Shown: one piece after another, positions 1 through 60,646 of the stretch
How the letters are laid out: every line of letters begins with the position of its first letter
Position numbering within the stretch: position 1 is the stretch's first letter
Virus record (IMG/VR): IMGVR_UViG_3300042563_003046
Location: 1 to 60,646 of that record
DNA from: a virus
Taxonomy: Duplodnaviria; Caudoviricetes
Length of the DNA: 60,646 nucleotides
Strand: one strand, 5' to 3'
Position numbers and translations under genes: made by a program
The notes under the pieces: model-generated
Databases searched by the model: none
What the model saw: only the letters and a program-made list of their open reading frames with translations
What the model was told of the DNA's origin: nothing

Positions 1-53
1 GGACGAAATGCGTGAAGCTTACGTGAATTTCCAACACGGCAAATATACCGTCG
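1..53. repeat. Terminal direct overlap, identical to 60594-60646 (circular assembly signature)
   Basis: Bases 1-53 equal the last 53 bases. The same sequence also occurs inside the repeat at 59795-59975, so circularity is likely but not proven. Confidence 0.85.
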
Positions 54-406
54 ATGTGGGAGATGTTTTTGACTTTGCCAGAAAACTTGAACGCGAACTA
101 GCCGCCGTCACCGAGCAGCGGGACGAAGCGCGGGAGGAATTAGCCGAACTAAAGGCGGAATACGGAACGTGGTGGGCGCAGAAACGCATCGCAATTGATG
201 AGCTAAAGGAAGTCACCGAGCAGCGGGACGCAGGACGGCGGGAAATTAAGCAATTAAAAGTAAAACGATGCGAGTTTTGCCACGAACTACCTCAGACGGA
301 AAATGAAAAAGCGTATGCGGCTGAGTTTGGCGATAAAAAAGGTGAATTGCCAACAATGGATGAGTGGCTACAAAACCAATCCGTAACCAACCCGAACGAA
401 CTATGA
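1..406 (+). CDS. 3' part of array family B coiled-coil protein (copy B2; starts at 60568 across the junction)
   Basis: Frame continues from ATG 60568 (MNETETPRTDEMREAY...). The N-terminus is identical to 59823..60221, with VTEQRD repeat units. Confidence 0.8.
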   Translation, partial: DEMREAYVNFQHGKYTVDVGDVFDFARKLERELAAVTEQRDEAREELAELKAEYGTWWAQKRIAIDELKEVTEQRDAGRREIKQLKVKRCEFCHELPQTENEKAYAAEFGDKKGELPTMDEWLQNQSVTNPNEL

Positions 407-717
407 ACAAAGAACTACAACGAATCAGAATAGCAGAAGCTTGTGGATTTGATAAATCACATTGGCTAGAACTTAAAGGTGGCATTGTATTCGGAACGTC
501 AGGAAGTCTCCCAGACTACCCGAACGACCTCAACGCGATGCACGAGGCATGGCAAACACTAACAAGCGATCAAAGAATAACTTATCGCGGCGAGCTTGCA
601 AAAATATGTGCGAGAGAAGCGCCAGAACGAGATACGTGCTGGCTAGAGGACATTGCAGCAGAGTTTGCGCCAGAAGCGTTCCTGAAAACCCTTGGACTAT
701 GGAAGGAAGAATCATGA
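403..717 (+). CDS. Array family A protein, copy A3 (phage ABA-sandwich-like)
   Basis: MNKELQRIRIAEACG...LPDYPNDLNAMHEA...AFLKTLGLWKEE; ATGA overlap with B2; paralog of 59467 and 60218. Confidence 0.75.
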   Translation: MNKELQRIRIAEACGFDKSHWLELKGGIVFGTSGSLPDYPNDLNAMHEAWQTLTSDQRITYRGELAKICAREAPERDTCWLEDIAAEFAPEAFLKTLGLWKEES

Positions 718-785
718 ACAAAGAACATCACACACAAAGCGGCCACGCTATTCCTAACCCTAATTACAAAGATGCACCACTATGA
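714..785 (+). CDS. 23-aa ORF, possible truncated family A start
   Basis: Begins atgaacaaagaac like A2/A3; ATGA-coupled at both ends. Confidence 0.4.
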   Translation: MNKEHHTQSGHAIPNPNYKDAPL

Positions 786-997
786 CATTAGAAACATTCT
801 CCATGCCTTCAAAAGAAACTTTCGTCACAGGTAATGGAATCTCTGTCACGGTATATCAATGGGGCAACCTTGAGGGTTGCTCATTCATGATGCACCAAGA
901 TGGGGTTACGATGCCACTGCGCTGTGCTGCATCTCTCCGCTGGGAAGAGCTTGATACACTGCTGGTTGCACTGACCGCTGCACGATCCACATCATGA
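782..997 (+). CDS. Hypothetical protein
   Basis: ATGA-coupled ORF in the plus-strand operon. Confidence 0.65.
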   Translation: MTLETFSMPSKETFVTGNGISVTVYQWGNLEGCSFMMHQDGVTMPLRCAASLRWEELDTLLVALTAARSTS

Positions 998-1287
998 ACA
1001 AACTATTATTCATAATCAAGCTCGCCAATAAGCTAAATGCCTCTGGCCTCAGCGTCAACGAACTCGCTACCCTAGCCACGCTCTATACTCTGGCGGATGG
1101 TGCTAAGTCTATAACTACCGATGAGTTAAAGAAAACTCTTGGGGTAAGGTCTATAGCGCCAACGCTCAAGGTTCTTGGCAGCTTAATACAGCGAGTATCA
1201 CCAGCAAAGACTTCTCCTTACTATCACCAAGTTAAGTTAACTCTCGCTGGGGAAAGAGCGCTATCCTTAATTATAGACGTAGCATAA
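994..1287 (+). CDS. Putative winged-helix (MarR-like) DNA-binding protein
   Basis: GLSVNELATL...ITTDELKKTLGV...VKLTLAGE pattern typical of MarR-type wHTH. Confidence 0.55.
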   Translation: MNKLLFIIKLANKLNASGLSVNELATLATLYTLADGAKSITTDELKKTLGVRSIAPTLKVLGSLIQRVSPAKTSPYYHQVKLTLAGERALSLIIDVA

Positions 1288-1289
1288 CA

Positions 1290-1751
1290 TTAAGGTTTCT
1301 TGGCGTAGCTGCCTTTGTCTTTTACATATTCGGCAGCGCGTCTAAGAATCACTTCACTATCTAAAAACATTCCGAGGGCTCTATTACACTGGCTACATAG
1401 TAGCCCTCTAAATTCCCCAGTGCTATGGTTATGATCAATGGCGCTACCCATAATTCCTATGGCCACAGCACATAGCGGGCACTTACCATCTTGCTCCTCG
1501 AGAAACAACATGAGGAGCTCGGGAGTAATACCTCTGCGAGCACAGCGTTTCTTTAAACTCCAAGTGTTGCGCTTATTGTATTCTTTGCAGATGTGCGGAT
1601 TTTTCTGAGCCCACAGGATACTATTTTGGCGGAGACATTCTTTGCAATGGCTCGTTAAGAGATGAGCTAAACGCCCTCCTCTACTTCTGAAAAGAGAAAC
1701 TGGTTTGATCTCTTTGCACCTAGTGCATCTTTTAGTCTGTATATCTGCCAT
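1290..1751 (-). CDS. Recombination endonuclease VII-family (HNH-like) endonuclease
   Basis: QDGKCPLC...IDHNHSTGEFRGLLCSQCNRALG, with an N-terminal CxxC zinc module. Confidence 0.9.
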   Translation of the reverse strand: MADIQTKRCTRCKEIKPVSLFRSRGGRLAHLLTSHCKECLRQNSILWAQKNPHICKEYNKRNTWSLKKRCARRGITPELLMLFLEEQDGKCPLCAVAIGIMGSAIDHNHSTGEFRGLLCSQCNRALGMFLDSEVILRRAAEYVKDKGSYAKKP

Positions 1752-1769
1752 CTTTTAATTCGTAACCTA

Positions 1770-2072
1770 TTACCATTTTTCGCGATTAGCCCAATATGCC
1801 GCAGACAGTTTGCCTTTGGCTATATTCTTTGCATGCCTCGCTTTGAACGAGGCTCGTTTATTCTTCATGCGATCCGATTCCCCAGCCTTCGGCTTGCCTG
1901 CGGTCTCCGCACCCTGCTCCCCGAATCTGATTGTCTTTACCTGATTCCCTTCCTTGGCCACTACGATGTGGCTTTTGGTCGGGTGCTTCGGAGTAGCCTT
2001 CGGTTGATTAACCCCAGCTACTCCTGCCGCTTTAACTCTGCGTTCTATTGATGCTTGAAAACTATCTGACAT
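1770..2072 (-). CDS. Small basic conserved phage protein
   Basis: KTIRFGEQG...ASFKARHAKNIAKGKLSAAYWA motif, common in phage structural regions; ATG at 2072. Confidence 0.75.
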   Translation of the reverse strand: MSDSFQASIERRVKAAGVAGVNQPKATPKHPTKSHIVVAKEGNQVKTIRFGEQGAETAGKPKAGESDRMKNKRASFKARHAKNIAKGKLSAAYWANREKW

Positions 2073-2076
2073 AATG

Positions 2077-5000
2077 TTACTTGGTTTTGATCTCATCGAT
2101 AAAGATGTATCGATTGTATCTGTCACGAACTTTAATCAGTTGCTCCAGCCTATCTGTTTGTTGATTCTCGATGAGCTTTTCTGCAAAATCTTTCTCGATG
2201 TCTGGTCGATCCATGATTCCTTGGAACAGGAGTCGTGCTTTCTCTTTACCGATCCCTGCTGACTTCATCGTGTTATACTGATCTTGTGGCTTGATACCTA
2301 AGCTCTCGAACCCACGAACAACACCGAGTAGCTCTTGGTTGAGCGAGCGGCGCCCTTTGAATTCACGGTCATAGATTTCATCAATCTCCTCAGGCGACAT
2401 GGCTTGCTTGCGAAGCATAGCGTATTTCTCACGCTTAAGCTGCGAGAACCTTTCGGCGTGGTCATATAGGAAGCGGCGATGTTGCGCGACTAAGTCAATC
2501 TGATGTGTCTTCGTTGGTTTCATACCGTCGAACAGCTGCGCTAGTGGTGAGTTACGCTCGCCAACATAGTTACCATCCATAGCATTCACCGAGTTCATGA
2601 CATCCTGCACGATTCGTGGCGTATAAGTTTTCTTGAAAACATATGCCGCTTGCTTAGTCATGGCCTCGAAGACTCCATCTACTCCCTCGATATAAATATT
2701 CTGGTTCGTTGTGCTATCTTTATTTTCAATAACATCTGCAAGGTTACCAGCTAGGATTTGATCATCGAGATAAGTGCTAAAGAAGAGACCCTTAGTCAGC
2801 GCTGATGCAGCATTACCTACTTCTCCATTCTTAATATATGGCAGCGCCCTCATAAACGGATCTAATAGTAAGCTAAAGGGGTTAACATAGGTTAGGTCTA
2901 GTGAGATCAAAGCATTTTTACTATCCCTGTAGAAAAGGAACGAGTGGCCTCTGAGATACTCGGGCATCGATTTGCGTAATGCCTCATCTTCTTCATCTCT
3001 CACACCACCGAATAGCGCAGAGATTACAGCGGGTAGGGCAGCCGAGACCATTCCGAGCATTGAAGTCATTCCGCCAAGTCTCTTCATACCCCGAGCTACA
3101 AGCACTGGGTTTCCGCTATTAACTTCCTCCCACCCGAGCTTATACGTATTGAATACGATACGCGGGACTTCAGCTTTGAATCGGATGAACGGGGCGAACA
3201 TCAAACCAAAGGTTGAGTTGTTAAGAGCTTTCACAAAGTCAGGAGCTTGGCTCGCTGACTGTGCTGTCATCTTAACTTTCACAGCAGCCATACGCTTAAG
3301 GTCGTAGTCGGACATGCCAGTGAGTTTTCCTGATGGGTCGTTAGCCCTAGCCTCGATCAGAGTATCTAACTCGTGCTGGAAATACTCGATCTTGTAGGCT
3401 GCATCAATAGCACCCGAAAGTGTAGACGCTTTGTTCTCTAGCCACTCCATTCCTTTTCTTACTGTTCCAACTACTGGCAGCTCGGCCGTAAATTTATCGA
3501 GGGAGGCGAGCATACTATCTTTGCTAGCCGCACCAGATAGCAGAGCTTTTAGCATAGCTGGCTGGATCTCGTCACCGATGATGCCAAGACCAGTAAGCTC
3601 AGCCATGGCTGCGTTGATGCGATTAGGGTCTTTGAGTTGCATGTAAGAGAATACACCTGTGCGAATGGCGATTTTATCTGCCCGAATAAACCCTTGTGCG
3701 GGTGCAAAAAAGAGCAAGTTGCCCAGAGCATTCCGTAGGTAGAAGCCAACAGAACCCAACGTTTTGGCTACCATTGCCTTGCCTGTGAGATTACGGGCGA
3801 CGAGCGAGATAGCGCTTACAGCTGCCTCAGCTGTTGTAGATTGCTGAGTAACACGAGCCTCGAGCGCTGCACCGAGCGAATCAACAATGTCCTTAGGTGC
3901 ATACATGTGGGCAAGCGGATCGTTCTTAGTTGATCCACCCGAGCGCATTGGCACATAGTCTGGGTATTGGCTTGGGTTCGCTGCATACGTTTTGGCATCG
4001 ACCATGAAGCCTTGCTTAGCTCCCGTCTTAGCAAGATTGTTAAGGAAGGTTTGTTGCGCCGCCACCATAGCTACACTCGAAAACGTGCGGACAATTAGGT
4101 CAGTGCCATTCTCCGCTCCGTATTCTCCAAGCAAATCACGGAGTTCCTTGGGTAGGTCTTTCCGTCTCTTCAGGTTGTTCTTAATCTCTCTGAGACCCTT
4201 GGTTGTTTGTGGGCTAGGACTTTGTTTCTGATCATAGCTCGATAGAAATGCTTCCATAGCCTGACTACCATATGAACTACCTGCTGGTGCTTTCTGATTT
4301 GCTTTTTGTATTGCTAGATTAGCAGCGTTAGTCGCGTCGATGTCGCTCAATCCTTGGGCTTTAGCCTCGCTAAAGGACATGTTGAATAATTGCGTAGTAA
4401 AGAAAGACATAGCCGCATCACGAACAGCTTGATAGTGCGGTTCAGTCCGCACTCGCTCAGCATATGTTGGGTCATTAAACATCGCGTAGGCACGAGTAAT
4501 GTAGATACCACCCGTCTTATCAATCTTGAGCCCGATGTTTGGGTCGATACCAGCCGCGATTAGCTTTTGTTGAATAGGCTGGATGAGCTGCGTCCTCATG
4601 CTAACTATGTGCACCGCGAGGTCACTGTTGAGACTTTGGAGTTGGTTGAGCGCGGCGTCTCGTTCGATTGTTACTTGAGCAATTGCACTAGATTCTGCCG
4701 CCTCGATATCTTGATCACGCTGCTGACGGGCTGCTGCCCGCTGTGTCCGCTGATCTGCTGGGGTTAACGTCTGATCATTAGCGATACGTTCGAGCTCGGC
4801 GTTATATGCTTTCTCCATAGCCTCATATGCTGCATCGCTCACGAGGTTGCCATCGATGTAGCCCTGAGCTTTTGCGAGCAAGTCCCAATCTGCTGAGGCC
4901 TTATCTCCGTAAGTATTGATAACGAGCTTATCCATTTTCTCTTTGTATGAGATCACTAGCTGTGATGCAGCCCGTTTGAATTCTTCTCGTTGTTCAAATA

Positions 5001-8000
5001 AGCGTTTAACTGGGGTGCTCATATCACCACGGAAGATGTTAAGCCATCCTTTCTGCGCTTTGTATGCCCCGTATTCAAACATGGGCATCTCGAGGAGTTC
5101 TACAACTGCTGAGAAGTCGATGTTCGAAAGATCGGAAGATGCGCTAGAGCTCTGCCCAAAACTCGTAAAGAGTTTAAATGGAACGCCCGCCTCGAAAGCG
5201 CGATCATTGTGTTCGTCTTTGATCTCTTGCAATTCCTCTGGTGTAATATTCTCATCTTTAGTAGCCGCTCGATATGACTTCATAATCACATCAATATCTT
5301 CGATCCTAGCTGTTCTGACCGCTGGAGAAAACATCCGAGTAACATAATTTTTTAGGTCTTTACTACCATTTTGTGTATCAAATGTAACATCCAAACTTTG
5401 GCCATAGCGCCTCCATAGGTTAGCTGCCCTATTACCTTTTGGGTTTACATGAATCGCATGGTATAAATCTAGCTTGCCATCTGGCGTAGTCGCCGCATCT
5501 ACAAATTCATTCAGCTCGCTTGCAATTTGAATCTTAGATTGTTCTATGAAGTTAACTGAATGCTCATTAAGTTTCCTTTTTAGGTCGTTAGATAAACGCT
5601 GTCCTTGAGCGCTATTCAGGATTTTGTCCTGTAACCAACTAATCTGATCTTCTATGTCTATTTGAGCTCTTCTGATTTTTCTATCTAGCGCTGATCCTTT
5701 TGTGAAATCATCTAACTTGTTAGCTCGAGCCATTTGAAATCCCATAGATGGCCATGTGTAGTAACCATTCATCGACTCATTTAATTTTATACCATATTTA
5801 GATTGGTCTGTTCCTGTGGGGAATAACAATGCTACTACGTCTGATATAGACCGATCAATATTTAGGGAATCAAGATATCCAATTTTAAAAGATCTCTTAA
5901 GGAAGTTAGACCCATCGCCGCCACCCAAGGTCTCAATGCCTAACGCTTTAATGGCGCTATTGTTTGAAACAAGGGCGTTCATTAGTGTTGCAGCAAATGG
6001 AATTTTGGCCGCTTCTTGTGTAGTCCCGCCATCTCGACCCAACCAACCAACATGGATGCTGTTCTCGTTCTTAATATCTAAATCGACTGATACCACAGCT
6101 GTTTGTTTGTTAGCTACCCATGGGTTGTTATTCACCTTTTCATATGCGCTAACTTCGTATCTATCTTTACCTACTGAGACTACCTTGAATTGGAATAATC
6201 TATCTCCATACTCAATTCTCAGCGCCTTAATAGTATCTTCCAGCGCCTGTCTATCTATGTTCTCGATTACTTTAGTTTCAGTAGGATTCAACGCACTGAG
6301 GATTGCTTCTATGTCTAAGTTTGTTGACTCCATGTCGGGATCAAAACTCAGGGGTAACCCATCGACTACTAAGTCAGGGGGCGTTTCAAGATCAGTTCCC
6401 CCACCAAGGAGCGCCATTGGCGCCGTCATAGAACCATTAGCTCTGGCAGCTGCTTCTTCAGCGATAACACTATCTGGTGTATTCTCCGCGTAGTCATATC
6501 TGAATGTTACGGGGATCGGTGTGCTAGGATCCAATCCTAAGCTCTTCATTTTTTCAACGAGAATAATAGCTGCTATAATCGCTTCCGCCTTTACATTATC
6601 TATTTGCCCATCAGTAGTATAAGGCACTAGATCAAACGTAGAACTATCTGGGTCATAGGTTGATAGTAACTCTACTGCTTGAACTTCTTGCACTGGTCGG
6701 CTCGTTAATGATAATACTAGTCTATCAAATTCCTCTAGCTCGTCTACTATGGTATCATAATAAGCGTCGCCATCGTCCGCGAAATATAGATTGAGCGCCT
6801 GATCAATACTCCTGTTTAACCCGAGCGTGTTTTCTAGATCCTGTAGTGATAGCGTATATGATACTGAGAATAATTCTGGCCTATCTGGAGGGGCTGTCCA
6901 CCTTGCTGCAGGTGAACTAGGTGTGCTGCTAGCCGTAAAGTCAAGATCACCTTGGACGGGGGTAGTAGGCGCCTTATTAGTCGGTGCTACCGCAGCAGCC
7001 TCATCATCTACAATCTGGTTACCATTGATGACTCGAAGTCCTGCTTGTTGCATAAGTCCAGCAAACGTAGTTAGCGGTAATCCTGATGTCGCCAGTGCTG
7101 CCATTCTATCTTGTGCTTCGTATAATGCATCTGTCTCATCGAGGATGTTATAGTTTAAGATGCGGTTATATTCTGCGATTGCTTCAGCTGGAGAATTTGT
7201 ATCCAGCGCTCTGTAAGCATTCGTTTTTGCAAAACCCATGTTGATGGCTTGCATCTCTTGCATCATGGCAAAGACAGCAGCATCCATAGCGCCAGAACCC
7301 ATACCGAGTTTCTTACGATTGAGATAGCTGTTGAGCGCCCCACCGATGTATCTCTTTAATATGCGCAGCAGAGAGGGCTTGCTCGTCCAAAAGGCTATGT
7401 CATCCTCGGTGGTGTAACCACGAGTTACTTGTTGTAAGCGCATACGCAGCTTCTCTTCTACAAGAACACGCTGCTGTTGGCGGACGACTGTAGGATCGCT
7501 AGATGCGAGTTTAGCTAAAACGTCTGCAACATTCTGCGGGTTATTAATGTGGTAGGCTCTAGCAATTTCTTCATAAGCTGAATTAGATAAGCTATCCACA
7601 ATGATATCTACCTCACCTTGTGTAAGAGACCCAAATGATGCGTGGTGACCGAGTTCTTCGTTAAGAATAGAATCAAGAATAGAACGTTGGGCTAGTGGGT
7701 CTAGCTCATACATCTGGGACATTAAGATCGCAGGATTAATCCTGATCACATCGCCCTCTGCCTCAGCAGCGCCCTCAATAGTTTCGTCTCTGATTACCCG
7801 AGTGCCCGCAGGTATACGTGTATTCAGCCATCGCATTAATTGCACGAACTGAGCTTTCTGTTTTTCTGTTGGTAGCTTTTTGCTACCTGATGCTATTGTC
7901 TCCTCTATGCTGGCCTCTGTTTTATCGCGGTCAGCTTGATCCGAAGCGGTTGTTTCAGTGTCAGCTGCTGTCGCCGCCTCTGTCGTTTCTGTAGCTACTG

Positions 8001-11000
8001 GAGCTGCTGTATCAATAGTGGGCGCAGCAGTAGAAGTAGAGAGACGAGGTGTGTTGGTGACCTCAGCCAGATCATTAGCAGCACGAGTTACATCTGATGC
8101 TACCCGCATACTAAATGGAACTGCAGTAGCACGAATCGTCGTCTTGGATAAGTCTACGATATCCTTGAGCGCTTGGGCGTAAGCTGTGTTCTCTTTAGCT
8201 GATACCTTGCGGAACAACGATACCATCGCTTCGATGATGCGCTGGAAGAAACCACGCTGTCCTTCTTGGACTGGTAGCGTCTTTATGAATTGTTGGAATG
8301 TTGGGTCGAGCAAAAAGTTTGCTACGAACTCGTCTATATTCTCGAGACCAGTTTCTAGCGATGCATTATATCCATCTTCGCCTTGCTCGGTCTTTTGTTG
8401 GGCGTATGCTTTTTGGGCGAGCTGGTAAAGACCCTCGAGTCGTAAGCGAGCTGATCGTTGTTTATCAGACAATAGCTCAAGCGGTTGTGTCATGGTATCC
8501 GATAGGAATGCATGAACATATTCTTCGAGCAATACGTTCTCAAGACCAAGGCCGTTACCCTGCTCGGTGTTTAGGAATACGCTGTGGTTACCGTCTACGT
8601 GACGCGCATACTCACCAGCGATTGGTGTTTGACTAGATCCAATAGAGAACTTAACTCGGCGGATAAACGCTGGGTCTTCGAGTAGGAGCTCTGCTACTAA
8701 TTTATGCGCTGGGTTATTGCTACTCTTAGAAATTTCAGTAAGCGCTTTGACTACTGACTCTGGATCTCCTGATGCTAAACCTAGGCGAGCAATGTCTGCA
8801 GCATTTTGCTGGCGGAAGAGTCCTTTGTTTGCATTGTTTACAACGGCACGAGAAAATCGTGTGCGGACTGCCCTATCAATTGTCTTAATAATATTAGATG
8901 CCCTTCCTTTTGTGGCCGCTTCTCCGAATGTAGGCGCTAATAAGCGCTGGACTTCAGCAATATACGCTGGGTCTTCAAGTGGGTTACCATCAATGCGACC
9001 CGCAATAGCAGATAACTTGAGCGCATTCTTTAACTGCATCCCAGCGGGAGCGCCACCCCGTTCAAGATCTTGAATAAACGAGAGCACATCAGGGCGGTTG
9101 GCGTGGTTACCTAACGACATCCAGTCACCAATTCTAGCCATCAAGTCACGCGAACTCAGACCTCTTACGTGGGCTGCCGTGCCACCATCGGGATTAGGAT
9201 ATACTGAAGTATATGCTAATTCTTCGAGGCTATCACGGAGGTCGGTATCATTATCAATGGCATCAACTGCCTCAGTAATCGTATCTTTTATAGTGAGGTG
9301 GAATGCTTGCTCTGAGATAGCAAAATTAGGATTAGCTCCACCGAGACTGATCGAAGAATTTTTCAACTGCTCAGCATCGATGTTATCGATCATGCTGTTA
9401 GCTTGGTCTTCAAAGGCCACATCAGGGTCTTGAAGGACTCCTGTTGGTCTGCTCTCATCAAGAGATACCATAGCTCGAGTGCGCTCATTTACTTTGCGAA
9501 CTATCTGTTGTTCGTAGTAGCGATCTGCTGTCCGTCTGAGGACAGTAATAAAAGAGGGCATAAACCCGCCAGTTAAGTCCTTATTGTTTATGACTCGTTC
9601 ATTGATGAACTGAAGAACAATACTTGTATTAGTAGCCGACTTGTTAGGCCGTTTGGAAAGCAGGGGTGACAGAACTTTTGCCATGCCCTCGACGTCGAGA
9701 TTTCCTTTGAGCCTTGATTGCAACGCTTTGATTGCACCATTCTGTTTCTTTGGTAAGAGAGTTACGTTGTTGCTGCCAACCTCGGGTGTCGTCAGTTTAC
9801 CACTCGACAATATATCTACGCGCAACTCGTGGAGATTGGCAAGCATTAAGAATTCTATCTTAGCCGCTGTAACTGCATTGTCTTTAAAGTCTTCATCAAG
9901 GTCTCCTCTATTGATCGCGGTTGAACTTAGGAGAGCATCAACTGCTTCAGCATTCCCAGTAAAAGCGCCAACATTATACATGAGCTCGCCCATAGTTGTG
10001 GCTAGGCCTTCTCCATAGCCCGTGCGCTGGTTTACTGACTTAGTGCCCGTTGGCATGGGTTTAGCCTCTACTCCCTCAGGATAAAAAGGTATTCTGGAAT
10101 ATGCTTCATAGAGAGAATTATCCGCACTAATATCAGTGGTTTCAGTAATACGTGTCACAGCAGACTCCATAGATTTACCATCCAAAGAAGGCTTTCTGAC
10201 ATCAACGACATAGTTATTCTTAATAACAAAACTCTTATTGATCGTATTGCGGTCAACCGAAGGTTTAATAAATACAGGGATGCCATGTGCTAACATCTCC
10301 GTTACCACAATAGGGTCGTTATTAAAAATTCCACGGTCTTGGCGGTCGAGCGGCATTTTAATTGTGCCCTTTACAGTTTCATTTTTAATTGGGTCAAAGT
10401 AAGTAGAAACCCGAGATGCATTTTGTGTATAAGCTACTTCGCCCTCGCCAATCTTAAATGCTGGATAGAAAGCGTAAACTAGACGAGCAAGATATTCTGA
10501 CTTAGACACGAGATTTTTAGCTGTCACAGTGCCATACTTAAGAGCATTACCAAAGCGAAGTGGGAATCCTTTGAGGGCTAGCTTTGAAACCGCATCTGCT
10601 TCTGCTTCTTCCTGCGGGGTAAGTTCATCACCATTGCGAAATGGCGTAGTATCAAAACTTGATAACGGCGTATCCGTTGGGAGTGCCTGAGTTATAGGGG
10701 CTGTTGTTTCCTTTTTACTTTTGCTCTTATTCTTTTTGCGTCGTTGCTTTCTCGAGGACTCATCTACATCTGCATCAGGATCAAAGCTCGCTACATGTGA
10801 AGCTGTGTTGCTCGCGGCTTCATCCGTATCAATCTCTGCAACTGCTGCTGCTTTTTGAGCGGCTGGTGATGGCTGTGAGATAATCGTGATCGGCTCTTGA
10901 GAGAAAGTTGAGCTGATAGTGGTCGAACCTATGGTGGCAACAAGTGGAACCTCTTGGTTGTTCTCTAACTGTGCTACTGCATTGCTGATAATTTGATCCG

Positions 11001-14000
11001 CCTGTTCTTGTGGGGTTTCCGAAATGCGCACAAACAACTCATTAACATCCGTGATATCAGAAGGTTGTTCCAGCGAAGGTGTTTCTGAGGGAACTACTGG
11101 CGGTGTAAAAGCAGGGGTTGCTACTGGCGCAACAGGTTTAGGTAAAGCCCGTGGGACTTTAGCGTTACCCGTTTCCTTGATGTATCCAATTTCTTTCTTG
11201 GCTTTTTCAATTTTTGCATTCGCTTTTTTACCAATTGCTTTTCTCCCAACAAGTGGGACTGATAGAGAAGTAATTAAACTTTCACGCTCAGCAATTGCCG
11301 CTTCGGCCTCTGGGGTCAGCGTGATGGGAGCTACTGGTATTACTTCAACAGGAGTGGCTTCGATAGGAGTTGTTGGCTGACTCGTATCGTATCCAAATTG
11401 CTGGCTTGCTCCAACTGGCGCCCCCTCAATAGGGGTTGTAGCCGCAGGAGTTGTATCCGCAGGAGTTGTATCCGCAGTATCTGCGGGGATTGTAGCCGCA
11501 GTATCCGCAGGAGTCGTAGCTGCAGTCACCGCAGGAGTTGTAGCCGCAGGAGTCGTAGCTGCCGTCACCGCAGGAGTTGTAGCCGCAGGAGTTGTAGCCG
11601 CAGGAGCTAGTGTAGAAATAGGCGCTCGGCGGGCACGTGCTTGCTGGGTCAGGATTCTTCCTACTGCTTGTGCCGTAATTGGGCTACCCGAATCATTTAG
11701 ACGCTGAGTGACATCTGAAATAAACTTCTGTTGTAAACTGATGCCCTCTTGTAATACAGCTGCCTGATTCTTAAATGGATTGACTTTGTTCCATGCCCCT
11801 TTTGTGAGTGTGATTCCACCACCTAAGGTAGCTCCCATGGCCGCTGCATACATCGTTTGTTTTAAGCGCTCCAAGAATGGGGTATCCTGATCACTAGCTG
11901 CATCCTCAACAAAACTGTTAAGGAGCTGATCTAGCCCTTCTTCCTGCGCTTCGTCTACGGCATCTTTTAGGAATCCAGTCTTCGAAGATTTCTCGAGCTT
12001 TTTAATAGTAGCTGATAACTGCTTAGTAACTGCTTCTTTAAATTTAGTATCACTTAAGTTTTTGACGTTGGCTAACGAGCCTAAAAGATTTTTGGATTGC
12101 TTAAATGTTAAGCCACGTAGCATTGCGTCTTCTACACCCGCTTTACCAAATGAACCAAAGGCTGCGGTAATAACGCCAGTAACCATTCCACTAGTTAGTG
12201 CAGCTCCGAGAGATCGGTCGTGGATTTGTTCGTCAGTGAGCCCTAGCTCTTGCTGTTTCTTCTTAAGCGCTAGCGAGACGCTACCATATGTGCTAGCCCC
12301 AGTGCGAGTAGCAGCTGGAATAAAGGATGCGGCAGAAGTCCCAATACGTTGTGCTACGAGGCTGTTGTATCCCTTGATGGCTGCAAGCGCTCCTTCTCCT
12401 GTTACTTTTTTTACAGACTCTTTGATTAGCCCATCAGCAAGGATTCTCTTCGCAGCTGTCTCAGCTGTCTCTTTGGCGCCGATTCTAAAAGCTCCTTTTG
12501 TCAAGCCTTTCATCATGCCCTTCATGGTGAGCCGAGCTCCTTGTTTTGCTGCTAAGTATGCGACCCCACCCATTCCAGCTACGGGAGCTGTAACGGTGCT
12601 TAGCAGAGCAGTAGCGGCCATATCTACTACGAGTGGTGCTAGCGACTCCGCAATATCTTGGCCAAAGCCCATTTTCTGCCCGAACATTTCGGCAACTTCG
12701 CGGCGATCAGAATTGTCCTGTGCTATGTCTCTCAACATTTCGGCAGACCAATCAGCGCCAGCTGCCGTTAATACTCCCAAGACAGGAGATCCGAATCCAG
12801 TGAGAATGGACATTCCGAGTCCTTTAGTTCTCTCAGTAAAATTACTATAGTTTTCCTCATCTTTTAGGAAGTCGTTGAGGATCTCATGGTTCGCTTTGCC
12901 CTTAAGGCGGCCGTCAATTTTTGCCAGATTCCACTTATCCTCGCTGCCTGTGCGCTGAAATACTTTATCAGCGTTATTGTAATTATCTGTAAGGGCTACT
13001 AAGCGCTCGCCTTCAAGTTTTTTTCTATCGTTACCTGTGATGTCTGGCCGAGCTTCCAGTGTTTTGTTGAACAAATTTTCGTTCATCAGCGCTGCTGGGT
13101 GCATAACAGTTGTGCCCAAAGAGGTCTTGCGAATATTTTTTTGATATTCACCCTCTTCATCATGTAGCACAAATTTGCTATTTTGCGATGCATTAGAAAT
13201 AGCGACCTCTTTAATCAGTCTATCTACATCCTCTGGATTTAGCGACCCTTTTTCAAACGCCCCAGAATCCTCAAGTTTCTTAGTGATCGTGTCCCTAAAG
13301 TATGATATGTCGCGATCAACTTGGCTATCGATCTCTTTCTTAGCATTATAGTCGGCATCTACTTTTTTAGATGCTTCATCAGAAAATAGTCCTATTACTT
13401 TGGATACTCCAAGTCCTAGTGCTTCGCCAAATTCATTTGCTAAATATGATCCTTTATCCCCACCATCAAACTCTTGAAAGGCTGCTCGGTTTCCGAGTGC
13501 CTCTATGGTTGACTTAACTGACTTATCAGTTTTTGCCAGAGTAGACAGGGACTCATACATTTCAGAGATCTGATTAATTTTGTATCGAGCTACAGTTGAG
13601 CCTTCTGCAATTGCCAATTCACCTTGTGCTACATAAGCATCTGCTAAAGAAACACCTGCTGCGCGCGAGGCTTTGAGTGCCTCATTAAGGCTCATCGACG
13701 TAGCGAGGTCGCTAGTCTTGAACATGCGGTCTCCGTTGTCATCTTCGAAGACAGCAAAAGGAATCTTGTTCGTATCGATTGCTCGTGTCTTAGCCTCGTT
13801 GTATCTATTGAGGATAATATTATTAGCCGCTTCTTTGAGCTCGGCATGTCTGGCGAGGGACTCCTCTGTAAAGCCATTAGGGTTACCTGCTTTGATAGCT
13901 TTGTCCATCGAGCTAAATTTGCTCAATGCATCGCGATCTGGATCATCATAATTTAAGTTGGAAAGTGTCAGTGCAAACTTATCCTCGAAGGATGGCTCGA

Positions 14001-14313
14001 CAATATTTTTCTTGATGATGTCCTTAAATCCATCGTAGTCGCCGTCTTTTAATAGGTCTGCTGTTACTAACGAACCATAGAGGCCTTGCTGAATATTATT
14101 CTCGATCTCTACATCCATCGGCAGGTTAGAATCTAACCTTGTTTGACGCATGTAATCTGCATAATCAACTCGAAGTTGCACAGGATCTCGGTCTTCTTTA
14201 TCCAAAGACCAATCACCGAACGGTATGTATTGTGCCTCTGTAGGAGTTGTAGATTCAGTGGATCCAAGCAGACTTGTTGGAACGATAGTAGTAGTGGTGG
14301 TTGGGTCAGTCAT
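2077..14313 (-). CDS. Giant (4078 aa) polyvalent / internal virion (ejection) protein
   Basis: Very long ORF. It carries an Ala/Gly-rich hydrophobic N-terminal region, PAATT repeats, two zincin-like motifs (LLEEYVH, LNEELGH), an NGYYTWP motif and a helical C-terminal region. Confidence 0.75.
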   Translation of the reverse strand: MTDPTTTTTIVPTSLLGSTESTTPTEAQYIPFGDWSLDKEDRDPVQLRVDYADYMRQTRLDSNLPMDVEIENNIQQGLYGSLVTADLLKDGDYDGFKDIIKKNIVEPSFEDKFALTLSNLNYDDPDRDALSKFSSMDKAIKAGNPNGFTEESLARHAELKEAANNIILNRYNEAKTRAIDTNKIPFAVFEDDNGDRMFKTSDLATSMSLNEALKASRAAGVSLADAYVAQGELAIAEGSTVARYKINQISEMYESLSTLAKTDKSVKSTIEALGNRAAFQEFDGGDKGSYLANEFGEALGLGVSKVIGLFSDEASKKVDADYNAKKEIDSQVDRDISYFRDTITKKLEDSGAFEKGSLNPEDVDRLIKEVAISNASQNSKFVLHDEEGEYQKNIRKTSLGTTVMHPAALMNENLFNKTLEARPDITGNDRKKLEGERLVALTDNYNNADKVFQRTGSEDKWNLAKIDGRLKGKANHEILNDFLKDEENYSNFTERTKGLGMSILTGFGSPVLGVLTAAGADWSAEMLRDIAQDNSDRREVAEMFGQKMGFGQDIAESLAPLVVDMAATALLSTVTAPVAGMGGVAYLAAKQGARLTMKGMMKGLTKGAFRIGAKETAETAAKRILADGLIKESVKKVTGEGALAAIKGYNSLVAQRIGTSAASFIPAATRTGASTYGSVSLALKKKQQELGLTDEQIHDRSLGAALTSGMVTGVITAAFGSFGKAGVEDAMLRGLTFKQSKNLLGSLANVKNLSDTKFKEAVTKQLSATIKKLEKSSKTGFLKDAVDEAQEEGLDQLLNSFVEDAASDQDTPFLERLKQTMYAAAMGATLGGGITLTKGAWNKVNPFKNQAAVLQEGISLQQKFISDVTQRLNDSGSPITAQAVGRILTQQARARRAPISTLAPAATTPAATTPAVTAATTPAATTPAVTAATTPADTAATIPADTADTTPADTTPAATTPIEGAPVGASQQFGYDTSQPTTPIEATPVEVIPVAPITLTPEAEAAIAERESLITSLSVPLVGRKAIGKKANAKIEKAKKEIGYIKETGNAKVPRALPKPVAPVATPAFTPPVVPSETPSLEQPSDITDVNELFVRISETPQEQADQIISNAVAQLENNQEVPLVATIGSTTISSTFSQEPITIISQPSPAAQKAAAVAEIDTDEAASNTASHVASFDPDADVDESSRKQRRKKNKSKSKKETTAPITQALPTDTPLSSFDTTPFRNGDELTPQEEAEADAVSKLALKGFPLRFGNALKYGTVTAKNLVSKSEYLARLVYAFYPAFKIGEGEVAYTQNASRVSTYFDPIKNETVKGTIKMPLDRQDRGIFNNDPIVVTEMLAHGIPVFIKPSVDRNTINKSFVIKNNYVVDVRKPSLDGKSMESAVTRITETTDISADNSLYEAYSRIPFYPEGVEAKPMPTGTKSVNQRTGYGEGLATTMGELMYNVGAFTGNAEAVDALLSSTAINRGDLDEDFKDNAVTAAKIEFLMLANLHELRVDILSSGKLTTPEVGSNNVTLLPKKQNGAIKALQSRLKGNLDVEGMAKVLSPLLSKRPNKSATNTSIVLQFINERVINNKDLTGGFMPSFITVLRRTADRYYEQQIVRKVNERTRAMVSLDESRPTGVLQDPDVAFEDQANSMIDNIDAEQLKNSSISLGGANPNFAISEQAFHLTIKDTITEAVDAIDNDTDLRDSLEELAYTSVYPNPDGGTAAHVRGLSSRDLMARIGDWMSLGNHANRPDVLSFIQDLERGGAPAGMQLKNALKLSAIAGRIDGNPLEDPAYIAEVQRLLAPTFGEAATKGRASNIIKTIDRAVRTRFSRAVVNNANKGLFRQQNAADIARLGLASGDPESVVKALTEISKSSNNPAHKLVAELLLEDPAFIRRVKFSIGSSQTPIAGEYARHVDGNHSVFLNTEQGNGLGLENVLLEEYVHAFLSDTMTQPLELLSDKQRSARLRLEGLYQLAQKAYAQQKTEQGEDGYNASLETGLENIDEFVANFLLDPTFQQFIKTLPVQEGQRGFFQRIIEAMVSLFRKVSAKENTAYAQALKDIVDLSKTTIRATAVPFSMRVASDVTRAANDLAEVTNTPRLSTSTAAPTIDTAAPVATETTEAATAADTETTASDQADRDKTEASIEETIASGSKKLPTEKQKAQFVQLMRWLNTRIPAGTRVIRDETIEGAAEAEGDVIRINPAILMSQMYELDPLAQRSILDSILNEELGHHASFGSLTQGEVDIIVDSLSNSAYEEIARAYHINNPQNVADVLAKLASSDPTVVRQQQRVLVEEKLRMRLQQVTRGYTTEDDIAFWTSKPSLLRILKRYIGGALNSYLNRKKLGMGSGAMDAAVFAMMQEMQAINMGFAKTNAYRALDTNSPAEAIAEYNRILNYNILDETDALYEAQDRMAALATSGLPLTTFAGLMQQAGLRVINGNQIVDDEAAAVAPTNKAPTTPVQGDLDFTASSTPSSPAARWTAPPDRPELFSVSYTLSLQDLENTLGLNRSIDQALNLYFADDGDAYYDTIVDELEEFDRLVLSLTSRPVQEVQAVELLSTYDPDSSTFDLVPYTTDGQIDNVKAEAIIAAIILVEKMKSLGLDPSTPIPVTFRYDYAENTPDSVIAEEAAARANGSMTAPMALLGGGTDLETPPDLVVDGLPLSFDPDMESTNLDIEAILSALNPTETKVIENIDRQALEDTIKALRIEYGDRLFQFKVVSVGKDRYEVSAYEKVNNNPWVANKQTAVVSVDLDIKNENSIHVGWLGRDGGTTQEAAKIPFAATLMNALVSNNSAIKALGIETLGGGDGSNFLKRSFKIGYLDSLNIDRSISDVVALLFPTGTDQSKYGIKLNESMNGYYTWPSMGFQMARANKLDDFTKGSALDRKIRRAQIDIEDQISWLQDKILNSAQGQRLSNDLKRKLNEHSVNFIEQSKIQIASELNEFVDAATTPDGKLDLYHAIHVNPKGNRAANLWRRYGQSLDVTFDTQNGSKDLKNYVTRMFSPAVRTARIEDIDVIMKSYRAATKDENITPEELQEIKDEHNDRAFEAGVPFKLFTSFGQSSSASSDLSNIDFSAVVELLEMPMFEYGAYKAQKGWLNIFRGDMSTPVKRLFEQREEFKRAASQLVISYKEKMDKLVINTYGDKASADWDLLAKAQGYIDGNLVSDAAYEAMEKAYNAELERIANDQTLTPADQRTQRAAARQQRDQDIEAAESSAIAQVTIERDAALNQLQSLNSDLAVHIVSMRTQLIQPIQQKLIAAGIDPNIGLKIDKTGGIYITRAYAMFNDPTYAERVRTEPHYQAVRDAAMSFFTTQLFNMSFSEAKAQGLSDIDATNAANLAIQKANQKAPAGSSYGSQAMEAFLSSYDQKQSPSPQTTKGLREIKNNLKRRKDLPKELRDLLGEYGAENGTDLIVRTFSSVAMVAAQQTFLNNLAKTGAKQGFMVDAKTYAANPSQYPDYVPMRSGGSTKNDPLAHMYAPKDIVDSLGAALEARVTQQSTTAEAAVSAISLVARNLTGKAMVAKTLGSVGFYLRNALGNLLFFAPAQGFIRADKIAIRTGVFSYMQLKDPNRINAAMAELTGLGIIGDEIQPAMLKALLSGAASKDSMLASLDKFTAELPVVGTVRKGMEWLENKASTLSGAIDAAYKIEYFQHELDTLIEARANDPSGKLTGMSDYDLKRMAAVKVKMTAQSASQAPDFVKALNNSTFGLMFAPFIRFKAEVPRIVFNTYKLGWEEVNSGNPVLVARGMKRLGGMTSMLGMVSAALPAVISALFGGVRDEEDEALRKSMPEYLRGHSFLFYRDSKNALISLDLTYVNPFSLLLDPFMRALPYIKNGEVGNAASALTKGLFFSTYLDDQILAGNLADVIENKDSTTNQNIYIEGVDGVFEAMTKQAAYVFKKTYTPRIVQDVMNSVNAMDGNYVGERNSPLAQLFDGMKPTKTHQIDLVAQHRRFLYDHAERFSQLKREKYAMLRKQAMSPEEIDEIYDREFKGRRSLNQELLGVVRGFESLGIKPQDQYNTMKSAGIGKEKARLLFQGIMDRPDIEKDFAEKLIENQQTDRLEQLIKVRDRYNRYIFIDEIKTK
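11432..11604 (-). repeat. Coding tandem repeat (PAATT/PADT linker)
   Basis: Repeated gccgcaggagttgta units within the giant ORF. Confidence 0.85.
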
Positions 14314-14345
14314 AGCTGAATATGTAGCGTATTAAAAAAAGTAAT

Positions 14346-15392
14346 TTATCGAGTAGGAGGCGCTTCAAAAGCAGCTTCTTCTCTAGACTTTGGTGGTGGC
14401 GGAGAAAGCGAATTTGAAAAAATTCCAGCGTATACTCGGTTGGAAACCGCTTCGTATAGTTCGTTATCCTTTGTCGGTGCATTCTCTGGCTTCTCCTTAG
14501 GATTTAGCACTGTCCACATTTGCTTAAGTCGGAGGCGTTCAGTATCGGCAAGGGTCAATTTTGCTGCCCTTTGGGATTCATCCAGCGCATCTTGGCCAAT
14601 TTGATCCGCTGTTCGCTCAGCAATAGTTGAAGGAGGTGTGTAGTCGTCACCCTTAGCGCGACCCATGGAGCGGAGAGATGTTTCAAAGTTCTGTAACATA
14701 GACAGCTGCGATTTGCGGACGTTCTCAGTTTGATCATACTGAATCTTTTGTTTAGCGATTGCTTTGTCTAAATCTTTCTCTTCTTGACTACGCTGACCTA
14801 GTGTTTGATATGCCTCATGCAAATCAACTGTATCTCTAGTCGTAGGATCAGTGAGTTTCTTAACGAGAGCTGTATCACCAATTTGAATTGCAGAACTAAT
14901 GATGGATAATTTCTTTTGTTCATCCAAAGCTGACTTCCTATTTTTATCTTCGTCTATACTCTGCATAGAAGCTACTTGTCTATTAGCCCCGCTGAGCAAA
15001 GTAGCTACACTCGGGTTATAGGTAGCGAGGTTGGAATACTTCATGTTCAGTTTTCCAACTTCCATTGCCTTAGTATTTGTATCGATCCCTTTATTTCCTA
15101 GGACAGAATCAAGTTCGGTCATAAGCGCTGGGAGTCGGGTATCCGTATCCGCTCTCATCTGAGCTGTTCGCTTAGCCTCTTCTAGCTGGAGTTTTTGCAT
15201 CTCAAAGGCATCCTCAGATTCAATCATCTTGAGCATGTCCTTTTCTATCTCGCGCCTTTTTGCATCAATAGGCTCGATGTCTTTTGTGTAGCGAGTATCT
15301 AGTTGTTGGCGCTGTAAACGCGACATTCCGCTCGCGGGGAAAAACGTCGAGCGGAGTGGTGCAATATCGGATGCGTAGGAAAATTCAGCCAT
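14346..15392 (-). CDS. Putative internal virion protein
   Basis: 348-aa helical ORF immediately upstream of the giant protein, matching podovirus ejection-gene synteny. Confidence 0.55.
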   Translation of the reverse strand: MAEFSYASDIAPLRSTFFPASGMSRLQRQQLDTRYTKDIEPIDAKRREIEKDMLKMIESEDAFEMQKLQLEEAKRTAQMRADTDTRLPALMTELDSVLGNKGIDTNTKAMEVGKLNMKYSNLATYNPSVATLLSGANRQVASMQSIDEDKNRKSALDEQKKLSIISSAIQIGDTALVKKLTDPTTRDTVDLHEAYQTLGQRSQEEKDLDKAIAKQKIQYDQTENVRKSQLSMLQNFETSLRSMGRAKGDDYTPPSTIAERTADQIGQDALDESQRAAKLTLADTERLRLKQMWTVLNPKEKPENAPTKDNELYEAVSNRVYAGIFSNSLSPPPPKSREEAAFEAPPTR

Positions 15393-15413
15393 AGTTTTAA
15401 AATATTAGATCAA

Positions 15414-16070
15414 TCAGATCGGAGTAGTGTTATACGAAGATAACTGCTTCTGTGCGCGTTTGCGCATATATTCATCATACATATCCTCAGTCTTTTTCTT
15501 CTCATAAGACTTAGCGTCCTGTTCCATGTCCATAAAGGACATGCGGCTACGCTGCTCTTGCGTAGTCATAGTCGGAGTTTTAATGCGTTCTAATTCTCCC
15601 ATGCCTGCCATTTGAGCTGCTTGGTCGGTATAGCCCTGACGGCGAAGTCTGCGTGATGCGCGGTTGATTTTTGTCCATTCGGGGGCTATCGGTTGTGGTG
15701 TTTCGCGTAGCGAGCTACCAGATCCAAGAACATAATTAGAGTCTTGCATCGCTTGTTGTGACCCAAGTAAGTCACCAGCGCCTTTTCGCAACAGGACTTC
15801 ACGTCCTTTCATTTGCTGCTTAAACGGTTGATCAGCCATTTCTTTAGCTTGGGCTGTTTCTTCTGCAACTTTCTTGGCTTCTTCTTCGCGGCGTATTCTC
15901 TCTTGCTGGGCAAGAAGTCTTTTTCGTTCCTCATCTAGCTTGTTTTTTTCTTCCGCAGCCGTGATTCGAGGGTCAGCTAGACCTGATGTGGACGAATCTA
16001 TTGAGGGTGCTAGCGGTGTAGCACCAGTCACTGAAGCTAAAAAATCAGAGAGGTAAGGAGTAGAAGCCAT
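15414..16070 (-). CDS. Putative internal virion protein (coiled coil)
   Basis: MASTPYLSD... start at 16070; charged coiled coil; synteny. Confidence 0.55.
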   Translation of the reverse strand: MASTPYLSDFLASVTGATPLAPSIDSSTSGLADPRITAAEEKNKLDEERKRLLAQQERIRREEEAKKVAEETAQAKEMADQPFKQQMKGREVLLRKGAGDLLGSQQAMQDSNYVLGSGSSLRETPQPIAPEWTKINRASRRLRRQGYTDQAAQMAGMGELERIKTPTMTTQEQRSRMSFMDMEQDAKSYEKKKTEDMYDEYMRKRAQKQLSSYNTTPI

Positions 16071-16196
16071 AATTGTAATAAGAGATGGGCTACGATTACT
16101 ATATATTCTACAACATGTCAACACTGAACCGTGAACTGAATCATGATTCCTGTATCCTGCTCGGGGTGCACGATTCGGGATTCGGGATTCAGGGTT

Positions 16197-16302
16197 AGTG
16201 GTGCTGTAATAAATTTCGCTTACACTATTAAAAACTTTCTTTTAATTCTATTGGTGCTCTAATAAATTATTACAGCACCAATACGTCATATAGAAAGTTT
16301 TT
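16197..16302. repeat. 106-bp AT-rich element, inverted copy of 49916-50021
   Basis: Reverse-complement match with about 4 mismatches; contains three TGGTGCT(G/C)TAATAA boxes. Confidence 0.92.
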
Positions 16303-16331
16303 ATTCCCTACAAAGAGGAGCTGACCAAGAT

Positions 16332-18122
16332 TTAGGAGAGAAACGAATCTGGGTTATGCAAAGCTCTTTGGAGCGTCTTGATCGATACGGGGCGCTTGTA
16401 GCCCTTTTCATCTGAATCCTTAGGCGGATCAACGGCAACTAGCCCGAGCCTCTGGCGGGCACAATCTAGCGCAAGGAAGGCAGCGTCAGCCAAGTCGGGT
16501 GATCGGCCGAAGCGAGATTTGAAATCACCCTTCGATTCAATCTTAACTTTAAGGCTGCTAGATTTGATAAGGTCATAGTTTCGAGCGCACATCTCTTGAG
16601 CTAGATCGCTATTGATTCCTGAGACCTGATGCGTTCTCATTAATTCCTTTCCAACGAACCAGAGTTCACTGACTCGGTTAGTGTAGAGTTCTTCGCCAGT
16701 CAGGGACGAGTTCATACTTACCCGCTTGTCTGATGGTTTCCCACCGAAGCTAACGCGCAGAAAATGTGGAGACCACTCTCCAGCCAGAACGTCACAGAAG
16801 GGCGCCCCAGCACCAGTGCTATCTACCGCAACATTATCGGCCGTAATACCTAGTTTCTTGCAGTGCTCAATGATCTGGCGAACAATCTGGTAGGTTCGTG
16901 GGACTGCTTTATTAGTAGCATCATCATTCAAATGGATCGCTTTCTCAAACTCGATGACGTATTGACCCGCTGTATTATACCCGACCGAGGCCGTATACAT
17001 GATGGTTCTGTCACCACCATTCGTAAAGGCGGGGTCAATGCCCGCGACCAAGGTAGGCTTCTGAGCCCACTCGACCCCCTTCTTAAGGCCACCACTAGAG
17101 GCGAGCTCTGCCTCGCTGTAAATTCCAGTTGCCTCATCTGAATCAAAAAAGATGGCTCGAATCATTCGCATGTATCCACGAGACTCCGAACCGAGAAGAG
17201 CTTTGTCCTCATCGATCTTCTGCTGAGTCGGCAACCACGGATATTTATTTTCCCCGAGCACAATGTTGGGACTGCGTTCACCGTCAAGACGTATGTATCT
17301 GCCACCCCATTTGGTTTTCCATTCGTCGTCTACCTGAGTATCAACGGAAGCCCACCCCTTCGAAGGCTCTGACCATACACCAAAGGCGTCGAACCGACTA
17401 TTGGGGTTGGACATTCCGATCATCTGGAATGATGGGTTCTTCGAAAGGTTAGATAGACCAGCATTAAGAATTGCCTCGGATAGCTCGGATAGCTCGTCGC
17501 CAATCAGAATCACACGCTTTTGCTTAATACCAATAAACTTACCGATGGCTTCACGAGTCTTACTCTTTTCTGCAGCAATTAGTGAGAGACCCGCTTTCTC
17601 AAAGAGAATACCGTTCTCGTCTACATAGGCGGCATTTCCAATCGAATCGCGAATCTTGATTGGTGCAATGTCTTCGATGACTGAGAGTAACGAGATGACT
17701 GAACCCCAGATACGCTTACGTGCTTCGCGCAGAGTAGTAGATGTCATTAGCACGAGGGTATCACGTGGTTGTGACAACCAATTGACGATGCCCCACGCGG
17801 CCATGGTATGTGACTTACCACTACTAGCACTACCGCCAATAGCGAGATACTTATGGTCAATTGCCTCGCGAATCATTCGCTCCGCCCATGGGTGACGCAC
17901 CATCATCTGCTCGGGTAAGTCAGGTCGATTCCATAGCTCATCGCAAACTCTCCAAAAGTAATACTCCTTAGCAATTGCTTTTGGGTGGTTAGCAAATCCG
18001 AATAATAATGCGGTGATAAGCGTAGTAGGTGGGATCATTAAACCACCGATATCCATCATCTTAGTGACAGCATCAATTTGAGGTTCAAGAATTTGCTTGC
18101 GTTTAGTTATATCGTCGGGCAT
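16332..18122 (-). CDS. terL: Terminase large subunit
   Basis: Walker A GSASSGKS, Walker B ILIGDE, coupling motif MSNP, nuclease GIDPA and SPDLADA. Confidence 0.92.
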   Translation of the reverse strand: MPDDITKRKQILEPQIDAVTKMMDIGGLMIPPTTLITALLFGFANHPKAIAKEYYFWRVCDELWNRPDLPEQMMVRHPWAERMIREAIDHKYLAIGGSASSGKSHTMAAWGIVNWLSQPRDTLVLMTSTTLREARKRIWGSVISLLSVIEDIAPIKIRDSIGNAAYVDENGILFEKAGLSLIAAEKSKTREAIGKFIGIKQKRVILIGDELSELSEAILNAGLSNLSKNPSFQMIGMSNPNSRFDAFGVWSEPSKGWASVDTQVDDEWKTKWGGRYIRLDGERSPNIVLGENKYPWLPTQQKIDEDKALLGSESRGYMRMIRAIFFDSDEATGIYSEAELASSGGLKKGVEWAQKPTLVAGIDPAFTNGGDRTIMYTASVGYNTAGQYVIEFEKAIHLNDDATNKAVPRTYQIVRQIIEHCKKLGITADNVAVDSTGAGAPFCDVLAGEWSPHFLRVSFGGKPSDKRVSMNSSLTGEELYTNRVSELWFVGKELMRTHQVSGINSDLAQEMCARNYDLIKSSSLKVKIESKGDFKSRFGRSPDLADAAFLALDCARQRLGLVAVDPPKDSDEKGYKRPVSIKTLQRALHNPDSFLS

Positions 18123-18147
18123 ATTGTCGAGGACTTCCCACAACATA

Positions 18148-18807
18148 ATGGCTTTCAAGAAAAAAGTAAACAACGATATTGATAAAGAAGCAGAGAATGT
18201 AAATCGTGAGAGTGCACTTAAACGAGCGCTCGATCTTTATCACCAAGGAATGCCTAACGCATCTATTGCGCGTGATATTGGCGTCCACCCGAATACACTT
18301 CGAACATGGCTTCGTATTGCTGGCATCAAAGCTAAGCTACCACCGAACGTAGAAAAAGCCCAGAGAGCAAAAGCGGAAGCAGAATCAAAGGACGGACTAC
18401 AGTCACAGCTCGAGGAAAATTTAGTAAATGTAACTAGCTCGGCAATCGCAGATGCCAAGCTAACTGCTTCTCTCGAAGAGGATAGACTGCTCGCAGATAT
18501 TGCAGATGCACAGGGCACTCCAGCGGATAAGTATCAGCACTATATAGCAGCGGCAGGCATCAAGCTGCTACGTGATAGTATTCGCGGGCTTAAGCCACCC
18601 AAGACCATTCGTGAGCTAAGCGAACTCGACCAGCTCATCCGCCGCAATCTCGGGCTCAATGCAAAGACTGGAGGAGGGACTAGCAAATTATCCATCGATA
18701 TCTCAATACTCAATAATGGTGCTGCCGATAAGGGTAATGGCACTGTCAAGAGTATGAAGAATCAGATTATCGATGCCGATATGGTCGATGAAGAAAGTGA
18801 AGAATAA
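18148..18807 (+). CDS. HTH protein, candidate terminase small subunit
   Basis: ALDLYHQGMPNASIARDIGVHPNTLRTW HTH, then helical oligomerisation-like region; head-to-head with terL. Confidence 0.55.
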   Translation: MAFKKKVNNDIDKEAENVNRESALKRALDLYHQGMPNASIARDIGVHPNTLRTWLRIAGIKAKLPPNVEKAQRAKAEAESKDGLQSQLEENLVNVTSSAIADAKLTASLEEDRLLADIADAQGTPADKYQHYIAAAGIKLLRDSIRGLKPPKTIRELSELDQLIRRNLGLNAKTGGGTSKLSIDISILNNGAADKGNGTVKSMKNQIIDADMVDEESEE

Positions 18808-18854
18808 TTATTTTTATTCTTGCCAGTCTAATTATTAACGCTAGCTTAGGACTC

Positions 18855-19082
18855 ATGTTTGCCAACCGCACACCAGTAGTGTCTCCCGAATTCATTCTTC
18901 GGAACGATGAGGGCAACGAAGCCTCCTTTGGAACTTCGAAAGCGGATGGCCTTTGGTATCGCGTGATACCCGTTAATATGAAGGAGATTCAATACATCCA
19001 ATGTCTCCCTAAAAATATCAAGCTACTAACACCTGCTCGAGGGCATGGTGTATTAATACGAGCAGATGCGCTCCCAGTATAA
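18855..19082 (+). CDS. Hypothetical protein
   Basis: ORF preceded by TTGCCA-N16-TAGCTT. Confidence 0.6.
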   Translation: MFANRTPVVSPEFILRNDEGNEASFGTSKADGLWYRVIPVNMKEIQYIQCLPKNIKLLTPARGHGVLIRADALPV

Positions 19083-19092
19083 ATTTCTCATT

Positions 19093-19788
19093 ATGAATAC
19101 TCCAGACCTACTAAAATTACACAAAGAAACCTGTGACAAATGTTACGGGGTGATGCAAAAAAAGAACAACGACTATAGCGGGGGTGCAACAAGTTCTGAT
19201 GCGCTCGCTAATTTCAAGATGTCTAGCTCCTTGGGCTTAGCCCCAGTCATGGGTCTCTTGCTGCGGATACAAGACAAGATGATGCGCATTAAAACATTCG
19301 CCACAGATGGCGAATTAAACGTAGCAAATGAGACGGTCAATGATGCATTCGAAGACATCATCAATTATGCGGTGCTCGGTAAAGCGCTATTGCAAGAGAG
19401 CAGAGCGGAGTATATTGATTGCATAAAAGAACCGAGTCTCCAAGATGAGGAATCAATCCAAGGTGTTATCAAACAGTTCATGGATCATATTTCTAACGGT
19501 AGTGACCCTACCAAAAAAGAGGCAACACAATCTGTGCCACAAGAAATCATCCTAGATGCTATTGGCATGTTTGATGAGGGGTTTATTTACTACGGAGAAA
19601 TAACCCCGTTTAGTGTAGCCGTTAATCAGTTTGCTTCACATCTTTCATCAGATGATATCGATGGTAATATTCAAATTTTTACAGCCCCAAAGGGAGACGA
19701 CCCTGAAGGATATATCTTAGTCGCTGTAAAAAAAGGGTCGCTCCTTTACAAGGCGCTCAGTAAAAAAGGGTATACACCGACCGCATGA
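19093..19788 (+). CDS. DUF1599/Nmad1-like nucleotide-modification-associated domain protein
   Basis: KKNNDYSG..DALANF...LLRIQDKMMRI...DAFEDIINYAVL motif set. Confidence 0.7.
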   Translation: MNTPDLLKLHKETCDKCYGVMQKKNNDYSGGATSSDALANFKMSSSLGLAPVMGLLLRIQDKMMRIKTFATDGELNVANETVNDAFEDIINYAVLGKALLQESRAEYIDCIKEPSLQDEESIQGVIKQFMDHISNGSDPTKKEATQSVPQEIILDAIGMFDEGFIYYGEITPFSVAVNQFASHLSSDDIDGNIQIFTAPKGDDPEGYILVAVKKGSLLYKALSKKGYTPTA

Positions 19789-20267
19789 TTATAGGTATTG
19801 ATAATGGGCTAGACGGTGGGCTGTGTGCCATCTCAACACATGACGGTAGCATCATCGCTAAAACTACTATGCCCACTCTCGTCTTTAAAAAGAAACGAGA
19901 GGTTGATCCAAAACGAATCTACAAATGGATCATGGGTCTCAATACCCCATGTGTGATCGCGATTGAAGAACCACTTAATCATGCTCGTTCATCACAGGCT
20001 ATGAGATCTATGGCTATTAGCTTTGGTAAGATTATCGGGATGTCCGAGTGCAGGGATATATCAATCAAGAGAATAGATGTGCATGACTGGCAAAAGGCTA
20101 TGCTTGGAAAAATACCTAAGGGGTTCACGAAGCAGGCAGCCCTTATTACAGCAACAAAATTAGCTCCAGATGAAGAATGGCTAGCAACCTCTCGCTGCTC
20201 GACACCACACGATGGAATGATCGACGCCTTTCTTATTGCAAAATTTTATTTGACTAAATGCAAATGA
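19785..20267 (+). CDS. RuvC-like Holliday junction resolvase
   Basis: IIGIDNGLDGG, IAIEE, WQKAM, HDGMIDAFLIA. Confidence 0.85.
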   Translation: MIIGIDNGLDGGLCAISTHDGSIIAKTTMPTLVFKKKREVDPKRIYKWIMGLNTPCVIAIEEPLNHARSSQAMRSMAISFGKIIGMSECRDISIKRIDVHDWQKAMLGKIPKGFTKQAALITATKLAPDEEWLATSRCSTPHDGMIDAFLIAKFYLTKCK

Positions 20268-20289
20268 TGAACTATGAACGGTCTCCCAC

Positions 20290-20556
20290 ATGAAAAGTCA
20301 CGTTAAAGAAATACTAATCGGCGATACGCTAGTCGAGATCAAATCTCGGACGGATGATCGTCATCCCTCTGGCTGGTCAGTCATCGCATTCTCTCCAGAG
20401 TTATCCATCCGCAGCACTAAACTACATCGATTATCTGGGCGCACCGCATTTATTAATTCGATCCTTGGATCCTGTGGCCTGAACGGTGAATCCGAACAAA
20501 AGATCGAGGTATTCCAGCGAGCGCTATCCGTCATCCTTGACGAGGCAACCTCCTAA
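20290..20556 (+). CDS. Hypothetical protein
   Basis: ORF within the replication operon. Confidence 0.55.
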   Translation: MKSHVKEILIGDTLVEIKSRTDDRHPSGWSVIAFSPELSIRSTKLHRLSGRTAFINSILGSCGLNGESEQKIEVFQRALSVILDEATS

Positions 20557-20589
20557 ATTCTCCCAAACCAAAAATGAAGACAAATAAAA

Positions 20590-21888
20590 ATGAAGACATT
20601 ATATCCAAAGCAACAAGAAGCGCACGACTTTTTTGTATCGTGCCTAACTAAGAACGTTAACACACTAGACTCATCAGATGTAGGAACAGGTAAGACAATT
20701 GTCGCCTGCCACATTGCGAAGACCTTGGGCAAACCATTCTTCGTCATGTGCCCTAAAGCGGTCATACCATCTTGGGAACGTGAAGCAGCAGCCTGTGGGC
20801 TTAAACCGCTGTTTGTCATGAACTACGAGAAACTACGAACTGGAAAAACTCCATGGCTAACAAAGCGTGGTAAGAAAATATTCAACTGGAAGTTACCAGA
20901 AGGAGCTATCGGGTTCATCGACGAGTGCCATAAAGCAGGAAACCCGTATACGCAGAATGCGCAGATGGTAATCGCTCTACACAAAGAAGATTTCCGTATT
21001 CACTTGATGTCAGCTACATCAGCTAATGATCCAACGGAGATGCGAGCAATCGGATACGCCTTAGGTTTGCATTCTCTCAATGAAGCGCAAGCGCCACTTA
21101 AAAGTTGGTATCGATGGATGATGGATTATGGCTGTGTGCAAAATACATGGGGTGCGTGGGAGCTGCGTAAGAAGAACAAGCTATCCCTTTTGCATGATCA
21201 AATTTATAACCGTAATGCGAAGAGGCTTACCGTAGCTGACTTCCCTGATTCATTTCGTAAGAATAGGATCTTTGTGGAGAACATTCAGTTTTCTAATCTC
21301 AGCAAGATTCACGCGGCATACAAGAGTCTTAATATTACACCAGAAATCATCGAGCGATACATTGAGCTAGGCACAGTAGAAGATAGCGAGCACACTCTCG
21401 TGAACCTGTTACGAGCTCGACAGTTGGCTGAGTCTTTTAAAGTAAATGATATTGCTGAAATGGTCGATGAGTTATTGTTAGAAGAGGCCAGCGTGGTTGT
21501 CTTCATGAACTTCCGTGAAACAGCAGAAGCATTAGCACTAACCCTAAGGTGCGAGAAGATCGTTGGTGGACAATCGGCAGCTGATAGACAGCGGATCATT
21601 GATGACTTCCAGTCGGATAAAACGCATGTGCTCGTTGTTAATATTGCAGCAGGTGGCACTGGCATTAGCTTGCACGATCTGAACGGTGATAGACCACGTG
21701 TATCTCTGATATGTCCTACGTTTAATGACAAGGACTACATGCAGGCACTCGGACGCATTCACCGCAACGGAGCAAAAAGTGATGCCGTGCAAAAGATTTT
21801 AGTTGCCAATGGGACGGTTGAGGAAGTAGTTATCAAATCCATCCAGAACAAGATCGCAAATCATGACATGCTCCATGGAACAAAATAA
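20590..21888 (+). CDS. Superfamily 2 (SNF2-like) helicase
   Basis: GTGKT, DECH, SAT, AGGTGISL, QALGRIHR. Confidence 0.92.
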   Translation: MKTLYPKQQEAHDFFVSCLTKNVNTLDSSDVGTGKTIVACHIAKTLGKPFFVMCPKAVIPSWEREAAACGLKPLFVMNYEKLRTGKTPWLTKRGKKIFNWKLPEGAIGFIDECHKAGNPYTQNAQMVIALHKEDFRIHLMSATSANDPTEMRAIGYALGLHSLNEAQAPLKSWYRWMMDYGCVQNTWGAWELRKKNKLSLLHDQIYNRNAKRLTVADFPDSFRKNRIFVENIQFSNLSKIHAAYKSLNITPEIIERYIELGTVEDSEHTLVNLLRARQLAESFKVNDIAEMVDELLLEEASVVVFMNFRETAEALALTLRCEKIVGGQSAADRQRIIDDFQSDKTHVLVVNIAAGGTGISLHDLNGDRPRVSLICPTFNDKDYMQALGRIHRNGAKSDAVQKILVANGTVEEVVIKSIQNKIANHDMLHGTK

Positions 21889-21892
21889 ATTT

Positions 21893-22198
21893 ATGAATAC
21901 AAAACAAACTAACCCGCTGGCAGCGGTTGCTCCAGCCACGCCTTGTTCGGCTGCTTGCCCTAAGTGTGGCAGTCTGAACATCCACCGCCATCATCGCGCC
22001 CCGAAAGAAGAGTGGTCGCGAAATATCGGGGAGAACCGCAAGAACTACGAAACGCCGTGGGTCAGCTATGTCGGATACTCCGCAAAAGCTCTCAAGGAGT
22101 GCATTACCCACCACTGCCGCTGCTGCCAGTGGAAATGGGAATCCGATTGTCTGCCGAACGATCAAAGTGAGGCACAGCCTCCAGCAACAAATCTATGA
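21893..22198 (+). CDS. Cassette A gene, zinc-ribbon protein
   Basis: CPKCGS...CRCC; stop inside attC1. Confidence 0.75.
   Translation: MNTKQTNPLAAVAPATPCSAACPKCGSLNIHRHHRAPKEEWSRNIGENRKNYETPWVSYVGYSAKALKECITHHCRCCQWKWESDCLPNDQSEAQPPATNL
21913..21951 (-). mobile_element. Truncated attC (R'' and L'' half only)
   Basis: Minus strand reads GCCGAAC AAGGC GTGGCTGGAGCAACCGC; no L'/R' arm is visible toward the helicase. Confidence 0.65.
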
Positions 22199-22250
22199 AT
22201 ACACCAAAAGACTCAACGGGAGGCTGTTGTCCTCCACCGCCTTGTTCGGC
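22153..22250 (-). mobile_element. attC site 1 (98 bp)
   Basis: Minus: GCCGAAC AAGGC GGTGGAGG ACAACAGCCTCC...GGAGGCTGTG CCTCACT TTGATC GTTCGGC. Confidence 0.9.
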
Positions 22251-22548
22251 TTCTTTGGAGGCCGTTCAATACGCCGACTACATCCTAAACCACTACTCGC
22301 GGGATAGTCACGCTGACAAGTTGTGCCTCGCCCGTGACTTGGAGCGGCACGGGTGGTCGAGTGACTTGTTCGGCGATTTGAGTGCGGATGCGAAACAAGC
22401 GGTCGCATGGCTGTTTAGTGACCATGCCAAAAAGCTCTCAGTCATCGAGGCTCGCGCCTGCATCTTGGAAGGATGGGGAAAGCGCGTGGACGACGAACTG
22501 CGAGCTTACTTTTCGCCAAACGCCAAGGTATCAGACCGCCCATCATGA
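22195..22548 (+). CDS. Cassette B gene, hypothetical protein
   Basis: ATG in the attC1 loop (ATGA overlap); stop in attC2. Confidence 0.75.
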   Translation: MNTPKDSTGGCCPPPPCSASLEAVQYADYILNHYSRDSHADKLCLARDLERHGWSSDLFGDLSADAKQAVAWLFSDHAKKLSVIEARACILEGWGKRVDDELRAYFSPNAKVSDRPS

Positions 22549-22605
22549 AAACTCCCGAATCACAACAGACGCCTTTGGGCGGTTCTGATCACCGCCTTGT
22601 TCGGC
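22515..22605 (-). mobile_element. attC site 2 (91 bp)
   Basis: Minus: GCCGAAC AAGGC GGTGATCAG AACCGCCCA...TGGGCGGT CTGATACC TTGGC GTTTGGC. Confidence 0.9.
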
Positions 22606-22850
22606 GTTGCGTGACACACCACTTCGCTTGCGACTGCCGCGAGGCACTGATGGCGGAATCCATGAAGACGCAACGACGAGTGATCGACTGGCGGGATCAG
22701 AGCGATGAGGGCTTGAGACTGCGTTGCGGAGAACTGACCACGCAGGAAATCCGCACCATCAGGGCTGTGCTGACTGCTATTCTTCCGCCGAACGCCGATG
22801 TGATGGCAGCCGCCGACAATAAAACTCCAACGAAGGAAATGACTTTATGA
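22545..22850 (+). CDS. Cassette C gene, hypothetical protein with CxxHHxACDCRE motif
   Basis: ATG in the attC2 loop; stop in attC3. Confidence 0.75.
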   Translation: MKTPESQQTPLGGSDHRLVRRCVTHHFACDCREALMAESMKTQRRVIDWRDQSDEGLRLRCGELTTQEIRTIRAVLTAILPPNADVMAAADNKTPTKEMTL

Positions 22851-22908
22851 TACCAGAAACCATTGAAGAAACCACAGATGGCGGATTGCCATGCACGCCT
22901 TGTTCTCC
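22787..22908 (-). mobile_element. attC site 3 (122 bp)
   Basis: Minus: GGAGAAC AAGGC GTGCATGGC AATCCGCC...GGCGGCT GCCATCAC ATCGGC GTTCGGC. Confidence 0.88.
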
Positions 22909-23212
22909 GTCTTTTCGGGCTGGAGATGATGTTCGCCACCTGCCATCTGGTGAAAACTGGAAGCTCGCCACGGATGAGGAAAACGGGTGGGTGTCTCCAT
23001 GCGGATGGCCGCCTACACTAGCCGAAGCGAAAGACTGTGTGTTGCAGTTCGCCGCCGACGATAATGAGAGGATGGAGATGCTGAAAACATGGGCAGCAGA
23101 GGGGCGCGGCTACGAGCATGAGCGCGACCACCGAACCCGCACCGCTCGCCACCAGATTTCTTCCGAGAACGCTGAGGTGAGGCACGGCGCTAAGGACGCT
23201 GACCTCGACTAG
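22847..23212 (+). CDS. Cassette D gene, hypothetical protein
   Basis: ATG in the attC3 loop; FRAGDDVRHLPSGENW...GWPP; TAG in the attC4 loop. Confidence 0.75.
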   Translation: MIPETIEETTDGGLPCTPCSPSFRAGDDVRHLPSGENWKLATDEENGWVSPCGWPPTLAEAKDCVLQFAADDNERMEMLKTWAAEGRGYEHERDHRTRTARHQISSENAEVRHGAKDADLD

Positions 23213-23249
23213 AAACTTTCCCGCCGTTGCCTCGACCGTCTTGTTAGCC
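23164..23249 (-). mobile_element. attC site 4 (86 bp)
   Basis: Minus: GGCTAAC AAGAC GGTCGAGGC AACGGCG...CGCCGT GCCTCACC TCAGC GTTCTCG. Confidence 0.9.
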
Positions 23250-23288
23250 GTTCGGGGTGCGTCGGAAAACCGAAACAAACACACGAAT

Positions 23289-23504
23289 ATGGACAACCTA
23301 CGAAAAAACATCGAATCAGCAATTAACGCCGCCAGTGCGGAAAACGGCAGTGACACTCCCGATTTCATCTTGGCCGAATATCTCACGGACTGTCTCACTG
23401 CATATGACAAAGCGGTGGTGGCGCGTGAAAAGTGGTATGGACGGCCAGAACTCCCAAAGCCATTTCCTTCGGCTAATAGCAAAGATCAATCACCGCAAGG
23501 TTGA
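23289..23504 (+). CDS. Cassette E gene, small conserved phage protein (ENGSDTPDFILAEYL type)
   Basis: ATG 23289 after an A/C-rich leader; stop in attC5. Confidence 0.75.
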   Translation: MDNLRKNIESAINAASAENGSDTPDFILAEYLTDCLTAYDKAVVAREKWYGRPELPKPFPSANSKDQSPQG

Positions 23505-23523
23505 TTGCATCGATCTGTTCGAT
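23471..23523 (-). mobile_element. attC site 5 (53 bp, minimal; R' reads ATT instead of GTT)
   Basis: Minus: ATCGAAC AGATC GATGCAATC AACCTTGCGGT GATTGATC TTTGCT ATTAGCC. Confidence 0.75.
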
Positions 23524-23529
23524 AAACGC

Positions 23530-23775
23530 TGACATGCCGTTTAGTATGTCACTACACTCGCGCTCATTGCATTGAGGGCATCTGAAACAGAATGAGGGGG
23601 AGCCGTACGCGGCGAACTCAATACGTCTGGATGAGCAACCTGAACAGTGGGTGCGAGTGTGGTGTGACTGAGATGGTTTAAGGTTGACGCAGATAGAGCG
23701 GGGATATGTTCTGCAACGTATCGCTGCCCGTAGATTCGTATTCTACCACCACACGACTTGCTGCCGTAAGCAGCT
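23530..23775 (+). ncRNA. Candidate structured non-coding RNA
   Basis: Intergenic; five stems, including a 19-bp stem (23551-23569 with 23645-23663) whose non-Watson-Crick pairs are all G-U on the plus strand. Confidence 0.5.
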
Positions 23776-23794
23776 ACTAACCAATAATAAAAAT

Positions 23795-24076
23795 ATGACA
23801 ACCTTAGAACAACAATTAGAAGACGCAGGATACGATGCATCCGAGCTATTATGCATGGATGGATATAACGACTGTATTGTCGGAGTTGTAAACCGCATAG
23901 GCCAACCACCAATCATATGCTATGATACTACCAAGGTTATAGCGTCATTAGTGAATGATGGTATGACCGAAGAAGAAGCTGAAGAGTATTTTAACTTTAA
24001 CCAATTAGGAGCTTGGATCGGCGAAAACACCCCTTGCTTTTTAACACCTTTAACATTAGAACAACCATTACAATGA
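23795..24076 (+). CDS. Conserved small phage protein
   Basis: DGYNDCIVGV...EEAEEYFNFNQLGAWIGENTP motif. Confidence 0.75.
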   Translation: MTTLEQQLEDAGYDASELLCMDGYNDCIVGVVNRIGQPPIICYDTTKVIASLVNDGMTEEEAEEYFNFNQLGAWIGENTPCFLTPLTLEQPLQ

Positions 24077-25197
24077 TAGACAACGTAAACCACGCAGACA
24101 GAGGACACGCAGAGTTCTCACCATCGAGCCTAAAGTATGTAGCGCAGTGCGCAGGATACCAAGGTAAAAGCGGAAATTCCGCAGCCTCAGAAATGGGCAC
24201 ACGAATCCACGAAGCCTTAGAGGTTAGAGACCCTTCTGCTTTGCACAATGAACAGGAAGTTGACATCTACAATCAGATCGTTGAAATGGAAGCTGAGTTC
24301 ATGACGAACTTTGGCACAATCACAGAAGAGCTCAATGAGATCCAAGTGAGCGTAGAATTGATTGGGACTGAAACATGGGGGACATGTGACCGTCTATTGA
24401 TCATTGGAGATGGCAGCGAAGCAGTGATGGCCGACTACAAAACTGGTATCTCAATTATTGATCCGCCAGATAAAAACTTCCAAGCAAAGGCATATACCAT
24501 TGGGGCTTTCCAAAAGTATCAAAAGTTGGAAAAGATCGTCTTCGTCTTCTATGTCCCTCAGCGCTACCAATCGTTGCACCATACGTTCTATCGGGCAGAC
24601 CTTCCTAGCCTAGTGCAGGAGCTAAGCACGATTGTTACGACAGCGGAGCGTGTTAGACCAAAATGGAACAAAGGCACGATGGATATCGATGATTGCACAC
24701 CGAGCCAATATTGCCACTTCTGCGCACATGAAGATGGCTGTCCTTCTCTAGGCGGGCTCAGCATCGCATTAGCCAAAAGAATCAACAGCACACTACCCGA
24801 CATCGATCTAACAGATCTTGAAAACACAGACCGCTTAGCCGAGCTCTACCACATCTCTAAGATCGTAGAGAACTGGGCTGCAGCAGTTAAAGAGAGAACT
24901 CTAGCCGCCCTAAAAAATGGTGAGTCGTTAGAGGGTCTCAAGCTAAGATCCATGGGTAAAACAAAATCGGTCACAGACAATATTACACTGATCGAAATTG
25001 CTAAAGAGTGCGGCGTTGAGATGGAAGATATCCTGAAAGAAGCAAATTTCCCACTCGGTAAAATGGCTAAAGTCGTAGCCTCTTTGGGTCATGGAAAAAC
25101 AAAAAAAGAAAAAGAAGAAAAATTTCTTGACGCCTGCCAAGATGCGGGTATTGTCACGTTCTCCGACGAGCGGTTCACAATCGCAAGTCTGACTTAA
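24073..25197 (+). CDS. Cas4-like PD-(D/E)XK exonuclease (DUF2800-like)
   Basis: HAEFSPSS, GTRIHE, WGTCD, DYKTG, CHFC...C cluster. Confidence 0.85.
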   Translation: MIDNVNHADRGHAEFSPSSLKYVAQCAGYQGKSGNSAASEMGTRIHEALEVRDPSALHNEQEVDIYNQIVEMEAEFMTNFGTITEELNEIQVSVELIGTETWGTCDRLLIIGDGSEAVMADYKTGISIIDPPDKNFQAKAYTIGAFQKYQKLEKIVFVFYVPQRYQSLHHTFYRADLPSLVQELSTIVTTAERVRPKWNKGTMDIDDCTPSQYCHFCAHEDGCPSLGGLSIALAKRINSTLPDIDLTDLENTDRLAELYHISKIVENWAAAVKERTLAALKNGESLEGLKLRSMGKTKSVTDNITLIEIAKECGVEMEDILKEANFPLGKMAKVVASLGHGKTKKEKEEKFLDACQDAGIVTFSDERFTIASLT

Positions 25198-25224
25198 ACC
25201 AATAACATTAAACTAATAACACAT

Positions 25225-25899
25225 ATGTCTAAAGAAGATAATACCGCTAAAGCGGACACGCAGGTTGCAGAAGTTTCTGCAAAAAACACATCACTGAGCA
25301 CCACAGTTAATGGAGCAATGCAAATCGATGCAGAAGATATTGATATTCCCCGTATCAATGTTATCCAAAAGTCGAGTCAGATTGAAGCACCTGTTGGTTC
25401 AATCGTCGTCAACAAAATGGATGTCATCGCTCTTGCTGATCAAGCGGTAGAAGTCATCGTGGCTACTGCCCAAAAAGGCTGGAGACAAGATGTCCCATAC
25501 GAAGAGGATACCGTCCCACAAATCGCATGGTCTAAAGACCGCGCCGATGCTATTGCATTGGATGGTGATTATGAGATGATTGAGTTTGCGGAGATTACCA
25601 TGCTCATCAAACAGCCAGAAGGCAATACCGACGATGACGCTTTTCCATTCCCTATTGGTAGTGGTAATTACGCTATCGGCCGCATCAACGTATCCAAGAA
25701 TGCCTATCGATCCACTTACAAATGTCTCGCTACCTTCGCGGCGTTTAACAAAGGGGTATCGCTATCTGGTCGCGTCTGGTCTCTTAAGAGTTCTAGCATG
25801 AGCAAAGGCAAATACAGTTGGTTCAGCCCATCCTTGACCATCACCAAGTCTACACCAGAACCAGAAGTTCTGGAATTCTTGGCAAACTTCGGTGCATAA
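25225..25899 (+). CDS. Putative single-stranded DNA-binding protein
   Basis: DIDIPRINVIQ...KGKYSWFSP; located between exonuclease and polymerase; upstream TTGACG-N16-TATTGT at 25127. Confidence 0.6.
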   Translation: MSKEDNTAKADTQVAEVSAKNTSLSTTVNGAMQIDAEDIDIPRINVIQKSSQIEAPVGSIVVNKMDVIALADQAVEVIVATAQKGWRQDVPYEEDTVPQIAWSKDRADAIALDGDYEMIEFAEITMLIKQPEGNTDDDAFPFPIGSGNYAIGRINVSKNAYRSTYKCLATFAAFNKGVSLSGRVWSLKSSSMSKGKYSWFSPSLTITKSTPEPEVLEFLANFGA

Positions 25900-25927
25900 T
25901 AACCAAAACCAATATATTTTCCTTATT

Positions 25928-26179
25928 ATGTCATTAGAAAGCAAAACACACATCATCGCTGGTGAGATCGCACAAGTCGATACCCAGATTAACGAGATGA
26001 AGAAGCAGCTCACACAGCTGCATGAAATCATCACTACCTTCGAAGTTATCCGTGAAACCTATCAGGCTTATCTGGACAACAATCGTTGTGAACAGCTTGA
26101 GTTGGAACTCCATTCAAATATTGTGGAACTCGTTCCATCTATTGGAGAAGAGGATATCGTTGAAGCTGTCACTGAGTAA
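25928..26179 (+). CDS. Hypothetical coiled-coil protein
   Basis: ORF in operon. Confidence 0.6.
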   Translation: MSLESKTHIIAGEIAQVDTQINEMKKQLTQLHEIITTFEVIRETYQAYLDNNRCEQLELELHSNIVELVPSIGEEDIVEAVTE

Positions 26180-26246
26180 ACACTAACCAACCTTAGCCCA
26201 CCCTGCCTAATTTTCCAGCGGGGTGGGCTTAACTTTAAACAAAATT

Positions 26247-28007
26247 ATGGAAACCTACGCACTAGACTTTGAAACATATTACGACAAGCACTGTTCTATA
26301 AAGACGCTTGGCACACTGGGATACTTTTCGCATCCCGATTTTGACGCTTACATGGTATCCATTGTAGGCGATAATGGATACAACTTCGTTGGTCACCCCT
26401 CGGAGTTTGATTGGACTCTCCTTACTGGAGCGACTGTTCTGAGCCACAATGCTAGCTTTGACGAAACCCTCTACCTCTATGGCGTAGTCCAAGGATGGTG
26501 GCCTAAGGTTGAAGTTTATGCGTGGCATTGCACGGCCGATATGGCTGCAGCCTGCGGTCTCCCGAGATCGCTAAAAAATGCTACAGCACAAGCGTTCAGT
26601 TTGGAGATCTCGAAAGAGACGCGTAACCTGATGTCAGGTAAGCAGTGGAACACAATGGCTAAAGATTTCCAAGAAGAAGTTACAGCATACGCCCTGAAAG
26701 ACTCAGAGCTATGCTTAAGACTCTGGCAGGAATACGCATCCAAATGGGGCGAGTTTGAGCAAGAGATAAGCCGCATGAACCGCAAAGTAGTTCAGCGTGG
26801 TTTACCAATTGATACTACGCTGATGGAAGAAAACCTCGGTAAAGTCCGTAAGGCGCTATTTGACGCCGAGCAGAATATTCCGTGGAGTGGTGACAAACCT
26901 TTGCTAAGCCGCAAAGCATTTGATGAGGAGTGTATCAGTATTGGAATTGAACCCCCTGCCTCGCTTGCTGCTACAAATGCTGAAGCTCAAGATTGGCTGC
27001 GGATCAATGGAAGTAAATACAAATGGATCGAGGCCGTAATTAACTGGCGTAGAATCAATTCAATTCTCTCCAAGCTAGAAGGCTTCGATGCAGCGACAAT
27101 GCCAGATGGTCGATACTACGGTAGTATAATGTATTTTGGAGGACACACTGGTCGCTTTAGCGGCAGCGGTGGAAATCTAAATCTACAGAACTTGCCTCGT
27201 AACGAAATGTTTGGTGCAAACCTTAGACATATGATTGCTGCTCCAGAGGGCAAGAAGCTAGTCGCGGCCGACTTATCTAACATCGAAGTGCGCACCCTAT
27301 GTTGGCTAGCTGGTGACCATGATACTCTCAAAGAGATATCAACCACACCAGATATCTATGAGGCCTTTGCAATCCGATTTGGTTTGTGGTCTAAGGAACG
27401 TGGAGCGCTTAAAACAGATCCTGTGCTGCGACATAAAGTTAAAGCGCTTGTTCTCGGATGCGGCTATGGTGCAGGTGCTGCTAAGTTTGCTGAGATGTAT
27501 GATATGCCGTTTGATGAAGCAGCAGACGCCGTTAACCTCTACCGAACCAAGCTGCATAAAATCCCAACTTACTGGACAAAGCTAAACAACAATTTACGCT
27601 CAACCTATTCTTTGGCTGAACCATACATGATCAATCTAGCCTCTGGCAGATCTCTTAAATATGGGAAACTAAAGGCTGTCAAAGATGGGACGGGTCGAAT
27701 CCAGTATGTAGCGATTATGAACCGCAATGGCAAGCGGCTACCTATGAAACTATGGGGTGGTATTTTGGCAGAAAATGCGAGTCAGGCAATGGCTCGAGAT
27801 ATCTTATGCTACATGATGCTCCAGCTTGAAAAAGCTGGAATCAACGTAGTTCTTCATGTGCACGACGAAATCGTCGCTGAATGTGATGAACAGGATGCTG
27901 AGGAGGTTCTCAAAACAATGAGCGAGATCATGTCTACCCCACCCCCGTGGTGTTTAGATCTCCCACTGGCCTGCGAGGGATACATCAGTCAACTATACAA
28001 AAAATAA
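26247..28007 (+). CDS. Family A DNA polymerase with 3'-5' exonuclease
   Basis: LDFET, HNASFD, YALKDS; TGRFS, NLQNLPR, ADLSNIEVR, KALVLGCGYG, HVHDEIV. Confidence 0.95.
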   Translation: METYALDFETYYDKHCSIKTLGTLGYFSHPDFDAYMVSIVGDNGYNFVGHPSEFDWTLLTGATVLSHNASFDETLYLYGVVQGWWPKVEVYAWHCTADMAAACGLPRSLKNATAQAFSLEISKETRNLMSGKQWNTMAKDFQEEVTAYALKDSELCLRLWQEYASKWGEFEQEISRMNRKVVQRGLPIDTTLMEENLGKVRKALFDAEQNIPWSGDKPLLSRKAFDEECISIGIEPPASLAATNAEAQDWLRINGSKYKWIEAVINWRRINSILSKLEGFDAATMPDGRYYGSIMYFGGHTGRFSGSGGNLNLQNLPRNEMFGANLRHMIAAPEGKKLVAADLSNIEVRTLCWLAGDHDTLKEISTTPDIYEAFAIRFGLWSKERGALKTDPVLRHKVKALVLGCGYGAGAAKFAEMYDMPFDEAADAVNLYRTKLHKIPTYWTKLNNNLRSTYSLAEPYMINLASGRSLKYGKLKAVKDGTGRIQYVAIMNRNGKRLPMKLWGGILAENASQAMARDILCYMMLQLEKAGINVVLHVHDEIVAECDEQDAEEVLKTMSEIMSTPPPWCLDLPLACEGYISQLYKK

Positions 28008-28020
28008 ACCCACTCTGATT

Positions 28021-30195
28021 ATGACCTCTTATAGATATATAAAAAATCTACGTGATTCCAAAGCAAACAAATCGGGCGACCTAAGCAAGATTCAATCTGT
28101 CGTCCCACCATTCCCAACAAAGCAAGCGTATAGACAATGGTGCGCTGACAATACAACTGATCACGTGTTTTATAGCACGTGTGAAGGACGCGCACCAAGC
28201 AAGCGTATTAGCAACGACAACCCAGTCAACAAGATCTACGGAGTCGTAGCTGACTACGATGCTGCTGTAGACTGGAAGACGCTCGACGACGATATACTCG
28301 CTCGCTTTGGTGTTAACCAACCTACGTGGAGAACAAAAACTCAATCAGGCTACATGCGCTTGGTATGGGAATTTGCTGAACCGATCCCTATTGCTCCTGA
28401 GTTATTCGATACCTTCATGAAGCACATGGACAAGTCGCTAAAACTCAGCCGTGCATTTGCTGGATTTGATAGCACGTCACTTCGAGCTAACCAATACTTC
28501 GAGCTCGGAAGTGAGTGGGTTCAGGTCAACGGTCACCTTGACGGTAACTTCGTGCAGGGAGTCCTTGCCAAAGCGGCTGCTGAGAAGCCCCCACAATCCT
28601 CAGAGACGTCCATTCCAATTGATATCATCGCAGCTGAAGTCGAGAAGAGATTCCCGAATCGATGGGTAGGTGACTTCGAAGTTGGCTCGCGTGGATGCTT
28701 GTTCTGGATCGATGACGGGATTGATCGTGATGGATGCCAAGTAGTTGATGACGGTATGGTCTGCTACAGCGACCGTGCTGGAAAAGGATTCGTAACGTGG
28801 GCTGAGATCTTTGGGTCTTCATTCACGAAAGACTTTGAGCACAAGAAACTATCTACGCTCCTTGACGAATACTGGTTCAACGGCCGTAGCTTTTTTAAGG
28901 TGCTTCACAATAGTGCTGTTACCATACCTAAAGATCAGCTGATGTTGGAATTAAGGCAATCAGGGTTTAGCACAAAGCACAAGCAAGGGCAGCCTTTAAC
29001 GGAAATAGAGAGTGCTATTCTCGTCATAAGTAACCAGAATCGGATTGATGAAATTGCCCCCGTGGTATTCTCGTCAGACCGAGTCGTTTCCTACAATGGC
29101 AGCCGTATCTTGAACTGTGCAAACAACCAACCTGTTGAACCAGATACGGATGGAGATCCCTCAAAGTGGCCATTCCTCCATGCATGGCTGAACCAGTTGT
29201 TTGAAAATAGCGGCACGATTGACTCGATCCAGTATTTCTATGCATGGTTAAAGCGCTTCTACATGGCTGCTTACAACCGCAAGTTCATGCAGGGTCAAGC
29301 ATTCGTCTTGGTCGGGGCGACAGGACGGGGTAAATCCCTACTGTCCAACCGAGTCATAGGCACATTGGTAGGTGGGTTCGCTGATGCTAGCGATTACATC
29401 AGTGGCCAAACTAAGTTTAACAAAGATCTTGGTCGGGTAGCTGCATGGGTGATCGATGATACAACATCCGCTGCGTCCTTTCAGGATCAGCGAAAGGCTA
29501 CTGAATTGCTAAAGAGATCTGTAGCAAACCCACGGGTTGAGTATCAAGCCAAGTATGCAGATGCTCTCTCTGTGCCGTGGACGGGTCGGGTAATTCTCTC
29601 GCTCAACATGGACGCCAATAGCTTGTCTGTTATCCCTTCGCTTGATAGTAGCAATAGAGATAAGCTCATTGCGCTCCGAGTGAGAGATGATGCAAGGTCT
29701 GACTTCCCCGACAACCAGATTCTTGAGCAGATGATCGCTGATGAACTTCCGCACTTTGCCAGATTCTTGATTGACTTCATCGTGCCCTCGGGGGTTCGAG
29801 ATGTAGGACGCTTCGGTGTGCAGAGCTTCATCGACCCATCGATTGCTGATGCTGCCTACGACAACAGTCACCGCAGTGCAATCGCAGAGTTAGTAGAGTT
29901 CTTCACTAAGCGCTGCAGAGACCTAAATGAGAACATGCAAATCTGGCGTGGAACGCTTACTGAGTTCCAAGTTGCATTGCATGATTTCAACAATGGCCGC
30001 AGCGTAGGTATGAGTAGTAACCTTGAGTTCGTCCGCCGAGGTATGAGCACTCTGGAAGAAGCCAGTAAGGTCAACTCACGTATACGCCCGATTAGATCGA
30101 GCGGTCACGGTGGTGGCAAGATCTGGCAGATTAACCTGCAGGAGAACTACGATATGAAGACTGATGACATTGACCTTCTAGTCATAGAAGACTGA
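28021..30195 (+). CDS. Primase-helicase (primase-like N-terminus, SF3/D5-like NTPase C-terminus)
   Basis: VVADYD near the N-terminus; Walker A GATGRGKS, Walker B WVIDD, sensor LSLN. Confidence 0.8.
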   Translation: MTSYRYIKNLRDSKANKSGDLSKIQSVVPPFPTKQAYRQWCADNTTDHVFYSTCEGRAPSKRISNDNPVNKIYGVVADYDAAVDWKTLDDDILARFGVNQPTWRTKTQSGYMRLVWEFAEPIPIAPELFDTFMKHMDKSLKLSRAFAGFDSTSLRANQYFELGSEWVQVNGHLDGNFVQGVLAKAAAEKPPQSSETSIPIDIIAAEVEKRFPNRWVGDFEVGSRGCLFWIDDGIDRDGCQVVDDGMVCYSDRAGKGFVTWAEIFGSSFTKDFEHKKLSTLLDEYWFNGRSFFKVLHNSAVTIPKDQLMLELRQSGFSTKHKQGQPLTEIESAILVISNQNRIDEIAPVVFSSDRVVSYNGSRILNCANNQPVEPDTDGDPSKWPFLHAWLNQLFENSGTIDSIQYFYAWLKRFYMAAYNRKFMQGQAFVLVGATGRGKSLLSNRVIGTLVGGFADASDYISGQTKFNKDLGRVAAWVIDDTTSAASFQDQRKATELLKRSVANPRVEYQAKYADALSVPWTGRVILSLNMDANSLSVIPSLDSSNRDKLIALRVRDDARSDFPDNQILEQMIADELPHFARFLIDFIVPSGVRDVGRFGVQSFIDPSIADAAYDNSHRSAIAELVEFFTKRCRDLNENMQIWRGTLTEFQVALHDFNNGRSVGMSSNLEFVRRGMSTLEEASKVNSRIRPIRSSGHGGGKIWQINLQENYDMKTDDIDLLVIED

Positions 30196-30209
30196 CCAGC
30201 ACAAAAGAC

Positions 30210-30250
30210 AAAACCCCGTTGTGCATATCGCGCAGCGGGGTTTTTATTTG
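30210..30250. terminator. Bidirectional intrinsic terminator between convergent operons
   Basis: aaaaccccgttgtgc-atatc-gcgcagcggggttttt. Confidence 0.8.
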
Positions 30251-30287
30251 GTGTAAGATTTGTGTCGCGGGTCAAGACATGCTTTAC

Positions 30288-30800
30288 CTATTTCATACGC
30301 TGTTGCAGGAGATTCTCGTAGCGGTCAGCTTCCGCCCTCATCTCTGGGGTGATCAGCTTAATTGGTATATCGTTACTCAATACGCGTGAAATAAGACTTT
30401 CTCGAAACGCTTGGTCATCAGTAGCATACGGGTCGCGACCCACTTTGAAATGTTGCTCACGCAGCCTCTGGAGATTTTCCGAAATAGGATACTCTGCCAC
30501 AGGATTGTCTGGCATCAATGCACGAGCAGCTTCAATCTTGTAGAGCCCCTCCCGTTTTTCTTCGTCCCCCATATATTTGTTATACGGATTAGATATAATC
30601 GAAATAGGTTCATTTGGGTCAGAGTCGTTATGCCCACCACCAACAACCATACCAGCTACATCTGGTCGCGTTTTGAAGTAAGCGTCATACATCTTCTTCA
30701 TGTGCGGTGGCTCGATAGGATAACCGTATCTTGTTTGTGGGGCAGAAGATTGTGTCACCCGCTTCTCTATCGCTTTTTCAAAACTATATGGATCGGGCAT
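30288..30800 (-). CDS. Hypothetical protein
   Basis: 170-aa ORF at the end of the late operon. Confidence 0.65.
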   Translation of the reverse strand: MPDPYSFEKAIEKRVTQSSAPQTRYGYPIEPPHMKKMYDAYFKTRPDVAGMVVGGGHNDSDPNEPISIISNPYNKYMGDEEKREGLYKIEAARALMPDNPVAEYPISENLQRLREQHFKVGRDPYATDDQAFRESLISRVLSNDIPIKLITPEMRAEADRYENLLQQRMK

Positions 30801-30805
30801 AGTCG

Positions 30806-31369
30806 TTATTTAGTCTTCTGGAAATGCATAGCGTCCCTGCTCCAGAATGCCCCAGCAGCGAGCCAGCCGTGCTTGGCGAATACTTCCATGACACTAAATG
30901 GCATGGTAGCGCTAATAGGCCACGACTGCTTATTAAGATTGGAGTTCGGAATTAGATCGATGGCAGCACCACGAGCATGTAACGAAGGCAGCGAACCACC
31001 ACGCATTACTCGGTTGTTATAGCACCCAGCGTATTCCTTGAGCGCAGCACGACCTTCATCAAAGGTGGCGAGCTCGCGGACAACTGCAAGCAGCGACTCA
31101 GCTACATTTTTGTTGCAGCGAATCGTCTTCACCACCTGACCGTCATACTTTACACCAAGCCCCTTGACATCTATATTGACCAACTGGGACTCATCACCTG
31201 CAGCGCCATAGGCTTTAGTCAAACTAGCCTGATCCGTGTTAGGTGAATCATTATTCGGACACAGACTCTTGAGATACTTCTGGCAGGCAGCAATGGATTT
31301 TTGACCCCAGAACCCATCTGGAGTCGCCCCGATCTTTTCTTGAATTACTTTGATACTAGCCTGATTCAT
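30806..31369 (-). CDS. Endolysin, M15-family peptidase with N-terminal peptidoglycan-binding motif
   Basis: IQEKIGATPDGFWG; YNNRVMRG, SLHARGAAID, DAMHFQ. Confidence 0.88.
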   Translation of the reverse strand: MNQASIKVIQEKIGATPDGFWGQKSIAACQKYLKSLCPNNDSPNTDQASLTKAYGAAGDESQLVNIDVKGLGVKYDGQVVKTIRCNKNVAESLLAVVRELATFDEGRAALKEYAGCYNNRVMRGGSLPSLHARGAAIDLIPNSNLNKQSWPISATMPFSVMEVFAKHGWLAAGAFWSRDAMHFQKTK

Positions 31370-32319
31370 TAGACAATATTTGGTATACGCGAGCTCACGC
31401 CAGAAGGCATGATGCGAAGTTTAGGTTTAGCAGCGCCACGAGCTTCATCGAGTTCTGCGTCGAGTAGCTGAGAACAAATTGTCCAGTGATATTGTGCGCG
31501 TTCTAAGTCTGCGTTGTCCTCGGCAATCATTCCTAATAGACCATGTTTGATAGCATTAAGGTTTCCTAAGTAAATGAAATCATCCTCGGTCAATACAGTT
31601 TCCCACGAACGCTTTAGTAATAGACGAACCACTCGGGTAGCCCCAGAGTTATTAGCAAAACGGAAGCGTCTGTATCGGGCAATTCCATCACCCCGAACTG
31701 TAGCGAGGGAGGTCTCGAATTCATCTTCGACTCGGATATCAACTGGTGTGAAAACTCCCTCGAAGTAAATAGAAGTAATTTCAACCCACGTATCATAGTC
31801 ACTGATCATCTGAGCTGATCCGTCTAGATTAAATACTTCGGTTGTCTTAAAAGTCTTATCAGTGTTCGATCCATTACTACGCCACCCCTCAACTGTAATA
31901 GTTCCCTCAGAGGGAAGTAGGTTCGAGTTTGAGGCTACAGGATTCATGGAGAAGGCAAAGAGATCCGTGGTAGAGGCTACAGTGATATCCTCTTTAACTG
32001 CCGTCCACCCGTCATCAACTACTCCAAAGATGGGAGCGACTCCGTCATTGGCGTATCCTGCAATCCGATAGTCGTGCCAGCGAGCCTGTAACTCTACAGG
32101 AGCATCGTCTAATAAGGCGCCTATTAAACCAGCAGAATGCTCTGGCATCGTGAAGTAATCATTGGTAGTCTGGATTGTCCAGTCATACAATAGATCACGC
32201 CACATACCCAACGCATATAGGCGTGGCATGATAAGATTTAACTTGGATACAATGTCTTCATCTGGGCGAACGTATCCAGATAGCGCTTTTGTTATGGCCT
32301 TGACAGTCAGAGCGGGCAT
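31369..32319 (-). CDS. Putative virion structural protein (adaptor/tail-tube-like)
   Basis: Long late-operon ORF; ATG 32319 lies 6 nt after a -10 box. Confidence 0.5.
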   Translation of the reverse strand: MPALTVKAITKALSGYVRPDEDIVSKLNLIMPRLYALGMWRDLLYDWTIQTTNDYFTMPEHSAGLIGALLDDAPVELQARWHDYRIAGYANDGVAPIFGVVDDGWTAVKEDITVASTTDLFAFSMNPVASNSNLLPSEGTITVEGWRSNGSNTDKTFKTTEVFNLDGSAQMISDYDTWVEITSIYFEGVFTPVDIRVEDEFETSLATVRGDGIARYRRFRFANNSGATRVVRLLLKRSWETVLTEDDFIYLGNLNAIKHGLLGMIAEDNADLERAQYHWTICSQLLDAELDEARGAAKPKLRIMPSGVSSRIPNIV

Positions 32320-32370
32320 CGACAAAAGGTAAACATATGTGCACCAAAAGTCAACACCATTCTACTAGGC

Positions 32371-32739
32371 TCAATCGTCTTCGACCGCTATGATTTGCAC
32401 TCGGCAAGGAGACGTAGATGCAGTAGCATACAGCGTAGACGTCTGCGGCGATATAACGCAACAATCGCTCGGCAAGATTTTTATGCGCCACTCGTCATGT
32501 GCGCTATCTCCGCCTACGTATACCACATTGGTAGTGTCAAGATTCTTAATAATCAGGGTGCGCGGGCTTCCGCTAACGCTACCAAATTCTAGCAAATCAA
32601 TGGTAGACTCCGAGATCAACTGCGTTCCTTGGAACGTATCGCTCCCATACATATCAAAAAAGTTGCGGTTAGCAAAACTTACGGTCGCTCCGTTTTTCGT
32701 TGCTGAAAATTTGATGTCCTGAATGATCTCATTAGCCAT
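32371..32739 (-). CDS. Hypothetical beta-rich virion protein
   Basis: LIIKNLDTTNVVYVG motif, common in phage structural regions. Confidence 0.6.
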   Translation of the reverse strand: MANEIIQDIKFSATKNGATVSFANRNFFDMYGSDTFQGTQLISESTIDLLEFGSVSGSPRTLIIKNLDTTNVVYVGGDSAHDEWRIKILPSDCCVISPQTSTLYATASTSPCRVQIIAVEDD

Positions 32740-32745
32740 GTCCAG

Positions 32746-32773
32746 ATCATACCATATGAGCCATTATTGTCAA
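32746..32773 (-). promoter_or_regulatory. Sigma70-like promoter (probably leaderless transcript)
   Basis: TTGACA-N16-TATGAT, 6 nt before ATG 32739. Confidence 0.7.
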
Positions 32774-32779
32774 TATGCT

Positions 32780-33373
32780 CTACGAGGTAAACTTCTGCTG
32801 GTAAGTTAATCGGGTAGTTGGATCTTTGTCGCATCCAAGGTGGATGACACAAGCGTCTTCCTGACCTTCATACGTCGAGGCTCTACGCGCAGTCCCTACA
32901 GGCAGCGTATAGATGTCATTAGGAAATCTCGTTCGAGCAAGCCACATAAGGTGCTGATCCTCTTCCATTCGTTGGCATGACTTGCAAGGTTCTTGCACGG
33001 ACAATTGTAGAATAGCTCTTTTGGTCATCGAGTATCCGAGGCCTAGCACGAAGTGTGGATTGAATGTCCATTGGATTCCAGCTAGCGAGTGCTCTGTATT
33101 AAACAAGTATGGCTTGATGTGCCATGAATCGGCATCAATCTTAGCAACTCGGTCGCTGCAGGTCAGATACATAGCCTTAAGAATATCCTGCGTAATCCAG
33201 TTAGTCTTCCAGCGTAGGTTGCCCACTGTAGGCATGGTAGTATCTGGTGGATTCTTGCTACACGGTGCTACATATACAGATGCTTCAGGATATACCGAGG
33301 CCAAGTTCTTCTCCAAGGCTGGAAGAAGAACCTCGTCCTGTTTATTACAACAAATGATAATCGAAGAGGTCAT
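32780..33373 (-). CDS. Putative GT-A glycosyltransferase-like protein
   Basis: VAKIDADS (DxD), GLGYSMT, MEEDQ, VIH pattern of galactosyl/fringe-like transferases. Confidence 0.55.
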   Translation of the reverse strand: MTSSIIICCNKQDEVLLPALEKNLASVYPEASVYVAPCSKNPPDTTMPTVGNLRWKTNWITQDILKAMYLTCSDRVAKIDADSWHIKPYLFNTEHSLAGIQWTFNPHFVLGLGYSMTKRAILQLSVQEPCKSCQRMEEDQHLMWLARTRFPNDIYTLPVGTARRASTYEGQEDACVIHLGCDKDPTTRLTYQQKFTS

Positions 33374-34506
33374 GGTATTGCCTCTCCTGAGCACATGGGA
33401 ACTTCTATCTGGACAGTATTGTCCGTCTCAGGCCAATCATCTATACTAGTATTAACTGCAGATAGCATCCCGCTGACAAAAATAAATCTGCCAAGCTGGG
33501 TTGGAATTCCCACTGGGTCTCCGTATATATCAGTAGCTTGGCAATCTGTAAATCTAAGATCACCAGATAATCCAGTAGGGTGATAAATATGTGACCCCAT
33601 GGCAAATGGGGTCACCTGATTGCCACCGTTAAATTCAGCTAGCTTATAATAGTAATTACCCAGAAGAATTGGGTCAGCCCCAATAGACATGGTAGACGAA
33701 GGCACTATCGCGAAGTCAACATATGATATACTACCATATACGTTTGATTGAACGTTAACAGCTACCATTTCACCAACCTCAATTGGCTGATCTAGAAAAG
33801 GCGGCAAGTAGTGGTGATCTAATGCATCCGCCATAGGGTATTGTAATTTTCTTTCAACCACGCACCCACCATTGACGTTAACCTTATACGTAGTAACTGG
33901 CAAACCATCTACCTCGGTTGTTTCACTAGTAAGAAAAACATAGAATGGTGGAATGGCAGCTTCTGTATGGTAAATATGTGAACCCATCAAAAATGGTTTT
34001 ACCTCCAGATCATCTTCTCCTTCTTCTAGCTCAGCTAGTTTGTAATGAAATCTGTTACCAACAATTGGCAGTGTAATCTTTGGCAATACTTGTAGCTCGG
34101 CCGAAGCGGCGTCGATAATACCCTCTGCGTTTTCTGTAAACGTAGCAAAGATTGCTTCGGTTATGGTAATGGGAAACTCTTTCGGATCTCCCGCTTCAAA
34201 AAAATTATTACACAAATGGTAAGTCAGCGCATCAGGTTCGCCCCTTGATCGGTTTTTCTCAGCAATATACCCTTCAGCAACTGTTACCTTATAATTGGAT
34301 ACAGGCTGATCTTCGCCATCTACCACCTCAATTGTGATCTCCTCACGCAGCGTAACAAAAAATGGGGGTGGTCTATCCTCTAGATCACTATAGGGATTCC
34401 TTGCATACTGGTCAATTTGAGTTTGGTTATAATTAAAATTCTGAAGGCGAAACTCAGCATTAGTCAGTTGTTGCTGAGCCCACTTGATACTATCAAATTC
34501 GTTCAT
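33370..34506 (-). CDS. Hypothetical tail protein with tandem domain duplication
   Basis: PPF..YKV..DAL..YKLAE..PF.MGSHIYH occurs twice. Confidence 0.6.
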   Translation of the reverse strand: MNEFDSIKWAQQQLTNAEFRLQNFNYNQTQIDQYARNPYSDLEDRPPPFFVTLREEITIEVVDGEDQPVSNYKVTVAEGYIAEKNRSRGEPDALTYHLCNNFFEAGDPKEFPITITEAIFATFTENAEGIIDAASAELQVLPKITLPIVGNRFHYKLAELEEGEDDLEVKPFLMGSHIYHTEAAIPPFYVFLTSETTEVDGLPVTTYKVNVNGGCVVERKLQYPMADALDHHYLPPFLDQPIEVGEMVAVNVQSNVYGSISYVDFAIVPSSTMSIGADPILLGNYYYKLAEFNGGNQVTPFAMGSHIYHPTGLSGDLRFTDCQATDIYGDPVGIPTQLGRFIFVSGMLSAVNTSIDDWPETDNTVQIEVPMCSGEAIP

Positions 34507-36539
34507 GCGGGTATTGTAATACTATATTCGCGAATGACAAACCCATTTTTATATGGAGTTGCATCAAATCGGGCTAGGAATGTTATGCCCTTGTAGGTAG
34601 GTGGAGTAGTGGCAGGAATAGATATAGTGCCAACAGCATACTTATATCTTGGATCCTTTGTCCCTGTAGTCCAAACTACACTGAGGTCTTCGTGCAAAGT
34701 GGCGCCCAAATTCAAACCACCCCACGGAGTTGTGAAGGAAACTGGTTTCGGCCGAAACATTTGCAGGTCACCCATCGAAGGGACGAGTGGAGTCTCCGTG
34801 TAATATTCTGTTACCATACATGGGAATGTCCCAGATAAACCTTCCTCTACTCGTGGCTCGAAGTGTGTTTCGATGCCCCCGTTTCTTAATGGGAATGCGG
34901 TGACCTCGATGCTTAGAAGAATGCTGGGTAGGTTATACTGGATAACAGAGGCATATGTTCTAGGAGTAACGCTCGGGGTAATAATCGTGGACGAATTCTC
35001 GTATACTCGAATATCGTCTAATTGATAAATGACGCGAGAAGTTGAATTTGCTTCTGGGCTAGCTGGGGTCTCATCGCTGTAGTAAGTTGTTACCTCTTCT
35101 GTCAGCAAAGCATTAGTCTCTACTGCGCTAATGAATGGAGTATCATTGATGGTCAACGATGGATTCTCGTTTAAGAAAACGCTAGTGACTCCATTAGTCC
35201 AAACCTGACGCGATCTAAGACCACTCGATGATGTAGAATATACACCGCTCCATGTTAGCGCACCCCAGATTTGAGGATCTACATCTTGCGATGTCCCTGC
35301 TGCGGCTACTTCTACGGTAGAGGATTCGTAAACAGTCGTCATGCTGTCTTTGAAAATCAGACGTGTATTACCACCCTGTTCGAAATCAGGAGTTAACGTG
35401 AAGTTGGTGGTCTCAGTAATAGCACCCCAGCTCTGAGAAATTGTGTCAGATCCCTTGAGACCAGTTACTCCCTCTGTAGTAACCGCAGTATTACGGTGAA
35501 TGTTGAGTTCTCCAGCACGGTATACGAGCTCAGAAGAGACGTCACCAACCTCAGGTAGCGACTCGGTATTGCTAACAGTAGTCTCACGAGTCGTGATTAA
35601 GTAAGCAGATCGATTGATGGATGATTCTAGCGATCCCGCATTTAACTGGTATTGAAGCTGCGTAGTCTCAGCTTGAACTCGGTCTGGTGTTTCTCTTTTG
35701 TATGTGAGCCCAATGGTATCACCAGACAAGGTAATTGGATCAGGAATCGAGGCTACCTTTTCTGTGAAAGTAGTGCTCTGAAGATTATCAAAGTAGATGA
35801 GTGGTGGGATTCCAGCAGGAGGAGTTCCAACCGAGATATCAACTGGTGATGGCCAGCTTGCAACTTGACGAGTAGTTTTGACTGCTTGTCCATTACCAAG
35901 AGGCTCGACACGAGAAGAGATGATATTAATCCCCGTATCGACTGCAGCATCGTCAGGAACGACAGCTGTTACAGTATCGTTGATGGTAACAATTTCGCCA
36001 TAAGTAACACCGCTCGACGAGTTGGGCTTAAGGTATATCAATTGCTGCACTACAAATAAGCTATCGAGCTCCTGCTCCCCGATTCGTTTTTGGGTTACAT
36101 CATACAGGAACCAATCTCCTTGGAACTGTCCTTCTGGGAGATCAGGCATAGCAGATCCTATTTCTAGGTTTACTGCTTCTGGGTCAAAGTTACTGCGTAA
36201 AATAACATAAGTCCGAGTAACCGTGTCTACAAGGCGCCCACCGATCTGGGTATTAGCATACTCAAAATTGTAAGCATCTTGATTATCTCGCTCGGCCGCA
36301 TAGTAGTAACGGAAGAATCTACCCTGCTGATCTTGTCCATTAGCGGCATCACTAGACGTAATCAAGACGAGCTTATGATGTGGCCATGAGCGGGGATCAG
36401 GATGCGGGGTTCCGTATTCTGGGACATTTTTCTCCCCGATACGTTGCGCATCTACGCGCTCATAAAATAAAATATCGCCCACATCGGGAGATACAAAGGA
36501 GATTACGCGTTGCCGTTGTGGTGTGGGGTCGAGTGACAT
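34503..36539 (-). CDS. Putative tail protein
   Basis: Long Thr/Ser-rich beta ORF in the structural operon. Confidence 0.55.
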   Translation of the reverse strand: MSLDPTPQRQRVISFVSPDVGDILFYERVDAQRIGEKNVPEYGTPHPDPRSWPHHKLVLITSSDAANGQDQQGRFFRYYYAAERDNQDAYNFEYANTQIGGRLVDTVTRTYVILRSNFDPEAVNLEIGSAMPDLPEGQFQGDWFLYDVTQKRIGEQELDSLFVVQQLIYLKPNSSSGVTYGEIVTINDTVTAVVPDDAAVDTGINIISSRVEPLGNGQAVKTTRQVASWPSPVDISVGTPPAGIPPLIYFDNLQSTTFTEKVASIPDPITLSGDTIGLTYKRETPDRVQAETTQLQYQLNAGSLESSINRSAYLITTRETTVSNTESLPEVGDVSSELVYRAGELNIHRNTAVTTEGVTGLKGSDTISQSWGAITETTNFTLTPDFEQGGNTRLIFKDSMTTVYESSTVEVAAAGTSQDVDPQIWGALTWSGVYSTSSSGLRSRQVWTNGVTSVFLNENPSLTINDTPFISAVETNALLTEEVTTYYSDETPASPEANSTSRVIYQLDDIRVYENSSTIITPSVTPRTYASVIQYNLPSILLSIEVTAFPLRNGGIETHFEPRVEEGLSGTFPCMVTEYYTETPLVPSMGDLQMFRPKPVSFTTPWGGLNLGATLHEDLSVVWTTGTKDPRYKYAVGTISIPATTPPTYKGITFLARFDATPYKNGFVIREYSITIPA

Positions 36540-36601
36540 GAAATTGGTAAGCAGATCTTGACAGAGCAATCTGTAATGTCAAGATTTGATATTCAGGCTA
36601 C

Positions 36602-36674
36602 AGGAAGCAGGTGCACGATTCGAACATGCATGGCCTCCTCAGGAAGGCATCTTAACCAATTAGATCAACCTTGC
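36602..36674 (-). pseudogene. tRNA-like element lacking an anticodon
   Basis: GCAAGGT TG ATCT AATTGGTTA AGAT G CCTTC CTGA GGAGG CCAT GCATG TTCGAAT CGTGC ACCTGCT: intact D and T arms, 4-nt anticodon loop. Confidence 0.7.
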
Positions 36675-36696
36675 TATAGTCGTGTAGATATTTATT

Positions 36697-36828
36697 TCAT
36701 TTGGCGTAATACGGTTCTATGATAATTACCCCAGTTGGGGTAGCTGTCAACTTCGCATACTTGCCTTTATATGTCAAGCTGGCACAGGAAGTAAAGAATA
36801 GAATCGTAATTGCTGAGATTGTTTTCAT
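36697..36828 (-). CDS. Small lipoprotein (spanin candidate), 43 aa
   Basis: MKTISAITILFFTSC lipobox; below the ORF-track size cutoff; near holin-like genes. Confidence 0.5.
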   Translation of the reverse strand: MKTISAITILFFTSCASLTYKGKYAKLTATPTGVIIIEPYYAK

Positions 36829-36905
36829 GGTATTGATAGTATGTTAAAGTATTGGTATTGCAATGTTTTTGCTTATGTTCCCGAAACAGATTTCGTTAAC
36901 AAGAA

Positions 36906-37346
36906 TTAACTATATGTGATTTTTATATTCGATTTCTTGCCGTAAAACTTCCAGCCGAAAGCACACACGCCAGCGTAAATGATTCGTGCGTCCCAAGGTG
37001 CGCGGGGCGCGATTAAATCGCGTATCCAACAATCAATCTCTTTACGAGTGAACGGCGTGTTGCGACAACCACCTAGTTGATAACCAAGATCGTGCACTAA
37101 GCCGCCGATCATGTTCGCGGGAGTATCGTTGTAGCACGTTAAGCCATCCCATTCGTAGCCTTCAAAGATCGTCAGTCTGCCGTCGCGGAAGGATGCGATA
37201 TGGTATAGCCCATCATTCGTCCAAACATCAAACGGCTCGATTATGCGACCAATCAGATAGGTTTTTTCTGACTCAAGGCGATATGCCCAGTTGTCAGAGA
37301 GTCTGCCGTCGTCGGAGTAAACTAATTTATTAGTGCTGGTAATCAT
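36906..37346 (-). CDS. DUF1353-like protein
   Basis: GYEWDGLT, GGLVHDLGYQ, TRKEID, IYAGVCAFG. Confidence 0.75.
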   Translation of the reverse strand: MITSTNKLVYSDDGRLSDNWAYRLESEKTYLIGRIIEPFDVWTNDGLYHIASFRDGRLTIFEGYEWDGLTCYNDTPANMIGGLVHDLGYQLGGCRNTPFTRKEIDCWIRDLIAPRAPWDARIIYAGVCAFGWKFYGKKSNIKITYS

Positions 37347-37436
37347 CGTCGTCAAAAAAGTTTGAGCAAACCATACAAACCATGACAACAACAAAAATTG
37401 TAGTCGCAATAATTTTTACATATAAGTGTTGGTCGC

Positions 37437-37634
37437 TCATTGTTCAATTCTGCTTGGTGTTTGGTCAATGTAGCTTCGGGCGGTAATCAAACCTGTCATC
37501 GCCACGGAAAGCATGAATGAGGCGGTCTCGCGCCAATCGGAAAAATTAACTGTTGGCAATCCTGCGCTGGCACTTGTTCCCATCGCAATGAGGATGTATA
37601 AAGATAACCTTGCCATGGATTGTTTTTGATTCAT
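37437..37634 (-). CDS. Small membrane protein (holin candidate)
   Basis: MNQKQSMARLSLYILIAM... with two hydrophobic segments; ATGA-coupled. Confidence 0.55.
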   Translation of the reverse strand: MNQKQSMARLSLYILIAMGTSASAGLPTVNFSDWRETASFMLSVAMTGLITARSYIDQTPSRIEQ

Positions 37635-37816
37635 TTCTTTTTCCGTAAAAGATTGCAGAGGGTGACAATGGAAACGCAAATCAGAAGTATTGTCGAAGAC
37701 GTTTTCAAAGCCCAATCCAGTTGCTCTTGAAACTGAGTAATGACACCCAATGAGGATGCAGCAATGCCGATAAGCCCATTGACGATATTGTATGTCGCAC
37801 TGTGTTCCTCGATCAT
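37631..37816 (-). CDS. Small membrane protein (holin candidate)
   Basis: Two TM-like segments and a basic C-terminus (RKKK). Confidence 0.55.
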   Translation of the reverse strand: MIEEHSATYNIVNGLIGIAASSLGVITQFQEQLDWALKTSSTILLICVSIVTLCNLLRKKK

Positions 37817-37821
37817 AATAT

Positions 37822-38202
<381 letters not shown>

Positions 38203-38206
38203 AAAA

Positions 38207-41200
38207 TTATACCCATGTAGCAATTAGTGTTCTTTTCCAAGTATTTGTTGCAGTGCAAACATAAATGTATGAATCATCCCAACAAATGTCCCCAGCGTTA
38301 CCCGCTGCCGCTGCGCTGGCTGGTGTCTTGGCTGTGCGAATACGTAAAATGTTGGAGTTGATATCAACGGCTGCGGTTGGCGTTGTTGTACCTAACCCTA
38401 AGTTCCCTCCTCCGAGTAGAGTCATTACTGCTGATCCGCCATTACGCCACTGCGTAGCCATTTCTGTGGATGCTAAAGCTGCTCTGCCAGTTGTCCCATT
38501 GTGCTTATACGCATCTAGCACAATGACTGGCGTGGTAGGCGCAGTAACTCCAGAATGAGCGAAGATTGACACTGCTCCTGAGTTGTCCGCTACAGAAGAA
38601 AATCCTATGAGTGACAGCCCAGCGCCAGAACTACTACCTTGTGCAACTCTAGCAACTACTGACGTGGTCACGTTAGGAGTGAATCCTACACCTGTGAAGT
38701 TAGCAGTAGTAGACCCACCAATATCTAAACCAGCGTTGGTAGCTGTGTTATGAATATGCAGTCTATTGTTAGGAGCTACGATACCTACGCCTACACCAGC
38801 TATACGTGCCGATAGCAGTGAGGCATAAGCTGTTCCGTTGTAATACTGGTAATTCCAACCACTGAACTCTGTTGGTGTTGCGAGAGTGGTATAAGTGTTG
38901 TTAGAGTACTCAAATGCAGTAAACTGAACAAGTCCAGCATTGCCGAATGAGTTATCGTTCTGTCCTATCGTCTGATAAGTTTTAAGGTAACGGTTGGTCA
39001 TCCTTGTTTTAGTCACAAGACCTGCATTTTTACCTGTGCTATTATCGGTTGTGTTCCATATAACGGAAACAGGCGCGTCACTAGCAGCAGCAGTCCCGAA
39101 TAAGTTAAATTTCCCTTGGCTACCGTCACCACGGGTAGTTCCTCCTATAGTCATATACACCGCAGAACTTGAGAACCCTTGATAGAGTGCTTGATTGCCA
39201 CTGAGCGTCTGACTATCAAATGTTCCAGTATTGTTGCGTGTCACGTTCCCAGCACTTGATACGGTTAGGCTAGTATAGTTTGCGGCATCATAGCCGATTC
39301 GCATTTGTTCCGTCAGCGCGATTGTGTGAAGAGTCGCTGATGGAGTAGCTGTTCCGATCCCGACATTGCCACCATTAGGTTGTAGATTAACATAGCTCGT
39401 TGTCCGTGTGGCGCTTCCTGTGCCTTGCAAAGTCAGGTCATCGTTAGCTGCAATGCCGCCATTGATCTGCGCGATTGTCGGAGTTGTGATAGTTGGCGAT
39501 GTCGCAAAAACCAATGAGCCGCTGCCCGTTTCATCTGTGACCGCTGCGGCAAGGTTCGTGCTGCTTGGAGTGGCTAAAAAAGTTGCAACGCCCGTGCCGA
39601 GTCCCGTCATGTCCGATGGAGCAACTCGCCCTTCTTGGTCGTCCACAATAGCAATGGTGCCATTAACTCCAGCGACAGGCTGGAGAGTTTGGAGATCAAT
39701 TGACAATGTTGGTTGATCGCTGCCATAGATAACCGTCCAACCAGTCAGCAACCAAGGTCTGTCACTATCACTTGTATTTGTCGCCTCATATAAAATGGTG
39801 TCACCATCGTTAAGGATAAGCGTCCACACTCCCGCGTACCAAGAAAGCTCCTGATTGCTGGAAAACCAAACTCTCTTGCCGTTGATTAGTGAGCCGTCAT
39901 CAACCAATGGCTCAGTAAATGCTGGTGTCGTGCCTGTGACCGTGATGACCGATGTTAGAGGCAAAGCACCAATATCAGCAGGAGTAAGAGGATCACTTCC
40001 GCCGATTGCGTGAGTCGGAGCGTGAAGTGCCAGTGCCTGTGTCGTGCCGAATAGTAACTGATGATTGTTTGCGAAACCAGTTGTTCCAGTCCCGCCAGAA
40101 TCGACAAGTGTTACTGGGAATGTAAAGTATGCGTTCGCTGTTCCACCATTAACTAAAGACGGTGTCCCAGATACCAACCATATCTGGAAGTTTTGAGAAG
40201 CGTCACGATCTTGCAGGAACAGTTGCTGTCCTTCTTGAATGAAGCCTAAGAAAAACTCAATGTCGTCATTGTCTTGATCTTTGTGTGATACGTTAATGCT
40301 AGTTGCATTTATCTGAGTCGCATTGTTCCAAATAACATTAGCATCGGTTGGATCGCCAGTAGTTATCGTAGTTTTGGCTCGATAGTGCCAAGTAGTGACT
40401 GAAGAATTTCCGCTGTATCCACGTCTCCAAACGGCTGCGCCCTCTGTAGCGTCCGTGCAAATGTAGATTGCGCCATCAACGGTTTCCCAGCGAGTATTGG
40501 GAACAAAGCCTTGAGTTATGTCATCTGTCGCAGATGGGTTTATTTCGTCGATTGCAAGAATCCTTAAAATCTGCCCACTGTTGATCTGTCGTAAGATCAT
40601 ACGACCAGCAACCCACTGCCAGCGATAGCCAACCGAGCACTCAATTTCTAATCCTTGCGCTCCTGCTTCTCGAATTACTGAGGCGTTTGCGAAGATAATG
40701 TCTGCGCCAGATTCCATCGTGCCGCCAGCAAGCGGCAGCACGTCGAGTGCCGTTCTCATTGCACTAGCTGCCCCCGCCCCAAACGTGTAAGTGGTCGCGT
40801 TAAATGTCGCTGCCGTGCCGATTGTCGCTGAGTTGATTGCTGGCGATGTCAGCGTTTTGTTGGTGAGTGTTTGAGCAACTGCCGTTGTTACTACATCTTC
40901 GGAGATATTAGCAGTAGGGGCTACGTCAAAAGCTGCTGCCGTGCCAAGAGAATTTATGGTCGCATATCCGCTTAAATCTTGGTCGCCTGTGTTTGTTCCG
41001 CTCGATGTGCCGCTAAATGTTCCCGATTGAGTAGCTAGTGTGCCAAGTGCTAATGCCGTGCGATGCGCTGCCGCCGCGCCTGTGCCGTAGGTAAATGATG
41101 TCCCTGTGATGTTCAATCCAGTGGATTGCATCACCCCTACGTTTGAGACTGCAAATACTTCTCCCGCAGCACTGTTGCCACTAATTATCTTGCCACTATT

Positions 41201-41578
41201 ACTTGAGATATTTGCGCCGATACCACTATAACTTTGTATGTCCGCGCCAGTGGAGCTGACACTTGTTATGTAAGCACCTATCCCATCCACACTACTGATA
41301 CCTGAACCATATCCAGTAAGTGAGGCAAATTCTGAAGCGTTGCCGCTTTCACTTACACCCCTTACAGCAAGTCCTGTGACTGTCTGAGCCTCAAATGTTG
41401 CAACTAACAAATCAGCAGTCCCATCGCTGGTCGTCTCGCTAGTTACACTATTTGGGGCTATTGATATAGCAGCGTAGGCCAATGTAAGATCCCAATTATT
41501 CTCTTCAACAGTTAAGCCAAAGTTTTCTTCAGAAACTGTTAGAATATGTCTTGGTGTAGTTGAAGGTTCGAGTGGCAT
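38207..41578 (-). CDS. Tail fibre protein
   Basis: QTLTNKTLTSPAIN, TDETGSGSLVFATSPT, GNVGIGTATP repeats, C-terminal YIYVCTATNTWKR. Confidence 0.85.
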   Translation of the reverse strand: MPLEPSTTPRHILTVSEENFGLTVEENNWDLTLAYAAISIAPNSVTSETTSDGTADLLVATFEAQTVTGLAVRGVSESGNASEFASLTGYGSGISSVDGIGAYITSVSSTGADIQSYSGIGANISSNSGKIISGNSAAGEVFAVSNVGVMQSTGLNITGTSFTYGTGAAAAHRTALALGTLATQSGTFSGTSSGTNTGDQDLSGYATINSLGTAAAFDVAPTANISEDVVTTAVAQTLTNKTLTSPAINSATIGTAATFNATTYTFGAGAASAMRTALDVLPLAGGTMESGADIIFANASVIREAGAQGLEIECSVGYRWQWVAGRMILRQINSGQILRILAIDEINPSATDDITQGFVPNTRWETVDGAIYICTDATEGAAVWRRGYSGNSSVTTWHYRAKTTITTGDPTDANVIWNNATQINATSINVSHKDQDNDDIEFFLGFIQEGQQLFLQDRDASQNFQIWLVSGTPSLVNGGTANAYFTFPVTLVDSGGTGTTGFANNHQLLFGTTQALALHAPTHAIGGSDPLTPADIGALPLTSVITVTGTTPAFTEPLVDDGSLINGKRVWFSSNQELSWYAGVWTLILNDGDTILYEATNTSDSDRPWLLTGWTVIYGSDQPTLSIDLQTLQPVAGVNGTIAIVDDQEGRVAPSDMTGLGTGVATFLATPSSTNLAAAVTDETGSGSLVFATSPTITTPTIAQINGGIAANDDLTLQGTGSATRTTSYVNLQPNGGNVGIGTATPSATLHTIALTEQMRIGYDAANYTSLTVSSAGNVTRNNTGTFDSQTLSGNQALYQGFSSSAVYMTIGGTTRGDGSQGKFNLFGTAAASDAPVSVIWNTTDNSTGKNAGLVTKTRMTNRYLKTYQTIGQNDNSFGNAGLVQFTAFEYSNNTYTTLATPTEFSGWNYQYYNGTAYASLLSARIAGVGVGIVAPNNRLHIHNTATNAGLDIGGSTTANFTGVGFTPNVTTSVVARVAQGSSSGAGLSLIGFSSVADNSGAVSIFAHSGVTAPTTPVIVLDAYKHNGTTGRAALASTEMATQWRNGGSAVMTLLGGGNLGLGTTTPTAAVDINSNILRIRTAKTPASAAAAGNAGDICWDDSYIYVCTATNTWKRTLIATWV

Positions 41579-41925
41579 TAGATATTGGTGACGTTGTCTT
41601 CGACTTTAACAGTGCCCTTGATGAGCTTATCAGATAGACCGCTGCTGTCAGATAGCCAAAAAAGATCCCAATAGTAAGTGATATGGCCATCAAGTTTCAG
41701 CGTTTCCGATTTTGGTAGGATGCAGCTAACTATACCACTAGCACCAGAGATTACGGATTCACAAATAAAAGAAGCAACCAAGGGTTGCTTGGGCGCTCTT
41801 CGTATTTGTGCTGTAAAAGTATCCGCAGATACGTCTACTATAGTATTATCAGAATCACGAATTGTGATCTGGAAACCGAAATCTGCTGCTCGGCTGACTA
41901 GTAAATTATGTTGTGCTGCGGCCAT
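41578..41925 (-). CDS. Virion structural protein (tail-fibre-associated Ig-like)
   Basis: FTAQIRR...YYWDL...LIKGTVKVEDNVT pattern upstream of the fibre. Confidence 0.6.
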   Translation of the reverse strand: MAAAQHNLLVSRAADFGFQITIRDSDNTIVDVSADTFTAQIRRAPKQPLVASFICESVISGASGIVSCILPKSETLKLDGHITYYWDLFWLSDSSGLSDKLIKGTVKVEDNVTNI

Positions 41926-42259
41926 TGGATGTCATTGCTTTTTCTACGGCAACGACGAATCCTACAGGTGCTTTAGTATCTTGTCCAGACTCATTTTCAG
42001 AATCTTCAGACATAACGTAGTCATGCACACTATCAAGATGGTCGCAGGCGAGGATGATACTTTCTAGCGCTTCAGGTTCAATAAGCTCTTCAGACTTGCA
42101 TTCGCAAGCATCGAGGAGACCCTTTGCGTTTTGGATAATTAAGTTTAATTTTTGAGAAACTAACTCATGGGCTTCCTGTGAATTTTCAGAGGACTCGTCT
42201 TCATACGACTCATCCTCTCCCATACCACCCTGTTGTTTAGACATGTAATCTCCACCCAT
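41906..42259 (-). CDS. Hypothetical acidic protein
   Basis: ORF in the late operon. Confidence 0.55.
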   Translation of the reverse strand: MGGDYMSKQQGGMGEDESYEDESSENSQEAHELVSQKLNLIIQNAKGLLDACECKSEELIEPEALESIILACDHLDSVHDYVMSEDSENESGQDTKAPVGFVVAVEKAMTSNGRSTT

Positions 42260-42262
42260 AAT

Positions 42263-43117
42263 TTATAGATATTTGTATTTGCGATATAGCTGCAGGGCAA
42301 ACTGATTCGGCGTAGTCTTACCTAGCTCACCGCCCATTCCTCCGAGCATCTCTTCGATCTCGGATCGTTTTTGTATATCACGCTTAGACTTTGGATCAAA
42401 AGAAGTTCCATGCGTTGTTATAAAAAGTTGCTCTACAAGGTCTGGATCGGGCGCTTGGTCAGCCTGCTCACTACCCTTATTTGACATAGCTGGATCTTCC
42501 ATTTGTAAAGAACCATCACTATCAAATTCCTTTTCATTTGGAATTTGAACAGGCGTTAGCGCCTCCTCTATAGGTTGCACGGCAGAAGCAATGCGTTTAT
42601 CGGCAGCCTCTGTAAATGATTGTTTTTCTTTTTCAGCCTCCAGCGCTTGGCGTTCAGCTTCCTTTTGGCGCTTTGCAAGTTTTGCTTGCTCATACCTATT
42701 CGCAATCTCTTCATCCGAGGGTGCAGCTGCTGCAGATTTATTGGCCTCGCGTGTTGCCGTGACTGTATCACCAATAAGTCTAGCTATGCCATATCCTGTA
42801 TTGACAGGATCGAGTAAGCCCGTAGTAAAGCGATCAACAGCACTGCTATTCTCAGCCATTTCTAGAACCTTATCGGCCTCTTCCTGACGAGCATCTTCAC
42901 TAAGTGCAAGGCGTCCTACGTCAAAGGCAGTTTTGGCTACTACTGCAGCCTTGCCTAATCCTTTTCCTAATACTTTACCTGCGGCCTTTTTAGTGACATT
43001 GCGCATAGGCCTTTGTGCAGCACGAAGAGTTGATAAACCAGTATTGGGTAGTCCAACAGGATACTTCGCAGCAGTGCTAATAATACTCGATTGTGGGATA
43101 CTAAGTGGAAGAGCCAT
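42263..43117 (-). CDS. Hypothetical protein, paralog of 49183..49761
   Basis: Shared ~70-aa segment ending A.KSA..APSD.E...RY..AK. Confidence 0.65.
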   Translation of the reverse strand: MALPLSIPQSSIISTAAKYPVGLPNTGLSTLRAAQRPMRNVTKKAAGKVLGKGLGKAAVVAKTAFDVGRLALSEDARQEEADKVLEMAENSSAVDRFTTGLLDPVNTGYGIARLIGDTVTATREANKSAAAAPSDEEIANRYEQAKLAKRQKEAERQALEAEKEKQSFTEAADKRIASAVQPIEEALTPVQIPNEKEFDSDGSLQMEDPAMSNKGSEQADQAPDPDLVEQLFITTHGTSFDPKSKRDIQKRSEIEEMLGGMGGELGKTTPNQFALQLYRKYKYL

Positions 43118-43199
43118 AATTATAAGATGTTGTGTAAAAAGAAACCCTGATCCCTATTAATCCCGCAGGATTAAGGAAGGGGATTCAGGGATAAAAAGA

Positions 43200-43236
43200 A
43201 GCTAGTGGGCACTACCATTAGCAGCGCCCACTAGCT
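43200..43236. terminator. Hairpin downstream of capsid gene
   Basis: agctagtgggc...gcccactagct, followed on the minus strand by TCTTTTT. Confidence 0.7.
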
Positions 43237-43243
43237 AGATTAA

Positions 43244-44581
43244 TTATGCAGCAGGATCGGCATCGTCACGCTTGAACAAGACCACGTAACCGAATTCGGT
43301 TTTGATTGGCTTGGTAGCGCTTGCGAGAACACCACGGAAGAAACCAACAGTTCCATCTGGGTTGACGATCTCGTTGAGGATGTTCGTCCACTTGAATTGA
43401 CCACGATACTGAACAGGATTGAAGGTCAGACCATTCGAACCGCTCAGTGGGTTTGGAATCAAGGACTCGCAAACGTCTGGGTGCATCACGTAGAGTGCTT
43501 CATAAGAAGCGCTATCGTATGCAGGATTCGGGGTTGCAACACCAGAGGACACGGTCTCAGGATTCACTTTTACGAGGACACCAGCAGTAACCGTGAAACG
43601 GGGTGCGAGGTCATCGATCAAGTGATAGAAGCTGCGGAAGGACTTCTCAACTCCAAGAGGAGCAATCAGCTCGGATACACGTGCGTTGTTATAACGAACG
43701 TCATCGCGGAACTCAGCTTCAGTTTGGAGGCGATAAGATGCTTCCGAGGACATGACCACCGCAAATACTGGGCGGCCATTTTCGCGACCATAAGCGTTAG
43801 CCCCAGCACCTGCCCGAACCAAACGATAATAGATCTTATCCATGATCGCGTTGCTGATGTTAGCAGTAGGAGTAACGTCAGTTGCACCAGCACCAGAGGT
43901 AGTAACTTTCATACCAGCAAGGTCGTTGCCTTCGAACAAGTCATCAGCGGCGCCATCGGCATCTGCATCAACCGTAGTAAGGAACGGAGTAGAAGCGGAC
44001 AAGCAAGGAATAAAGTTAGCAGCAACCGTCTCATACTCATCACGATAACGATTTTCCCATGAACGACGAGTTACTTGGGTCATGATGTCCATGATAGCAC
44101 GAAGCTGATCTTGGCGATGAGCAGCGAAACGAAGGTCTTCCAAAGAGATACGTGGTGATTCGATCACAGCACGTTGCAAGGAATACTTTTTGAGCTGCTT
44201 ACCAAACTGAACGAATGAACGGTTATCAGTGCTGCCACCAGTTCCACGACTACCCTGAACATTGTCAGCAGCATCATCGAGGGCTTGACCACCAACAATC
44301 GAAGTGTTGAATTGGTTGCCACCAGTAGAGAGCGAAGCCAGCGAAGTCCAATTCACACCAGCGGTGTTACCGTTGGTAGCAGTCGTAGCAATAGCACGGT
44401 CATAAACCAGCGTTGAAAGTTGATAACCCATTCCATCAGGAAAGGCCGATTGCTTGGTCAGGTCGAGCCAAGGAGAAGTGTGGAGCGTGTGCTGATAGAT
44501 ATCAGAACCGATGCGATTGGCTTCTTCAGCCAAGATAGTATTGATGGCAGAAATGCCAGTGCCGAGATCGAAAGTAGACAT
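43244..44581 (-). CDS. Major capsid protein
   Basis: 445 aa, after portal and scaffold, own promoter and terminator; FPDGMG, ICLEDL-like ISLEDL, and GFFRG motifs. Confidence 0.8.
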   Translation of the reverse strand: MSTFDLGTGISAINTILAEEANRIGSDIYQHTLHTSPWLDLTKQSAFPDGMGYQLSTLVYDRAIATTATNGNTAGVNWTSLASLSTGGNQFNTSIVGGQALDDAADNVQGSRGTGGSTDNRSFVQFGKQLKKYSLQRAVIESPRISLEDLRFAAHRQDQLRAIMDIMTQVTRRSWENRYRDEYETVAANFIPCLSASTPFLTTVDADADGAADDLFEGNDLAGMKVTTSGAGATDVTPTANISNAIMDKIYYRLVRAGAGANAYGRENGRPVFAVVMSSEASYRLQTEAEFRDDVRYNNARVSELIAPLGVEKSFRSFYHLIDDLAPRFTVTAGVLVKVNPETVSSGVATPNPAYDSASYEALYVMHPDVCESLIPNPLSGSNGLTFNPVQYRGQFKWTNILNEIVNPDGTVGFFRGVLASATKPIKTEFGYVVLFKRDDADPAA

Positions 44582-44702
44582 AGTAGTAAAAAGTTAAGGT
44601 TGTAAACTGGTGTTCCCGTTCAGGAACGAATGGTTAAAAATGATTGGTTATTGTTTCGAGGTTCCCGTTAGGGAATCTAACACAGATATTGCGAACATGT
44701 TG

Positions 44703-44802
44703 TAGAACTAATTAATGGCTAGAGCAACCGACAGGTTCAAGTGGGGCGAAGCCCAATAATTTTTTGTCACCAGTTTAGAACTACTTAATGGCTAGAGCAA
44801 CC
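44703..44802 (-). repeat. 27-bp direct repeat pair in the capsid gene leader
   Basis: tagaacta(a/c)ttaatggctagagcaacc at 44703-44729 and 44776-44802. Confidence 0.9.
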
Positions 44803-44817
44803 ACCGCTGACAGGAGA

Positions 44818-44845
44818 AAATTAACATAATTTGCAGAATTGTCAA
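44818..44845 (-). promoter_or_regulatory. Sigma70-like promoter for capsid gene
   Basis: TTGACA-N16-TAATTT with extended TG. Confidence 0.6.
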
Positions 44846-44851
44846 TAGACA

Positions 44852-44886
44852 AAAATAGGGCTGGTAGCGATCAACTACCAACCCCA
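44852..44886 (-). terminator. Terminator after scaffold gene
   Basis: Minus GGGGTTGGTAG...CTACCAGCCC TATTTTT. Confidence 0.6.
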
Positions 44887-44910
44887 TATGAAATGTATTC
44901 TTAAGAAATG

Positions 44911-46050
44911 TTATACGTTCGCAAAAGCCGAATTGACTCGGTCGATAAATGATCCAGCAGCTTGTGCTCCCTTAGAATTATTCGAACTACCAGAGACCTT
45001 TGGCTCAGCCTGCTCGTAATCTGCCAATCGGTCAGTGATCAAGTCTAGCTCTTTTTTGAGCGAGACATATTCACGAACGATGCTAGGAAACAAGCGAGCT
45101 GAAACTGCATTGTAGACATGGTCAACTGCATGAAGTGTAGTTGGGTCTAGTGATGCCGAATCCTGCTCGATCTTATTCATATCAAGCCCTTCAATCTTTG
45201 CGAGGAAGGGTAGCTTCTGTTGGATGCGCTCGACAACATTATGAGTAACAGTAGAACGCATACGCGCCCGTTCTGCCATCTCAGCTCGGCCGTTTTGTTC
45301 CTCTACAAGTTTGGCCTCAGCAAGAGCTTGCTGCGTGTTCTGCATCATCTGCTCGCGGCGTTGAACCAATGGGTCAATCCGCTCTAAGATGCTGTAGATT
45401 TTTGCCTTATCACGATCACTTGCTCGTGGCATTAATTCAGCTAGGCGTTCCTCTTGGAGGTTGGGATCTGTCATGCTGAGCACATCGATGAGCGCCGAAG
45501 AGTCAACATCATACTTCTCAGCTACTTGTGCAGCCTGATTCAAGAGATCGCGAATTGGTTCGGCAACGGCTTTCTGATAGGCCATCGTTTGTTCAAGATC
45601 ACTGAACATTTGGCGCTTTTCGTATTCCTCAACTCTTTGTTGGAGTTGCTCGTAATCTTTATTCTCAGTGAGCCCCTTAAGTTCTTGTATCTGAGTTTCA
45701 TACTGGGTCTTTTCTTGTTGCAGTTCTTGCAGCTGGGACTTGTAATCTTTGAGCTCTTGTTTGAGATTCTTAAATCGTTTGGCCGCTTCAGGTGTCCAAT
45801 CGTTTCCAACATCATCATTCAGTTGTTCGATAGGGTCATCGGTCGTGGTTTCGTTCTCGATAGCCTCTGGTTTTGTAGGAGGTTGCTCCTTTGCAAGTGG
45901 CTGCTCAGACTCTTCTTCTGGCATATCGAGTTGTGCAAACGCCCTCTCCAAAGATGCTTCAAAAGAAAGCTCTTCAGGTTGGCTGTCTGGTAATGCGGCT
46001 ACTGGGTCTTGCGACTCAGCACTATCGTTTATTGATGAATATGCATCCAT
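44911..46050 (-). CDS. Putative capsid scaffolding protein
   Basis: Acidic N-terminus, long coiled coil, position between portal and capsid. Confidence 0.7.
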   Translation of the reverse strand: MDAYSSINDSAESQDPVAALPDSQPEELSFEASLERAFAQLDMPEEESEQPLAKEQPPTKPEAIENETTTDDPIEQLNDDVGNDWTPEAAKRFKNLKQELKDYKSQLQELQQEKTQYETQIQELKGLTENKDYEQLQQRVEEYEKRQMFSDLEQTMAYQKAVAEPIRDLLNQAAQVAEKYDVDSSALIDVLSMTDPNLQEERLAELMPRASDRDKAKIYSILERIDPLVQRREQMMQNTQQALAEAKLVEEQNGRAEMAERARMRSTVTHNVVERIQQKLPFLAKIEGLDMNKIEQDSASLDPTTLHAVDHVYNAVSARLFPSIVREYVSLKKELDLITDRLADYEQAEPKVSGSSNNSKGAQAAGSFIDRVNSAFANV

Positions 46051-46337
46051 TCCTGTGGTATTTGTGTTTGTTTAACGGGGATTTTCGTTAGTTTTTGTAA
46101 GTCCCTGAAAGCATCATGGTAACCTGCTAGCCAATGTAGGCGCATTGCAGTTTGCATTGGGTCAGTAAACACCCCACCGCTTGATGGAGATGCCGCTTCT
46201 TTAAGCGTAGCTACTGCAGTTTGGAATATTGGATCGTCCATTAGCGAACGATAATGATCAATAGTCGCAAGGTCGGAAAACCACTGTGTAAGTGATTTTG
46301 GTAGAGGGACTTTTGGTTGCATAAATGGTAATTTCAT
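46029..46337 (-). CDS. Small portal-adjacent hypothetical protein
   Basis: ~100-aa ORF in podovirus portal-scaffold synteny. Confidence 0.6.
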   Translation of the reverse strand: MKLPFMQPKVPLPKSLTQWFSDLATIDHYRSLMDDPIFQTAVATLKEAASPSSGGVFTDPMQTAMRLHWLAGYHDAFRDLQKLTKIPVKQTQIPQEWMHIHQ

Positions 46338-46364
46338 GTGGACTTTGTTTTTAGTATTCTTAGA

Positions 46365-48647
46365 TTATACTTCGAAATCTCGAAAGCGCAATGCATTTTG
46401 TGCATCTTTCATCGCTTGTTCCTGATCAAACTTGCGTTGTCTAAGTGACATATCGAGATCGGCTTTCTGTTGCACAATTTGCATCTCAACCTGAGCCCGT
46501 TGCATCTTAAGATCAAGGTCAGTCATTGTAGGTTGTTGTGGCATCGGTTGTCCCGCTTGTGGATTCATTGGATCACCCTCGGGGGTCATTTGATCTTGCT
46601 GTGCTTGTGCCTGTTGTTGCTGGTCACGCTGAATCTTTTCAAGAGCTTTCATCGTGTTGTTAATAGCCTCTTCAAGGTATTGGAGAATCTGGTTAGCCGA
46701 GCTTACCATAGATCCTAATGCTGGGTCGCCACCTGCATATTGCACAGTCTCTGACGTATGTTGATAAACTGCTTGTAGAGCTGGGAGCGCTTGTTGCGGA
46801 TCAGACTGACCAGCGTTGATAGCTTCCAACAATTGTTGTGCAAGCTGCATGTGGACAGGTAAATGTTGACCATGAAGCTCGCTCGATATAACTGGAATAT
46901 TCTGTCCGACTTGCAGCTGGATATTCTCGAAGATTGCAATCTTCGTATCTGTTGCAGTGCGCTCGCCTTCCTGATTCGGAACATACCGATCAGCTAAATC
47001 GTAGCCCACCCTCGTGGATACTAGGTCGCGTGTAAGATTGCGGCGACCTATATCATCAAACTGTGAACTCATTGCTTGGAGCTCACGGAGGGCAACCAAT
47101 CGGTTGGCCATAGAGCCATTACCGATTGATTTGATGGCACGAGTGCGTGTGACATCCAAGCTCTTAATGAAGCTGGCATCAACATTCCTCTTGGCACAAC
47201 GGGCATAAAACTCCTTTACAAAGGAATCTTGCTTCTTGCTGGTGACTACTCGACGCACGATCTCGCGCATCAAGCGATTCCAGCTAGCATAGAACAGATT
47301 GATGGAAGCACCCGATAGACGTGTTGAAACATCCATATCGGATACTACCTGCATCTGATTACGGTAGGGGGAGGATTGCATCGCGCCATAAGGACTGACA
47401 GTGTCAGTATTTAATGCGAGCTGCTGAGACAAGTCTTGTAGTGCAGGCACTACTGAAGTTGAAAGATTGGGGATTGCCTTCTCGACAATCTTAACGTTAG
47501 GCGACATCACAGAGTAACCACCGTAGAAGGTGAACTGCAATTCGTCTAAGGCACGTTGGTTCTCGGGTTGTAACATCACCGAAGACGCGAGCATAGCACC
47601 ATCGATCTGCTGACAGCGAAGACGGTTGCTCGTCTGCACATGTGAGAAGATTCGCTGACCTAAGCCACGAACCGAGTGATACGTTCCGTTAGAACCAACA
47701 CCGTTAGTAAAGAAAATGAAAGCCTGTTCAGGAGTCTCGTAGCGCGAAACCTTTTGATACAAAAAGTCTGAGGCATCTTTTTCTGGGGCAATACAATGAG
47801 TAACTGTCCCATCGATTTCCTTTACCCAAAAATGGAGTAGGGAAACCTCTGGGTTTTGAATACCTACGTATAGGTCATTATTCTTAGCTTCCGCTTGCAG
47901 AGCCTCGTAGTCTGTCATGGTTGTGCCACTCATGTTATTGCGACCTTGAGTCGTAACATTTTTGAGCATAGCTTTTTTAACAGCAGGAACATTCCAGCCA
48001 ACAGTAGTAGCCGCTTTCTCATTTTGAATAAACTGAAATAGTTCATCAAGAGAATAATTGCGGCGGCCGATAGCAATGGTAATGGCCTGCTCAGTTGCTG
48101 GTGTTTGTCGCGGGATCAAGAAGTCACTGAAGCCGCCTACTTTGAAACGCCAGTCATCGGGTGAATCAAAATAAACAATACCTACCCCATGCTTGATGAA
48201 GGTAGTGCAAAGACGTAAATAGCTGCTGTGGTATTCAGGCCAGCTACGAATGAGATGCGTAAGTTCTTCTGCAACGATACCTTCCATTTCATCGGCTGCT
48301 CCTCGCTCACCTTCGGTGCTAAACACTTCGACAAGTTTCTCGAGCGAACTATCCAAGTCTACGTAAGCGGACAAAGCAACATCGAGAAGACGCTGGGCAT
48401 CATTAAAATTTAAGTTGGTCTTAAGACCTTGTCCCGAGGCTGTTAGCTCTGCCTGATTGTATGGAGCTGCACCATCGAACATTTGATCCACTCGCATACG
48501 CTGAATGGAGCTACCCTCATCAGCTCTTAACAAGGTTTGGAATATCGAGATAGCACTCTTGACATCACGAAGGCGAGATTCAACTCGCTTTCCTTTTTCA
48601 TCGAAGGGAGATAACTCTAGGCCATCTAGTTCATGGAGATTGGACAT
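46365..48647 (-). CDS. Portal protein
   Basis: 760 aa, HGVGIVYF segment, Gln-rich C-terminal barrel; first gene of the head module. Confidence 0.78.
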   Translation of the reverse strand: MSNLHELDGLELSPFDEKGKRVESRLRDVKSAISIFQTLLRADEGSSIQRMRVDQMFDGAAPYNQAELTASGQGLKTNLNFNDAQRLLDVALSAYVDLDSSLEKLVEVFSTEGERGAADEMEGIVAEELTHLIRSWPEYHSSYLRLCTTFIKHGVGIVYFDSPDDWRFKVGGFSDFLIPRQTPATEQAITIAIGRRNYSLDELFQFIQNEKAATTVGWNVPAVKKAMLKNVTTQGRNNMSGTTMTDYEALQAEAKNNDLYVGIQNPEVSLLHFWVKEIDGTVTHCIAPEKDASDFLYQKVSRYETPEQAFIFFTNGVGSNGTYHSVRGLGQRIFSHVQTSNRLRCQQIDGAMLASSVMLQPENQRALDELQFTFYGGYSVMSPNVKIVEKAIPNLSTSVVPALQDLSQQLALNTDTVSPYGAMQSSPYRNQMQVVSDMDVSTRLSGASINLFYASWNRLMREIVRRVVTSKKQDSFVKEFYARCAKRNVDASFIKSLDVTRTRAIKSIGNGSMANRLVALRELQAMSSQFDDIGRRNLTRDLVSTRVGYDLADRYVPNQEGERTATDTKIAIFENIQLQVGQNIPVISSELHGQHLPVHMQLAQQLLEAINAGQSDPQQALPALQAVYQHTSETVQYAGGDPALGSMVSSANQILQYLEEAINNTMKALEKIQRDQQQQAQAQQDQMTPEGDPMNPQAGQPMPQQPTMTDLDLKMQRAQVEMQIVQQKADLDMSLRQRKFDQEQAMKDAQNALRFRDFEV

Positions 48648-48655
48648 TTGTGCGG

Positions 48656-48683
48656 ATTATATCGATTATTATGTTGGTGTCAA
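48656..48683 (-). promoter_or_regulatory. Consensus sigma70 promoter for portal
   Basis: TTGACA-N16-TATAAT, 8 nt before ATG 48647. Confidence 0.8.
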
Positions 48684-48706
48684 GTATTTACCTTGGAATT
48701 GTGAAA

Positions 48707-49159
48707 TCAATCGTCGTCGTCTTCTGCAAGTTCACCCCAGAGCTGCTTGAGTAATTTGGTCACTCCCTTATTGTGTCGCTTGCCAGAAGTATGAACTAGC
48801 TGAACGAAAGAAAGGTTACCTCGAGACTCTTCGCGAACCATATGTGGGGTCACGCTTCGTTTACCCTGTATCCTCCATACTGCACCATAAGGCGTGATTC
48901 CGTAGTTGGGATACTCGGGGATCATACGAAGATCGAGCGGCATCGAATTGTCCTCAGGCAACTTGAACTTAGGGTTCTTGTGAAAGAGCCTAAACAAGCG
49001 TCCGTGTCCTATCGGGATCAAAGAGAAGAAACCCTTAGAGCTCCAGTGTCTCTTCAATCGTCGGCCAGTCTTCCAGTTGTAGATAAAGCCAGATTCAGTT
49101 AGAACGTAGTTTGGCAGCCCGTCAATTTGGGTGCACGATGCGGTAGTATTATCATTCAT
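48707..49159 (-). CDS. Tandem NUMOD4-like protein without HNH domain
   Basis: IDGLPNYVLTESGFIY and IPEYPNYGITPYGAVW repeats. Confidence 0.6.
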   Translation of the reverse strand: MNDNTTASCTQIDGLPNYVLTESGFIYNWKTGRRLKRHWSSKGFFSLIPIGHGRLFRLFHKNPKFKLPEDNSMPLDLRMIPEYPNYGITPYGAVWRIQGKRSVTPHMVREESRGNLSFVQLVHTSGKRHNKGVTKLLKQLWGELAEDDDD

Positions 49160-49182
49160 TTTTGTTGGTGTGGTTGTGAATA

Positions 49183-49761
49183 TCAGGCGAGTTGCTCGCC
49201 AACGTAACGGAGGTCTTCCTCCTTGTTCGCGGGAACTTTATCAGTTCGTTTTAGAATTGGCAACTTTTTTCTTTCCTTAGCTTCCAAATATCTTCGCATA
49301 AGCTCATCATCAGAGGGGGCATTAAGGGCTGACTTTTTGGCAGCCGCTCTAGATTCTCCTAGGTCTGTTAACATAGCTCCGATCCCTACAACAGTTTCTG
49401 CGGGACTAAAAAAGCCTTTTGCAAACCGTTCGGGGGCTGAAGCAATTTCAGCATCCTTATACACCTGATCAATGGCCTCCTGTCTATTCTCGGGGTTAGT
49501 CATCTCCAAAGCTTCTATGGCGCTTGCAATAGTGCCTAACGCTGGGACTCCCTTAGCCACTGGAAGTCCCTTAAGCGCTTTTTTTAACAACGTAGAACTG
49601 TTCTTGCGTAAGGCTGTGCTAGCATCTGCATACCGTTTTGTATAATCTATGGAATTTGCGATGTCACTTTCATCTACGGTTTCGCCGCTGAGCTTTCGGG
49701 CAACTGCACGGTCTACTCTATTTGCAAAACTATTATCAGATTCTTTAGGTTTAGCGGCCAT
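49183..49761 (-). CDS. Hypothetical protein, paralog of 42263..43117
   Basis: Shared ~70-aa segment. Confidence 0.65.
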   Translation of the reverse strand: MAAKPKESDNSFANRVDRAVARKLSGETVDESDIANSIDYTKRYADASTALRKNSSTLLKKALKGLPVAKGVPALGTIASAIEALEMTNPENRQEAIDQVYKDAEIASAPERFAKGFFSPAETVVGIGAMLTDLGESRAAAKKSALNAPSDDELMRRYLEAKERKKLPILKRTDKVPANKEEDLRYVGEQLA

Positions 49762-49868
49762 AAATGTGTGGTGTGACAGAGCACTATAGTTAGCCACGCG
49801 ATCTGTCAAGCACTAAGAGCTATCTTTTGTCACAAATTTGGGGGTCGGCTTGTGACAAATAACGGAAT

Positions 49869-50038
49869 CGATGTATTTACATCTCGTTGGTGCTGTAATA
49901 AATATATATTGAGAAAAAAACTTTCTATATGATGTATTGGTGCTGTAATAATTTATTAGAGCACCAATAGAATTAAAAGAAAGTTTTTAATAGTGTATAG
50001 GAAATTTATTACAGCACCACTTAAATGTAAATACATCG
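49869..50038. repeat. Nested palindromic AT-rich element containing the second 106-bp copy (49916-50021)
   Basis: cgatgtatttacat...atgtaaatacatcg outer arms; four TGGTGCT(G/C)TAATAA boxes. Confidence 0.9.
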
Positions 50039-50111
50039 GCTCAAAGGCTTGGTATTGCAGGATATTTGCTATAAATTAGCCCTATTTTTGCCAATCCCGT
50101 TAAGACATGTA

Positions 50112-50381
50112 TCATGAATCCTGTTTAGGATGGCTATAAATACGCTTAAGTGCGAGCGATTTCCGCTGTTTGCGTATCCGATCTCGGTTCACAGAGTAGT
50201 ATTTTTGGTTATATTCGCTACGAGCCCGTTTAAGGGCATCCACCTGCTCTGGCTCAAGTAGTTCCGCGAGCTCCTTAAGACGCGGTCTGCGTAGCTTGTA
50301 GCGCTCGTAGTAACCCTTCTGGTAGGCTAGACGAGTTTCACGATTGTCACGATAGTATTTTTGTTTATTTAGATTAGCCAT
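50112..50381 (-). CDS. Small basic hypothetical protein
   Basis: QKYYRDNRE / QKYYSVNRD duplication; TTGACA-N16-TATGAT promoter at 50388-50415. Confidence 0.65.
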   Translation of the reverse strand: MANLNKQKYYRDNRETRLAYQKGYYERYKLRRPRLKELAELLEPEQVDALKRARSEYNQKYYSVNRDRIRKQRKSLALKRIYSHPKQDS

Positions 50382-50787
50382 ACGCCCATCATACCCCGTC
50401 CGAGCACCCTGTCAAATTTTTTCTCATGGGGGTATATACATATGCACACCGCGCACACAAATGTGCACACCCACCCGTGGCGTATCCCCTCTTTCCCCTT
50501 ACTGATTCATGCACCATGAATCATGATTCATGCATCAGAAACAGGATTCGGGGTTCAGGGCGCGTGATGCGCACCGTTGTCTTCTTATGATACAACGGCG
50601 CTGTGCTCAAGTAACTGACAATGTATCATGTGACCTTTTTCCTGCTTCCTGATCCATGAATCCTTGATCTTAAGCCGATTTCTCACGTGACGCGTAGCAC
50701 GCAGGAACGTAGTGCTGATCGACGGTTTGCTCCTAGTTTATTGTCGGCGATGATGCCGCAATCAACAAACAAACAAACATACCTACC

Positions 50788-51462
50788 ATGACAACTAACA
50801 CCGTAATAGCAGCCGTTTCCACAGTTTCATTGATCAACCTCTCTCTTGAGGAGTTGACCACACACACTGTGGAAGCCGCGAAAGAATACGCCTCATTCCA
50901 AGAAAAGGGCTGTAAATATCTCGGCCTCTTAAGAGGTCGTCTTCACCAATTGAATGTCAGCTCTGCTGATAGCTTCAACCTCATAACTGCCAGTCTTCAG
51001 ACTGGTGGAATGGATGAAGCCCGCTCAAAGTCTGCCGTTAATAACGGCAAAGGACATTCGGAGCTTGCCCTCTATCTTCTAAGAGAAGATGGCGGTGTGG
51101 CAATCGAAGCCTCCAGATTCTACGCCGTCTCTGTAAGAGACAGCAAGGCAGTCGCCGCCTTGCTAAAGCAAGGTGATGAATTTGTCAGACAGTTCAACCG
51201 TCTCCGTCTGAAAGACGGTAAGTTGAATCTCAAGTCGTTCCTTCCGAAGGAAGTTCCCACTACTTCCAAGGAAGTAGTTGCCCCGACTGAAGATGCTACC
51301 TCTAAAGAGGTAGTTGCCCCCGTCGAAATCCCTACCTCTAAAGAGGTAACACCAAGACAAGCGATTGCTAAAGCAATTGCTGACATCACCAAGCTACTTC
51401 CGCAGCTTTCAGCTGAAGACAGAGACGCTGCTGTGTCCGCTCTTGCCAAGCTGATCGGCTAA
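50788..51462 (+). CDS. Early hypothetical protein
   Basis: First plus-strand gene after the non-coding gap; TSKEV repeats. Confidence 0.7.
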   Translation: MTTNTVIAAVSTVSLINLSLEELTTHTVEAAKEYASFQEKGCKYLGLLRGRLHQLNVSSADSFNLITASLQTGGMDEARSKSAVNNGKGHSELALYLLREDGGVAIEASRFYAVSVRDSKAVAALLKQGDEFVRQFNRLRLKDGKLNLKSFLPKEVPTTSKEVVAPTEDATSKEVVAPVEIPTSKEVTPRQAIAKAIADITKLLPQLSAEDRDAAVSALAKLIG

Positions 51463-51464
51463 GT

Positions 51465-51523
51465 CCCTTACCCTAAAGGGTAGTTTCATACTACGGTAGT
51501 ATGGAGCTACCCCTTAAGGGGTA
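51465..51523 (+). repeat. Early-region hairpin element copy 1
   Basis: Core CATACTACGGTAGTATG at 51487-51503, flanked by taccctaaagggta and taccccttaaggggta. Confidence 0.9.
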
Positions 51524-51530
51524 AATCAAA

Positions 51531-51575
51531 CATCACATCACATCACATCACATCACATCACATCACATCACATCA
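51531..51575 (+). repeat. (CATCA)9 microsatellite
   Basis: Direct reading. Confidence 0.95.
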
Positions 51576-51603
51576 CACTCACACACTCAAACACTCAAAC
51601 ATC

Positions 51604-51807
51604 ATGAAACTGACTACCATCACACTTAAGTCTTCGAAGAAGAACCTCGCATCACTTGTAATCACTTGGGCTGACAAGCACCGCCGAGTCCGCAAAGGTT
51701 ACTCTGTAACCTTTAGCATCTACCGTGATACCGTAGAAGCGGAGATCATTGCTCCAAAGGAGCAAACCGAGCTCGCCATCGCAAACCTCCGCATGATCCT
51801 AGCCTGA
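51604..51807 (+). CDS. Early hypothetical protein
   Basis: ORF between hairpin copies 1 and 2. Confidence 0.65.
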   Translation: MKLTTITLKSSKKNLASLVITWADKHRRVRKGYSVTFSIYRDTVEAEIIAPKEQTELAIANLRMILA

Positions 51808-51810
51808 ATC

Positions 51811-51869
51811 CCCTTACCCTAAAGGGTAGTTTCATACTACGGTAGTATGGAACTACCCCTTAAGGGGTA
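51811..51869 (+). repeat. Early-region hairpin element copy 2
   Basis: Core at 51833-51849. Confidence 0.9.
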
Positions 51870-51889
51870 AAAATAAATGAAAAAATATG

Positions 51890-51917
51890 TTGACCTTATG
51901 TGGAAAGCTGGTAATGT
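51890..51917 (+). promoter_or_regulatory. Early sigma70-like promoter
   Basis: A-rich UP region, TTGACC-N16-TAATGT, extended TG. Confidence 0.7.
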
Positions 51918-52003
51918 AGTTACCACTTAGCCGACAACGGCGACCAACCAACCAACCAACCACAACCAACCAACCAACCAACCAACCAACCAACCTACCT
52001 ACC

Positions 52004-52402
52004 ATGTCCACAACCACACTACCTGCCCGTTCCTGCTACTACCTCGGAAAAAACCGCAAAGGAAAGTCCCTATACCTTGGCAAGAAAGAATCCGATGACC
52101 CCGATTCCAGAGACCTCACCCTCTGGTATACTATAGGTATACCGAAGATCGACGGTTCAAACTATGTTCGAGTTCCTGCGGATGCCGAAGTCCACTACAT
52201 CAACAGCGGGATCGGGCATTCGTTCGAAAACTGGATCGCCTACCTGAGATGGCGTATCTGCATCCCGATCATGCATCCCGATTGCGCTGCCCGTATCCAG
52301 AACCACGGAGAGCAGCACCTGTTCTTCCACTCCCGTTCCATGAAGGAATGGCGCAGGATCTGGAAACAGGATGCACGTCTGAAGTCAACCATACTACGGT
52401 AG
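52004..52402 (+). CDS. Early hypothetical protein
   Basis: ORF after a (CCAA)n leader; its stop lies within hairpin copy 3. Confidence 0.65.
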   Translation: MSTTTLPARSCYYLGKNRKGKSLYLGKKESDDPDSRDLTLWYTIGIPKIDGSNYVRVPADAEVHYINSGIGHSFENWIAYLRWRICIPIMHPDCAARIQNHGEQHLFFHSRSMKEWRRIWKQDARLKSTILR

Positions 52403-52426
52403 TATAGCCCTACCCCTTAAGGGGTA
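52390..52426 (+). repeat. Early-region hairpin element copy 3 (partial)
   Basis: catactacggtagtata plus taccccttaaggggta. Confidence 0.85.
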
Positions 52427-52447
52427 AAAAATAAATGAAAAAAGTAT

Positions 52448-52475
52448 TTGACGGTAACTCATAACCTGATAATGT
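52448..52475 (+). promoter_or_regulatory. Early sigma70-like promoter
   Basis: TTGACG-N16-TAATGT; downstream leader identical to that of the 51890 promoter. Confidence 0.7.
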
Positions 52476-52528
52476 AGTTACCACTTAGCCGACAACGGCG
52501 ACCAACTAACCTACCAACTAACCTACCA

Positions 52529-53434
52529 ATGACCACTACCTACAAACCAACTGTCCCACATAGCCGACTACTCAAGGCGGCTGCTGAACTCATCCAAGGC
52601 ATCACCACTGAAGCCAAGGCAATTGTCGCCGAGAATCCAAACGGCAGCAACGCCACATGGGCTGGTGTCTTCCGCAAGCTGATCCGTCAGGCAACTGACA
52701 TCAGCTTGGATCGCCTCGAGTCCCCCGCCTTTACCATCTTCGCAGAAGACGGCAACTCCAAGCTGCCATTCGCAGCATTCTCTAGCATGGCAGTGCTCGA
52801 CTGCCCCGCCCGTGGTGCTTGTGAAAGCTGGTGCTACTCTAAGTCTGCATGGCGTAACCCCAATGCAGCGGGACGTCAGATCAGCAACTCCATGCTACTA
52901 CGTAGCGATGCGGGACGTGATCTCATTACCAAGCAGTTTGCTACCCTAAAGGGTAAGGTGCTACGACTCTACGTAGATGGTGACTTTCACTCGCAGAATA
53001 ACCTACGCTTCTGGATGGATCTGCTTAAGACTCGCCCTGAGGTAGCTTGCTACGGTTACTCTAAATCGTGGGAAATCTTCATCGGCTTGCACCTCTCCCG
53101 CTATGAGTTTCCCGCTAACTACATCCTGAATCTCTCAGGCGGTAGCAAGTATGACGACAGAGTCGGTGACTGCACCCGTGAGATCATGATGCAGCTGCCC
53201 ATCACTCGAGGCATCTTCGCAGCCTACCAAGTGCCCCGCCACCATATGACAAGCAAGGCTTACCAAAGCAAGCGTAACGAGGGACATGCAGCCTACGCTG
53301 CAGATGTCCGCAAGGCGGCAGGCAAACGGGTCTTCGTTTGTGCAGGGCGCTGCGGCGATTGCCTCCCCGATGGCACTCATGCTTGCGGTTCTGACCGCTT
53401 CCGTGGAATCGAGATCGCCATCGGTATCCACTAA
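52529..53434 (+). CDS. Gp88-like (radical-SAM-related) protein
   Basis: GNSKL, DCPARGACESWCY, LRLYVDGDF, YGYSKS, C-terminal CAGRCGDC. Confidence 0.7.
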   Translation: MTTTYKPTVPHSRLLKAAAELIQGITTEAKAIVAENPNGSNATWAGVFRKLIRQATDISLDRLESPAFTIFAEDGNSKLPFAAFSSMAVLDCPARGACESWCYSKSAWRNPNAAGRQISNSMLLRSDAGRDLITKQFATLKGKVLRLYVDGDFHSQNNLRFWMDLLKTRPEVACYGYSKSWEIFIGLHLSRYEFPANYILNLSGGSKYDDRVGDCTREIMMQLPITRGIFAAYQVPRHHMTSKAYQSKRNEGHAAYAADVRKAAGKRVFVCAGRCGDCLPDGTHACGSDRFRGIEIAIGIH

Positions 53435-53476
53435 CCCCCTAAAGGGGAGTTCATACTACGGTAGTATGAGCTCCCC
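53435..53476 (+). repeat. Early-region hairpin element copy 4
   Basis: ggggagttcatactacggtagtatgagctcccc. Confidence 0.9.
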
Positions 53477-53506
53477 AAACATTCTCCAACACATACACAT
53501 ACACAT

Positions 53507-53755
53507 ATGATACCAACACCAACACACGAATTCCACCCCACCTTCACACCTCAGGAAATCTTTGCTCGAGACCAGCGAGCCCTCGCCTACCTCACAGGTA
53601 TCGACGCAGCCCGAGGTCACAAGGACGGGACATCAGCCCTGAAACCTGCACCCCTAACCATCCTTAGTGTTCCCTACCTAATACCCGCTGCAGTTCTGAA
53701 GCACATGGTAGAGCGTGTGTCCATCACACTGGAACACATCACCCGTAACCTGTAA
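53507..53755 (+). CDS. Early hypothetical protein
   Basis: ORF after an A/C leader. Confidence 0.6.
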   Translation: MIPTPTHEFHPTFTPQEIFARDQRALAYLTGIDAARGHKDGTSALKPAPLTILSVPYLIPAAVLKHMVERVSITLEHITRNL

Positions 53756-53760
53756 CCCGT

Positions 53761-54117
53761 ATGAAAGTCCGCATCTACTTCAACCTACACCGCAAGCTCT
53801 TCACGATCCAGCGCCGAACCCCCAAGGGCTGGCGTGTGGCTAGTCATGCACGGGTTATAAGCCTGAGCTTCCCCCAGTTCAAGGTCAGCGAGGCTGGCAG
53901 GCAGCGTGTGCTCCGCGAGAAGCGCAAGAATGTCCATGCCTTCGTCGAGGGCTACCACGAGCTAGCCTACATGCAGCTCGAGGAGATGCAGCGTGTGACC
54001 TACAACCCCTACAAGTGTGGGTCGTTCGTCATCGCTGAGACACAGCAGCCTGTCAGCGATGGGCGCTACCTCATCGGCACTGTCACGGACGGCAAGCCTA
54101 CCCTCCATGTCCTGTGA
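53761..54117 (+). CDS. Conserved phage early protein
   Basis: YFNLH...FKVSEAGRQRVLREKRKNVHAFV...VTYNPYK motif set. Confidence 0.8.
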   Translation: MKVRIYFNLHRKLFTIQRRTPKGWRVASHARVISLSFPQFKVSEAGRQRVLREKRKNVHAFVEGYHELAYMQLEEMQRVTYNPYKCGSFVIAETQQPVSDGRYLIGTVTDGKPTLHVL

Positions 54118-54153
54118 TTCGAACCGACCTTAAAAAAATATTGAAAAAAGAAT

Positions 54154-54181
54154 TTGACACTATCTCAAAACCTGATAACTT
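54154..54181 (+). promoter_or_regulatory. Early sigma70-like promoter
   Basis: TTGACA-N16-TAACTT, extended TG, UP element. Confidence 0.7.
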
Positions 54182-54229
54182 AATAACTCATTCGCAACCA
54201 ACACCAACCAACACCAACTGAAACTGAAT

Positions 54230-55318
54230 ATGAATTATCCAATCGTTAACAACACAGCCGACCTCGCCGCATTCGCCACCATGGCACGTGACACCCGCCG
54301 CATCCTTGCCCTGTATGGACAAGGCGGTGTGGGTAAAACCACCGTGGCGGAAACGGTAATCGCTCCCGCCCTGAACATCAACCCCAACCGTGTCTATGTG
54401 GTCAACCACTCTGGGTCTGCACCCAGCGAGGTCAAGGGCACTGGCGTCCCTGACATGGTGACCCGTGAGATGTGGTTCGGCAAGCCGCTCAACGTTCCAC
54501 TCTACGAACGTATCGGTGATGCACCTGCACTGCTAGTGCTCGACGAGTATCCCGAGTGGGACGGCGCTGTGCAGTCCCTCTGCCGCTCGCTCTTCCAGCC
54601 TACTGGCAGCCGACCTAAGATCGGTTCACATGAGCTGAGCGCTAACACAGTGATCATGGTCACTGGCAATCGCCGCATCGACGGCAGCCGTTCATCTGTG
54701 CCGAGCGCCCCGTTCGTAGAGCGCTGCTTGTCCATCATATGGCAGCCAACCCTCGACCAGTGGCTCGACTGGGCTGCCGCTAACGGACTAGGTGCAAGCC
54801 CCATCTACACCTTCCTCCGCTTCAACGGTCTCGACCAGCGTGGTAAGGAGGGCGACTTCTTCTGCCCACCTGTGCAGCAACCATGGAACGGTGATGCCCA
54901 CCCCTGCCCTCGGCAATGGGAGGCTGCCTGTCAGCTCGATGACAACTCACCCCTGTTCTCCCTTGCCCTCTGGGGCTTAGTAGGTGAGGCCGCCAGCAAG
55001 GCTGCCTATGCCTTCACCGAGACGGTAGCCAAGCTGCTGCCTACTCTCGCCCTTCTCCGACAAGGTGGTGCTACCATGCCCACCGATCCGTCAACACAAT
55101 TTGCCCTCATGCACTGTGCATTGAGACAAGCGAAGCGGGAGTCAAGTGCCGATGTCGAGGCTGCTGTGGTAGGTGGCTCACTCGACTGGCTCGTCAACAT
55201 GATGCTCACCGTCCGTGGTGAGATCCGTGAATGGGCATACCGCACTGCGGTATCTCCTGCCTGCGGCATCCCACTGCAGATGCATCATCAACGACACCTC
55301 CTGCAACAGGGGATCTAA
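54230..55318 (+). CDS. MoxR-like AAA+ ATPase
   Basis: GQGGVGKT, LLVLDE, VTGNR, PCPRQWE. Confidence 0.85.
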   Translation: MNYPIVNNTADLAAFATMARDTRRILALYGQGGVGKTTVAETVIAPALNINPNRVYVVNHSGSAPSEVKGTGVPDMVTREMWFGKPLNVPLYERIGDAPALLVLDEYPEWDGAVQSLCRSLFQPTGSRPKIGSHELSANTVIMVTGNRRIDGSRSSVPSAPFVERCLSIIWQPTLDQWLDWAAANGLGASPIYTFLRFNGLDQRGKEGDFFCPPVQQPWNGDAHPCPRQWEAACQLDDNSPLFSLALWGLVGEAASKAAYAFTETVAKLLPTLALLRQGGATMPTDPSTQFALMHCALRQAKRESSADVEAAVVGGSLDWLVNMMLTVRGEIREWAYRTAVSPACGIPLQMHHQRHLLQQGI

Positions 55319-55319
55319 T

Positions 55320-55359
55320 CCCCTACGGGGTGTTCATACTACGGTAGTATGGACATCCC
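55320..55359 (+). repeat. Early-region hairpin element copy 5
   Basis: ggggtgttcatactacggtagtatggacatccc. Confidence 0.9.
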
Positions 55360-55432
55360 ACCAACCCTCTCACATCACATGCTTAACAACACAACCAACA
55401 ATACGTTTGACAACATCAACACCAATACACAT

Positions 55433-56314
55433 ATGAATACCAACGACATGAACCTGAACACCATCAACTCCATCGTATCCGCTCGCCTCATCACTGGCAA
55501 GCCTGCCATCAGCGCAGCGCTAGAGCGTCAGCATCACCACATCATCGCTGCCTCTGGCGCTGAGTCCAGTGCAGTTCGTGCCCCAAGTGCCCGCCTCTTC
55601 GCCAAGGGTGGTCTCGTTAGCGATGCCTTCAACATCGTCAACGGCATGGGCGTCTACCTCCGCAAGAAAGGAAACTCCGTGCCTGACATGGCTGGCACTA
55701 CCTACCAGCTCGCCACTGACATCGATGAGATCCAGCGTGAGTTCGACACACGCCGCGACCAACTCGATGCGCTGATCGCTCAGATCCGCAACCACTACGA
55801 GTCACTCGTAGCCAGCGGCATGGCATCACTCGGCTACCTCCGCATGGAGGTCGAGTATCCTGCAGTCGAGCAGTTCCTCTCGGACTTCCGCTTCGAGCTG
55901 CGCTGGCTGGGTCAACCTGCTGGTATCGAGGGCACTGTCCTTGGTGCTGTGTCTCGTGAGACTGCCGCCCGTATCCGTGCCTCCTCTGCACAGAACGCTA
56001 ACAGTATGCTCACCGAGGCTCACCTTAACCTGATCTCAACGGCCGTCGAAGAGATGGGCGATGTGGTCACTGCCCTGACCCAAGGCAAGCGCCTAAGACA
56101 AGAGCGCCTTGACAAGCTCGCCAAGTTGTCCGACGATCTTCAACGTAAGAACTGGCTGCAGCTGCCAGCTATCTCCGCACTGGCTGACAAGCTCCGCCAG
56201 TTACATGTCCAAGCGGACGAGCTCCCAACGGAGGACGACCGCAAGAATCACGCTAAGCAGATCGCCGCTGCACAACGGCAGGCATCCGCTACTCTCGCAG
56301 AACTCGGGCTGTAA
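55433..56314 (+). CDS. Helical protein between AAA ATPase and vWA protein (DUF3150-like)
   Basis: YPAVEQFLSDFRF motif, coiled coil, synteny; start uncertain. Confidence 0.6.
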   Translation: MNTNDMNLNTINSIVSARLITGKPAISAALERQHHHIIAASGAESSAVRAPSARLFAKGGLVSDAFNIVNGMGVYLRKKGNSVPDMAGTTYQLATDIDEIQREFDTRRDQLDALIAQIRNHYESLVASGMASLGYLRMEVEYPAVEQFLSDFRFELRWLGQPAGIEGTVLGAVSRETAARIRASSAQNANSMLTEAHLNLISTAVEEMGDVVTALTQGKRLRQERLDKLAKLSDDLQRKNWLQLPAISALADKLRQLHVQADELPTEDDRKNHAKQIAAAQRQASATLAELGL

Positions 56315-56362
56315 CCCGAGCCCTGCTCCCTGAATCCTGAACCACTAATACTGAAACTGAAT

Positions 56363-57922
56363 ATGAACGCCTACCAATACGACTTCAATACACTCGACAT
56401 CTACACTCGTGCCATGCGTCGAGTGTCCCGCTACGGACAGCTTGCCTACGGTAAGCTGCTGAGCCTCCGCCTAAGAGCGACCAAGGATACCCCCTACGGG
56501 GCAACCGATGGACGCACGTTATACCTCAACCCTGATGGGTTACATACTCTGGAGCGGACATCAGACCCCGTGGGTTACACTGCCTTCCTGCTAGTGCACG
56601 AGGCGCTGCATGCCCAGCTGTCACATGCTACTCGCTTGAGACACCTGTCCGACCAACAGACAGTCAACATCGCAGCTGACTATGTCATCAACGCAATGAT
56701 CGTGGAGATGAACCGCTCGGCGCTACATGCTGGTGCGAAGACCGCTCCCTTCCCACTCATCGACCGAGTGCTAATCGATGAGGCGCTGAGCCAAGACCGC
56801 CACGTGGTCGAGCTCTACAACATCCTCAAGGTCGAGGCTGCTAAGCAACAGCAGCAACCGCAACCGCAACCGCAACCACAACCGCAACCGCAAGATGATG
56901 CACCCGAGGATGCACAACCCAGTGACAGCGGTGACAGCGAAGGCGACAGTGACAGCGGTGACAGCGGTGACAGCGGTCAAGGCACTGGTGGCGACAGCGA
57001 TGGTGACGGTGACGGTGATGGTGACGGTGACGGTGATGGTGACGGTGACGGTGATGGTGATGGTGATGGTGATGGTGATGGTGACGATGGCACTGGCACT
57101 GGTGGTGACAGCGCAGGTGGCAAGGGCGATGGGCAAGATGACCAGAGCAATGGCAAGAGCAAGACCGCTGCCGAGGCTGACAGCGACATCCTCGGTGAGT
57201 GGGTAGGCACTAGCACTAGCAAAGGTGACCTAGCCCAACCCCAACTCGAAGAGGGTGAGACCATGGCTGACTTTGAGAACTCGGTTGATAAGGTTAACGA
57301 GTCTATCGAGCTACAAGATAAGCTCAGCGCCAGTGCTGGTATCGGTGATGGCGCTCTGCGGGAGATGGCCAAGCAACGCAGACGCTGGGCAGGTCTGGAC
57401 TGGACTGAGTATGTCCGCCAGTGGATGACCGACCGTCTCGACAACGGGTGGAACAAGCCGCTCAACGTCAGCACCTTCGCTACTACTGGTCTCGTAGAAG
57501 ATGACCGCAGCATCAACAACATGGGTGAGCTTGCAGTAGTGATCGATACATCCATCAGCGTTCCCGCCTCGGTTGTCCGTGAGATGCTAGACGCTACACA
57601 GGATGCACTCAACACCTTAGCTCCCCGATGCATCCACCTACTGAGCGCCGACCACAGGGTGCAAGAGCATCACGAGCTGACCGCTGGTGATACAGTCCCG
57701 ACAACCCTCAAGGGTGGTGGTGGCACACTGTTCGCTCCTGTCTTCAAGTTCCTTGCTGAGAACGCACCGAACATCGATGGCATCCTGTTCCTCACGGATG
57801 GTGAAGCAGCCGACTGGTCTAGCGTAGCTGACCCACAAGTGCCAGTGCTCTGGCTCGACTGGAACTCATACCGTGTGATTACATACCCATTCGGCGAAGT
57901 CATTAAAGTCAGCGTCAAATAA
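56363..57922 (+). CDS. Metallopeptidase-vWA protein (DUF2201-like)
   Basis: ATDG, HEALH, NIAADYVIN; MIDAS DTSIS, GGGT, LTDG; (QP)n and (GD)n linker. Confidence 0.88.
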   Translation: MNAYQYDFNTLDIYTRAMRRVSRYGQLAYGKLLSLRLRATKDTPYGATDGRTLYLNPDGLHTLERTSDPVGYTAFLLVHEALHAQLSHATRLRHLSDQQTVNIAADYVINAMIVEMNRSALHAGAKTAPFPLIDRVLIDEALSQDRHVVELYNILKVEAAKQQQQPQPQPQPQPQPQDDAPEDAQPSDSGDSEGDSDSGDSGDSGQGTGGDSDGDGDGDGDGDGDGDGDGDGDGDGDGDGDDGTGTGGDSAGGKGDGQDDQSNGKSKTAAEADSDILGEWVGTSTSKGDLAQPQLEEGETMADFENSVDKVNESIELQDKLSASAGIGDGALREMAKQRRRWAGLDWTEYVRQWMTDRLDNGWNKPLNVSTFATTGLVEDDRSINNMGELAVVIDTSISVPASVVREMLDATQDALNTLAPRCIHLLSADHRVQEHHELTAGDTVPTTLKGGGGTLFAPVFKFLAENAPNIDGILFLTDGEAADWSSVADPQVPVLWLDWNSYRVITYPFGEVIKVSVK

Positions 57923-57923
57923 T

Positions 57924-58010
57924 ATGAAGGACTTCATTCTCGGTATGCTGGGCGCCTTAGTCCCAGTCCTCCTCTTCATTATCTTAACCGTGTTCCTTTC
58001 ACGTATCTGA
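57924..58010 (+). CDS. 28-aa single-pass membrane peptide
   Basis: MKDFILGMLGALVPVLLFIILTVFLSRI, starting 1 nt after the vWA stop. Confidence 0.45.
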   Translation: MKDFILGMLGALVPVLLFIILTVFLSRI

Positions 58011-58037
58011 ATCAAACCAATATTACATCAACAACCA

Positions 58038-58607
58038 ATGAACATACTTCACATGAACCTAATCAAACTACTCCGCATTATGAATACACCAATTAAACTA
58101 ACTACACCACCTACCACCGAGACTCCCGCTTACCGTAACGAAAACTTCTGGGATGAATTTGACGCTGAGTCACGCGTCATCGAGCGCTTGTTCGAAGAGG
58201 CTGAGCGTATAAATACACCACGCATTTCTGCACCATCGATTGGTAGCCAGACCTGTGTCCGATCTATTGCACCCTACCGTCTGCATGGACAGTGGGTGTT
58301 TGATGATCCATCTCTTGGTCTCCGTGCCGAGGCGTTCGTCTGTGGCATGAGCGAGATTCTCGATCAGCTGCTGCGTGATTCGGGTATCGATCCCAAGCAA
58401 GTGCGCAAGGGATTCCGACTGACCTACTCACCCGTTGCCTTTCCCCGCCACACCTATGCCATCCGCTGGTTACGTGCCGAGTCTGGTGGCAACATCTACA
58501 CCTGTGAACAGAACGGGATGAGCGGATGGCTCTGCCCTGCGCTATATAAGTATTTCGATAAAGCTCCTGAGCGTATTTATTTTAGCGCTGATTTGCTTGA
58601 CGAATAA
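58038..58607 (+). CDS. DUF6717-like protein
   Basis: PY..GQWVFDD..LG...EAFV.G...GWLCPALYKYFDKAP; start may be 58080. Confidence 0.7.
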   Translation: MNILHMNLIKLLRIMNTPIKLTTPPTTETPAYRNENFWDEFDAESRVIERLFEEAERINTPRISAPSIGSQTCVRSIAPYRLHGQWVFDDPSLGLRAEAFVCGMSEILDQLLRDSGIDPKQVRKGFRLTYSPVAFPRHTYAIRWLRAESGGNIYTCEQNGMSGWLCPALYKYFDKAPERIYFSADLLDE

Positions 58608-58667
58608 TTGTAGCTCGTTATATTGCTGCCCGCCGAGTTGACCCTCGGTGGGCTAACCAAACTTAAA

Positions 58668-58877
58668 ATGAATATACCAATGAACCAAATAAATAGTATG
58701 ATACCACAACACGTCCGCGATGCTCTCGCGGTAAGCCCGAATGCCAGTGAGGCAAACACGATCACCGTATGCAAGTTAAGCGATACGCTATACACTGCAC
58801 GGTGGAACCTGCAACCTGTATCCTTTGAACTGGATATCCAATGGTCAACCACGGATCAGGATGGAGGTGCACGATGA
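58668..58877 (+). CDS. Hypothetical protein
   Basis: ATGA-coupled to the next gene. Confidence 0.5.
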   Translation: MNIPMNQINSMIPQHVRDALAVSPNASEANTITVCKLSDTLYTARWNLQPVSFELDIQWSTTDQDGGAR

Positions 58878-59470
58878 GCATACCAGCGAAAGAACAAATT
58901 GAATTATCGGAATCGCTTCTCGCTGTGTGTAAAGCGGCTGGGATTGAGGAACTAAGATATGTAGCTCAAGATAAAGATGGTCGGATTTATCACTATAATA
59001 TAAAGCCAGATTGTCTGTCTATCGATTGGGATAGCTACCCCTACCGAGGAGGCGGTGTCACATATATTGGTCATCTACCCTACGCCGACGACTGGAAAGA
59101 CAGCTTGCTAGAGTGGGTCGAGCAAGGAGAACACCCAGCTATTGCTTGCACTAAGCATGCCGATCATATCGTTGAGACCAACTATACGACTCACAGGAAA
59201 GTAGTTGTGCTACAACAGAGACTATTCACTAGCAGCTTTGGTGATCCACTTGATTGCACATTGGCCAGCGATAGACAGGTTATCGATGCGCTGGTCATTG
59301 CCGAGCGAGCAGTAAATCTAGCAATCAAATCGGGAGTAGACTATGTTGAGCTACGCTATATCAATATTCCCCCTATAGTTTATAGCTCAGGAAACAATCT
59401 CGTAGGCGTCAGAGTAGCGGGCTTCCGCTCAATAGAAGAAACAACAAATAACATAATAGAAGAATCATGA
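58874..59470 (+). CDS. Hypothetical protein
   Basis: YVAQDKDG...DWKDSL motif seen in small phage proteins. Confidence 0.65.
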   Translation: MSIPAKEQIELSESLLAVCKAAGIEELRYVAQDKDGRIYHYNIKPDCLSIDWDSYPYRGGGVTYIGHLPYADDWKDSLLEWVEQGEHPAIACTKHADHIVETNYTTHRKVVVLQQRLFTSSFGDPLDCTLASDRQVIDALVIAERAVNLAIKSGVDYVELRYINIPPIVYSSGNNLVGVRVAGFRSIEETTNNIIEES

Positions 59471-59826
59471 ATAAAGTATTACAACGAATATCAATAGCAG
59501 AATCACAAGGATGGAAGCATGACATATGTAATGTCGGCAAGCACGGCACGAAGATGAGTGGGTGGTGGATGCCCTGTGGTTCGTTCACTACGGACATAAA
59601 CATGCTGCCCGATTATTGCAATGACCTCAACGCGTGTGACAACTTACTCAACCACATGCAGACCCTCGGGTTTAACTGCGTGTTAGTAGCAGAGGGATGC
59701 GCACGTTGCTGCACCTTCATCAGCCAAGAGATGGACATTGAGTTCAAAGTAATCAGTGACAGCTTCGCACATTCAATCTGTGAGGCATTTCTCGAAACCC
59801 TTGGACTATGGAAGGAAGAACAATGA
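59467..59826 (+). CDS. Array family A protein, copy A1
   Basis: MNKVLQRISIAESQG...LPDYCNDLNA...AFLETLGLWKEEQ. Confidence 0.75.
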   Translation: MNKVLQRISIAESQGWKHDICNVGKHGTKMSGWWMPCGSFTTDINMLPDYCNDLNACDNLLNHMQTLGFNCVLVAEGCARCCTFISQEMDIEFKVISDSFAHSICEAFLETLGLWKEEQ

Positions 59827-59975
59827 ACGAGACAGAGACACCGAGGACGGACGAAATGCGTGAAGCTTACGTGAATTTCCAACACGGCAAATATACCGTC
59901 GATGTGGGAGATGTTTTTGACTTTGCCAGAAAACTTGAACGCGAACTAGCCGCCGTCACCGAGCAGCGGGACGAA
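59795..59975. repeat. 181-bp exact direct repeat (second copy 60540-end plus 54-127)
   Basis: Base-by-base identity, offset 745 bp. Confidence 0.92.
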
Positions 59976-60221
59976 CTAGCACGACAAAATAAGCTATTCC
60001 GAAATGAAACTTTAATCTGGGTTGATTGTGATGCGGTGAGAAAAGATGAATACAACACGGTGATACAGCAGCTGGACGAGGCGCGGGAGGCGTTGAGGGA
60101 TATGCTCAGTGGGTGGCGTTACATTAGAAAGACTCACGGCGATCTTTACGGAGTCGGATGGGACAGAGCGCAAAACAAAGCTGAACAAGCCCTCCAATCC
60201 CTAACCCCGAACGAACCATGA
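59823..60221 (+). CDS. Array family B protein, copy B1
   Basis: MNETETPRTDE...RKLERELAAVTEQRDE. Confidence 0.75.
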   Translation: MNETETPRTDEMREAYVNFQHGKYTVDVGDVFDFARKLERELAAVTEQRDELARQNKLFRNETLIWVDCDAVRKDEYNTVIQQLDEAREALRDMLSGWRYIRKTHGDLYGVGWDRAQNKAEQALQSLTPNEP

Positions 60222-60571
60222 ACAAAGAACAACAAAGAATAGCCATCGCCGAGGCTTGCGGATGGACAGCGGAGCAGGACAGCAACGGATATTGGAGAGC
60301 CGTAAGCCACAAACACGGCAACGCCGTTGAGCTGTGGCTGAGTGAGCGGAATGTCTGGAGCGTTGGCATTCCAGATTACCTCAACGACCTGAACGCGATG
60401 CACGAGGCGGAGAAGATTTTAAACCAGCAACAAGCACGTGACTATGCTGAGCATTTAGGTCATAGCGCACAAGACGGAACATGGGCTGGCTGCCATATTT
60501 GGTATCAATCCGCCGCACAACGAGCAGAAGCGTTCCTGAAAACCCTTGGACTATGGAAGGAAGAACAATGA
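60218..60571 (+). CDS. Array family A protein, copy A2
   Basis: MNKEQQRIAIAEACG...IPDYLNDLNAMHEA...AFLKTLGLWKEEQ. Confidence 0.75.
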   Translation: MNKEQQRIAIAEACGWTAEQDSNGYWRAVSHKHGNAVELWLSERNVWSVGIPDYLNDLNAMHEAEKILNQQQARDYAEHLGHSAQDGTWAGCHIWYQSAAQRAEAFLKTLGLWKEEQ

Positions 60572-60646
60572 ACGAGACAGAGACACCGAGGACGGACGAA
60601 ATGCGTGAAGCTTACGTGAATTTCCAACACGGCAAATATACCGTCG
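60568..60646 (+). CDS. 5' part of family B copy B2 (continues at window start)
   Basis: ATG 60568; frame joins 8..406. Confidence 0.75.
   Translation, partial: MNETETPRTDEMREAYVNFQHGKYTV

Follow-up and report, generated by a model that had tools for sequence, protein, structure and literature searches.

A probable integrase-less cluster of attC sites with in-frame cassette joints in a virulent lake phage

The window analysed here (the whole stretch of DNA, 60.6 kb) is the complete genome of a virulent lake phage. A 1.9-kb island within it is probably a CALIN, a cluster of attC sites without an integrase, and one of a phage-adapted kind in which the attC joints are read in frame. The hairpins that join the small genes of the island are, by sequence and predicted structure, attC sites of a single family. 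The crossover lies in one box of each site, and that box is read in a fixed codon phase in phage arrays and in no preferred phase in bacterial arrays of the same family. The C-terminal tails beyond the crossover are variable, the N-terminal leaders are linked to the gene bodies that follow them, and a natural variant without exactly one of the cassettes was found. The island and its coding features are as follows.

21881-23802, + strand: island rich in GC (55-60%; flanks 43-47%)
21893-22198, + strand: c1, 101 aa, CxxC pairs, no Pfam or PHROG family
22195-22548, + strand: c2, 117 aa, two fused cassette bodies, called modules A (about residues 20-55) and B (58-109)
22363-22374, + strand: remnant of an R''-type box, GACTTGTTCGGC, within c2 and translated as DLFG
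22545-22850, + strand: c3, 101 aa, member of a widespread family (94 homologues)
22847-23212, + strand: c4, 121 aa
23289-23504, + strand: c5, 71 aa, matches phrog_18819, start 40 nt past attC4

The island lies between two phage genes, the helicase gene and a phrog_13182-like gene, and is missing in the phage's closest relatives. It holds five small ORFs, four joining hairpins, one half site and a putative, degenerate fifth site. Its left outer junction is in a loop beside ...ATGGAA, not at an attC box, and its right outer junction is without any attC. The helicase gene's own AAC (21847-21849, read in QNK) was considered as the insertion crossover and rejected, because homology to the relatives continues to 21880. 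The c1 gene may start at the ATG at 21875, the ancestral start of the downstream gene. The GACTTGTTCGGC box inside c2 is the remnant of an attC lost between modules A and B, and an ORF with a half attC in another viral locus (L042) is of the same fused type. A blastn search of the region against GenBank phages gave no match, and Pfam and PHROGs gave nothing useful for c1-c4. For c3, no usable match was obtained in a protein atlas, nor any match by tblastn against 50,697 GenBank phage records; a locus search with module B as query found two loci only (L042 and L043).

Sites were located with a covariance model, R1, built from 37 related elements, the window's four included. The model scored 83.7 bits at 22151-22252, 65.7 at 22513-22607, 38.1 at 23165-23251 and 35.0 at 22785-22910. 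The 3' half of a further site was detected at 21841-21953 (16.1 bits, E 0.011). A weak + strand match inside c2 (22388-22463, 11 bits, E 0.3) was taken as chance. On both strands, no match fell outside 21841-23251. Among 100 loci of helicase relatives (712 kb) R1 gave two matches, both in a single locus (L006); the array is therefore not a trait of the phage family, and R1 is specific. A generic search pattern, an AAC...GTT hairpin with an inner stem, gave 230 matches in 479 kb and was dropped as too noisy. Rfam, which has no attC family, gave no match in 21500-24100. The sites are:

21886-21953, + strand: attC0, of which only the 3' half is present; c1 start in the loop, then the 3' arm and the R'' box (GTTCGGC 21944-21950), the helicase 3' end standing in place of a 5' arm
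22151-22252, + strand: attC1; R' box GCCGAAC 22153-22159 (Asn codon 22157-22159), inner stem ACAGCCTCC/GGAGGCTGT, ATGA in the loop at 22195, R'' box GTTCGGC 22244-22250
22513-22607, + strand: attC2; R' box GCCAAAC 22515-22521 (Asn 22519-22521), inner stem ACCGCCCA/TGGGCGGT, ATGA at 22545, R'' box GTTCGGC 22599-22605
22785-22910, + strand: attC3; R' box GCCGAAC 22787-22793 (Asn 22791-22793), ATGA at 22847 within a long loop, R'' box GTTCTCC 22902-22908
23165-23251, + strand: attC4; R' box GAGAAC (Asn 23168-23170), loop with the c4 stop (TAG 23210-23212), R'' box GTTAGCC 23243-23249
23471-23520, + strand: attC5, putative, short and degenerate; R'-like GGCTAAT 23471-23477 (Asn AAT 23475-23477), small hairpin ATCAATCACC/GGTTGATTG, c5 stop 23502-23504

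Sites attC1-4 have the paired, inverted R''/R' core boxes of an attC, with AAC and GTT (GCCGAAC/GTTCGGC and variants). The overall architecture is an outer AAC/GTT stem of 7-8 bp, an internal loop of 5-7 nt, an inner stem bulged in its 3' arm and a terminal loop of 30-60 nt. In an attC, the arm that carries the bulges is the double-prime arm. The second stem, the spacer, bulges in one arm and the variable loop are all seen in the predicted folds of attC1 and attC2, where the outer stem has 8 bp, the internal loop 5-7 nt and the terminal loop 33-36 nt, and the inner stem is bulged in its 3' arm. They are seen also in the consensus, which has compensatory changes at 8 of its 15 pairs and one unpaired column in the 3' arm; the outer seven pairs are retained in 35-36 of the 37 aligned elements. 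Compared with shuffled sequences, attC1 and attC2 fold as two-level hairpins with z scores of -2.5 and -3.1 on the + strand and -2.1 and -2.6 on the - strand. Taken alone, attC3, attC4 and the site-0 stretch did not outdo shuffled sequences, with z between +0.38 and -0.62; for the site-5 stretch z was -1.9 and -1.2. The preliminary description of this DNA had counted five sites. Of these, attC1-4 were found by R1 and the fifth was missed; the one observation pointing to it is a metagenome contig whose unmatched part ends in GCCGAAC directly before 23478. The first site in the array, attC0, is a 3' half only.

That description had also taken the hairpins for attC sites and named the AAC-bearing box as the point of crossover, and both claims are borne out by bacterial arrays. 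With a tight pattern, 10 of 10 genome matches were in MAGs or genomes titled Planctomycetota, Verrucomicrobiota or, once, Acidobacteria. The TIGR02249 integron integrase scored above cut-off in four of the five genomes tested, and in two (G001 and G002, with 54 R1 matches) the same-orientation arrays adjoin intI. The same sequence and structure family thus occurs in arrays beside integron integrase genes of PVC bacteria, though not beside one in the phage itself. One bacterial cassette is present in four copies that are identical from GTTCGGC to GTTCGGC on its coding strand. Its boundary, the complement of the phage GCCGAAC, coincides with the box translated as Asn in the phage (GCCGAA|C). That the crossover falls within the R' box (top strand G|TT, bottom strand AA|C) is seen in this cassette, in a variant of the window's phage that lacks cassette 2 (see below), and in a segment common to two viral loci (L089 and L107), which runs from AAC box to AAC box on both sides.

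These arrays bear on the idea that the hairpins are attC lookalikes that act in the RNA of paralogous phage genes, as translational operators, processing sites or terminators, the shared ends of these genes reflecting common descent. It is true that the hairpins are on the mRNA strand, that stop and start codons fall within them, and that the ORFs c1-c5 have conserved N- and C-terminal peptide motifs in common. Against this, the bodies of c1-c5 bear no relation to one another, GTT boxes occur in each of the three frames, and the island is foreign by its GC content and missing in relatives. There is no Rfam match, and a promoter and terminator scan gave no excess and no site in the junctions. 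Above all, the same element family serves integrase-linked bacterial arrays with genes on the other strand; together with the boundaries of the four-copy cassette, this largely refutes the idea, which we consider very improbable.

Each AAC or AAT in the window is an in-frame Asn codon (at 22157, 22519, 22791, 23168 and 23475, in LPND, SPNA, PPNA, SENA and SANS). The ORFs tile on the + strand through ATGA stop/start overlaps at 22195, 22545 and 22847, and the frame at the R'' end varies, the GTT boxes being read PCS, PCS, LVR and PCS. That the agreement at the AAC end exceeds chance had been claimed from the window, and it holds well beyond it. A survey with R1 gave 129 matches in 88 viral loci. 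Of the 70 non-redundant sites that could be evaluated in 27 other phage loci, 65 had the AAC in frame and five did not (binomial P 1.6e-25 against an expectation of 1/3; the count covers these 27 loci only, and sites of one array are not fully independent). The frames of the GTT box in phages were free (22/21/28 of 71). As a control, frame 0 was best at 8 of 48 sites on the bottom strand of bacterial arrays, and the top strand, with 12/19/14, had no frame preference. Where the phage AAC is in frame, the stop lies inside the attC at 61 of the 65 sites, an ATG lies at -10..+12 of the stop at 58, and stop and start overlap as ATGA at 38.

The phage ORFs are on the attC bottom strand. A canonical cassette is a promoterless top-strand ORF followed by its own attC, and integrons have been studied as bacterial devices. 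The bacterial cassette ORFs of this family have the canonical layout and run on the top strand of the attC, the strand opposite to that of R1; a top-strand ORF after the R' box with its own attC behind was not seen in the phage. The predicted in-frame start of the downstream ORF lies within the attC, in its loop, in 57 of 71 cases. The earlier proposal that the start is carried by each cassette's own attC fits the sequence of attC1-3, with their ATGA, but not c5, which starts at 23289, 40 nt downstream of attC4. Shine-Dalgarno motifs at the start codons in the window are weak or absent. Five viral records were scanned whole and had 5-17 sites each, in one orientation per record; two have direct terminal repeats, and none has an integrase above cut-off.

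One could suppose that the frame agreement is chance, or that the ORFs are spurious in GC-rich DNA and the real genes are on the opposite strand, as in bacteria. The strand discrimination is indeed only moderate: phage cassette bodies are stop-free on the coding (bottom) strand in 49 of 58 intervals, and on the top strand in 32 of 58. Yet 65 of 70 sites in frame stand against an unbiased bacterial control, the c3 family is near-invariant over residues 56-80 across its 94 homologues, differences between module A of the window and of another locus (L049) are mostly at third codon positions, and the ORFs tile with ATGA overlaps. We regard this supposition as scarcely credible, the least probable of those considered.

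If the crossover lies within the Asn codon, homology should end there and tails should vary, as the preliminary description expected, and they do so in three families. For c3 homologues, the consensus fraction is 0.95-1.0 at earlier positions, 0.74 at N83 and 0.20 at position 84, and 58 of 64 tails past the Asn are distinct. Five different tails follow SSEN/SLEN in c4, and five follow SPN in c2 module B. The identity of leaders climbs with that of the bodies, from 0.23 to 0.61, whereas the identity of tails is flat at 0.18-0.25; leaders go with their bodies and tails do not. Two natural differences between the window and contigs of the same phage involve these segments.

22159-22520, + strand: cassette 2 as a mobile unit, from the C of the attC1 AAC through the AA of the attC2 AAC
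23149-23745, + strand: 597-nt stretch (c4 tail, attC4, c5 and non-coding DNA)

Cassette 2 is absent from same-phage contigs, about 99% identical to the window, in three of four lake metagenome runs (X2, X4 and X5; in X2-X5, stretches without contig cover were read only where a contig bridges them). The joint passes from 22156 to 22519 and skips 362 nt, with four ambiguous letters, within AACG. Since exactly cassette 2 is gone, c1 runs in frame into the attC2 tail and its ATGA. The 597-nt stretch is missing in same-phage contigs of all four runs; P0049 is a fusion form. It is bounded by a 6-nt repeat, CCACCA, and is therefore no attC event. The four shared letters at the cassette-2 joint are inside an 8-of-9 direct repeat and, given a 6-nt microhomology indel in the same lineage, the loss of cassette 2 could also be a microhomology deletion.

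Comparisons between viral loci gave further breakpoints. A segment common to L095 and L104 has AAC boxes on both sides only in the coordinates of L104, and for L104 and L111 one HSP ends 22 nt from a GTT box, not at an AAC box. The window's attC4 matches L072 from 23167. The c4 leader is also found on unrelated bodies (P0050 and P0051), and attC1 is 92.5% identical in L083, where the body is different. Thus, as judged from similar attCs and leaders on unrelated bodies and from the L104/L111 end, exchange or re-association at the GTT box also occurs, or the attCs are homogenised.

We infer that the cassettes are moved by the integron integrase of a PVC-type host. A cassette, written on the attC bottom strand, which is the phage coding strand, would consist of the C of AA|C, the 5' arm, the loop, the 3' arm, the GTT box and the body. 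The loop would supply the start of the cassette's gene, together with a stop for any gene upstream. Translation of the 3' arm and R'' GTT box, in any frame, would yield an N-terminal leader, and the body that follows would end in ...GCCGAA. Since bodies would all end with AA as the first two bases of the Asn codon, any joined cassette would preserve the upstream frame. The upstream protein would gain a short tail from the next attC, with its stop beside or overlapping the next start, mostly as ATGA. To judge from their positions, the loop start codons are probably used, and selection for termination-reinitiation coupling across the hairpin presumably keeps the frame lock.

A different account of the same junctions, which we think rather unlikely, is that they derive from attC sites but no integrase acts on them now. 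General recombination of phage or host, or slippage, would act at the boxes GCCGAACG and CGCCTTGTTCGGC, the hairpins would persist as intercistronic coupling elements, and the system would resemble the stem-loop-bounded cassettes of T4-type phages. No integrase was found in the phage or in five other array-bearing viral records; in the complete 60.6-kb record there is no match to TIGR02249 and none to a tyrosine recombinase. The phage does encode RuvC-like and endonuclease VII-like resolvases, which could cut extruded cruciforms. Breakpoints occur at both boxes, with loose ends at 21952, 22250 and 22605 besides those at AAC boxes, and the c4 leader on unrelated bodies, the attC1 shared with L083, the microhomology indel and the outer junctions of the island outside att boxes all point the same way. 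Breakpoints at GTT boxes, however, are also expected if similar attCs attach to many bodies, as in chromosomal integrons. The identity at the AAC box is just 4-8 nt, yet cassette-precise differences fall there. Moreover, the two boxes behave asymmetrically, AAC locked and GTT random, leader linked and tail unlinked, which is predicted by a single asymmetric crossover site and not by symmetric box-mediated recombination.

The integrase-driven reading can be taken further, to a point at which we find the case evenly balanced. Phages of Planctomycetota- or Verrucomicrobiota-type hosts would hold their own pool of inverted cassettes, exchanged via the host's integron integrase. In them the attC would have been selected into both a recombination site and a translational coupler, and the phase lock on the Asn codon would make cassettes resemble phase-compatible exons. 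Any permutation would give an unbroken, coupled operon, and the C-terminal tail of each protein would be set by its downstream neighbour. If this is true, phage cassettes captured by a bacterial integron would be silent owing to their inverted orientation, and so would bacterial cassettes captured by a phage.

There is, then, a second cassette design, apparently limited to phages. In this design the attC ahead of a gene would give its start, plus a stop and tail for the upstream gene, and the recombination point would have a fixed codon phase. In bacterial arrays, cassette expression depends on the translation of upstream cassettes, according to the part of Carvalho et al. 2024 (PMC11511950) available to us, and the phage design would remedy this weakness. 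Very small accessory genes, some of them perhaps with anti-defence roles, could be reordered in lytic phages, and the plasticity of phage genomes would be tied to host integrases. The arrays would also be a natural system for studying the origin and register-keeping of cassettes and attC sites.

A complete integron has an intI gene, an attI site and a Pc promoter beside the array. The phage array, with four full sites within 1.1 kb and no intI in the phage, lacks this organisation and matches the CALINs, defined as clusters of attC sites without integrase (Cury et al. 2016, PMC4889954, as far as the accessible text goes). Like integron arrays and CALINs so described, it has imperfect AAC/GTT hairpins with an unpaired spacer, bulges and a variable loop, and single small genes between same-orientation sites. 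Like integron arrays, it draws on an attC family that adjoins intI in bacteria; like a CALIN, it has no intI nearby. Unlike integron arrays, phage genes are coded on the bottom strand, ORFs cross the attC, the attC precedes its gene within the cassette and its loop holds a start, the crossover splits a codon in a constant phase, and bodies go down to about 100-200 nt.

Clusters of attC sites without integrase have been described in temperate and virulent phages, and IntI1 recombined five of six phage attC sites (Qi et al. 2023, PMC9892861). In the portion of that paper available to us, arrays have two or more sites and cassettes typical of bacterial arrays. The present array is likewise an attC cluster without integrase in a lytic phage genome; here, up to 17 sites occur per phage record, in uncultivated freshwater phages. 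The same portion makes no mention of bottom-strand coding, codons in attC or a frame lock. Neither codons inside attC loops with a frame lock nor bottom-strand-coded phage cassettes were found in the literature searches; the supplementary tables of Qi et al. 2023 might list ORF/attC overlaps.

The promoter-early stem-loop (PeSL) cassettes of T4-type phages are small ORFs between repeated, promoter-bearing stem-loops in hyperplastic regions; they may be shuffled as modules and are not known to be linked to integrons. The window's junctions differ from these in being without promoter signal, in being attC homologues and in being in-frame coding sequence. A closer parallel in translation is ORF-11/ORF-18 in attI1 (Hanau-Bercot et al., as summarised in the accessible part of the review PMC8876359), a short ORF across the crossover which receives an in-phase stop from the inserted cassette and drives the next gene by translational coupling. 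There it is one fixed top-strand site before the first cassette; here all attC x attC joints of the array would work alike, each with a complete cassette gene as its upstream ORF. Fused cassettes of class 1 integrons, in which partial or complete loss of an attC joins two cassette ORFs, are rare (PMC4670013, available in part); c2 of the window and the L042 ORF with its half attC are like them. Since phage ORFs already read through the attC, such fusion would come naturally in phage arrays.

The island (21881-23802) is tiled by five + strand ORFs (c1-c5), which are joined by four hairpins (attC1-4). The AAC/AAT triplets of the R' (GCCGAAC-like) boxes, at 22157, 22519, 22791, 23168 and 23475, are each a codon of the upstream ORF (5/5), and ATGA overlaps are found at 22195, 22545 and 22847. 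The GTT (R'', GTTCGGC-like) boxes are translated as PCS, PCS, LVR and PCS. The fourth junction is arranged as follows:

23210-23212, + strand, stop codon of c4, inside the fourth hairpin loop
23289, + strand, start of c5, outside the fourth hairpin

Compared with shuffled sequences, attC1 and attC2 give two-level hairpin folds on both strands (z of -2.1 to -3.1), and attC3, attC4 and the 3' half site (site 0, 21886-21953) were no better than shuffles when folded alone (z of +0.38 to -0.62). The sequence of the inner stems differs from junction to junction with complementarity kept within each, and the 12-mer GCCTTGTTCGGC has three exact copies in the window, every one within the island. A covariance model of the elements (R1; 37 elements, 15 pairs, 8 of the 15 with compensatory changes) found the four junctions and the half site, all inside the island. 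A weak R1 match inside c2 (22388-22463, E 0.3) was taken as chance. c2 itself consists of two fused cassette bodies, modules A and B; of the attC once between them, only the GTT box (22363-22374) is left. A fusion intermediate, two bodies linked via a stop-free half attC, is seen at 3932-4450 of the phage locus L042. Between c5 and the next gene lie 290 nt (23505-23794) without a convincing ORF or an Rfam match, containing an inverted repeat (23550-23569/23645-23664; 20 nt, 80% complementary).

A two-box pattern search of viral contigs gave 81 stretches, ∼35 of them long two-level hairpins that agree in spacers and mid-stem; the others were chance matches or a conserved capsid-gene start. A tighter pattern, run on bacterial contigs with one genome per species, gave 10 places: by record title, Gemmataceae, Zavarzinella formosa DSM 19928, Fimbriiglobus, Gemmatales, two Planctomycetaceae, three Verrucomicrobiota and one Acidobacteria MAG. 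An integron integrase scored far above the NCBIfam cut-off in four of the five bacterial genomes tested (392-456 bits versus 265). In one of these integrase-bearing genomes, G002, R1 gives 28 sites in a 19.9-kb locus directly downstream of intI (25 share one strand), and in another, G001, it gives 24 sites flanking intI on both sides. The window elements thus belong to a PVC-type attC family, and their island in the phage is a CALIN, an attC cluster lacking an integron integrase. CALINs in phages have already been published (Qi et al. 2023, PMC9892861). The G002 integrase gene (L153) faces the array and runs in the direction of its cassette genes, as in a 'reverse integron'; G001 (L151, L152) includes an eight-site run with a spacing of only ∼240 nt (L152 543-2903).

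The bacterial arrays also orient the sites. One G002 cassette, present in four copies, is identical from GTTCGGC to GTTCGGC on its coding strand and divergent right outside, and the convincing bacterial cassette proteins (lipoprotein and signal-peptide starts, one glycosyltransferase-like protein) are encoded on the complement of the model strand. By these two facts, R' (top strand G↓TTCGGC) is the complement of the phage GCCGAA↓C, and the phage coding strand hence corresponds to the attC bottom strand. Bulged bases belong to the double-prime arm of attC, and here they sit on the arm adjoining the GTT box, in agreement with bottom-strand coding. The labels of the preliminary description, AAC as R' and GTT as R'', are therefore correct.

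At E<0.01, R1 gave 129 matches on 88 viral loci, a set that includes 50 without a convincing two-level hairpin and 8 obtained by protein query. Five array-bearing viral records, scanned whole, carry 5-17 sites each, which within a record all point the same way; terminal repeats were present in two of the five, and an integrase above the cut-off in none. Frames were counted at sites that scored at least 30 bits and had 150 nt or more of sequence before them. These 83 sites fell into 75 clusters after removal of near-duplicates, and 5 clusters with <40 open codons upstream were set aside.

Codon phase of the AAC box at phage attC sites
AAC read as a codon by the longest open frame upstream: 65/70
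Stop inside the attC: 61/65 in-frame sites
ATGA overlap: 38/65 in-frame sites
ATG within -10..+12 of the stop: 58/65 in-frame sites

The AAC box is out of frame at 5/70 sites. At the GTT box, the 71 downstream ORFs are spread over the three frames as 22, 21 and 28 (RLVR, ALFG, PCSA). The same count at 49 bacterial sites gave no frame preference: the top strand (45 evaluable) gave 12/19/14, and on the bottom strand (48 evaluable) frame 0 came out best at 8. Locking of the frame is thus specific to the arrays of phages and, within them, to the crossover box. The preliminary description had claimed that the AAC is always an in-frame Asn and that the frame at the GTT end varies; both hold in the window, and in the other phage arrays the AAC frame is not random. 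Its placing of the starts within the attC sites agrees with 57 of 71 downstream ORFs, which have an in-frame ATG or GTG there as a candidate start, and fails for c5.

Conservation among homologues ends at the Asn. In the alignment of c3 with its 94 homologues, residues 56-80 have a column consensus of 0.95-1.0, against 0.74 at N83 and 0.20 at the next residue, 84; the Asn is present in 64 of 95 rows, which between them have 58 different six-residue tails. Homologues of c4 run to SSEN or SLEN and then continue with A, S, NAISNSHAD, SLLTSTSAEYDAD or AEVRHGAKDADLD, and those of c2 module B share ...YFSPN and diverge completely after it. At the nucleotide level, L042 matches the window with 97.7% identity over 22357-22528, a stretch that stops 7 nt past the AAC, and with only 81% across module A. 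The prediction that homology stops at the Asn, with variable tails beyond, was therefore borne out for c3, c4 and c2 module B. Among 37 full-body c3 homologues, leader identity climbs with body identity (0.23, 0.27, 0.33, 0.35, 0.61), whereas tail identity is flat at 0.18-0.25 whatever the body identity. This difference indicates that the leader is the cassette's own attC and travels with the body, and that the tail is part of the next cassette.

Window 21500-24100 was compared with contigs of four other lake/freshwater metagenome runs. In three of the four (X2, X4, X5), contigs that differ little from the window have 22156 joined to 22519. Four letters, AACG, are common to both sides of the joint, and a G/A difference between the two R' boxes (GCCGAAC versus GCCAAAC) sets it 3' of 22518. 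Exactly the predicted cassette 2 unit, C22159...A22520, is missing, and c1 then reads ...LPN-AKVSDRPS-stop with the ATGA of c3. An integrase origin of this joint is not certain, since microhomology deletions occur in this phage lineage: a 597-nt difference (23149-23745) has the 6-nt repeat CCACCA at its ends. All four runs carry the short form, in which a truncated c4 is fused in frame to an N-terminally extended next gene (P0049). Contigs of other organisms leave the window at 22157, 22159, 22519, 22794, 23166, 23168 and 23478; at 23478 the unmatched part ends in GCCGAAC, which supports the degenerate fifth site (23471-23520). Elsewhere, L089 and L107 have a common 393-bp segment running from one AAC box to the next, and L095 and L104 one of 331 bp that runs AAC to AAC only in the coordinates of L104. 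Similar attCs were also found on unrelated bodies, as is normal for chromosomal integrons. These could reflect exchange at the GTT box, near which one HSP end among the viral locus comparisons falls.

The window record (60,646 bp) has direct terminal repeats and is rated 100% complete. It encodes a terminase large subunit, family A DNA polymerase, primase, endolysin, endonuclease VII, RuvC-like resolvase and SNF2-type helicase, and a search of all 60,646 bp gave no match to the integron integrase model TIGR02249; on these grounds the phage is read as virulent. A single ORF of 4078 aa (2077-14313, - strand) is reminiscent of the giant virion proteins known from N4-like phages. A conserved 75-nt palindromic element (TAAAAAC ... 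TATTGGTGCT ... GTTTTTA) lies at 16229-16303 and 49915-49989, and at matching places in relatives (L001 640-714, L002 594-668, L007 875-952); it may be a bidirectional terminator, promoter or origin-type element.

GC content is 55-60% at 21900-23500 versus 43-47% in both flanks. In the closest relatives (L002, L003, L005; helicase 90% identical), a phrog_13182-like gene follows the helicase stop directly with nothing between. Their similarity to the window ends at 21880 and restarts at ∼23803, so that the ∼1.9 kb at the 3' side of the helicase is an insertion. Among the relatives L001-L032, more distant ones included, helicase and exonuclease lie 0 to ∼4.7 kb apart with unrelated genes in between, and this junction is thus an insertion hotspot in the phage group. 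With R1 run on 712 kb of helicase-relative loci, attC sites at this junction are seen in the window alone. The two matches in those loci are both in L006 (helicase 66% identical), at 1499-1582 and 2003-2064 (27 and 30 bits), upstream of a RuvC-like gene and so at a locus different from that of the window array. The left island junction is in an attC loop, next to the ...ATGGAA where helicase stop and following gene's start formerly overlapped, and the right junction is without an attC; entry of the array by attC x attC recombination is unlikely. A GC-rich cassette island (55-60% GC) also lies right after the structural genes in L042 (3904-4649), an unrelated phage with a backbone of 41% GC. 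The cassette pool thus retains a base composition of its own in phages that differ widely.

The mechanism we propose builds on the observed unit boundaries, phase lock, unlinked tails and natural loss or gain of one unit. On the bottom strand, a cassette would consist of C, 5' arm, loop, 3' arm, R'', body and ...GCCGAA, its loop holding the neighbour's stop and its own start. Host IntI would swap such units between co-infecting or successive phages. Selection would maintain the fixed phase as the sole frame ending in the loop beside the start: judged from the consensus, one alternative frame would often meet the TGA in the 5'-arm CTGAG, and the third would run past the start codon. Array expression is described as depending on upstream translation (PMC11511950), and an ORF spanning attI1 as coupling to the first cassette (PMC8876359), which makes a benefit of the fixed phase through translational coupling plausible.

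By every sequence test run, the system classes as an integron-type CALIN. A full-text literature search found no description of a phage cassette layout of this kind. Compared with the canonical integron cassette, the phage cassettes differ in strand, in ORF limits and in codon-phase behaviour.

Follow-up and report, generated by a model that had tools for sequence, protein, structure and literature searches.

Integrons are known chiefly as bacterial gene-capture devices, and T4-type phages carry promoter-early stem-loop (PeSL) modules, whose junctions consist of an early promoter and a stem-loop. Clusters of attC sites in phages were first reported in 2023, as a rare feature; as described in that report, virulent phages contain attC clusters without an integrase, and IntI1 recombined five of the six sites that were tested (Qi et al. 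2023, PMC9892861). The same paper lists temperate phages with complete integrons, that is, a phage intI plus an array (PMC9892861, Table 1). As defined in PMC5027507, an attC site has on its bottom strand an R' box RYYYAAC, spacers of 5-6 nt and a consensus partner GTTRRRY; the arm facing the AAC carries extrahelical bases (usually a G at position 16 and a conserved T at position 23/24), and a 6-bp stem separates these bases.

We examined a freshwater phage genome of 60,646 nt (IMG/VR record IMGVR_UViG_3300042563_003046, hereafter the window), which is complete and has direct terminal repeats, and in which an integron-type cassette array had been predicted. Like the phage clusters as presented in PMC9892861, it lacks intI and has attC sites and small genes in a row. 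The original prediction knew of no description of such a system, a claim that fails for the general case because integrase-less attC clusters of phages have been published (PMC9892861). Compared with the clusters as that paper presents them, the window differs in that its attC types were traced to integrons with intI and in that a natural variant of the excision type was seen. It also differs from TJE1, in which the single site detected by our grammar (1016-1075) has its bottom strand opposite the preceding gene, which is the usual arrangement, whereas in the window the bottom strand carries the cassette genes, which extend across the cassette junctions.

The array resembles chromosomal integrons with uniform attC families, such as those with Vibrio repeats (control: the integron of Vibrio phage Va_90-11-286_p16, MK672802), in that each attC type is reused by many unrelated cassettes, and also in its long loops, its two or three extrahelical bases and an R' that is tied to the cassette's own R''. 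Reversed genes are a minority in arrays of the chromosomal type (two in MK672802 and one in a Luteolibacter array), whereas all genes seen in the phage arrays are reversed, none has its own promoter-like site, and the genes are chained via ATGA overlaps in the attC loops. The window genome, unlike chromosomal integrons, contains no intI, attI or Pc, and its lack of intI also separates it from the complete integrons of temperate phages, to which another phage record (G006) belongs. With PeSL modules the window shares repeated structured junctions around small accessory genes in a variable phage region; however, attC geometry and a fixed crossover point characterize its junctions, which carry no promoter signal, and the early promoter plus stem-loop that mark each PeSL junction were not found in the array. 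Bottom-strand coding, start codons inside the attC loop and an in-frame AAC junction are apparently new.

Genomic setting of the array

Genome comparison identified 21881-23803 as a 1.9-kb insert of higher GC content that is absent from close relatives. Its left neighbour is a helicase gene (Helicase_C/SNF2-like; 20590..21888, + strand), at the end of which the homology of relatives stops (about 21880). The first gene past the insert is a phrog_13182 gene (23795..24076, + strand), and a DUF2800/PD-(D/E)XK exonuclease gene lies at 24013..25197 (+ strand). The original prediction had proposed comparing the interval from helicase to exonuclease among related phages; in close relatives the array is missing and the phrog_13182 gene comes directly after the helicase gene. 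Five complete attC sites and one half site span 1.65 kb (21893-23523 region), and all of them were recovered where imperfect palindromes had been predicted. The right-hand remainder of the insert (23524..23794, no strand assigned) includes an inverted repeat (23550-23569/23645-23664), and searches there for a convincing gene, an attI-type junction or an integrase remnant found none. Both ends of the array fall at microhomologies and not at R boxes, the left end being cut within an attC loop. Neither blastn against GenBank phages nor an Rfam scan of 21500-24000 at E <= 10 gave a match; to our knowledge, Rfam probably contains no attC family.

The lack of a tyrosine recombinase, which had also been predicted, was confirmed by a six-frame search of the genome with PF00589 (no match at E <= 1), by a Pfam scan of 61 ORFs (no tyrosine recombinase) and by tblastn of the IntI-like protein of L071 (G006) against the genome (best E 2.8). 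The complement of the R'' of site 5 was sought to the right of the array and was absent, and no attI-type junction was found there. The absence of an integrase is our sole basis for supposing that the phage has a lytic lifestyle. CALINs (cassette clusters without an integrase) are recognized by at least two close attC sites with intI absent nearby, which is what the array shows, and the combination of intI, attI and promoter beside the array that characterizes a complete integron was not found. We consider it quite probable that 21881-23803 is a CALIN inside the replication operon of this 60.6-kb phage.

attC sites and cassette genes

On the + strand, sites 2, 3 and 4 match the published attC geometry exactly. 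AAC/GTT boxes are present in sites 1-4, with the wider RYYYAAC/GTTRRRY consensus only partly matched (e.g., GCCGAAC), the L box is 3 bp long, and the unpaired spacers comprise 5-7 nt in the 5' arm and 5-6 nt in the 3' arm. Since it is the 3' arm of the + strand that carries the extra bases, the minus strand reads R''-L''(extra base)...L'-R'. Both the attC architecture (R box, spacers, L box, extrahelical bases and stem are all present) and this minus-strand order agree with the original prediction, and the geometry indicates that the + strand is the putative recombinogenic bottom strand of the sites. In a listed set of 30 sites, two of which come from one duplicated contig, the last extrahelical base is T in 29, the AAC is in frame with a long upstream ORF in 29, and an ATGA overlap is present in 16.

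A strict grammar of the site detected three sites on the + strand of the genome and none on the - strand, against a mean of 0.06 (maximum 1) in 100 dinucleotide shuffles of the genome and a mean of 0.002 in 500 shuffles of the insert. The covariance model R1, which was trained on 44 sites, all from loci other than the window, and which like the grammar was home-made for this analysis and is not the standard attC model of IntegronFinder, matched sites 1-4 at E values from 3e-16 to 6e-12 on the + strand only, with no match on the - strand. The grammar scripts and R1 agree on the coordinates of these four sites. For strand control we used the Vibrio phage integron MK672802. The first strict grammar missed every Vibrio attC site because it required four paired bases past the last bulge, and the relaxed form then found nine, all on the intI strand and opposite most cassette genes; in the window, the same relaxed grammar called sites 2 and 3 on the gene strand. 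The version used for counts misses the Vibrio sites once more, as well as site 5 of the window and the type-2 copy in contig L045. On MK672802, R1 gave weak scores (13-23 bits) to seven attC-sized places within the cassette array, every one of them on the bottom strand, and four of them coincide with grammar-called sites. Folding energy was rejected as a strand criterion, as the predicted values do not tell the + and - strands apart (the - strand gives the better fold for sites 2 and 3, and for sites 1 and 4 the two strands are within 0.6 kcal/mol of each other). A loose NNNNAAC...GTTNNNN scan, which yielded 105 candidates genome-wide, was discarded as non-specific.

The array begins with site 0 (21889..21951, + strand), a truncated attC that retains the 3' arm (R'' GTTCGGC) and the loop, where gene 1 has its start codon, its 5' arm being replaced by the end of the helicase gene; it shows 80% identity with the corresponding loop and arm of a site in contig L050, and scores 22.7 bits with R1 over 21843-21951. 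Site 1 (22153..22250, + strand; R' GCCGAAC, R'' GTTCGGC; R1 56 bits) is of the type with three extrahelical bases, a layout that is ambiguous between two registers, and its loop contains an ATGA in which the stop codon of gene 1 overlaps the start codon of gene 2. Its stem differences from site A of contig L043 are compensatory, suggesting that the structure is under selection. Site 2 (22515..22605, + strand; R' GCCAAAC, R'' GTTCGGC; R1 59 bits) has a 6-bp stem between its extrahelical C and its extrahelical T, and its loop contains an ATGA overlap. Site 3 (22787..22908, + strand; R' GCCGAAC, R'' GTTCTCC; R1 63.3 bits) has an extrahelical G and T, a 6-bp stem and a long loop with a Shine-Dalgarno-like AAGGA and an ATGA overlap; copies of it are 84-93% identical in contigs L042, L043, L049 and L056 and 82% identical in a metagenome-assembled genome (MAG), beside intI. 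Site 4 (23164..23249, + strand; R' CGAGAAC, R'' GTTAGCC; R1 72.5 bits) also has an extrahelical G and T, holds the TAG stop codon of gene 4 in its loop, and has copies of 92-96% identity in five metagenome contigs with unrelated flanks. Site 5 (23471..23523, + strand; R' GGCTAAT, R'' GTTCGAT, loop GCAA), of a short type, was parsed by hand and went undetected by every grammar script; in this parse the R' box is followed by a spacer of 6 nt and an L box of 3 bp, an extra C and an extra T then enclose a 6-bp stem, and 2 bp separate the T from the 4-nt loop. Its R' box has AAT and not AAC, and the first six bases of this box complement the R'' of site 4. A related short site with AAC comes after a gene-4 homologue in L045, and in the metagenome contigs a loose end at 23478 shows another context, with GCCGAAC in front of site 5. 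Sites 1-4 are 86-122 bp long, and site 5, at 53 bp, falls slightly below the 57-141 bp range.

All five cassette genes are on the + strand, which corresponds to the attC bottom strand, so that the predicted run of genes antisense to the canonical cassette direction was borne out, the strand call having been controlled on MK672802. Canonical cassettes, in which the gene is on the top strand, wholly inside the cassette and upstream of its own attC, were not found; the genes start in an attC loop and stop within the attC of the next cassette. Gene 1 (21893..22198, + strand; 101 aa, cysteine-rich) has no family match and is supported by its open frame and coupling alone. Gene 2 (22195..22548, + strand; 117 aa) has 33 homologous protein clusters. 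Gene 3 (22545..22850, + strand; 101 aa) belongs to a widespread small-protein family with 94 homologous clusters, and 56 of the 94 homologue alignments stop at residues 79-84, the R' box being residues 81-83. Gene 4 (22847..23212, + strand; 121 aa) has eight homologous clusters; its body, which extends from the spacer ahead of R'' as far as the AAC of the following R' (22896-23170), is kept in other arrays, where it is carried under other attC types. Gene 5 (23289..23504, + strand; 71 aa) matches phrog_18819 at 2e-12, and searches of the cassette proteins against Pfam, PHROGs and NCBIfam gave nothing beyond unnamed PHROGs for this gene. Three gene junctions in the window are ATGA stop/start overlaps. 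Promoter-like sites within 20000-25500 numbered five, compared with 7.1 expected, and none was inside sites 1-5.

Cassette exchange and integrases in related genomes

If crossover takes place inside the R box, the R' that ends a cassette should complement the R'' of the same cassette. Among 18 adjacent pairs examined, 15 were informative, and in 13 of these the four variable bases of R' are the reverse complement of the R'' of the previous site; two pairs were ties, and in none did R' match its own partner better. A natural variant of this phage was also observed: cassette 2 is missing in metagenome contigs from three of four lake runs compared (three study codes), with the joint at 22156>22519 leaving four ambiguous letters, AACG, which places the crossover within both R' boxes. 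One of the contigs without cassette 2, of 3060 nt, extends into the exonuclease gene. The comparison leaves aside runs with small shares and stretches lacking contig cover. It is possible that this variant could have originated in another array and arrived via homologous exchange of the flanking cassettes. A 597-bp deletion (23148>23746) is present in four of four runs compared and lies at a 6-nt microhomology, CCACCA, implying that recombination not mediated by IntI also remodels the region, and the near-identical contig L001 parts from the window after 21913, the breakpoint being a short repeated word rather than an R box. Gene turnover by integron-type recombination, as originally proposed, is supported by the R'/R'' signature and by the cassette-2 joint in AAC, but the array ends, L001 and the 597-bp deletion are unrelated to R boxes.

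The same sites recur in dozens of contigs, and attC types are 84-97% identical between unrelated contigs whose flanks differ. One attC family links no fewer than 14 phage records of IMG/VR with a dozen metagenome contigs and with several genomes of Verrucomicrobia. With regard to linkage of the attC interior with the left or right gene, both flanking sides of type 4 vary. Five of seven full-length gene-4 homologues (window, P0001-P0004, L045 and G034) have the same upstream attC type, and the homologues have at least four downstream types, which is only suggestive of linkage between the attC interior and gene 4. The gene-4 body follows a type-1 attC in L045 and a type-3 attC in the window.

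One genome record, a Luteolibacter MAG contig, matched a 22-mer of site 4. It contains a copy of site 4 that is 95% identical over 82 bases and, about 1.4 kb from the site, an integron integrase scoring 327.7 bits (TIGR02249 cut-off 265), located on the bottom-strand side as in canonical integrons; the cassette carries a reversed 72-aa ORF ending in ..ANV. A second MAG has a type-3 site at a distance of about 1 kb from its intI (334.5 bits), and the ORF of the cassette there shares 57 of 63 residues (counted from translations) with an ORF of L043. L043 is a phage contig related to the window phage, and the cassette that matches this MAG is absent from the window. These MAG contigs bearing intI may be mobile or viral themselves.

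An IntI-like protein is also encoded by three of the 15 phage records with a type-4 site. G006 (L071), a complete phage record of 59.6 kb with direct terminal repeats, has seven sites, all on one strand, followed by a junction GGCTAA|C and then by an IntI-like gene (260.3 bits, cut-off 265); this attI-side junction is 47 nt upstream of the IntI-like start codon, and the cassette genes read towards intI. Comparison of 41 window proteins with G006 at E 1e-5 gave no match. The proposal that the phage uses a host IntI in trans therefore stands in part: a plausible source exists, as the same attC types lie beside intI in verrucomicrobial MAGs, but the integrase need not be the host's, given the phage records that encode an IntI-like protein. 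We infer that an integrase from the host or from a co-infecting phage acts in trans on the window genome.

Proposed mechanism and competing explanations

In the mechanism we propose, the folded + strand would be bound by IntI, which would cleave the AAC of the left-hand R' between A and C. A + strand cassette would then consist of the C, the attC interior, R'', the gene body and the first six bases of the next R'. The start codon lies in the attC loop, and AAC is always read as an Asn codon, the frame continuing into the attC of the next cassette and stopping there, often as ATGA with the next start. With an in-frame AAC and a stop in the next attC, any cassette order would stay open and translationally coupled, and the cassettes would be expressed from the phage's own upstream promoter. 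The frame rule presumably serves cassette shuffling, and the cargo is presumably made up of accessory or counter-defence genes. On balance we lean, if by a modest degree, towards a phage-adapted integron, in which bottom-strand cassettes with a start in their own attC loop and an in-frame AAC end are coupled independently of their order in a phage operon that is read towards the integrase side, starting at the opposite end of the array. Its cassette pool would be held in common by the chromosomal integrons of Verrucomicrobia from fresh water and by many unrelated phages, would include counter-defence genes (a Tad2-like protein and DNA methylases), and would be shuffled by a host or phage IntI acting in trans on integrase-less phages.

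The palindromes might instead be mere linkers that provide portable homology for homologous or microhomology exchange between co-infecting phages, like the stem-loop modules of T4-type phages, their attC form being a relic on which no integrase acts today. Near-identical attC types between differing flanks fit this explanation, as do the microhomologies at the array ends, in the L001 variant and at the 597-bp deletion, the lack of an integrase in the window genome, and the gene-4 body under type 1 in L045 and type 3 in the window, which crossover at AAC alone cannot yield. However, an R' that follows the previous R'' in 13 of 15 pairs requires one fixed crossover place in the box, and the cassette-2 joint lies in the AACG of both R' boxes despite little homology of the flanks. 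Extrahelical geometry, for which plain homology has no need, is kept over at least five sequence types, integron integrases adjoin the same attC types, and promoter-like sites, at five against 7.1 expected, are not enriched. We regard homology-driven exchange as unlikely to be the main explanation.

The strand that folds is at the same time the mRNA strand, so the main role of the hairpins could also be in the transcript, where they might tune translational coupling by keeping the stop/start overlap in a loop, serve as processing sites or act as weak terminators. The structures are on the sense strand, ATGA lies in the loop at 16 of the 30 sites, the short site of L045 includes two G-T pairs that are possible on the gene strand only, and attC sites are thought, according to PMC9892861, to hold weak terminators. 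Against a chiefly RNA-based function, the Luteolibacter sites, which follow the same grammar, flank ordinary cassettes with genes on the other strand, so that the structured strand there is not the sense strand, and single bulges at fixed spacing together with AAC/GTT boxes are what IntI reads, as described in PMC5027507. Rfam gave no match, and the R'/R'' signature, like the exact cassette-2 joint, arises at the level of DNA. A secondary role of the hairpins in RNA may exist, but a chiefly RNA-based function appears very improbable. Chance palindromes in a GC-rich insert could be suspected from the 105 candidates of the loose scan, but the strict grammar found three sites on one strand only against 0.06 in shuffles, R1 reached E values down to 3e-16, and the same sites occur in dozens of contigs; taken with the R'/R'' cassette signature, the shuffles and the R1 scores rule out a chance origin, to which we attach practically no weight.

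The shared attC family suggests a two-way trade of cassettes between lake bacteria and their phages, and the 'backwards' cassettes of chromosomal integrons may be phage cassettes. The array also provides a natural system for studying integrase action in trans and the translation signals in attC loops. If true, reversed and frame-standardised cassettes would explain how promoterless cassettes are expressed in a phage operon, and this cassette design would offer phages a ready route to swap accessory and counter-defence genes.

attC-type sites and reversed genes between helicase and exonuclease

The window (60,646 nt) is an entire IMG/VR virus record; it has direct terminal repeats, is rated complete and has a GC content of 47%. 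Its plus-strand operon spans about 18.9 to 31 kb and encodes a helicase (20590-21888), a DUF2800/PD-(D/E)XK exonuclease (24013-25197), a family A DNA polymerase and a primase-like protein, and the GC content between the helicase and exonuclease genes is 0.55-0.58 compared with 0.42-0.46 on both flanks. Five palindromes at 22153-22250, 22515-22605, 22787-22908, 23164-23249 and 23471-23523 (sites 1-5) were verified here in the sequence, and a half site (site 0) extends to 21951. As a single strand, each palindrome forms an outer stem of 7-8 bp, then an internal loop with 5-7 nt per arm, an inner stem whose single bulged bases sit on the 3' arm of the plus strand, and a large loop. According to PMC5027507, the bottom (recombinogenic) strand of attC has an R' box of 5'-RYYYAAC-3' cut between A and C, unpaired spacers of 5-6 nt and extrahelical bases on the arm opposite AAC, the first of which (position 16) is usually G and the last (position 23 or 24) a conserved T, with a 6-bp stem between them. 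The extrahelical bases on the plus strand are G and T in sites 3 and 4 and C and T in site 2; site 1 is a three-bulge form, and site 5, parsed by hand, is a 53-nt short form with extrahelical C and T and with AAT instead of AAC.

A strict grammar script applied to the whole genome called three sites on the plus strand and none on the minus strand, compared with a mean of 0.06 and a maximum of 1 in 100 dinucleotide shuffles. No tyrosine recombinase was found in the genome, and the original prediction of attC-type palindromes with reversed genes and no integrase was borne out. As a positive control we used Vibrio phage Va_90-11-286_p16, whose integron is mentioned in PMC9892861; there a relaxed grammar identified nine attC sites, all on the intI strand and opposite most cassette genes. 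In the window, the same grammar called sites 2 and 3 on the gene strand. A purpose-built covariance model (R1), trained on 44 sites that all came from loci other than the window, detected sites 1-4 at 56-72.5 bits on the plus strand only and site 0 at 22.7 bits. In the Vibrio cassette array, it gave weak scores (13-23 bits) at seven attC-sized places, all on the correct strand, four of which coincide with grammar-found sites. A lone copy of the R''-side word (GACTTGTTCGGC, one mismatch) lies at 22363-22374 within gene 2, with no matching hairpin.

The array is filled by five ORFs (genes 1-5 at 21893-22198, 22195-22548, 22545-22850, 22847-23212 and 23289-23504), all on the plus strand, which is the bottom strand of the sites; genes of ordinary cassettes have the opposite orientation. 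At three junctions, stop and start codons overlap as ATGA within an attC loop. Since genes 2, 3 and 4 have 33, 94 and 8 homologous clusters, respectively, and gene 5 matches phrog_18819, the plus-strand reading of genes 2-5 is well supported. Family searches of the array proteins returned no named function for any of genes 1-5.

Several other features of this genome were observed. Two near-perfect 75-nt palindromes at 16229-16303 and 49915-49989 (-16.9 and -19.9 kcal/mol), which are reverse complements of each other and sit in gaps separating ORF blocks, might terminate transcription in both directions or act in packaging or replication. Another block of raised GC (0.52-0.60) at 52000-58000, whose genes match GP88, mycobacteriophage L5 gp82, an AAA ATPase and a DUF2201 VWA-like/metallopeptidase pair, may be a further acquired module; no attC-grammar match was found within it. 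On the minus strand, an ORF of 4078 aa (2077-14313) has no Pfam match at E 0.001, and an endonuclease VII homologue lies at 1290-1751 (PF02945 at 3e-19). Being a junction-resolving enzyme, the latter could in principle act on cruciforms or atypical Holliday structures formed at attC sites.

Insertion, cassette signature and natural variants

A helicase protein search gave 41 related viral loci. Among the 24 loci with both genes, the helicase-exonuclease gap ranges from -29 to 4778 bases, and the two genes abut or overlap in 10. In the three closest relatives (L002, L003 and L005, about 90% helicase identity), the helicase stop is directly followed by the homologue of the gene at 23795, and 21881-23803 of the window is therefore an insertion. 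A different small gene occupies this place in L004. L001 is 99.8% identical up to 21913 and then carries a different gene; the two diverge at a short repeated word rather than an R box. An attC loop is interrupted at the left edge of the array, with site 0 reduced to loop and 3' arm, and neither an attI-type junction nor an integrase remnant was found at the right end. Two related phages, L006 and L043, also have sites of this family, but upstream of the helicase. A non-coding piece at 23544-23663 with an inverted repeat (23550-23569/23645-23664) may be a small mobile or structured element: in metagenome run X3 its contig depth is above that of its surroundings and other sequences are joined on both sides, and in run X2 its middle is swapped for 13 other letters.

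Using gene 4 and short site words as queries, we gathered array-bearing phage-like contigs and found arrays of the same attC types in two viral loci (L042 and L043), 12 metagenome loci and 14 viral loci. The bottom strand is always the gene strand in these arrays. At 29 of 30 sites, AAC forms an in-frame Asn codon of the long upstream ORF, and the ATGA overlap is present at 16 (two of the 30 come from one duplicated contig). Over six contexts the type-4 site (that of 23164-23249) is 92-97% identical, with unrelated DNA reaching to the R' box on the upstream side and five different genes on the downstream side. Stem differences between site 1 and site A of L043 are compensatory. Cargo of the sister arrays includes a Tad2-like protein, a C-5 DNA methylase, an HD-domain protein, a VRR-NUC protein and a DUF3850/ASCH protein, which would fit accessory and counter-defence roles. 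The Tad2-like (Thoeris anti-defense 2-like) domain protein (L050 4128-4424; PF11195 at 2.8e-21) is encoded by the cassette immediately after a type-4 attC. In L048 (3617-4219), an SSB protein has a gene-4-like domain as a C-terminal fusion; the sister contig L047 (3499-4249) encodes this domain as a gene of its own, with a type-1-like leader.

Each cassette of an integron array ends in an R' box that is part of its own attC; this R' should hence complement the R'' one site back, not the R'' with which it is paired in the array. We examined 18 adjacent site pairs, 15 of them informative: R' matches the preceding site's R'' in 13, mostly at 4/4 variable bases, none favours its own partner and two are ties. 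Within the window, R' of site 4 (CGAGAAC) complements R'' of site 3 (GTTCTCC), and R' of site 5 (GGCTAA-T) complements R'' of site 4 (GTTAGCC). This match to the preceding R'' fixes the crossover within the R box, a constraint that homology alone would not impose.

Parts of the stretch are present in 24 lake or freshwater metagenome runs, and contigs from four of these were compared in detail. A joint from 22156 to 22519 occurs in three of the four runs (three different study codes); its four ambiguous letters, AACG, place the crossover within the R' box of site 1 and that of site 2, and precisely one cassette (gene 2) is gone. One contig with this joint is 3060 nt long and reaches the exonuclease gene. 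In this variant, as expected from the frame rule, gene 1 would stop in the tail of site 2, overlapping the gene 3 start; the variant could have arisen elsewhere and entered via exchange of flanking cassettes. A joint from 23148 to 23746 in all four runs lies at the 6-nt microhomology CCACCA and deletes gene 5 together with sites 4-5 and the last part of gene 4, in agreement with the fusion protein P0006. At loose contig ends, other upstream sequences abut sites 1, 2 and 4 directly before AAC, and another context has GCCGAAC preceding the interior of site 5. As both AAC-located and microhomology joints are present, the region is shaped by both integron-type and ordinary illegitimate events.

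Integrases beside the same sites

A search of species genomes with a 22-mer of site 4 returned one matching record, a MAG contig titled Luteolibacter sp. This MAG has two integron integrases (340.8 and 327.7 bits; TIGR02249 cut-off 265) and a third at 249. One of them shares a contig with the type-4 site, at a distance of about 1.4 kb, and the bottom strand there is the intI strand, the canonical integron arrangement. The cassette tied to this site carries a reversed 72-aa ORF ending in ANV, and neighbouring cassettes have the ordinary orientation. When the insert was searched against 301 genomes of the MAG's family, seven matched: one has an intI (334.5 bits) about 1 kb from a type-3 site, with a cassette ORF that shares 57/63 residues (manual count) with an ORF of phage contig L043, and another has a gene-4 homologue behind attC on the same strand. 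We infer the intI-bearing MAG contigs to be chromosomal.

IntI-like genes are also present in three of 15 viral records with the type-4 site (259.9, 250.6 and 180.1 bits, all under the cut-off). Phage record G006 (59.6 kb, direct terminal repeats, rated complete), has seven sites on one strand, followed by a junction GGCTAA|C that complements the last R''. Its IntI-like gene (locus L071 2968-3942; record G006 33469-34443) is on the strand of the sites, starts 47 nt past the attI-side GGCTAA|C and reads in the same direction as the seven-site array just upstream. The gene scores highest against the integron integrase family (TIGR02249, 260.3 bits, cut-off 265), with XerC and XerD at about 115. 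The 41 window proteins have no match to G006 at E 1e-5.

Proposed origin and significance

The array is most likely a CALIN, an attC cluster without integrase, with IntI-made cassettes expressed from the phage operon. An integron integrase would have made the cassettes by acting on the folded plus strand, the phage's own operon would supply their transcription, and attC-loop starts together with in-frame AAC junctions would ensure their translation whatever the order. For events occurring today, an integrase may be supplied in trans by a host integron or a co-infecting phage. The earlier proposal that a lytic phage uses a host IntI in trans to gain, lose and reorder accessory genes holds in part: a natural variant lacks cassette 2 and has an integron-type joint at AACG, but the array ends and a deletion fall at points other than R boxes.

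Phage CALINs are already published, with 17 among 10,705 phage genomes and five of six tested phage attC sites recombined by IntI1, according to PMC9892861. In the TJE1 phage, the single grammar-found site is in the usual orientation to its gene, whereas the genes of the array described here are reversed. Literature represented mostly by titles and abstract openings contained no mention of bottom-strand-coded cassettes with attC-loop start codons, or of a cassette pool common to Verrucomicrobia and their phages. The finding is clearly of interest for research on integrons and on phages.

Follow-up and report, generated by a model that had tools for sequence, protein, structure and literature searches.

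A probable integron-type cassette array without its own integrase in a freshwater phage

The island at 21.9-23.5 kb of a freshwater phage genome, in which small genes alternate with imperfect hairpins ending in short boxes, raises the question of whether these genes are cassettes that move by recombination at attC-type sites and, if so, which enzyme would move them. The window, that is, the whole stretch of 60,646 nt that was analysed, is a complete virus genome (60.6 kb) with direct terminal repeats. The array has the helicase gene on one side and the p93/DUF2800 genes on the other, and its GC content is 55%, compared with about 45% in its flanks. In the relatives L005, L006 and L008 (helicase 90% identical), which are without the island, p93 directly follows the helicase gene, and phage L004, which is 99% identical, diverges immediately past position 21913. 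A blastn search against deposited phages gave no match, and neither J1 nor J4 was found in 50,697 deposited phage records. With a probability of roughly 0.8, we regard the region as an integron-type cassette array without an integrase of its own (CALIN): by our own site criteria, four full and two partial sites are located within 1.6 kb of a genome in which no integrase was found (Table 1). We class it as a CALIN rather than an integron because no intI match was obtained in the complete phage genome; the intI gene and attI site of a complete integron were not found beside the array, and the phage ORFs depart from canonical cassettes in that they are located on the bottom strand and cross the sites.

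Table 1. Coordinates of the array features in the window.
Feature	Position	Strand	Remarks
J0, truncated half-site	21884..21951	+	loop-like leader, ATG at 21893, right arm, box GTTCGGC 21945-51; links array to helicase gene end
ORF A	21893..22198	+	101 aa, Cys/His-rich; alternative start 21863
J1, attC-type site	22153..22250	+ (= bottom strand)	GCCGAAC ... GTTCGGC; loop ATGA = TGA of A + ATG of B
Cassette B mobile unit	22159..22520	- (canonical polarity)	J1 + gene-B body, 362 nt; precise absence in natural contigs
ORF B	22195..22548	+	117 aa; two-module fusion; junction remnant CTTGTTCGGCG at 22365-75
J2, attC-type site	22515..22605	+	GCCAAAC ... GTTCGGC; loop ATGA stop/start 22545-48
ORF C	22545..22850	+	101 aa; GTT box read in a frame different from A, B, D
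J3, attC-type site	22787..22908	+	GCCGAAC ... GTTCTCC; long loop, ATGA 22847-50
ORF D	22847..23212	+	121 aa
J4, attC-type site	23164..23249	+	CGAGAAC ... GTTAGCC; stop TAG of D in loop
ORF E	23289..23504	+	71 aa; phage protein family phrog_18819, E 2.1e-12
J5, short degenerate site	23471..23523	+	GGCTAAT ... GTTCGAT (AAT not AAC); fold z -2.18
Right flank, non-coding	23505..23794	.	imperfect inverted repeat 23550-69 / 23645-64
Boxes of A (start GTTxxxx; end xxxxAAC)	21945; 22153-59		GTTCGGC; GCCGAAC
Boxes of B	22244; 22515-21		GTTCGGC; GCCAAAC
Boxes of C	22599; 22787-93		GTTCGGC; GCCGAAC
Boxes of D	22902; 23164-70		GTTCTCC; CGAGAAC
Boxes of E	23243; 23471-77		GTTAGCC; GGCTAAT
Next start box	23517		GTTCGAT

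Each site runs from a 7-base box with AAC as its last bases through an unpaired spacer and a stem with bulges to a variable loop; a further spacer then leads to a box that opens with GTT. As is characteristic of attC, the AAC and GTT triplets in the terminal 7-base boxes of J1 to J4 pair in the folded strand; across the sites, extrahelical bases are mostly located opposite AAC, the central spacer is unpaired and the terminal loop varies. All sites were called by our own finder, which demands CTTGTT, an AAC 58-140 nt upstream and pairing of the arms, and not by IntegronFinder; the invariance of AAC and GTT in the wider site sets is therefore given by construction. An Rfam search yielded no match. 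As judged by folding, J1 (-17.5 kcal/mol, z -2.8) and J2 (z -2.45 on the + strand, -3.0 on the - strand) are stable, J4 (z -1.44) is by energy alone no better than shuffled sequences, and the same is true of J3, the arms of which pair (z +0.2). An L-box-type imperfect hairpin is kept by selection on structure, not on sequence: among 25 diverse sites, 92.1% of the cells are paired vs 71.3% in shuffles, the stem covariation score is 0.486 vs 0.145 (reached by none of 500 shuffles; slid controls 0.05-0.13), and compensatory changes occur in 10 of the 11 inner-stem pairs. More bulged bases are located on the 3' arm of the + strand, opposite AAC, in 43 of 53 sites (reverse in 8, equal in 2). The same sites stand beside other genes in many phages. 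Near-identical copies of J1 were found with differing flanks in at least nine other viral contigs, J4-type copies at about 12 viral loci, with homology starting in the AAC box at 23165-67, a J2-type copy in L305, and a J3-type copy in L163 that begins at the AAC box, and in a contig of run X4 the inner part of J5 follows a canonical ...GCCGAAC.

The sequence-only reading had claimed that box complementarity follows the cassettes and not the sites as they stand in the array. All boxes it quoted are present in the sequence, and the claim holds. Comparing the four variable bases of each start box with those of the end box of the same cassette gives 4, 3, 4, 3 and 4 matches for A to E (18/20; 21945-23477), whereas the comparison inside array sites gives 4, 3, 2, 1 and 1 (11/20). 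When the boxes of the window are re-paired, 6 of 120 arrangements reach 18, all by swaps among A, B and C (p ~0.05), and the window by itself is weak evidence because these three cassettes share one box and D and E alone are informative. The rule is replicated elsewhere: among adjacent-site pairs of other viral contigs, with about 10 box types, 13 of 24 match at all four bases (shuffle mean 1.85; 0/10000 reach 13), as do 44 of 59 new pairs from metagenome contigs (shuffle mean 5.1; 0/10000 reach 44), while full matches inside single sites are limited to 5/57 and 9/123 in the viral and metagenome sets, respectively. Full matches are found in 10 of 15 short pairs vs 4 of 12 pairs longer than 500 nt; most of the pairs that break the rule exceed this length and may contain an overlooked intervening site. 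Right and left boxes also vary to different extents, nine J1-type sites having 3 right vs 7 left box types and nine J4-type sites 4 vs 6. The idea that a junction always travels with one particular neighbouring gene was rejected; this linkage is loose, since the bodies of A and C are each found next to differing junctions, on the left as well as on the right.

Direct evidence for movement comes from a precise cassette-deletion allele, the existence of which had been proposed as a check. In assembled contigs from three public lake runs (X1; X2, 3060-nt contig; X4, 1596-nt contig), position 22156 is joined to 22519, so that 362 nt are gone and AACG, the 4-nt ambiguity at the joint, represents the sole shared bases. 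These B-less contigs also carry the helicase or p93 flanks of the same phage backbone; all deletion alleles were taken from tables of assembled contigs and not from raw reads. Among these assembled contigs, none with a circle junction was listed. The joint is located in the AAC of the two end boxes, and homology breaks likewise at AAC in other comparisons. The body of A (21936-22159) is 97.3% identical in the related phage L180/L303 up to AAC, where homology stops, and the body of C is 82-91% identical in seven viral contigs, all seven HSPs of which end at AAC (22793/22794). Crossover within AAC is consistent with a cut at AA/C, at a resolution of four bases, and is not proof of it. That the box pattern by itself reveals minus-strand polarity, as had also been claimed, does not hold, since a cut at G/TT in the right box or at AA/C in the left box equally keeps both tetramers on one cassette. 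The polarity itself is correct on other grounds, namely the joint in the left box, the arm that carries the bulges, the strand of the ORFs in bacterial arrays, and the end at which an integrase-like gene is located in contig L286 (see below). The expectation that sites re-formed on cassette circles fold better than the array sites, with minus polarity, is borne out for three of four; the fourth, J1 with the imperfect box of B, folds worse.

The + strand ORFs of the array tile via ATGA overlaps. In three comparisons in the + frame, substitutions at codon positions 1/2/3 number 9/3/13, 4/3/12 and 2/0/4, and five minus-strand ORFs that were tested gave no family match. Judged from the sequence, the array genes are coded on the + strand, which corresponds to the attC bottom strand and to the predicted direction of phage transcription. 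For the proteins A to D, searches gave no family, no NCBIfam name and no Atlas match. Relatives of cassette A were found in the contig of L180 alone. Relatives of ORF B in L166/L167 hold 111 nt extra between 22356 and 22357, and in L168-L172 its first module occurs alone as a separate gene. The crossover AAC is in phase 0 in 37 of 46 sites (18 of 21 clusters) and, in a replicate set, in 63 of 86 sites (34 of 49 clusters), compared with 159 of 398 random AAC triplets; the phases of GTT vary (17, 7 and 9). With the crossover AAC read as a codon in a single frame, the reading frames can stay intact when a cassette is lost or swapped. The start-box motif is read in differing frames, and its conservation thus acts on the DNA.

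Searches for tyrosine or serine recombinases and integron integrases (PF00589, PF00239, TIGR02249) gave no match in the phage genome. Among the array-bearing viral records, PF00589 was found in none of six (G000-G005), and PF00239 and TIGR02249 in none of five (G000-G004). Related sites do occur in bacteria. Such sites were identified in the MAG contigs L183/L226 and L186/L224; L226, a Verrucomicrobiota MAG contig, contains five related sites that follow the box rule perfectly, with the ORFs between the sites on the opposite strand, and L224 has a similar arrangement in a chromosomal context. Both display the canonical cassette form of a promoterless top-strand ORF between sites, with attC at its 3' end, and the phage-style ATGA stop/start loops are absent from the bacterial sites. 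The three MAGs with clear related sites yielded no integron integrase above the cut-off. In the metagenome contig L286, two sites are followed by a stretch without hairpins and a partial integron-integrase-like protein, which is located at the array end predicted by minus polarity and scores 190 bits with TIGR02249 (integron integrase) vs 41-46 bits with Xer models; as the contig sequence ends inside the gene, the score is that of a partial protein and lies below the 265-bit full-length cut-off. A genuine integron integrase (445 bits) is encoded in a Pirellulaceae MAG, 480 nt away from the start of its contig; no recognisable array of the phage site type was found near this intI, where the generic hairpin finder is noisy in high-GC DNA. 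Among further candidates, the L182 match, from that same Pirellulaceae MAG, is doubtful, those in L184 and L185 look like chance, and a 14-mer scan of viral contigs returned single matches only, at chance level.

These relatives bear on whether the system belongs to the integrons at all. It might instead be specific to phages and merely integron-like, with another phage or host enzyme, or template switching at hairpins during replication, joining the cassettes, and with the bacterial look-alikes being secondary. The lack of a recombinase in the viral genomes searched would fit this possibility, as would the enrichment of the site family in viral contigs (24 loci in 2.9 million, compared with 6 matches, about 4 of them credible, in 32.2 million bacterial-genome contigs), the site features that exceed a generic attC (a conserved CGCCTTGTT, an invariant TT in the 3' arm, and start and stop codons within the loops) and the junction-resolving nucleases encoded by the phage (Endo VII, a RuvC-like protein and a PD-(D/E)XK nuclease). 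We nevertheless consider it unlikely, given that bacterial contigs contain canonical cassette arrays built from related sites, that such sites adjoin the integrase-like gene of L286, and that the crossover in the AAC triplet and the bulges on the opposite arm are as defined for attC bottom strands; template switching would in addition require more than four shared bases at the joint.

A bacterial array block might also have been captured once, by illegitimate recombination, and be inert now, the boxes recording past events in bacteria. The ends of the array would agree with such a fossil: J0, which folds with a z of about 0, shows homology to full sites (J1; the L164 site at 2442-2535) in its loop and right arm but lacks the left arm, the left end is neither at a box nor an integrase junction, and the right end is degenerate (AAT for AAC). 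A second, common deletion allele, which joins 23148 to 23746 and removes E and the right flank, likewise arose through CCACCA microhomology away from the boxes. Such inertness is hard to reconcile with the presence or absence of cassette B on otherwise near-identical phage backbones from lake samples, with a 97% identical cassette A at another genome position in L180, or with the ATGA loop overlaps of phage style that bacterial sites lack, and we regard it as quite improbable. Even less plausible, to a degree that we would hardly entertain it, are tandem paralogous genes with conserved ends and RNA hairpins or terminators, with boxes that match by chance. The few informative boxes of the window and the unexceptional stability of J3 and J4 leave some room for it, and the hairpins could equally form in mRNA. 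However, the reading of the motif in different frames places its conservation at the DNA level, the box rule is replicated in two data sets, and the precise deletion allele also contradicts this reading. That the sites are not ordinary terminators, as the sequence-only reading had argued, is supported by terminator calling, in which none of J1 to J4 appeared terminator-like on the + strand.

In the integron-type reading, the phage + strand would act as the recombinogenic bottom strand, with crossover at 5'-AA/C-3', equivalent to G/TT on the minus strand. With the crossover in the + strand AAC, a cassette would consist of one site and the gene body to its right (+ coordinates), and the box match would track cassettes and not sites because the left box of each array site is a hybrid carrying the tetramer of its neighbour. 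The site loop holds the stop of the previous gene and, in most sites, also the start of the next. We infer that the folded, single-stranded DNA of the phage would be recombined in trans by an integron integrase of the host, and that the left end marks where the array joined this backbone, through recombination of a homologous or illegitimate kind. Of the earlier proposal of real integrase insertion, the recombination of cassettes in the conserved triplet stands; an integrase as the agent does not follow, the phage being without a recombinase and the left end showing no integrase junction. On a wider scale, we see about even chances that unrelated freshwater phages share a phage-adapted branch of integrons, in which cassettes are carried backwards and attC serves as an in-frame translational linker (stop/start in the loop, Asn codon at the crossover), and in which lytic phages without a recombinase of their own exchange small, ready-to-express accessory genes with the help of host integrases or of some enzyme yet to be discovered.

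Integrons are seen as devices by which bacteria capture genes, and the phage CALINs reported so far are, to our knowledge, few and come from cultured phages. Here, a single family of sites connects many uncultured lake phages, cassettes turn over in nature on a single phage backbone, and the recombination site is itself coding. Should these arrays be served by host integrases, bacterial integrons and phages would draw on a common gene pool, a site-specific route to exchanging accessory genes would be open to lytic phages, and the orientation of cassettes for expression from Pc would be a rule with a systematic exception.

Among known systems, PeSLs pair a promoter with a terminator and work by homologous recombination. 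The array resembles the PeSL cassettes of T4-type phages in that repeated stem-loops flank small accessory genes and mark their gain, loss and replacement, as far as the portions consulted describe these (PMC2839356, PMC4122927). It is unlike them in that the joint shares four bases only and the gene ends bear cassette-specific inverted boxes, a combination that PeSL exchange would not yield. Clusters of attC in virulent phages have already been published: Qi, Rajabal, Ghaly, Tetu and Gillings (2023, Front Microbiol) surveyed 10,705 NCBI phage genomes, reported 17 CALINs and found that IntI1 recombines the bottom strands of attC sites carried by phages with attI1 (PMC9892861). The sections of that paper considered here contain no description of bottom-strand genes, start and stop codons within sites, a fixed crossover frame or alleles within a population that differ by one cassette. 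Those CALINs and our array have in common that attC-type sites of one orientation separate small genes in a phage without an integrase (PMC9892861). In attC bottom strands, according to the part of the work of Nivina et al. (2016) drawn on here, extrahelical bases are located opposite AAC, the crossover occurs between A and C, and arrays contain a hybrid R box (PMC5027507). While the phage array differs from the canonical cassettes of that account in its genes on the bottom strand running through the sites, the absence of integrase and attI, box tetramers that fit the GTTRRRY consensus poorly (e.g. GTTCGGC), and a conserved CGCCTT spacer and TT bulge, it shares with canonical attC the AAC/GTT R boxes, the L stem, the extrahelical bases opposite AAC, the unpaired spacer, the variable loop, the A/C crossover and the hybrid R box (PMC5027507).

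The virus record is complete, with 60,646 bases and direct terminal repeats, and carries a set of typical phage genes. Between 22.0 and 23.5 kb the GC content rises to 55%, compared with about 45% in the surroundings, and five small ORFs (A to E) tile the plus strand, three of the junctions being ATGA stop/start overlaps. In three relatives with a 90% identical helicase (L005, L006 and L008), p93, the gene to the right of the array, directly follows the helicase, and the cassette island is an insertion.

Genes and ORFs of the phage genome and its cassette island
Feature	Position	Strand	Remark
Large terminase gene	window		typical phage gene
Helicase gene	20590-21888		typical phage gene
DUF2800/PD-(D/E)XK nuclease gene	window		typical phage gene
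Family A DNA polymerase gene	window		typical phage gene
Primase-like protein gene	window		typical phage gene
Endo VII gene and RuvC-like resolvase gene	window		typical phage genes
ORF of 4078 codons	window		
ORF A	21893-22198	+	
ORF B	22195-22548	+	
ORF C	22545-22850	+	
ORF D	22847-23212	+	
ORF E	23289-23504	+	

The sequence-only reading had proposed that the complementarity of the outer boxes follows the cassettes and not the array sites. All boxes on which this was based are present, and the observation holds: 18 of 20 positions of the variable tetramers in start box (GTTxxxx) and end box (xxxxAAC) match within a gene, compared with 11 of 20 within an array site. However, 6 of the 120 possible re-pairings of start and end boxes in the window equal the observed score, only D and E being informative because A, B and C have one box type in common, and the pattern of the window alone is suggestive, not conclusive. 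Other contigs were screened with a site finder that demanded CTTGTT, an AAC upstream of it and an arm-pairing energy no weaker than -12 kcal/mol; the finder is biased to this site family and its thresholds are our own. Of 24 pairs of neighbouring sites on viral contigs, 13 were complementary at all four positions (shuffle mean 1.85; 13 reached by 0/10000 shuffles), the misses being concentrated in pairs more than 500 nt apart, where a site lacking CTTGTT may have been skipped. Metagenome contigs contributed 44 of 59 new pairs (shuffle mean 5.1; 44 reached by 0/10000 shuffles), while such complementarity inside single sites was found in just 5/57 and 9/123. The suggestion that re-formed circle sites fold better applies to three of the junctions, J2 (array site -14.9, circle site -19.4 kcal/mol, minus polarity), J3 (-11.6 and -14.1) and J4 (-13.4 and -16.3), but not to J1 (-16.6 and -12.0), where the circle site is weaker due to one mismatch in the end box of B itself; the comparison largely repeats the box rule.

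The four full junction sites J1 to J4 follow a common plan: xxxxAAC, an unpaired spacer of 5-7 nt, a bulged stem, a loop of 30-60 nt, the returning stem, a CG(C/T)CTT spacer and GTTxxxx. Plus-strand MFE z-scores are -2.8, -2.45, +0.2 and -1.44 for J1 to J4, so that fold stability by itself is convincing for J1 and J2 only, and covariation is the better evidence for structured junctions. Across 25 diverse sites, drawn from this window as well as from further contigs, standard pairs occupy 92.1% of pair cells (71.3% in shuffles) and double changes occur in 70 cells (20.4 in shuffles); the covariation score of 0.486, compared with 0.145 after shuffling, was reached by 0/500 shuffles, and slid controls gave 0.05-0.13. 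Terminator-like calls on the plus strand numbered 0 among J1-J4. The box motif is translated as Pro-Cys-Ser in A, B and D and as Leu-Val-Arg in C, indicating conservation at the level of DNA and not of protein. The 3' arm carries a TT dinucleotide (alignment A2, columns 105-106) that is invariant or nearly so in the 25 sites; its second T, unpaired in the consensus fold, is a candidate conserved extrahelical base. In J4-type sites, conservation continues for about 45 nt past the GTT box, as far as the E start codon (window 23243-23291), and the conserved block holds a nested GTTCGG...CCGAAAC pair; in other phages different ORFs follow the block.

The minus-strand polarity, which had been deduced from the boxes, is correct, but box complementarity, being symmetric, cannot set it: whichever of the two boxes is cut, both tetramers stay together on one cassette. 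Four other observations do so. A precise cassette-deletion allele, as had been anticipated, occurs in contigs of the public lake runs X1, X2 (3060 nt) and X4 (1596 nt), which skip 22157-22518 but differ little from the phage in the flanks. The allele loses J1 and the body of B, 362 nt bounded by the AAC triplets in the end boxes of A and B, whereas cutting in the GTT boxes would have placed the joint at 22244/22599. AACG alone is shared at the joint, an overlap of four bases that is too short to explain an assembly artefact at k=31 or homologous recombination. In 43/53 sites, bulges are found on the arm opposite the plus-strand AAC; extrahelical bases in this position are described as the bottom-strand signature of attC in PMC5027507. 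Homology ends at AAC for body C (7/7 contigs) and body A (L180), with ragged ends on the GTT side. Related sites also occur on bacterial contigs, in L226, where five sites obey the box rule perfectly, and in L224, from a chromosomal neighbourhood; there the ORFs between sites lie on the opposite strand. Taken together, these observations identify the plus strand as the bottom strand and minus as the canonical direction.

The cassette genes of the phage run backwards, the plus (bottom) strand being the coding one. E matches phrog_18819 (E 2e-12), while the same search gave no match for five minus-strand ORFs. Substitutions relative to homologues fall mostly on position 3 of plus-frame codons and least on position 2, and the first module of B is a separate plus-strand gene in other phages. 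An upstream ORF of at least 30 codons stops within the site in 46 of 53 phage-contig sites, and in 33 of 53 an ATG within the site opens an ORF of at least 40 codons through the GTT box. AAC is in phase 0, i.e. a codon, in 37/46 sites, or 18/21 sequence clusters (p about 1e-6 against one third; random AAC triplets 159/398), with 63/86 sites and 34/49 clusters in a metagenome replicate; GTT phases are mixed (17, 7, 9). Neither the AAC frame nor the stop/start features were seen in four bacterial-genome sites. In the B-less allele, A gains the tail of J2 and C retains its own start.

Searches with the B and D proteins returned contigs whose match was confined to the leader (B residues 1-19, 100%) or the tail (D residues 105-121) encoded by the sites. 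In DNA comparisons, near-identical J1-type and J4-type sites turn up beside different genes, homology starting at the AAC box; by sequence, the attC-type sites of the array are common to several phages. A gapped pattern of both types matched at 24 loci in viral contigs, at 68 in metagenomes and, across 185,579 species genomes, at 6, of which about four look real. Sites are co-oriented within every viral or genome-contig locus and lie on both strands in 6/68 metagenome loci. In the related phage L180 (1600-4400), whose terminase is 56% and helicase 44% identical, the array lies between the helicase and a RuvC-like gene instead of following the helicase; cassette A is part of it, with 97% identity.

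The ends of the array differ from its interior. J0, on the left, consists of a site loop and right arm without left arm, its loop resembling that of J1 and being partly shared with L004. This contig is 99.07% identical to the window across 7,327 nt and diverges right after 21913, the common sequence ending ...ACTAAC (L004:7324) ahead of a different small gene; in run X3 yet another sequence precedes 21915, likewise ending ...CCAA. Both place the left border at an AAC within the half-site loop. J5, on the right, is short with AAT replacing AAC; X4 has a canonical version. A second common allele, present in 4/4 runs, joins 23148 to 23746 at a 6-base CCACCA repeat and not at boxes. Given this allele and the truncated or degenerate ends, ordinary recombination probably brought the array in and trims it, with site-specific internal turnover. 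The second allele omits 597 nt (the last ~21 codons of D, J4, E, J5 and the non-coding flank), and its sequence reads as an in-frame fusion of D to p93 with no intervening stop. Gene B is fused from two modules, and at their seam (window 22357-22376) a relative (L166, 3136-3246) has 111 extra bases (37 codons); the seam retains a site right end (CTTGTTCGGCG) and resembles the decayed remnant of a junction by which two cassettes merged.

Elsewhere, a 36-nt part of the alternative gene of L004 resembles the terminal repeat region (83-118, 59931-59966; 89% identity), and a 110-nt stretch occurs twice, inverted (about 16197-16306 and 49913-50021; 96% identity). In a second GC-rich block (window 52500-58000, 53-61% GC), which showed no site arrays, lie GP88-like, AAA ATPase and VWA/metallopeptidase (DUF2201) genes.

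The integron reading is largely right, but the claim of real integrase insertion is inferential, no recombinase having been found in the phage. No tyrosine recombinase was detected in the phage genome or in G001-G005, five further viral records with arrays (four at least 90% complete), and neither integron integrase nor serine recombinase in this genome or G001-G004. Among four MAGs with pattern matches, a true integron integrase occurs in the Pirellulaceae MAG only, and no array could be linked to it. Metagenome contig L286 (1607-3688) carries two sites of this family and a bottom-strand XRE-type HTH gene ending GCCGAAC, the cassette nearest the integrase, followed by about 360 nt without hairpin, which could be attI, and a partial integron-integrase-like protein (190 bits on the integron-integrase model, 41-46 bits on Xer models), truncated where the available sequence stops. 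The partial gene is placed and oriented as minus polarity predicts for intI and attI. L286 thus shows reversed cassettes within an apparently complete integron; it ties the site family to integron integrases, without thereby identifying the enzyme acting on the phage.

In the openly accessible literature searched, no account was found of bottom-strand genes through phage attC sites. CALINs, attC clusters without a nearby integrase, have been reported in virulent phages, with attC sites recombined by IntI1 (2023; PMC9892861), and the PeSL motifs of T4-type phages are the nearest phage-specific analogue.
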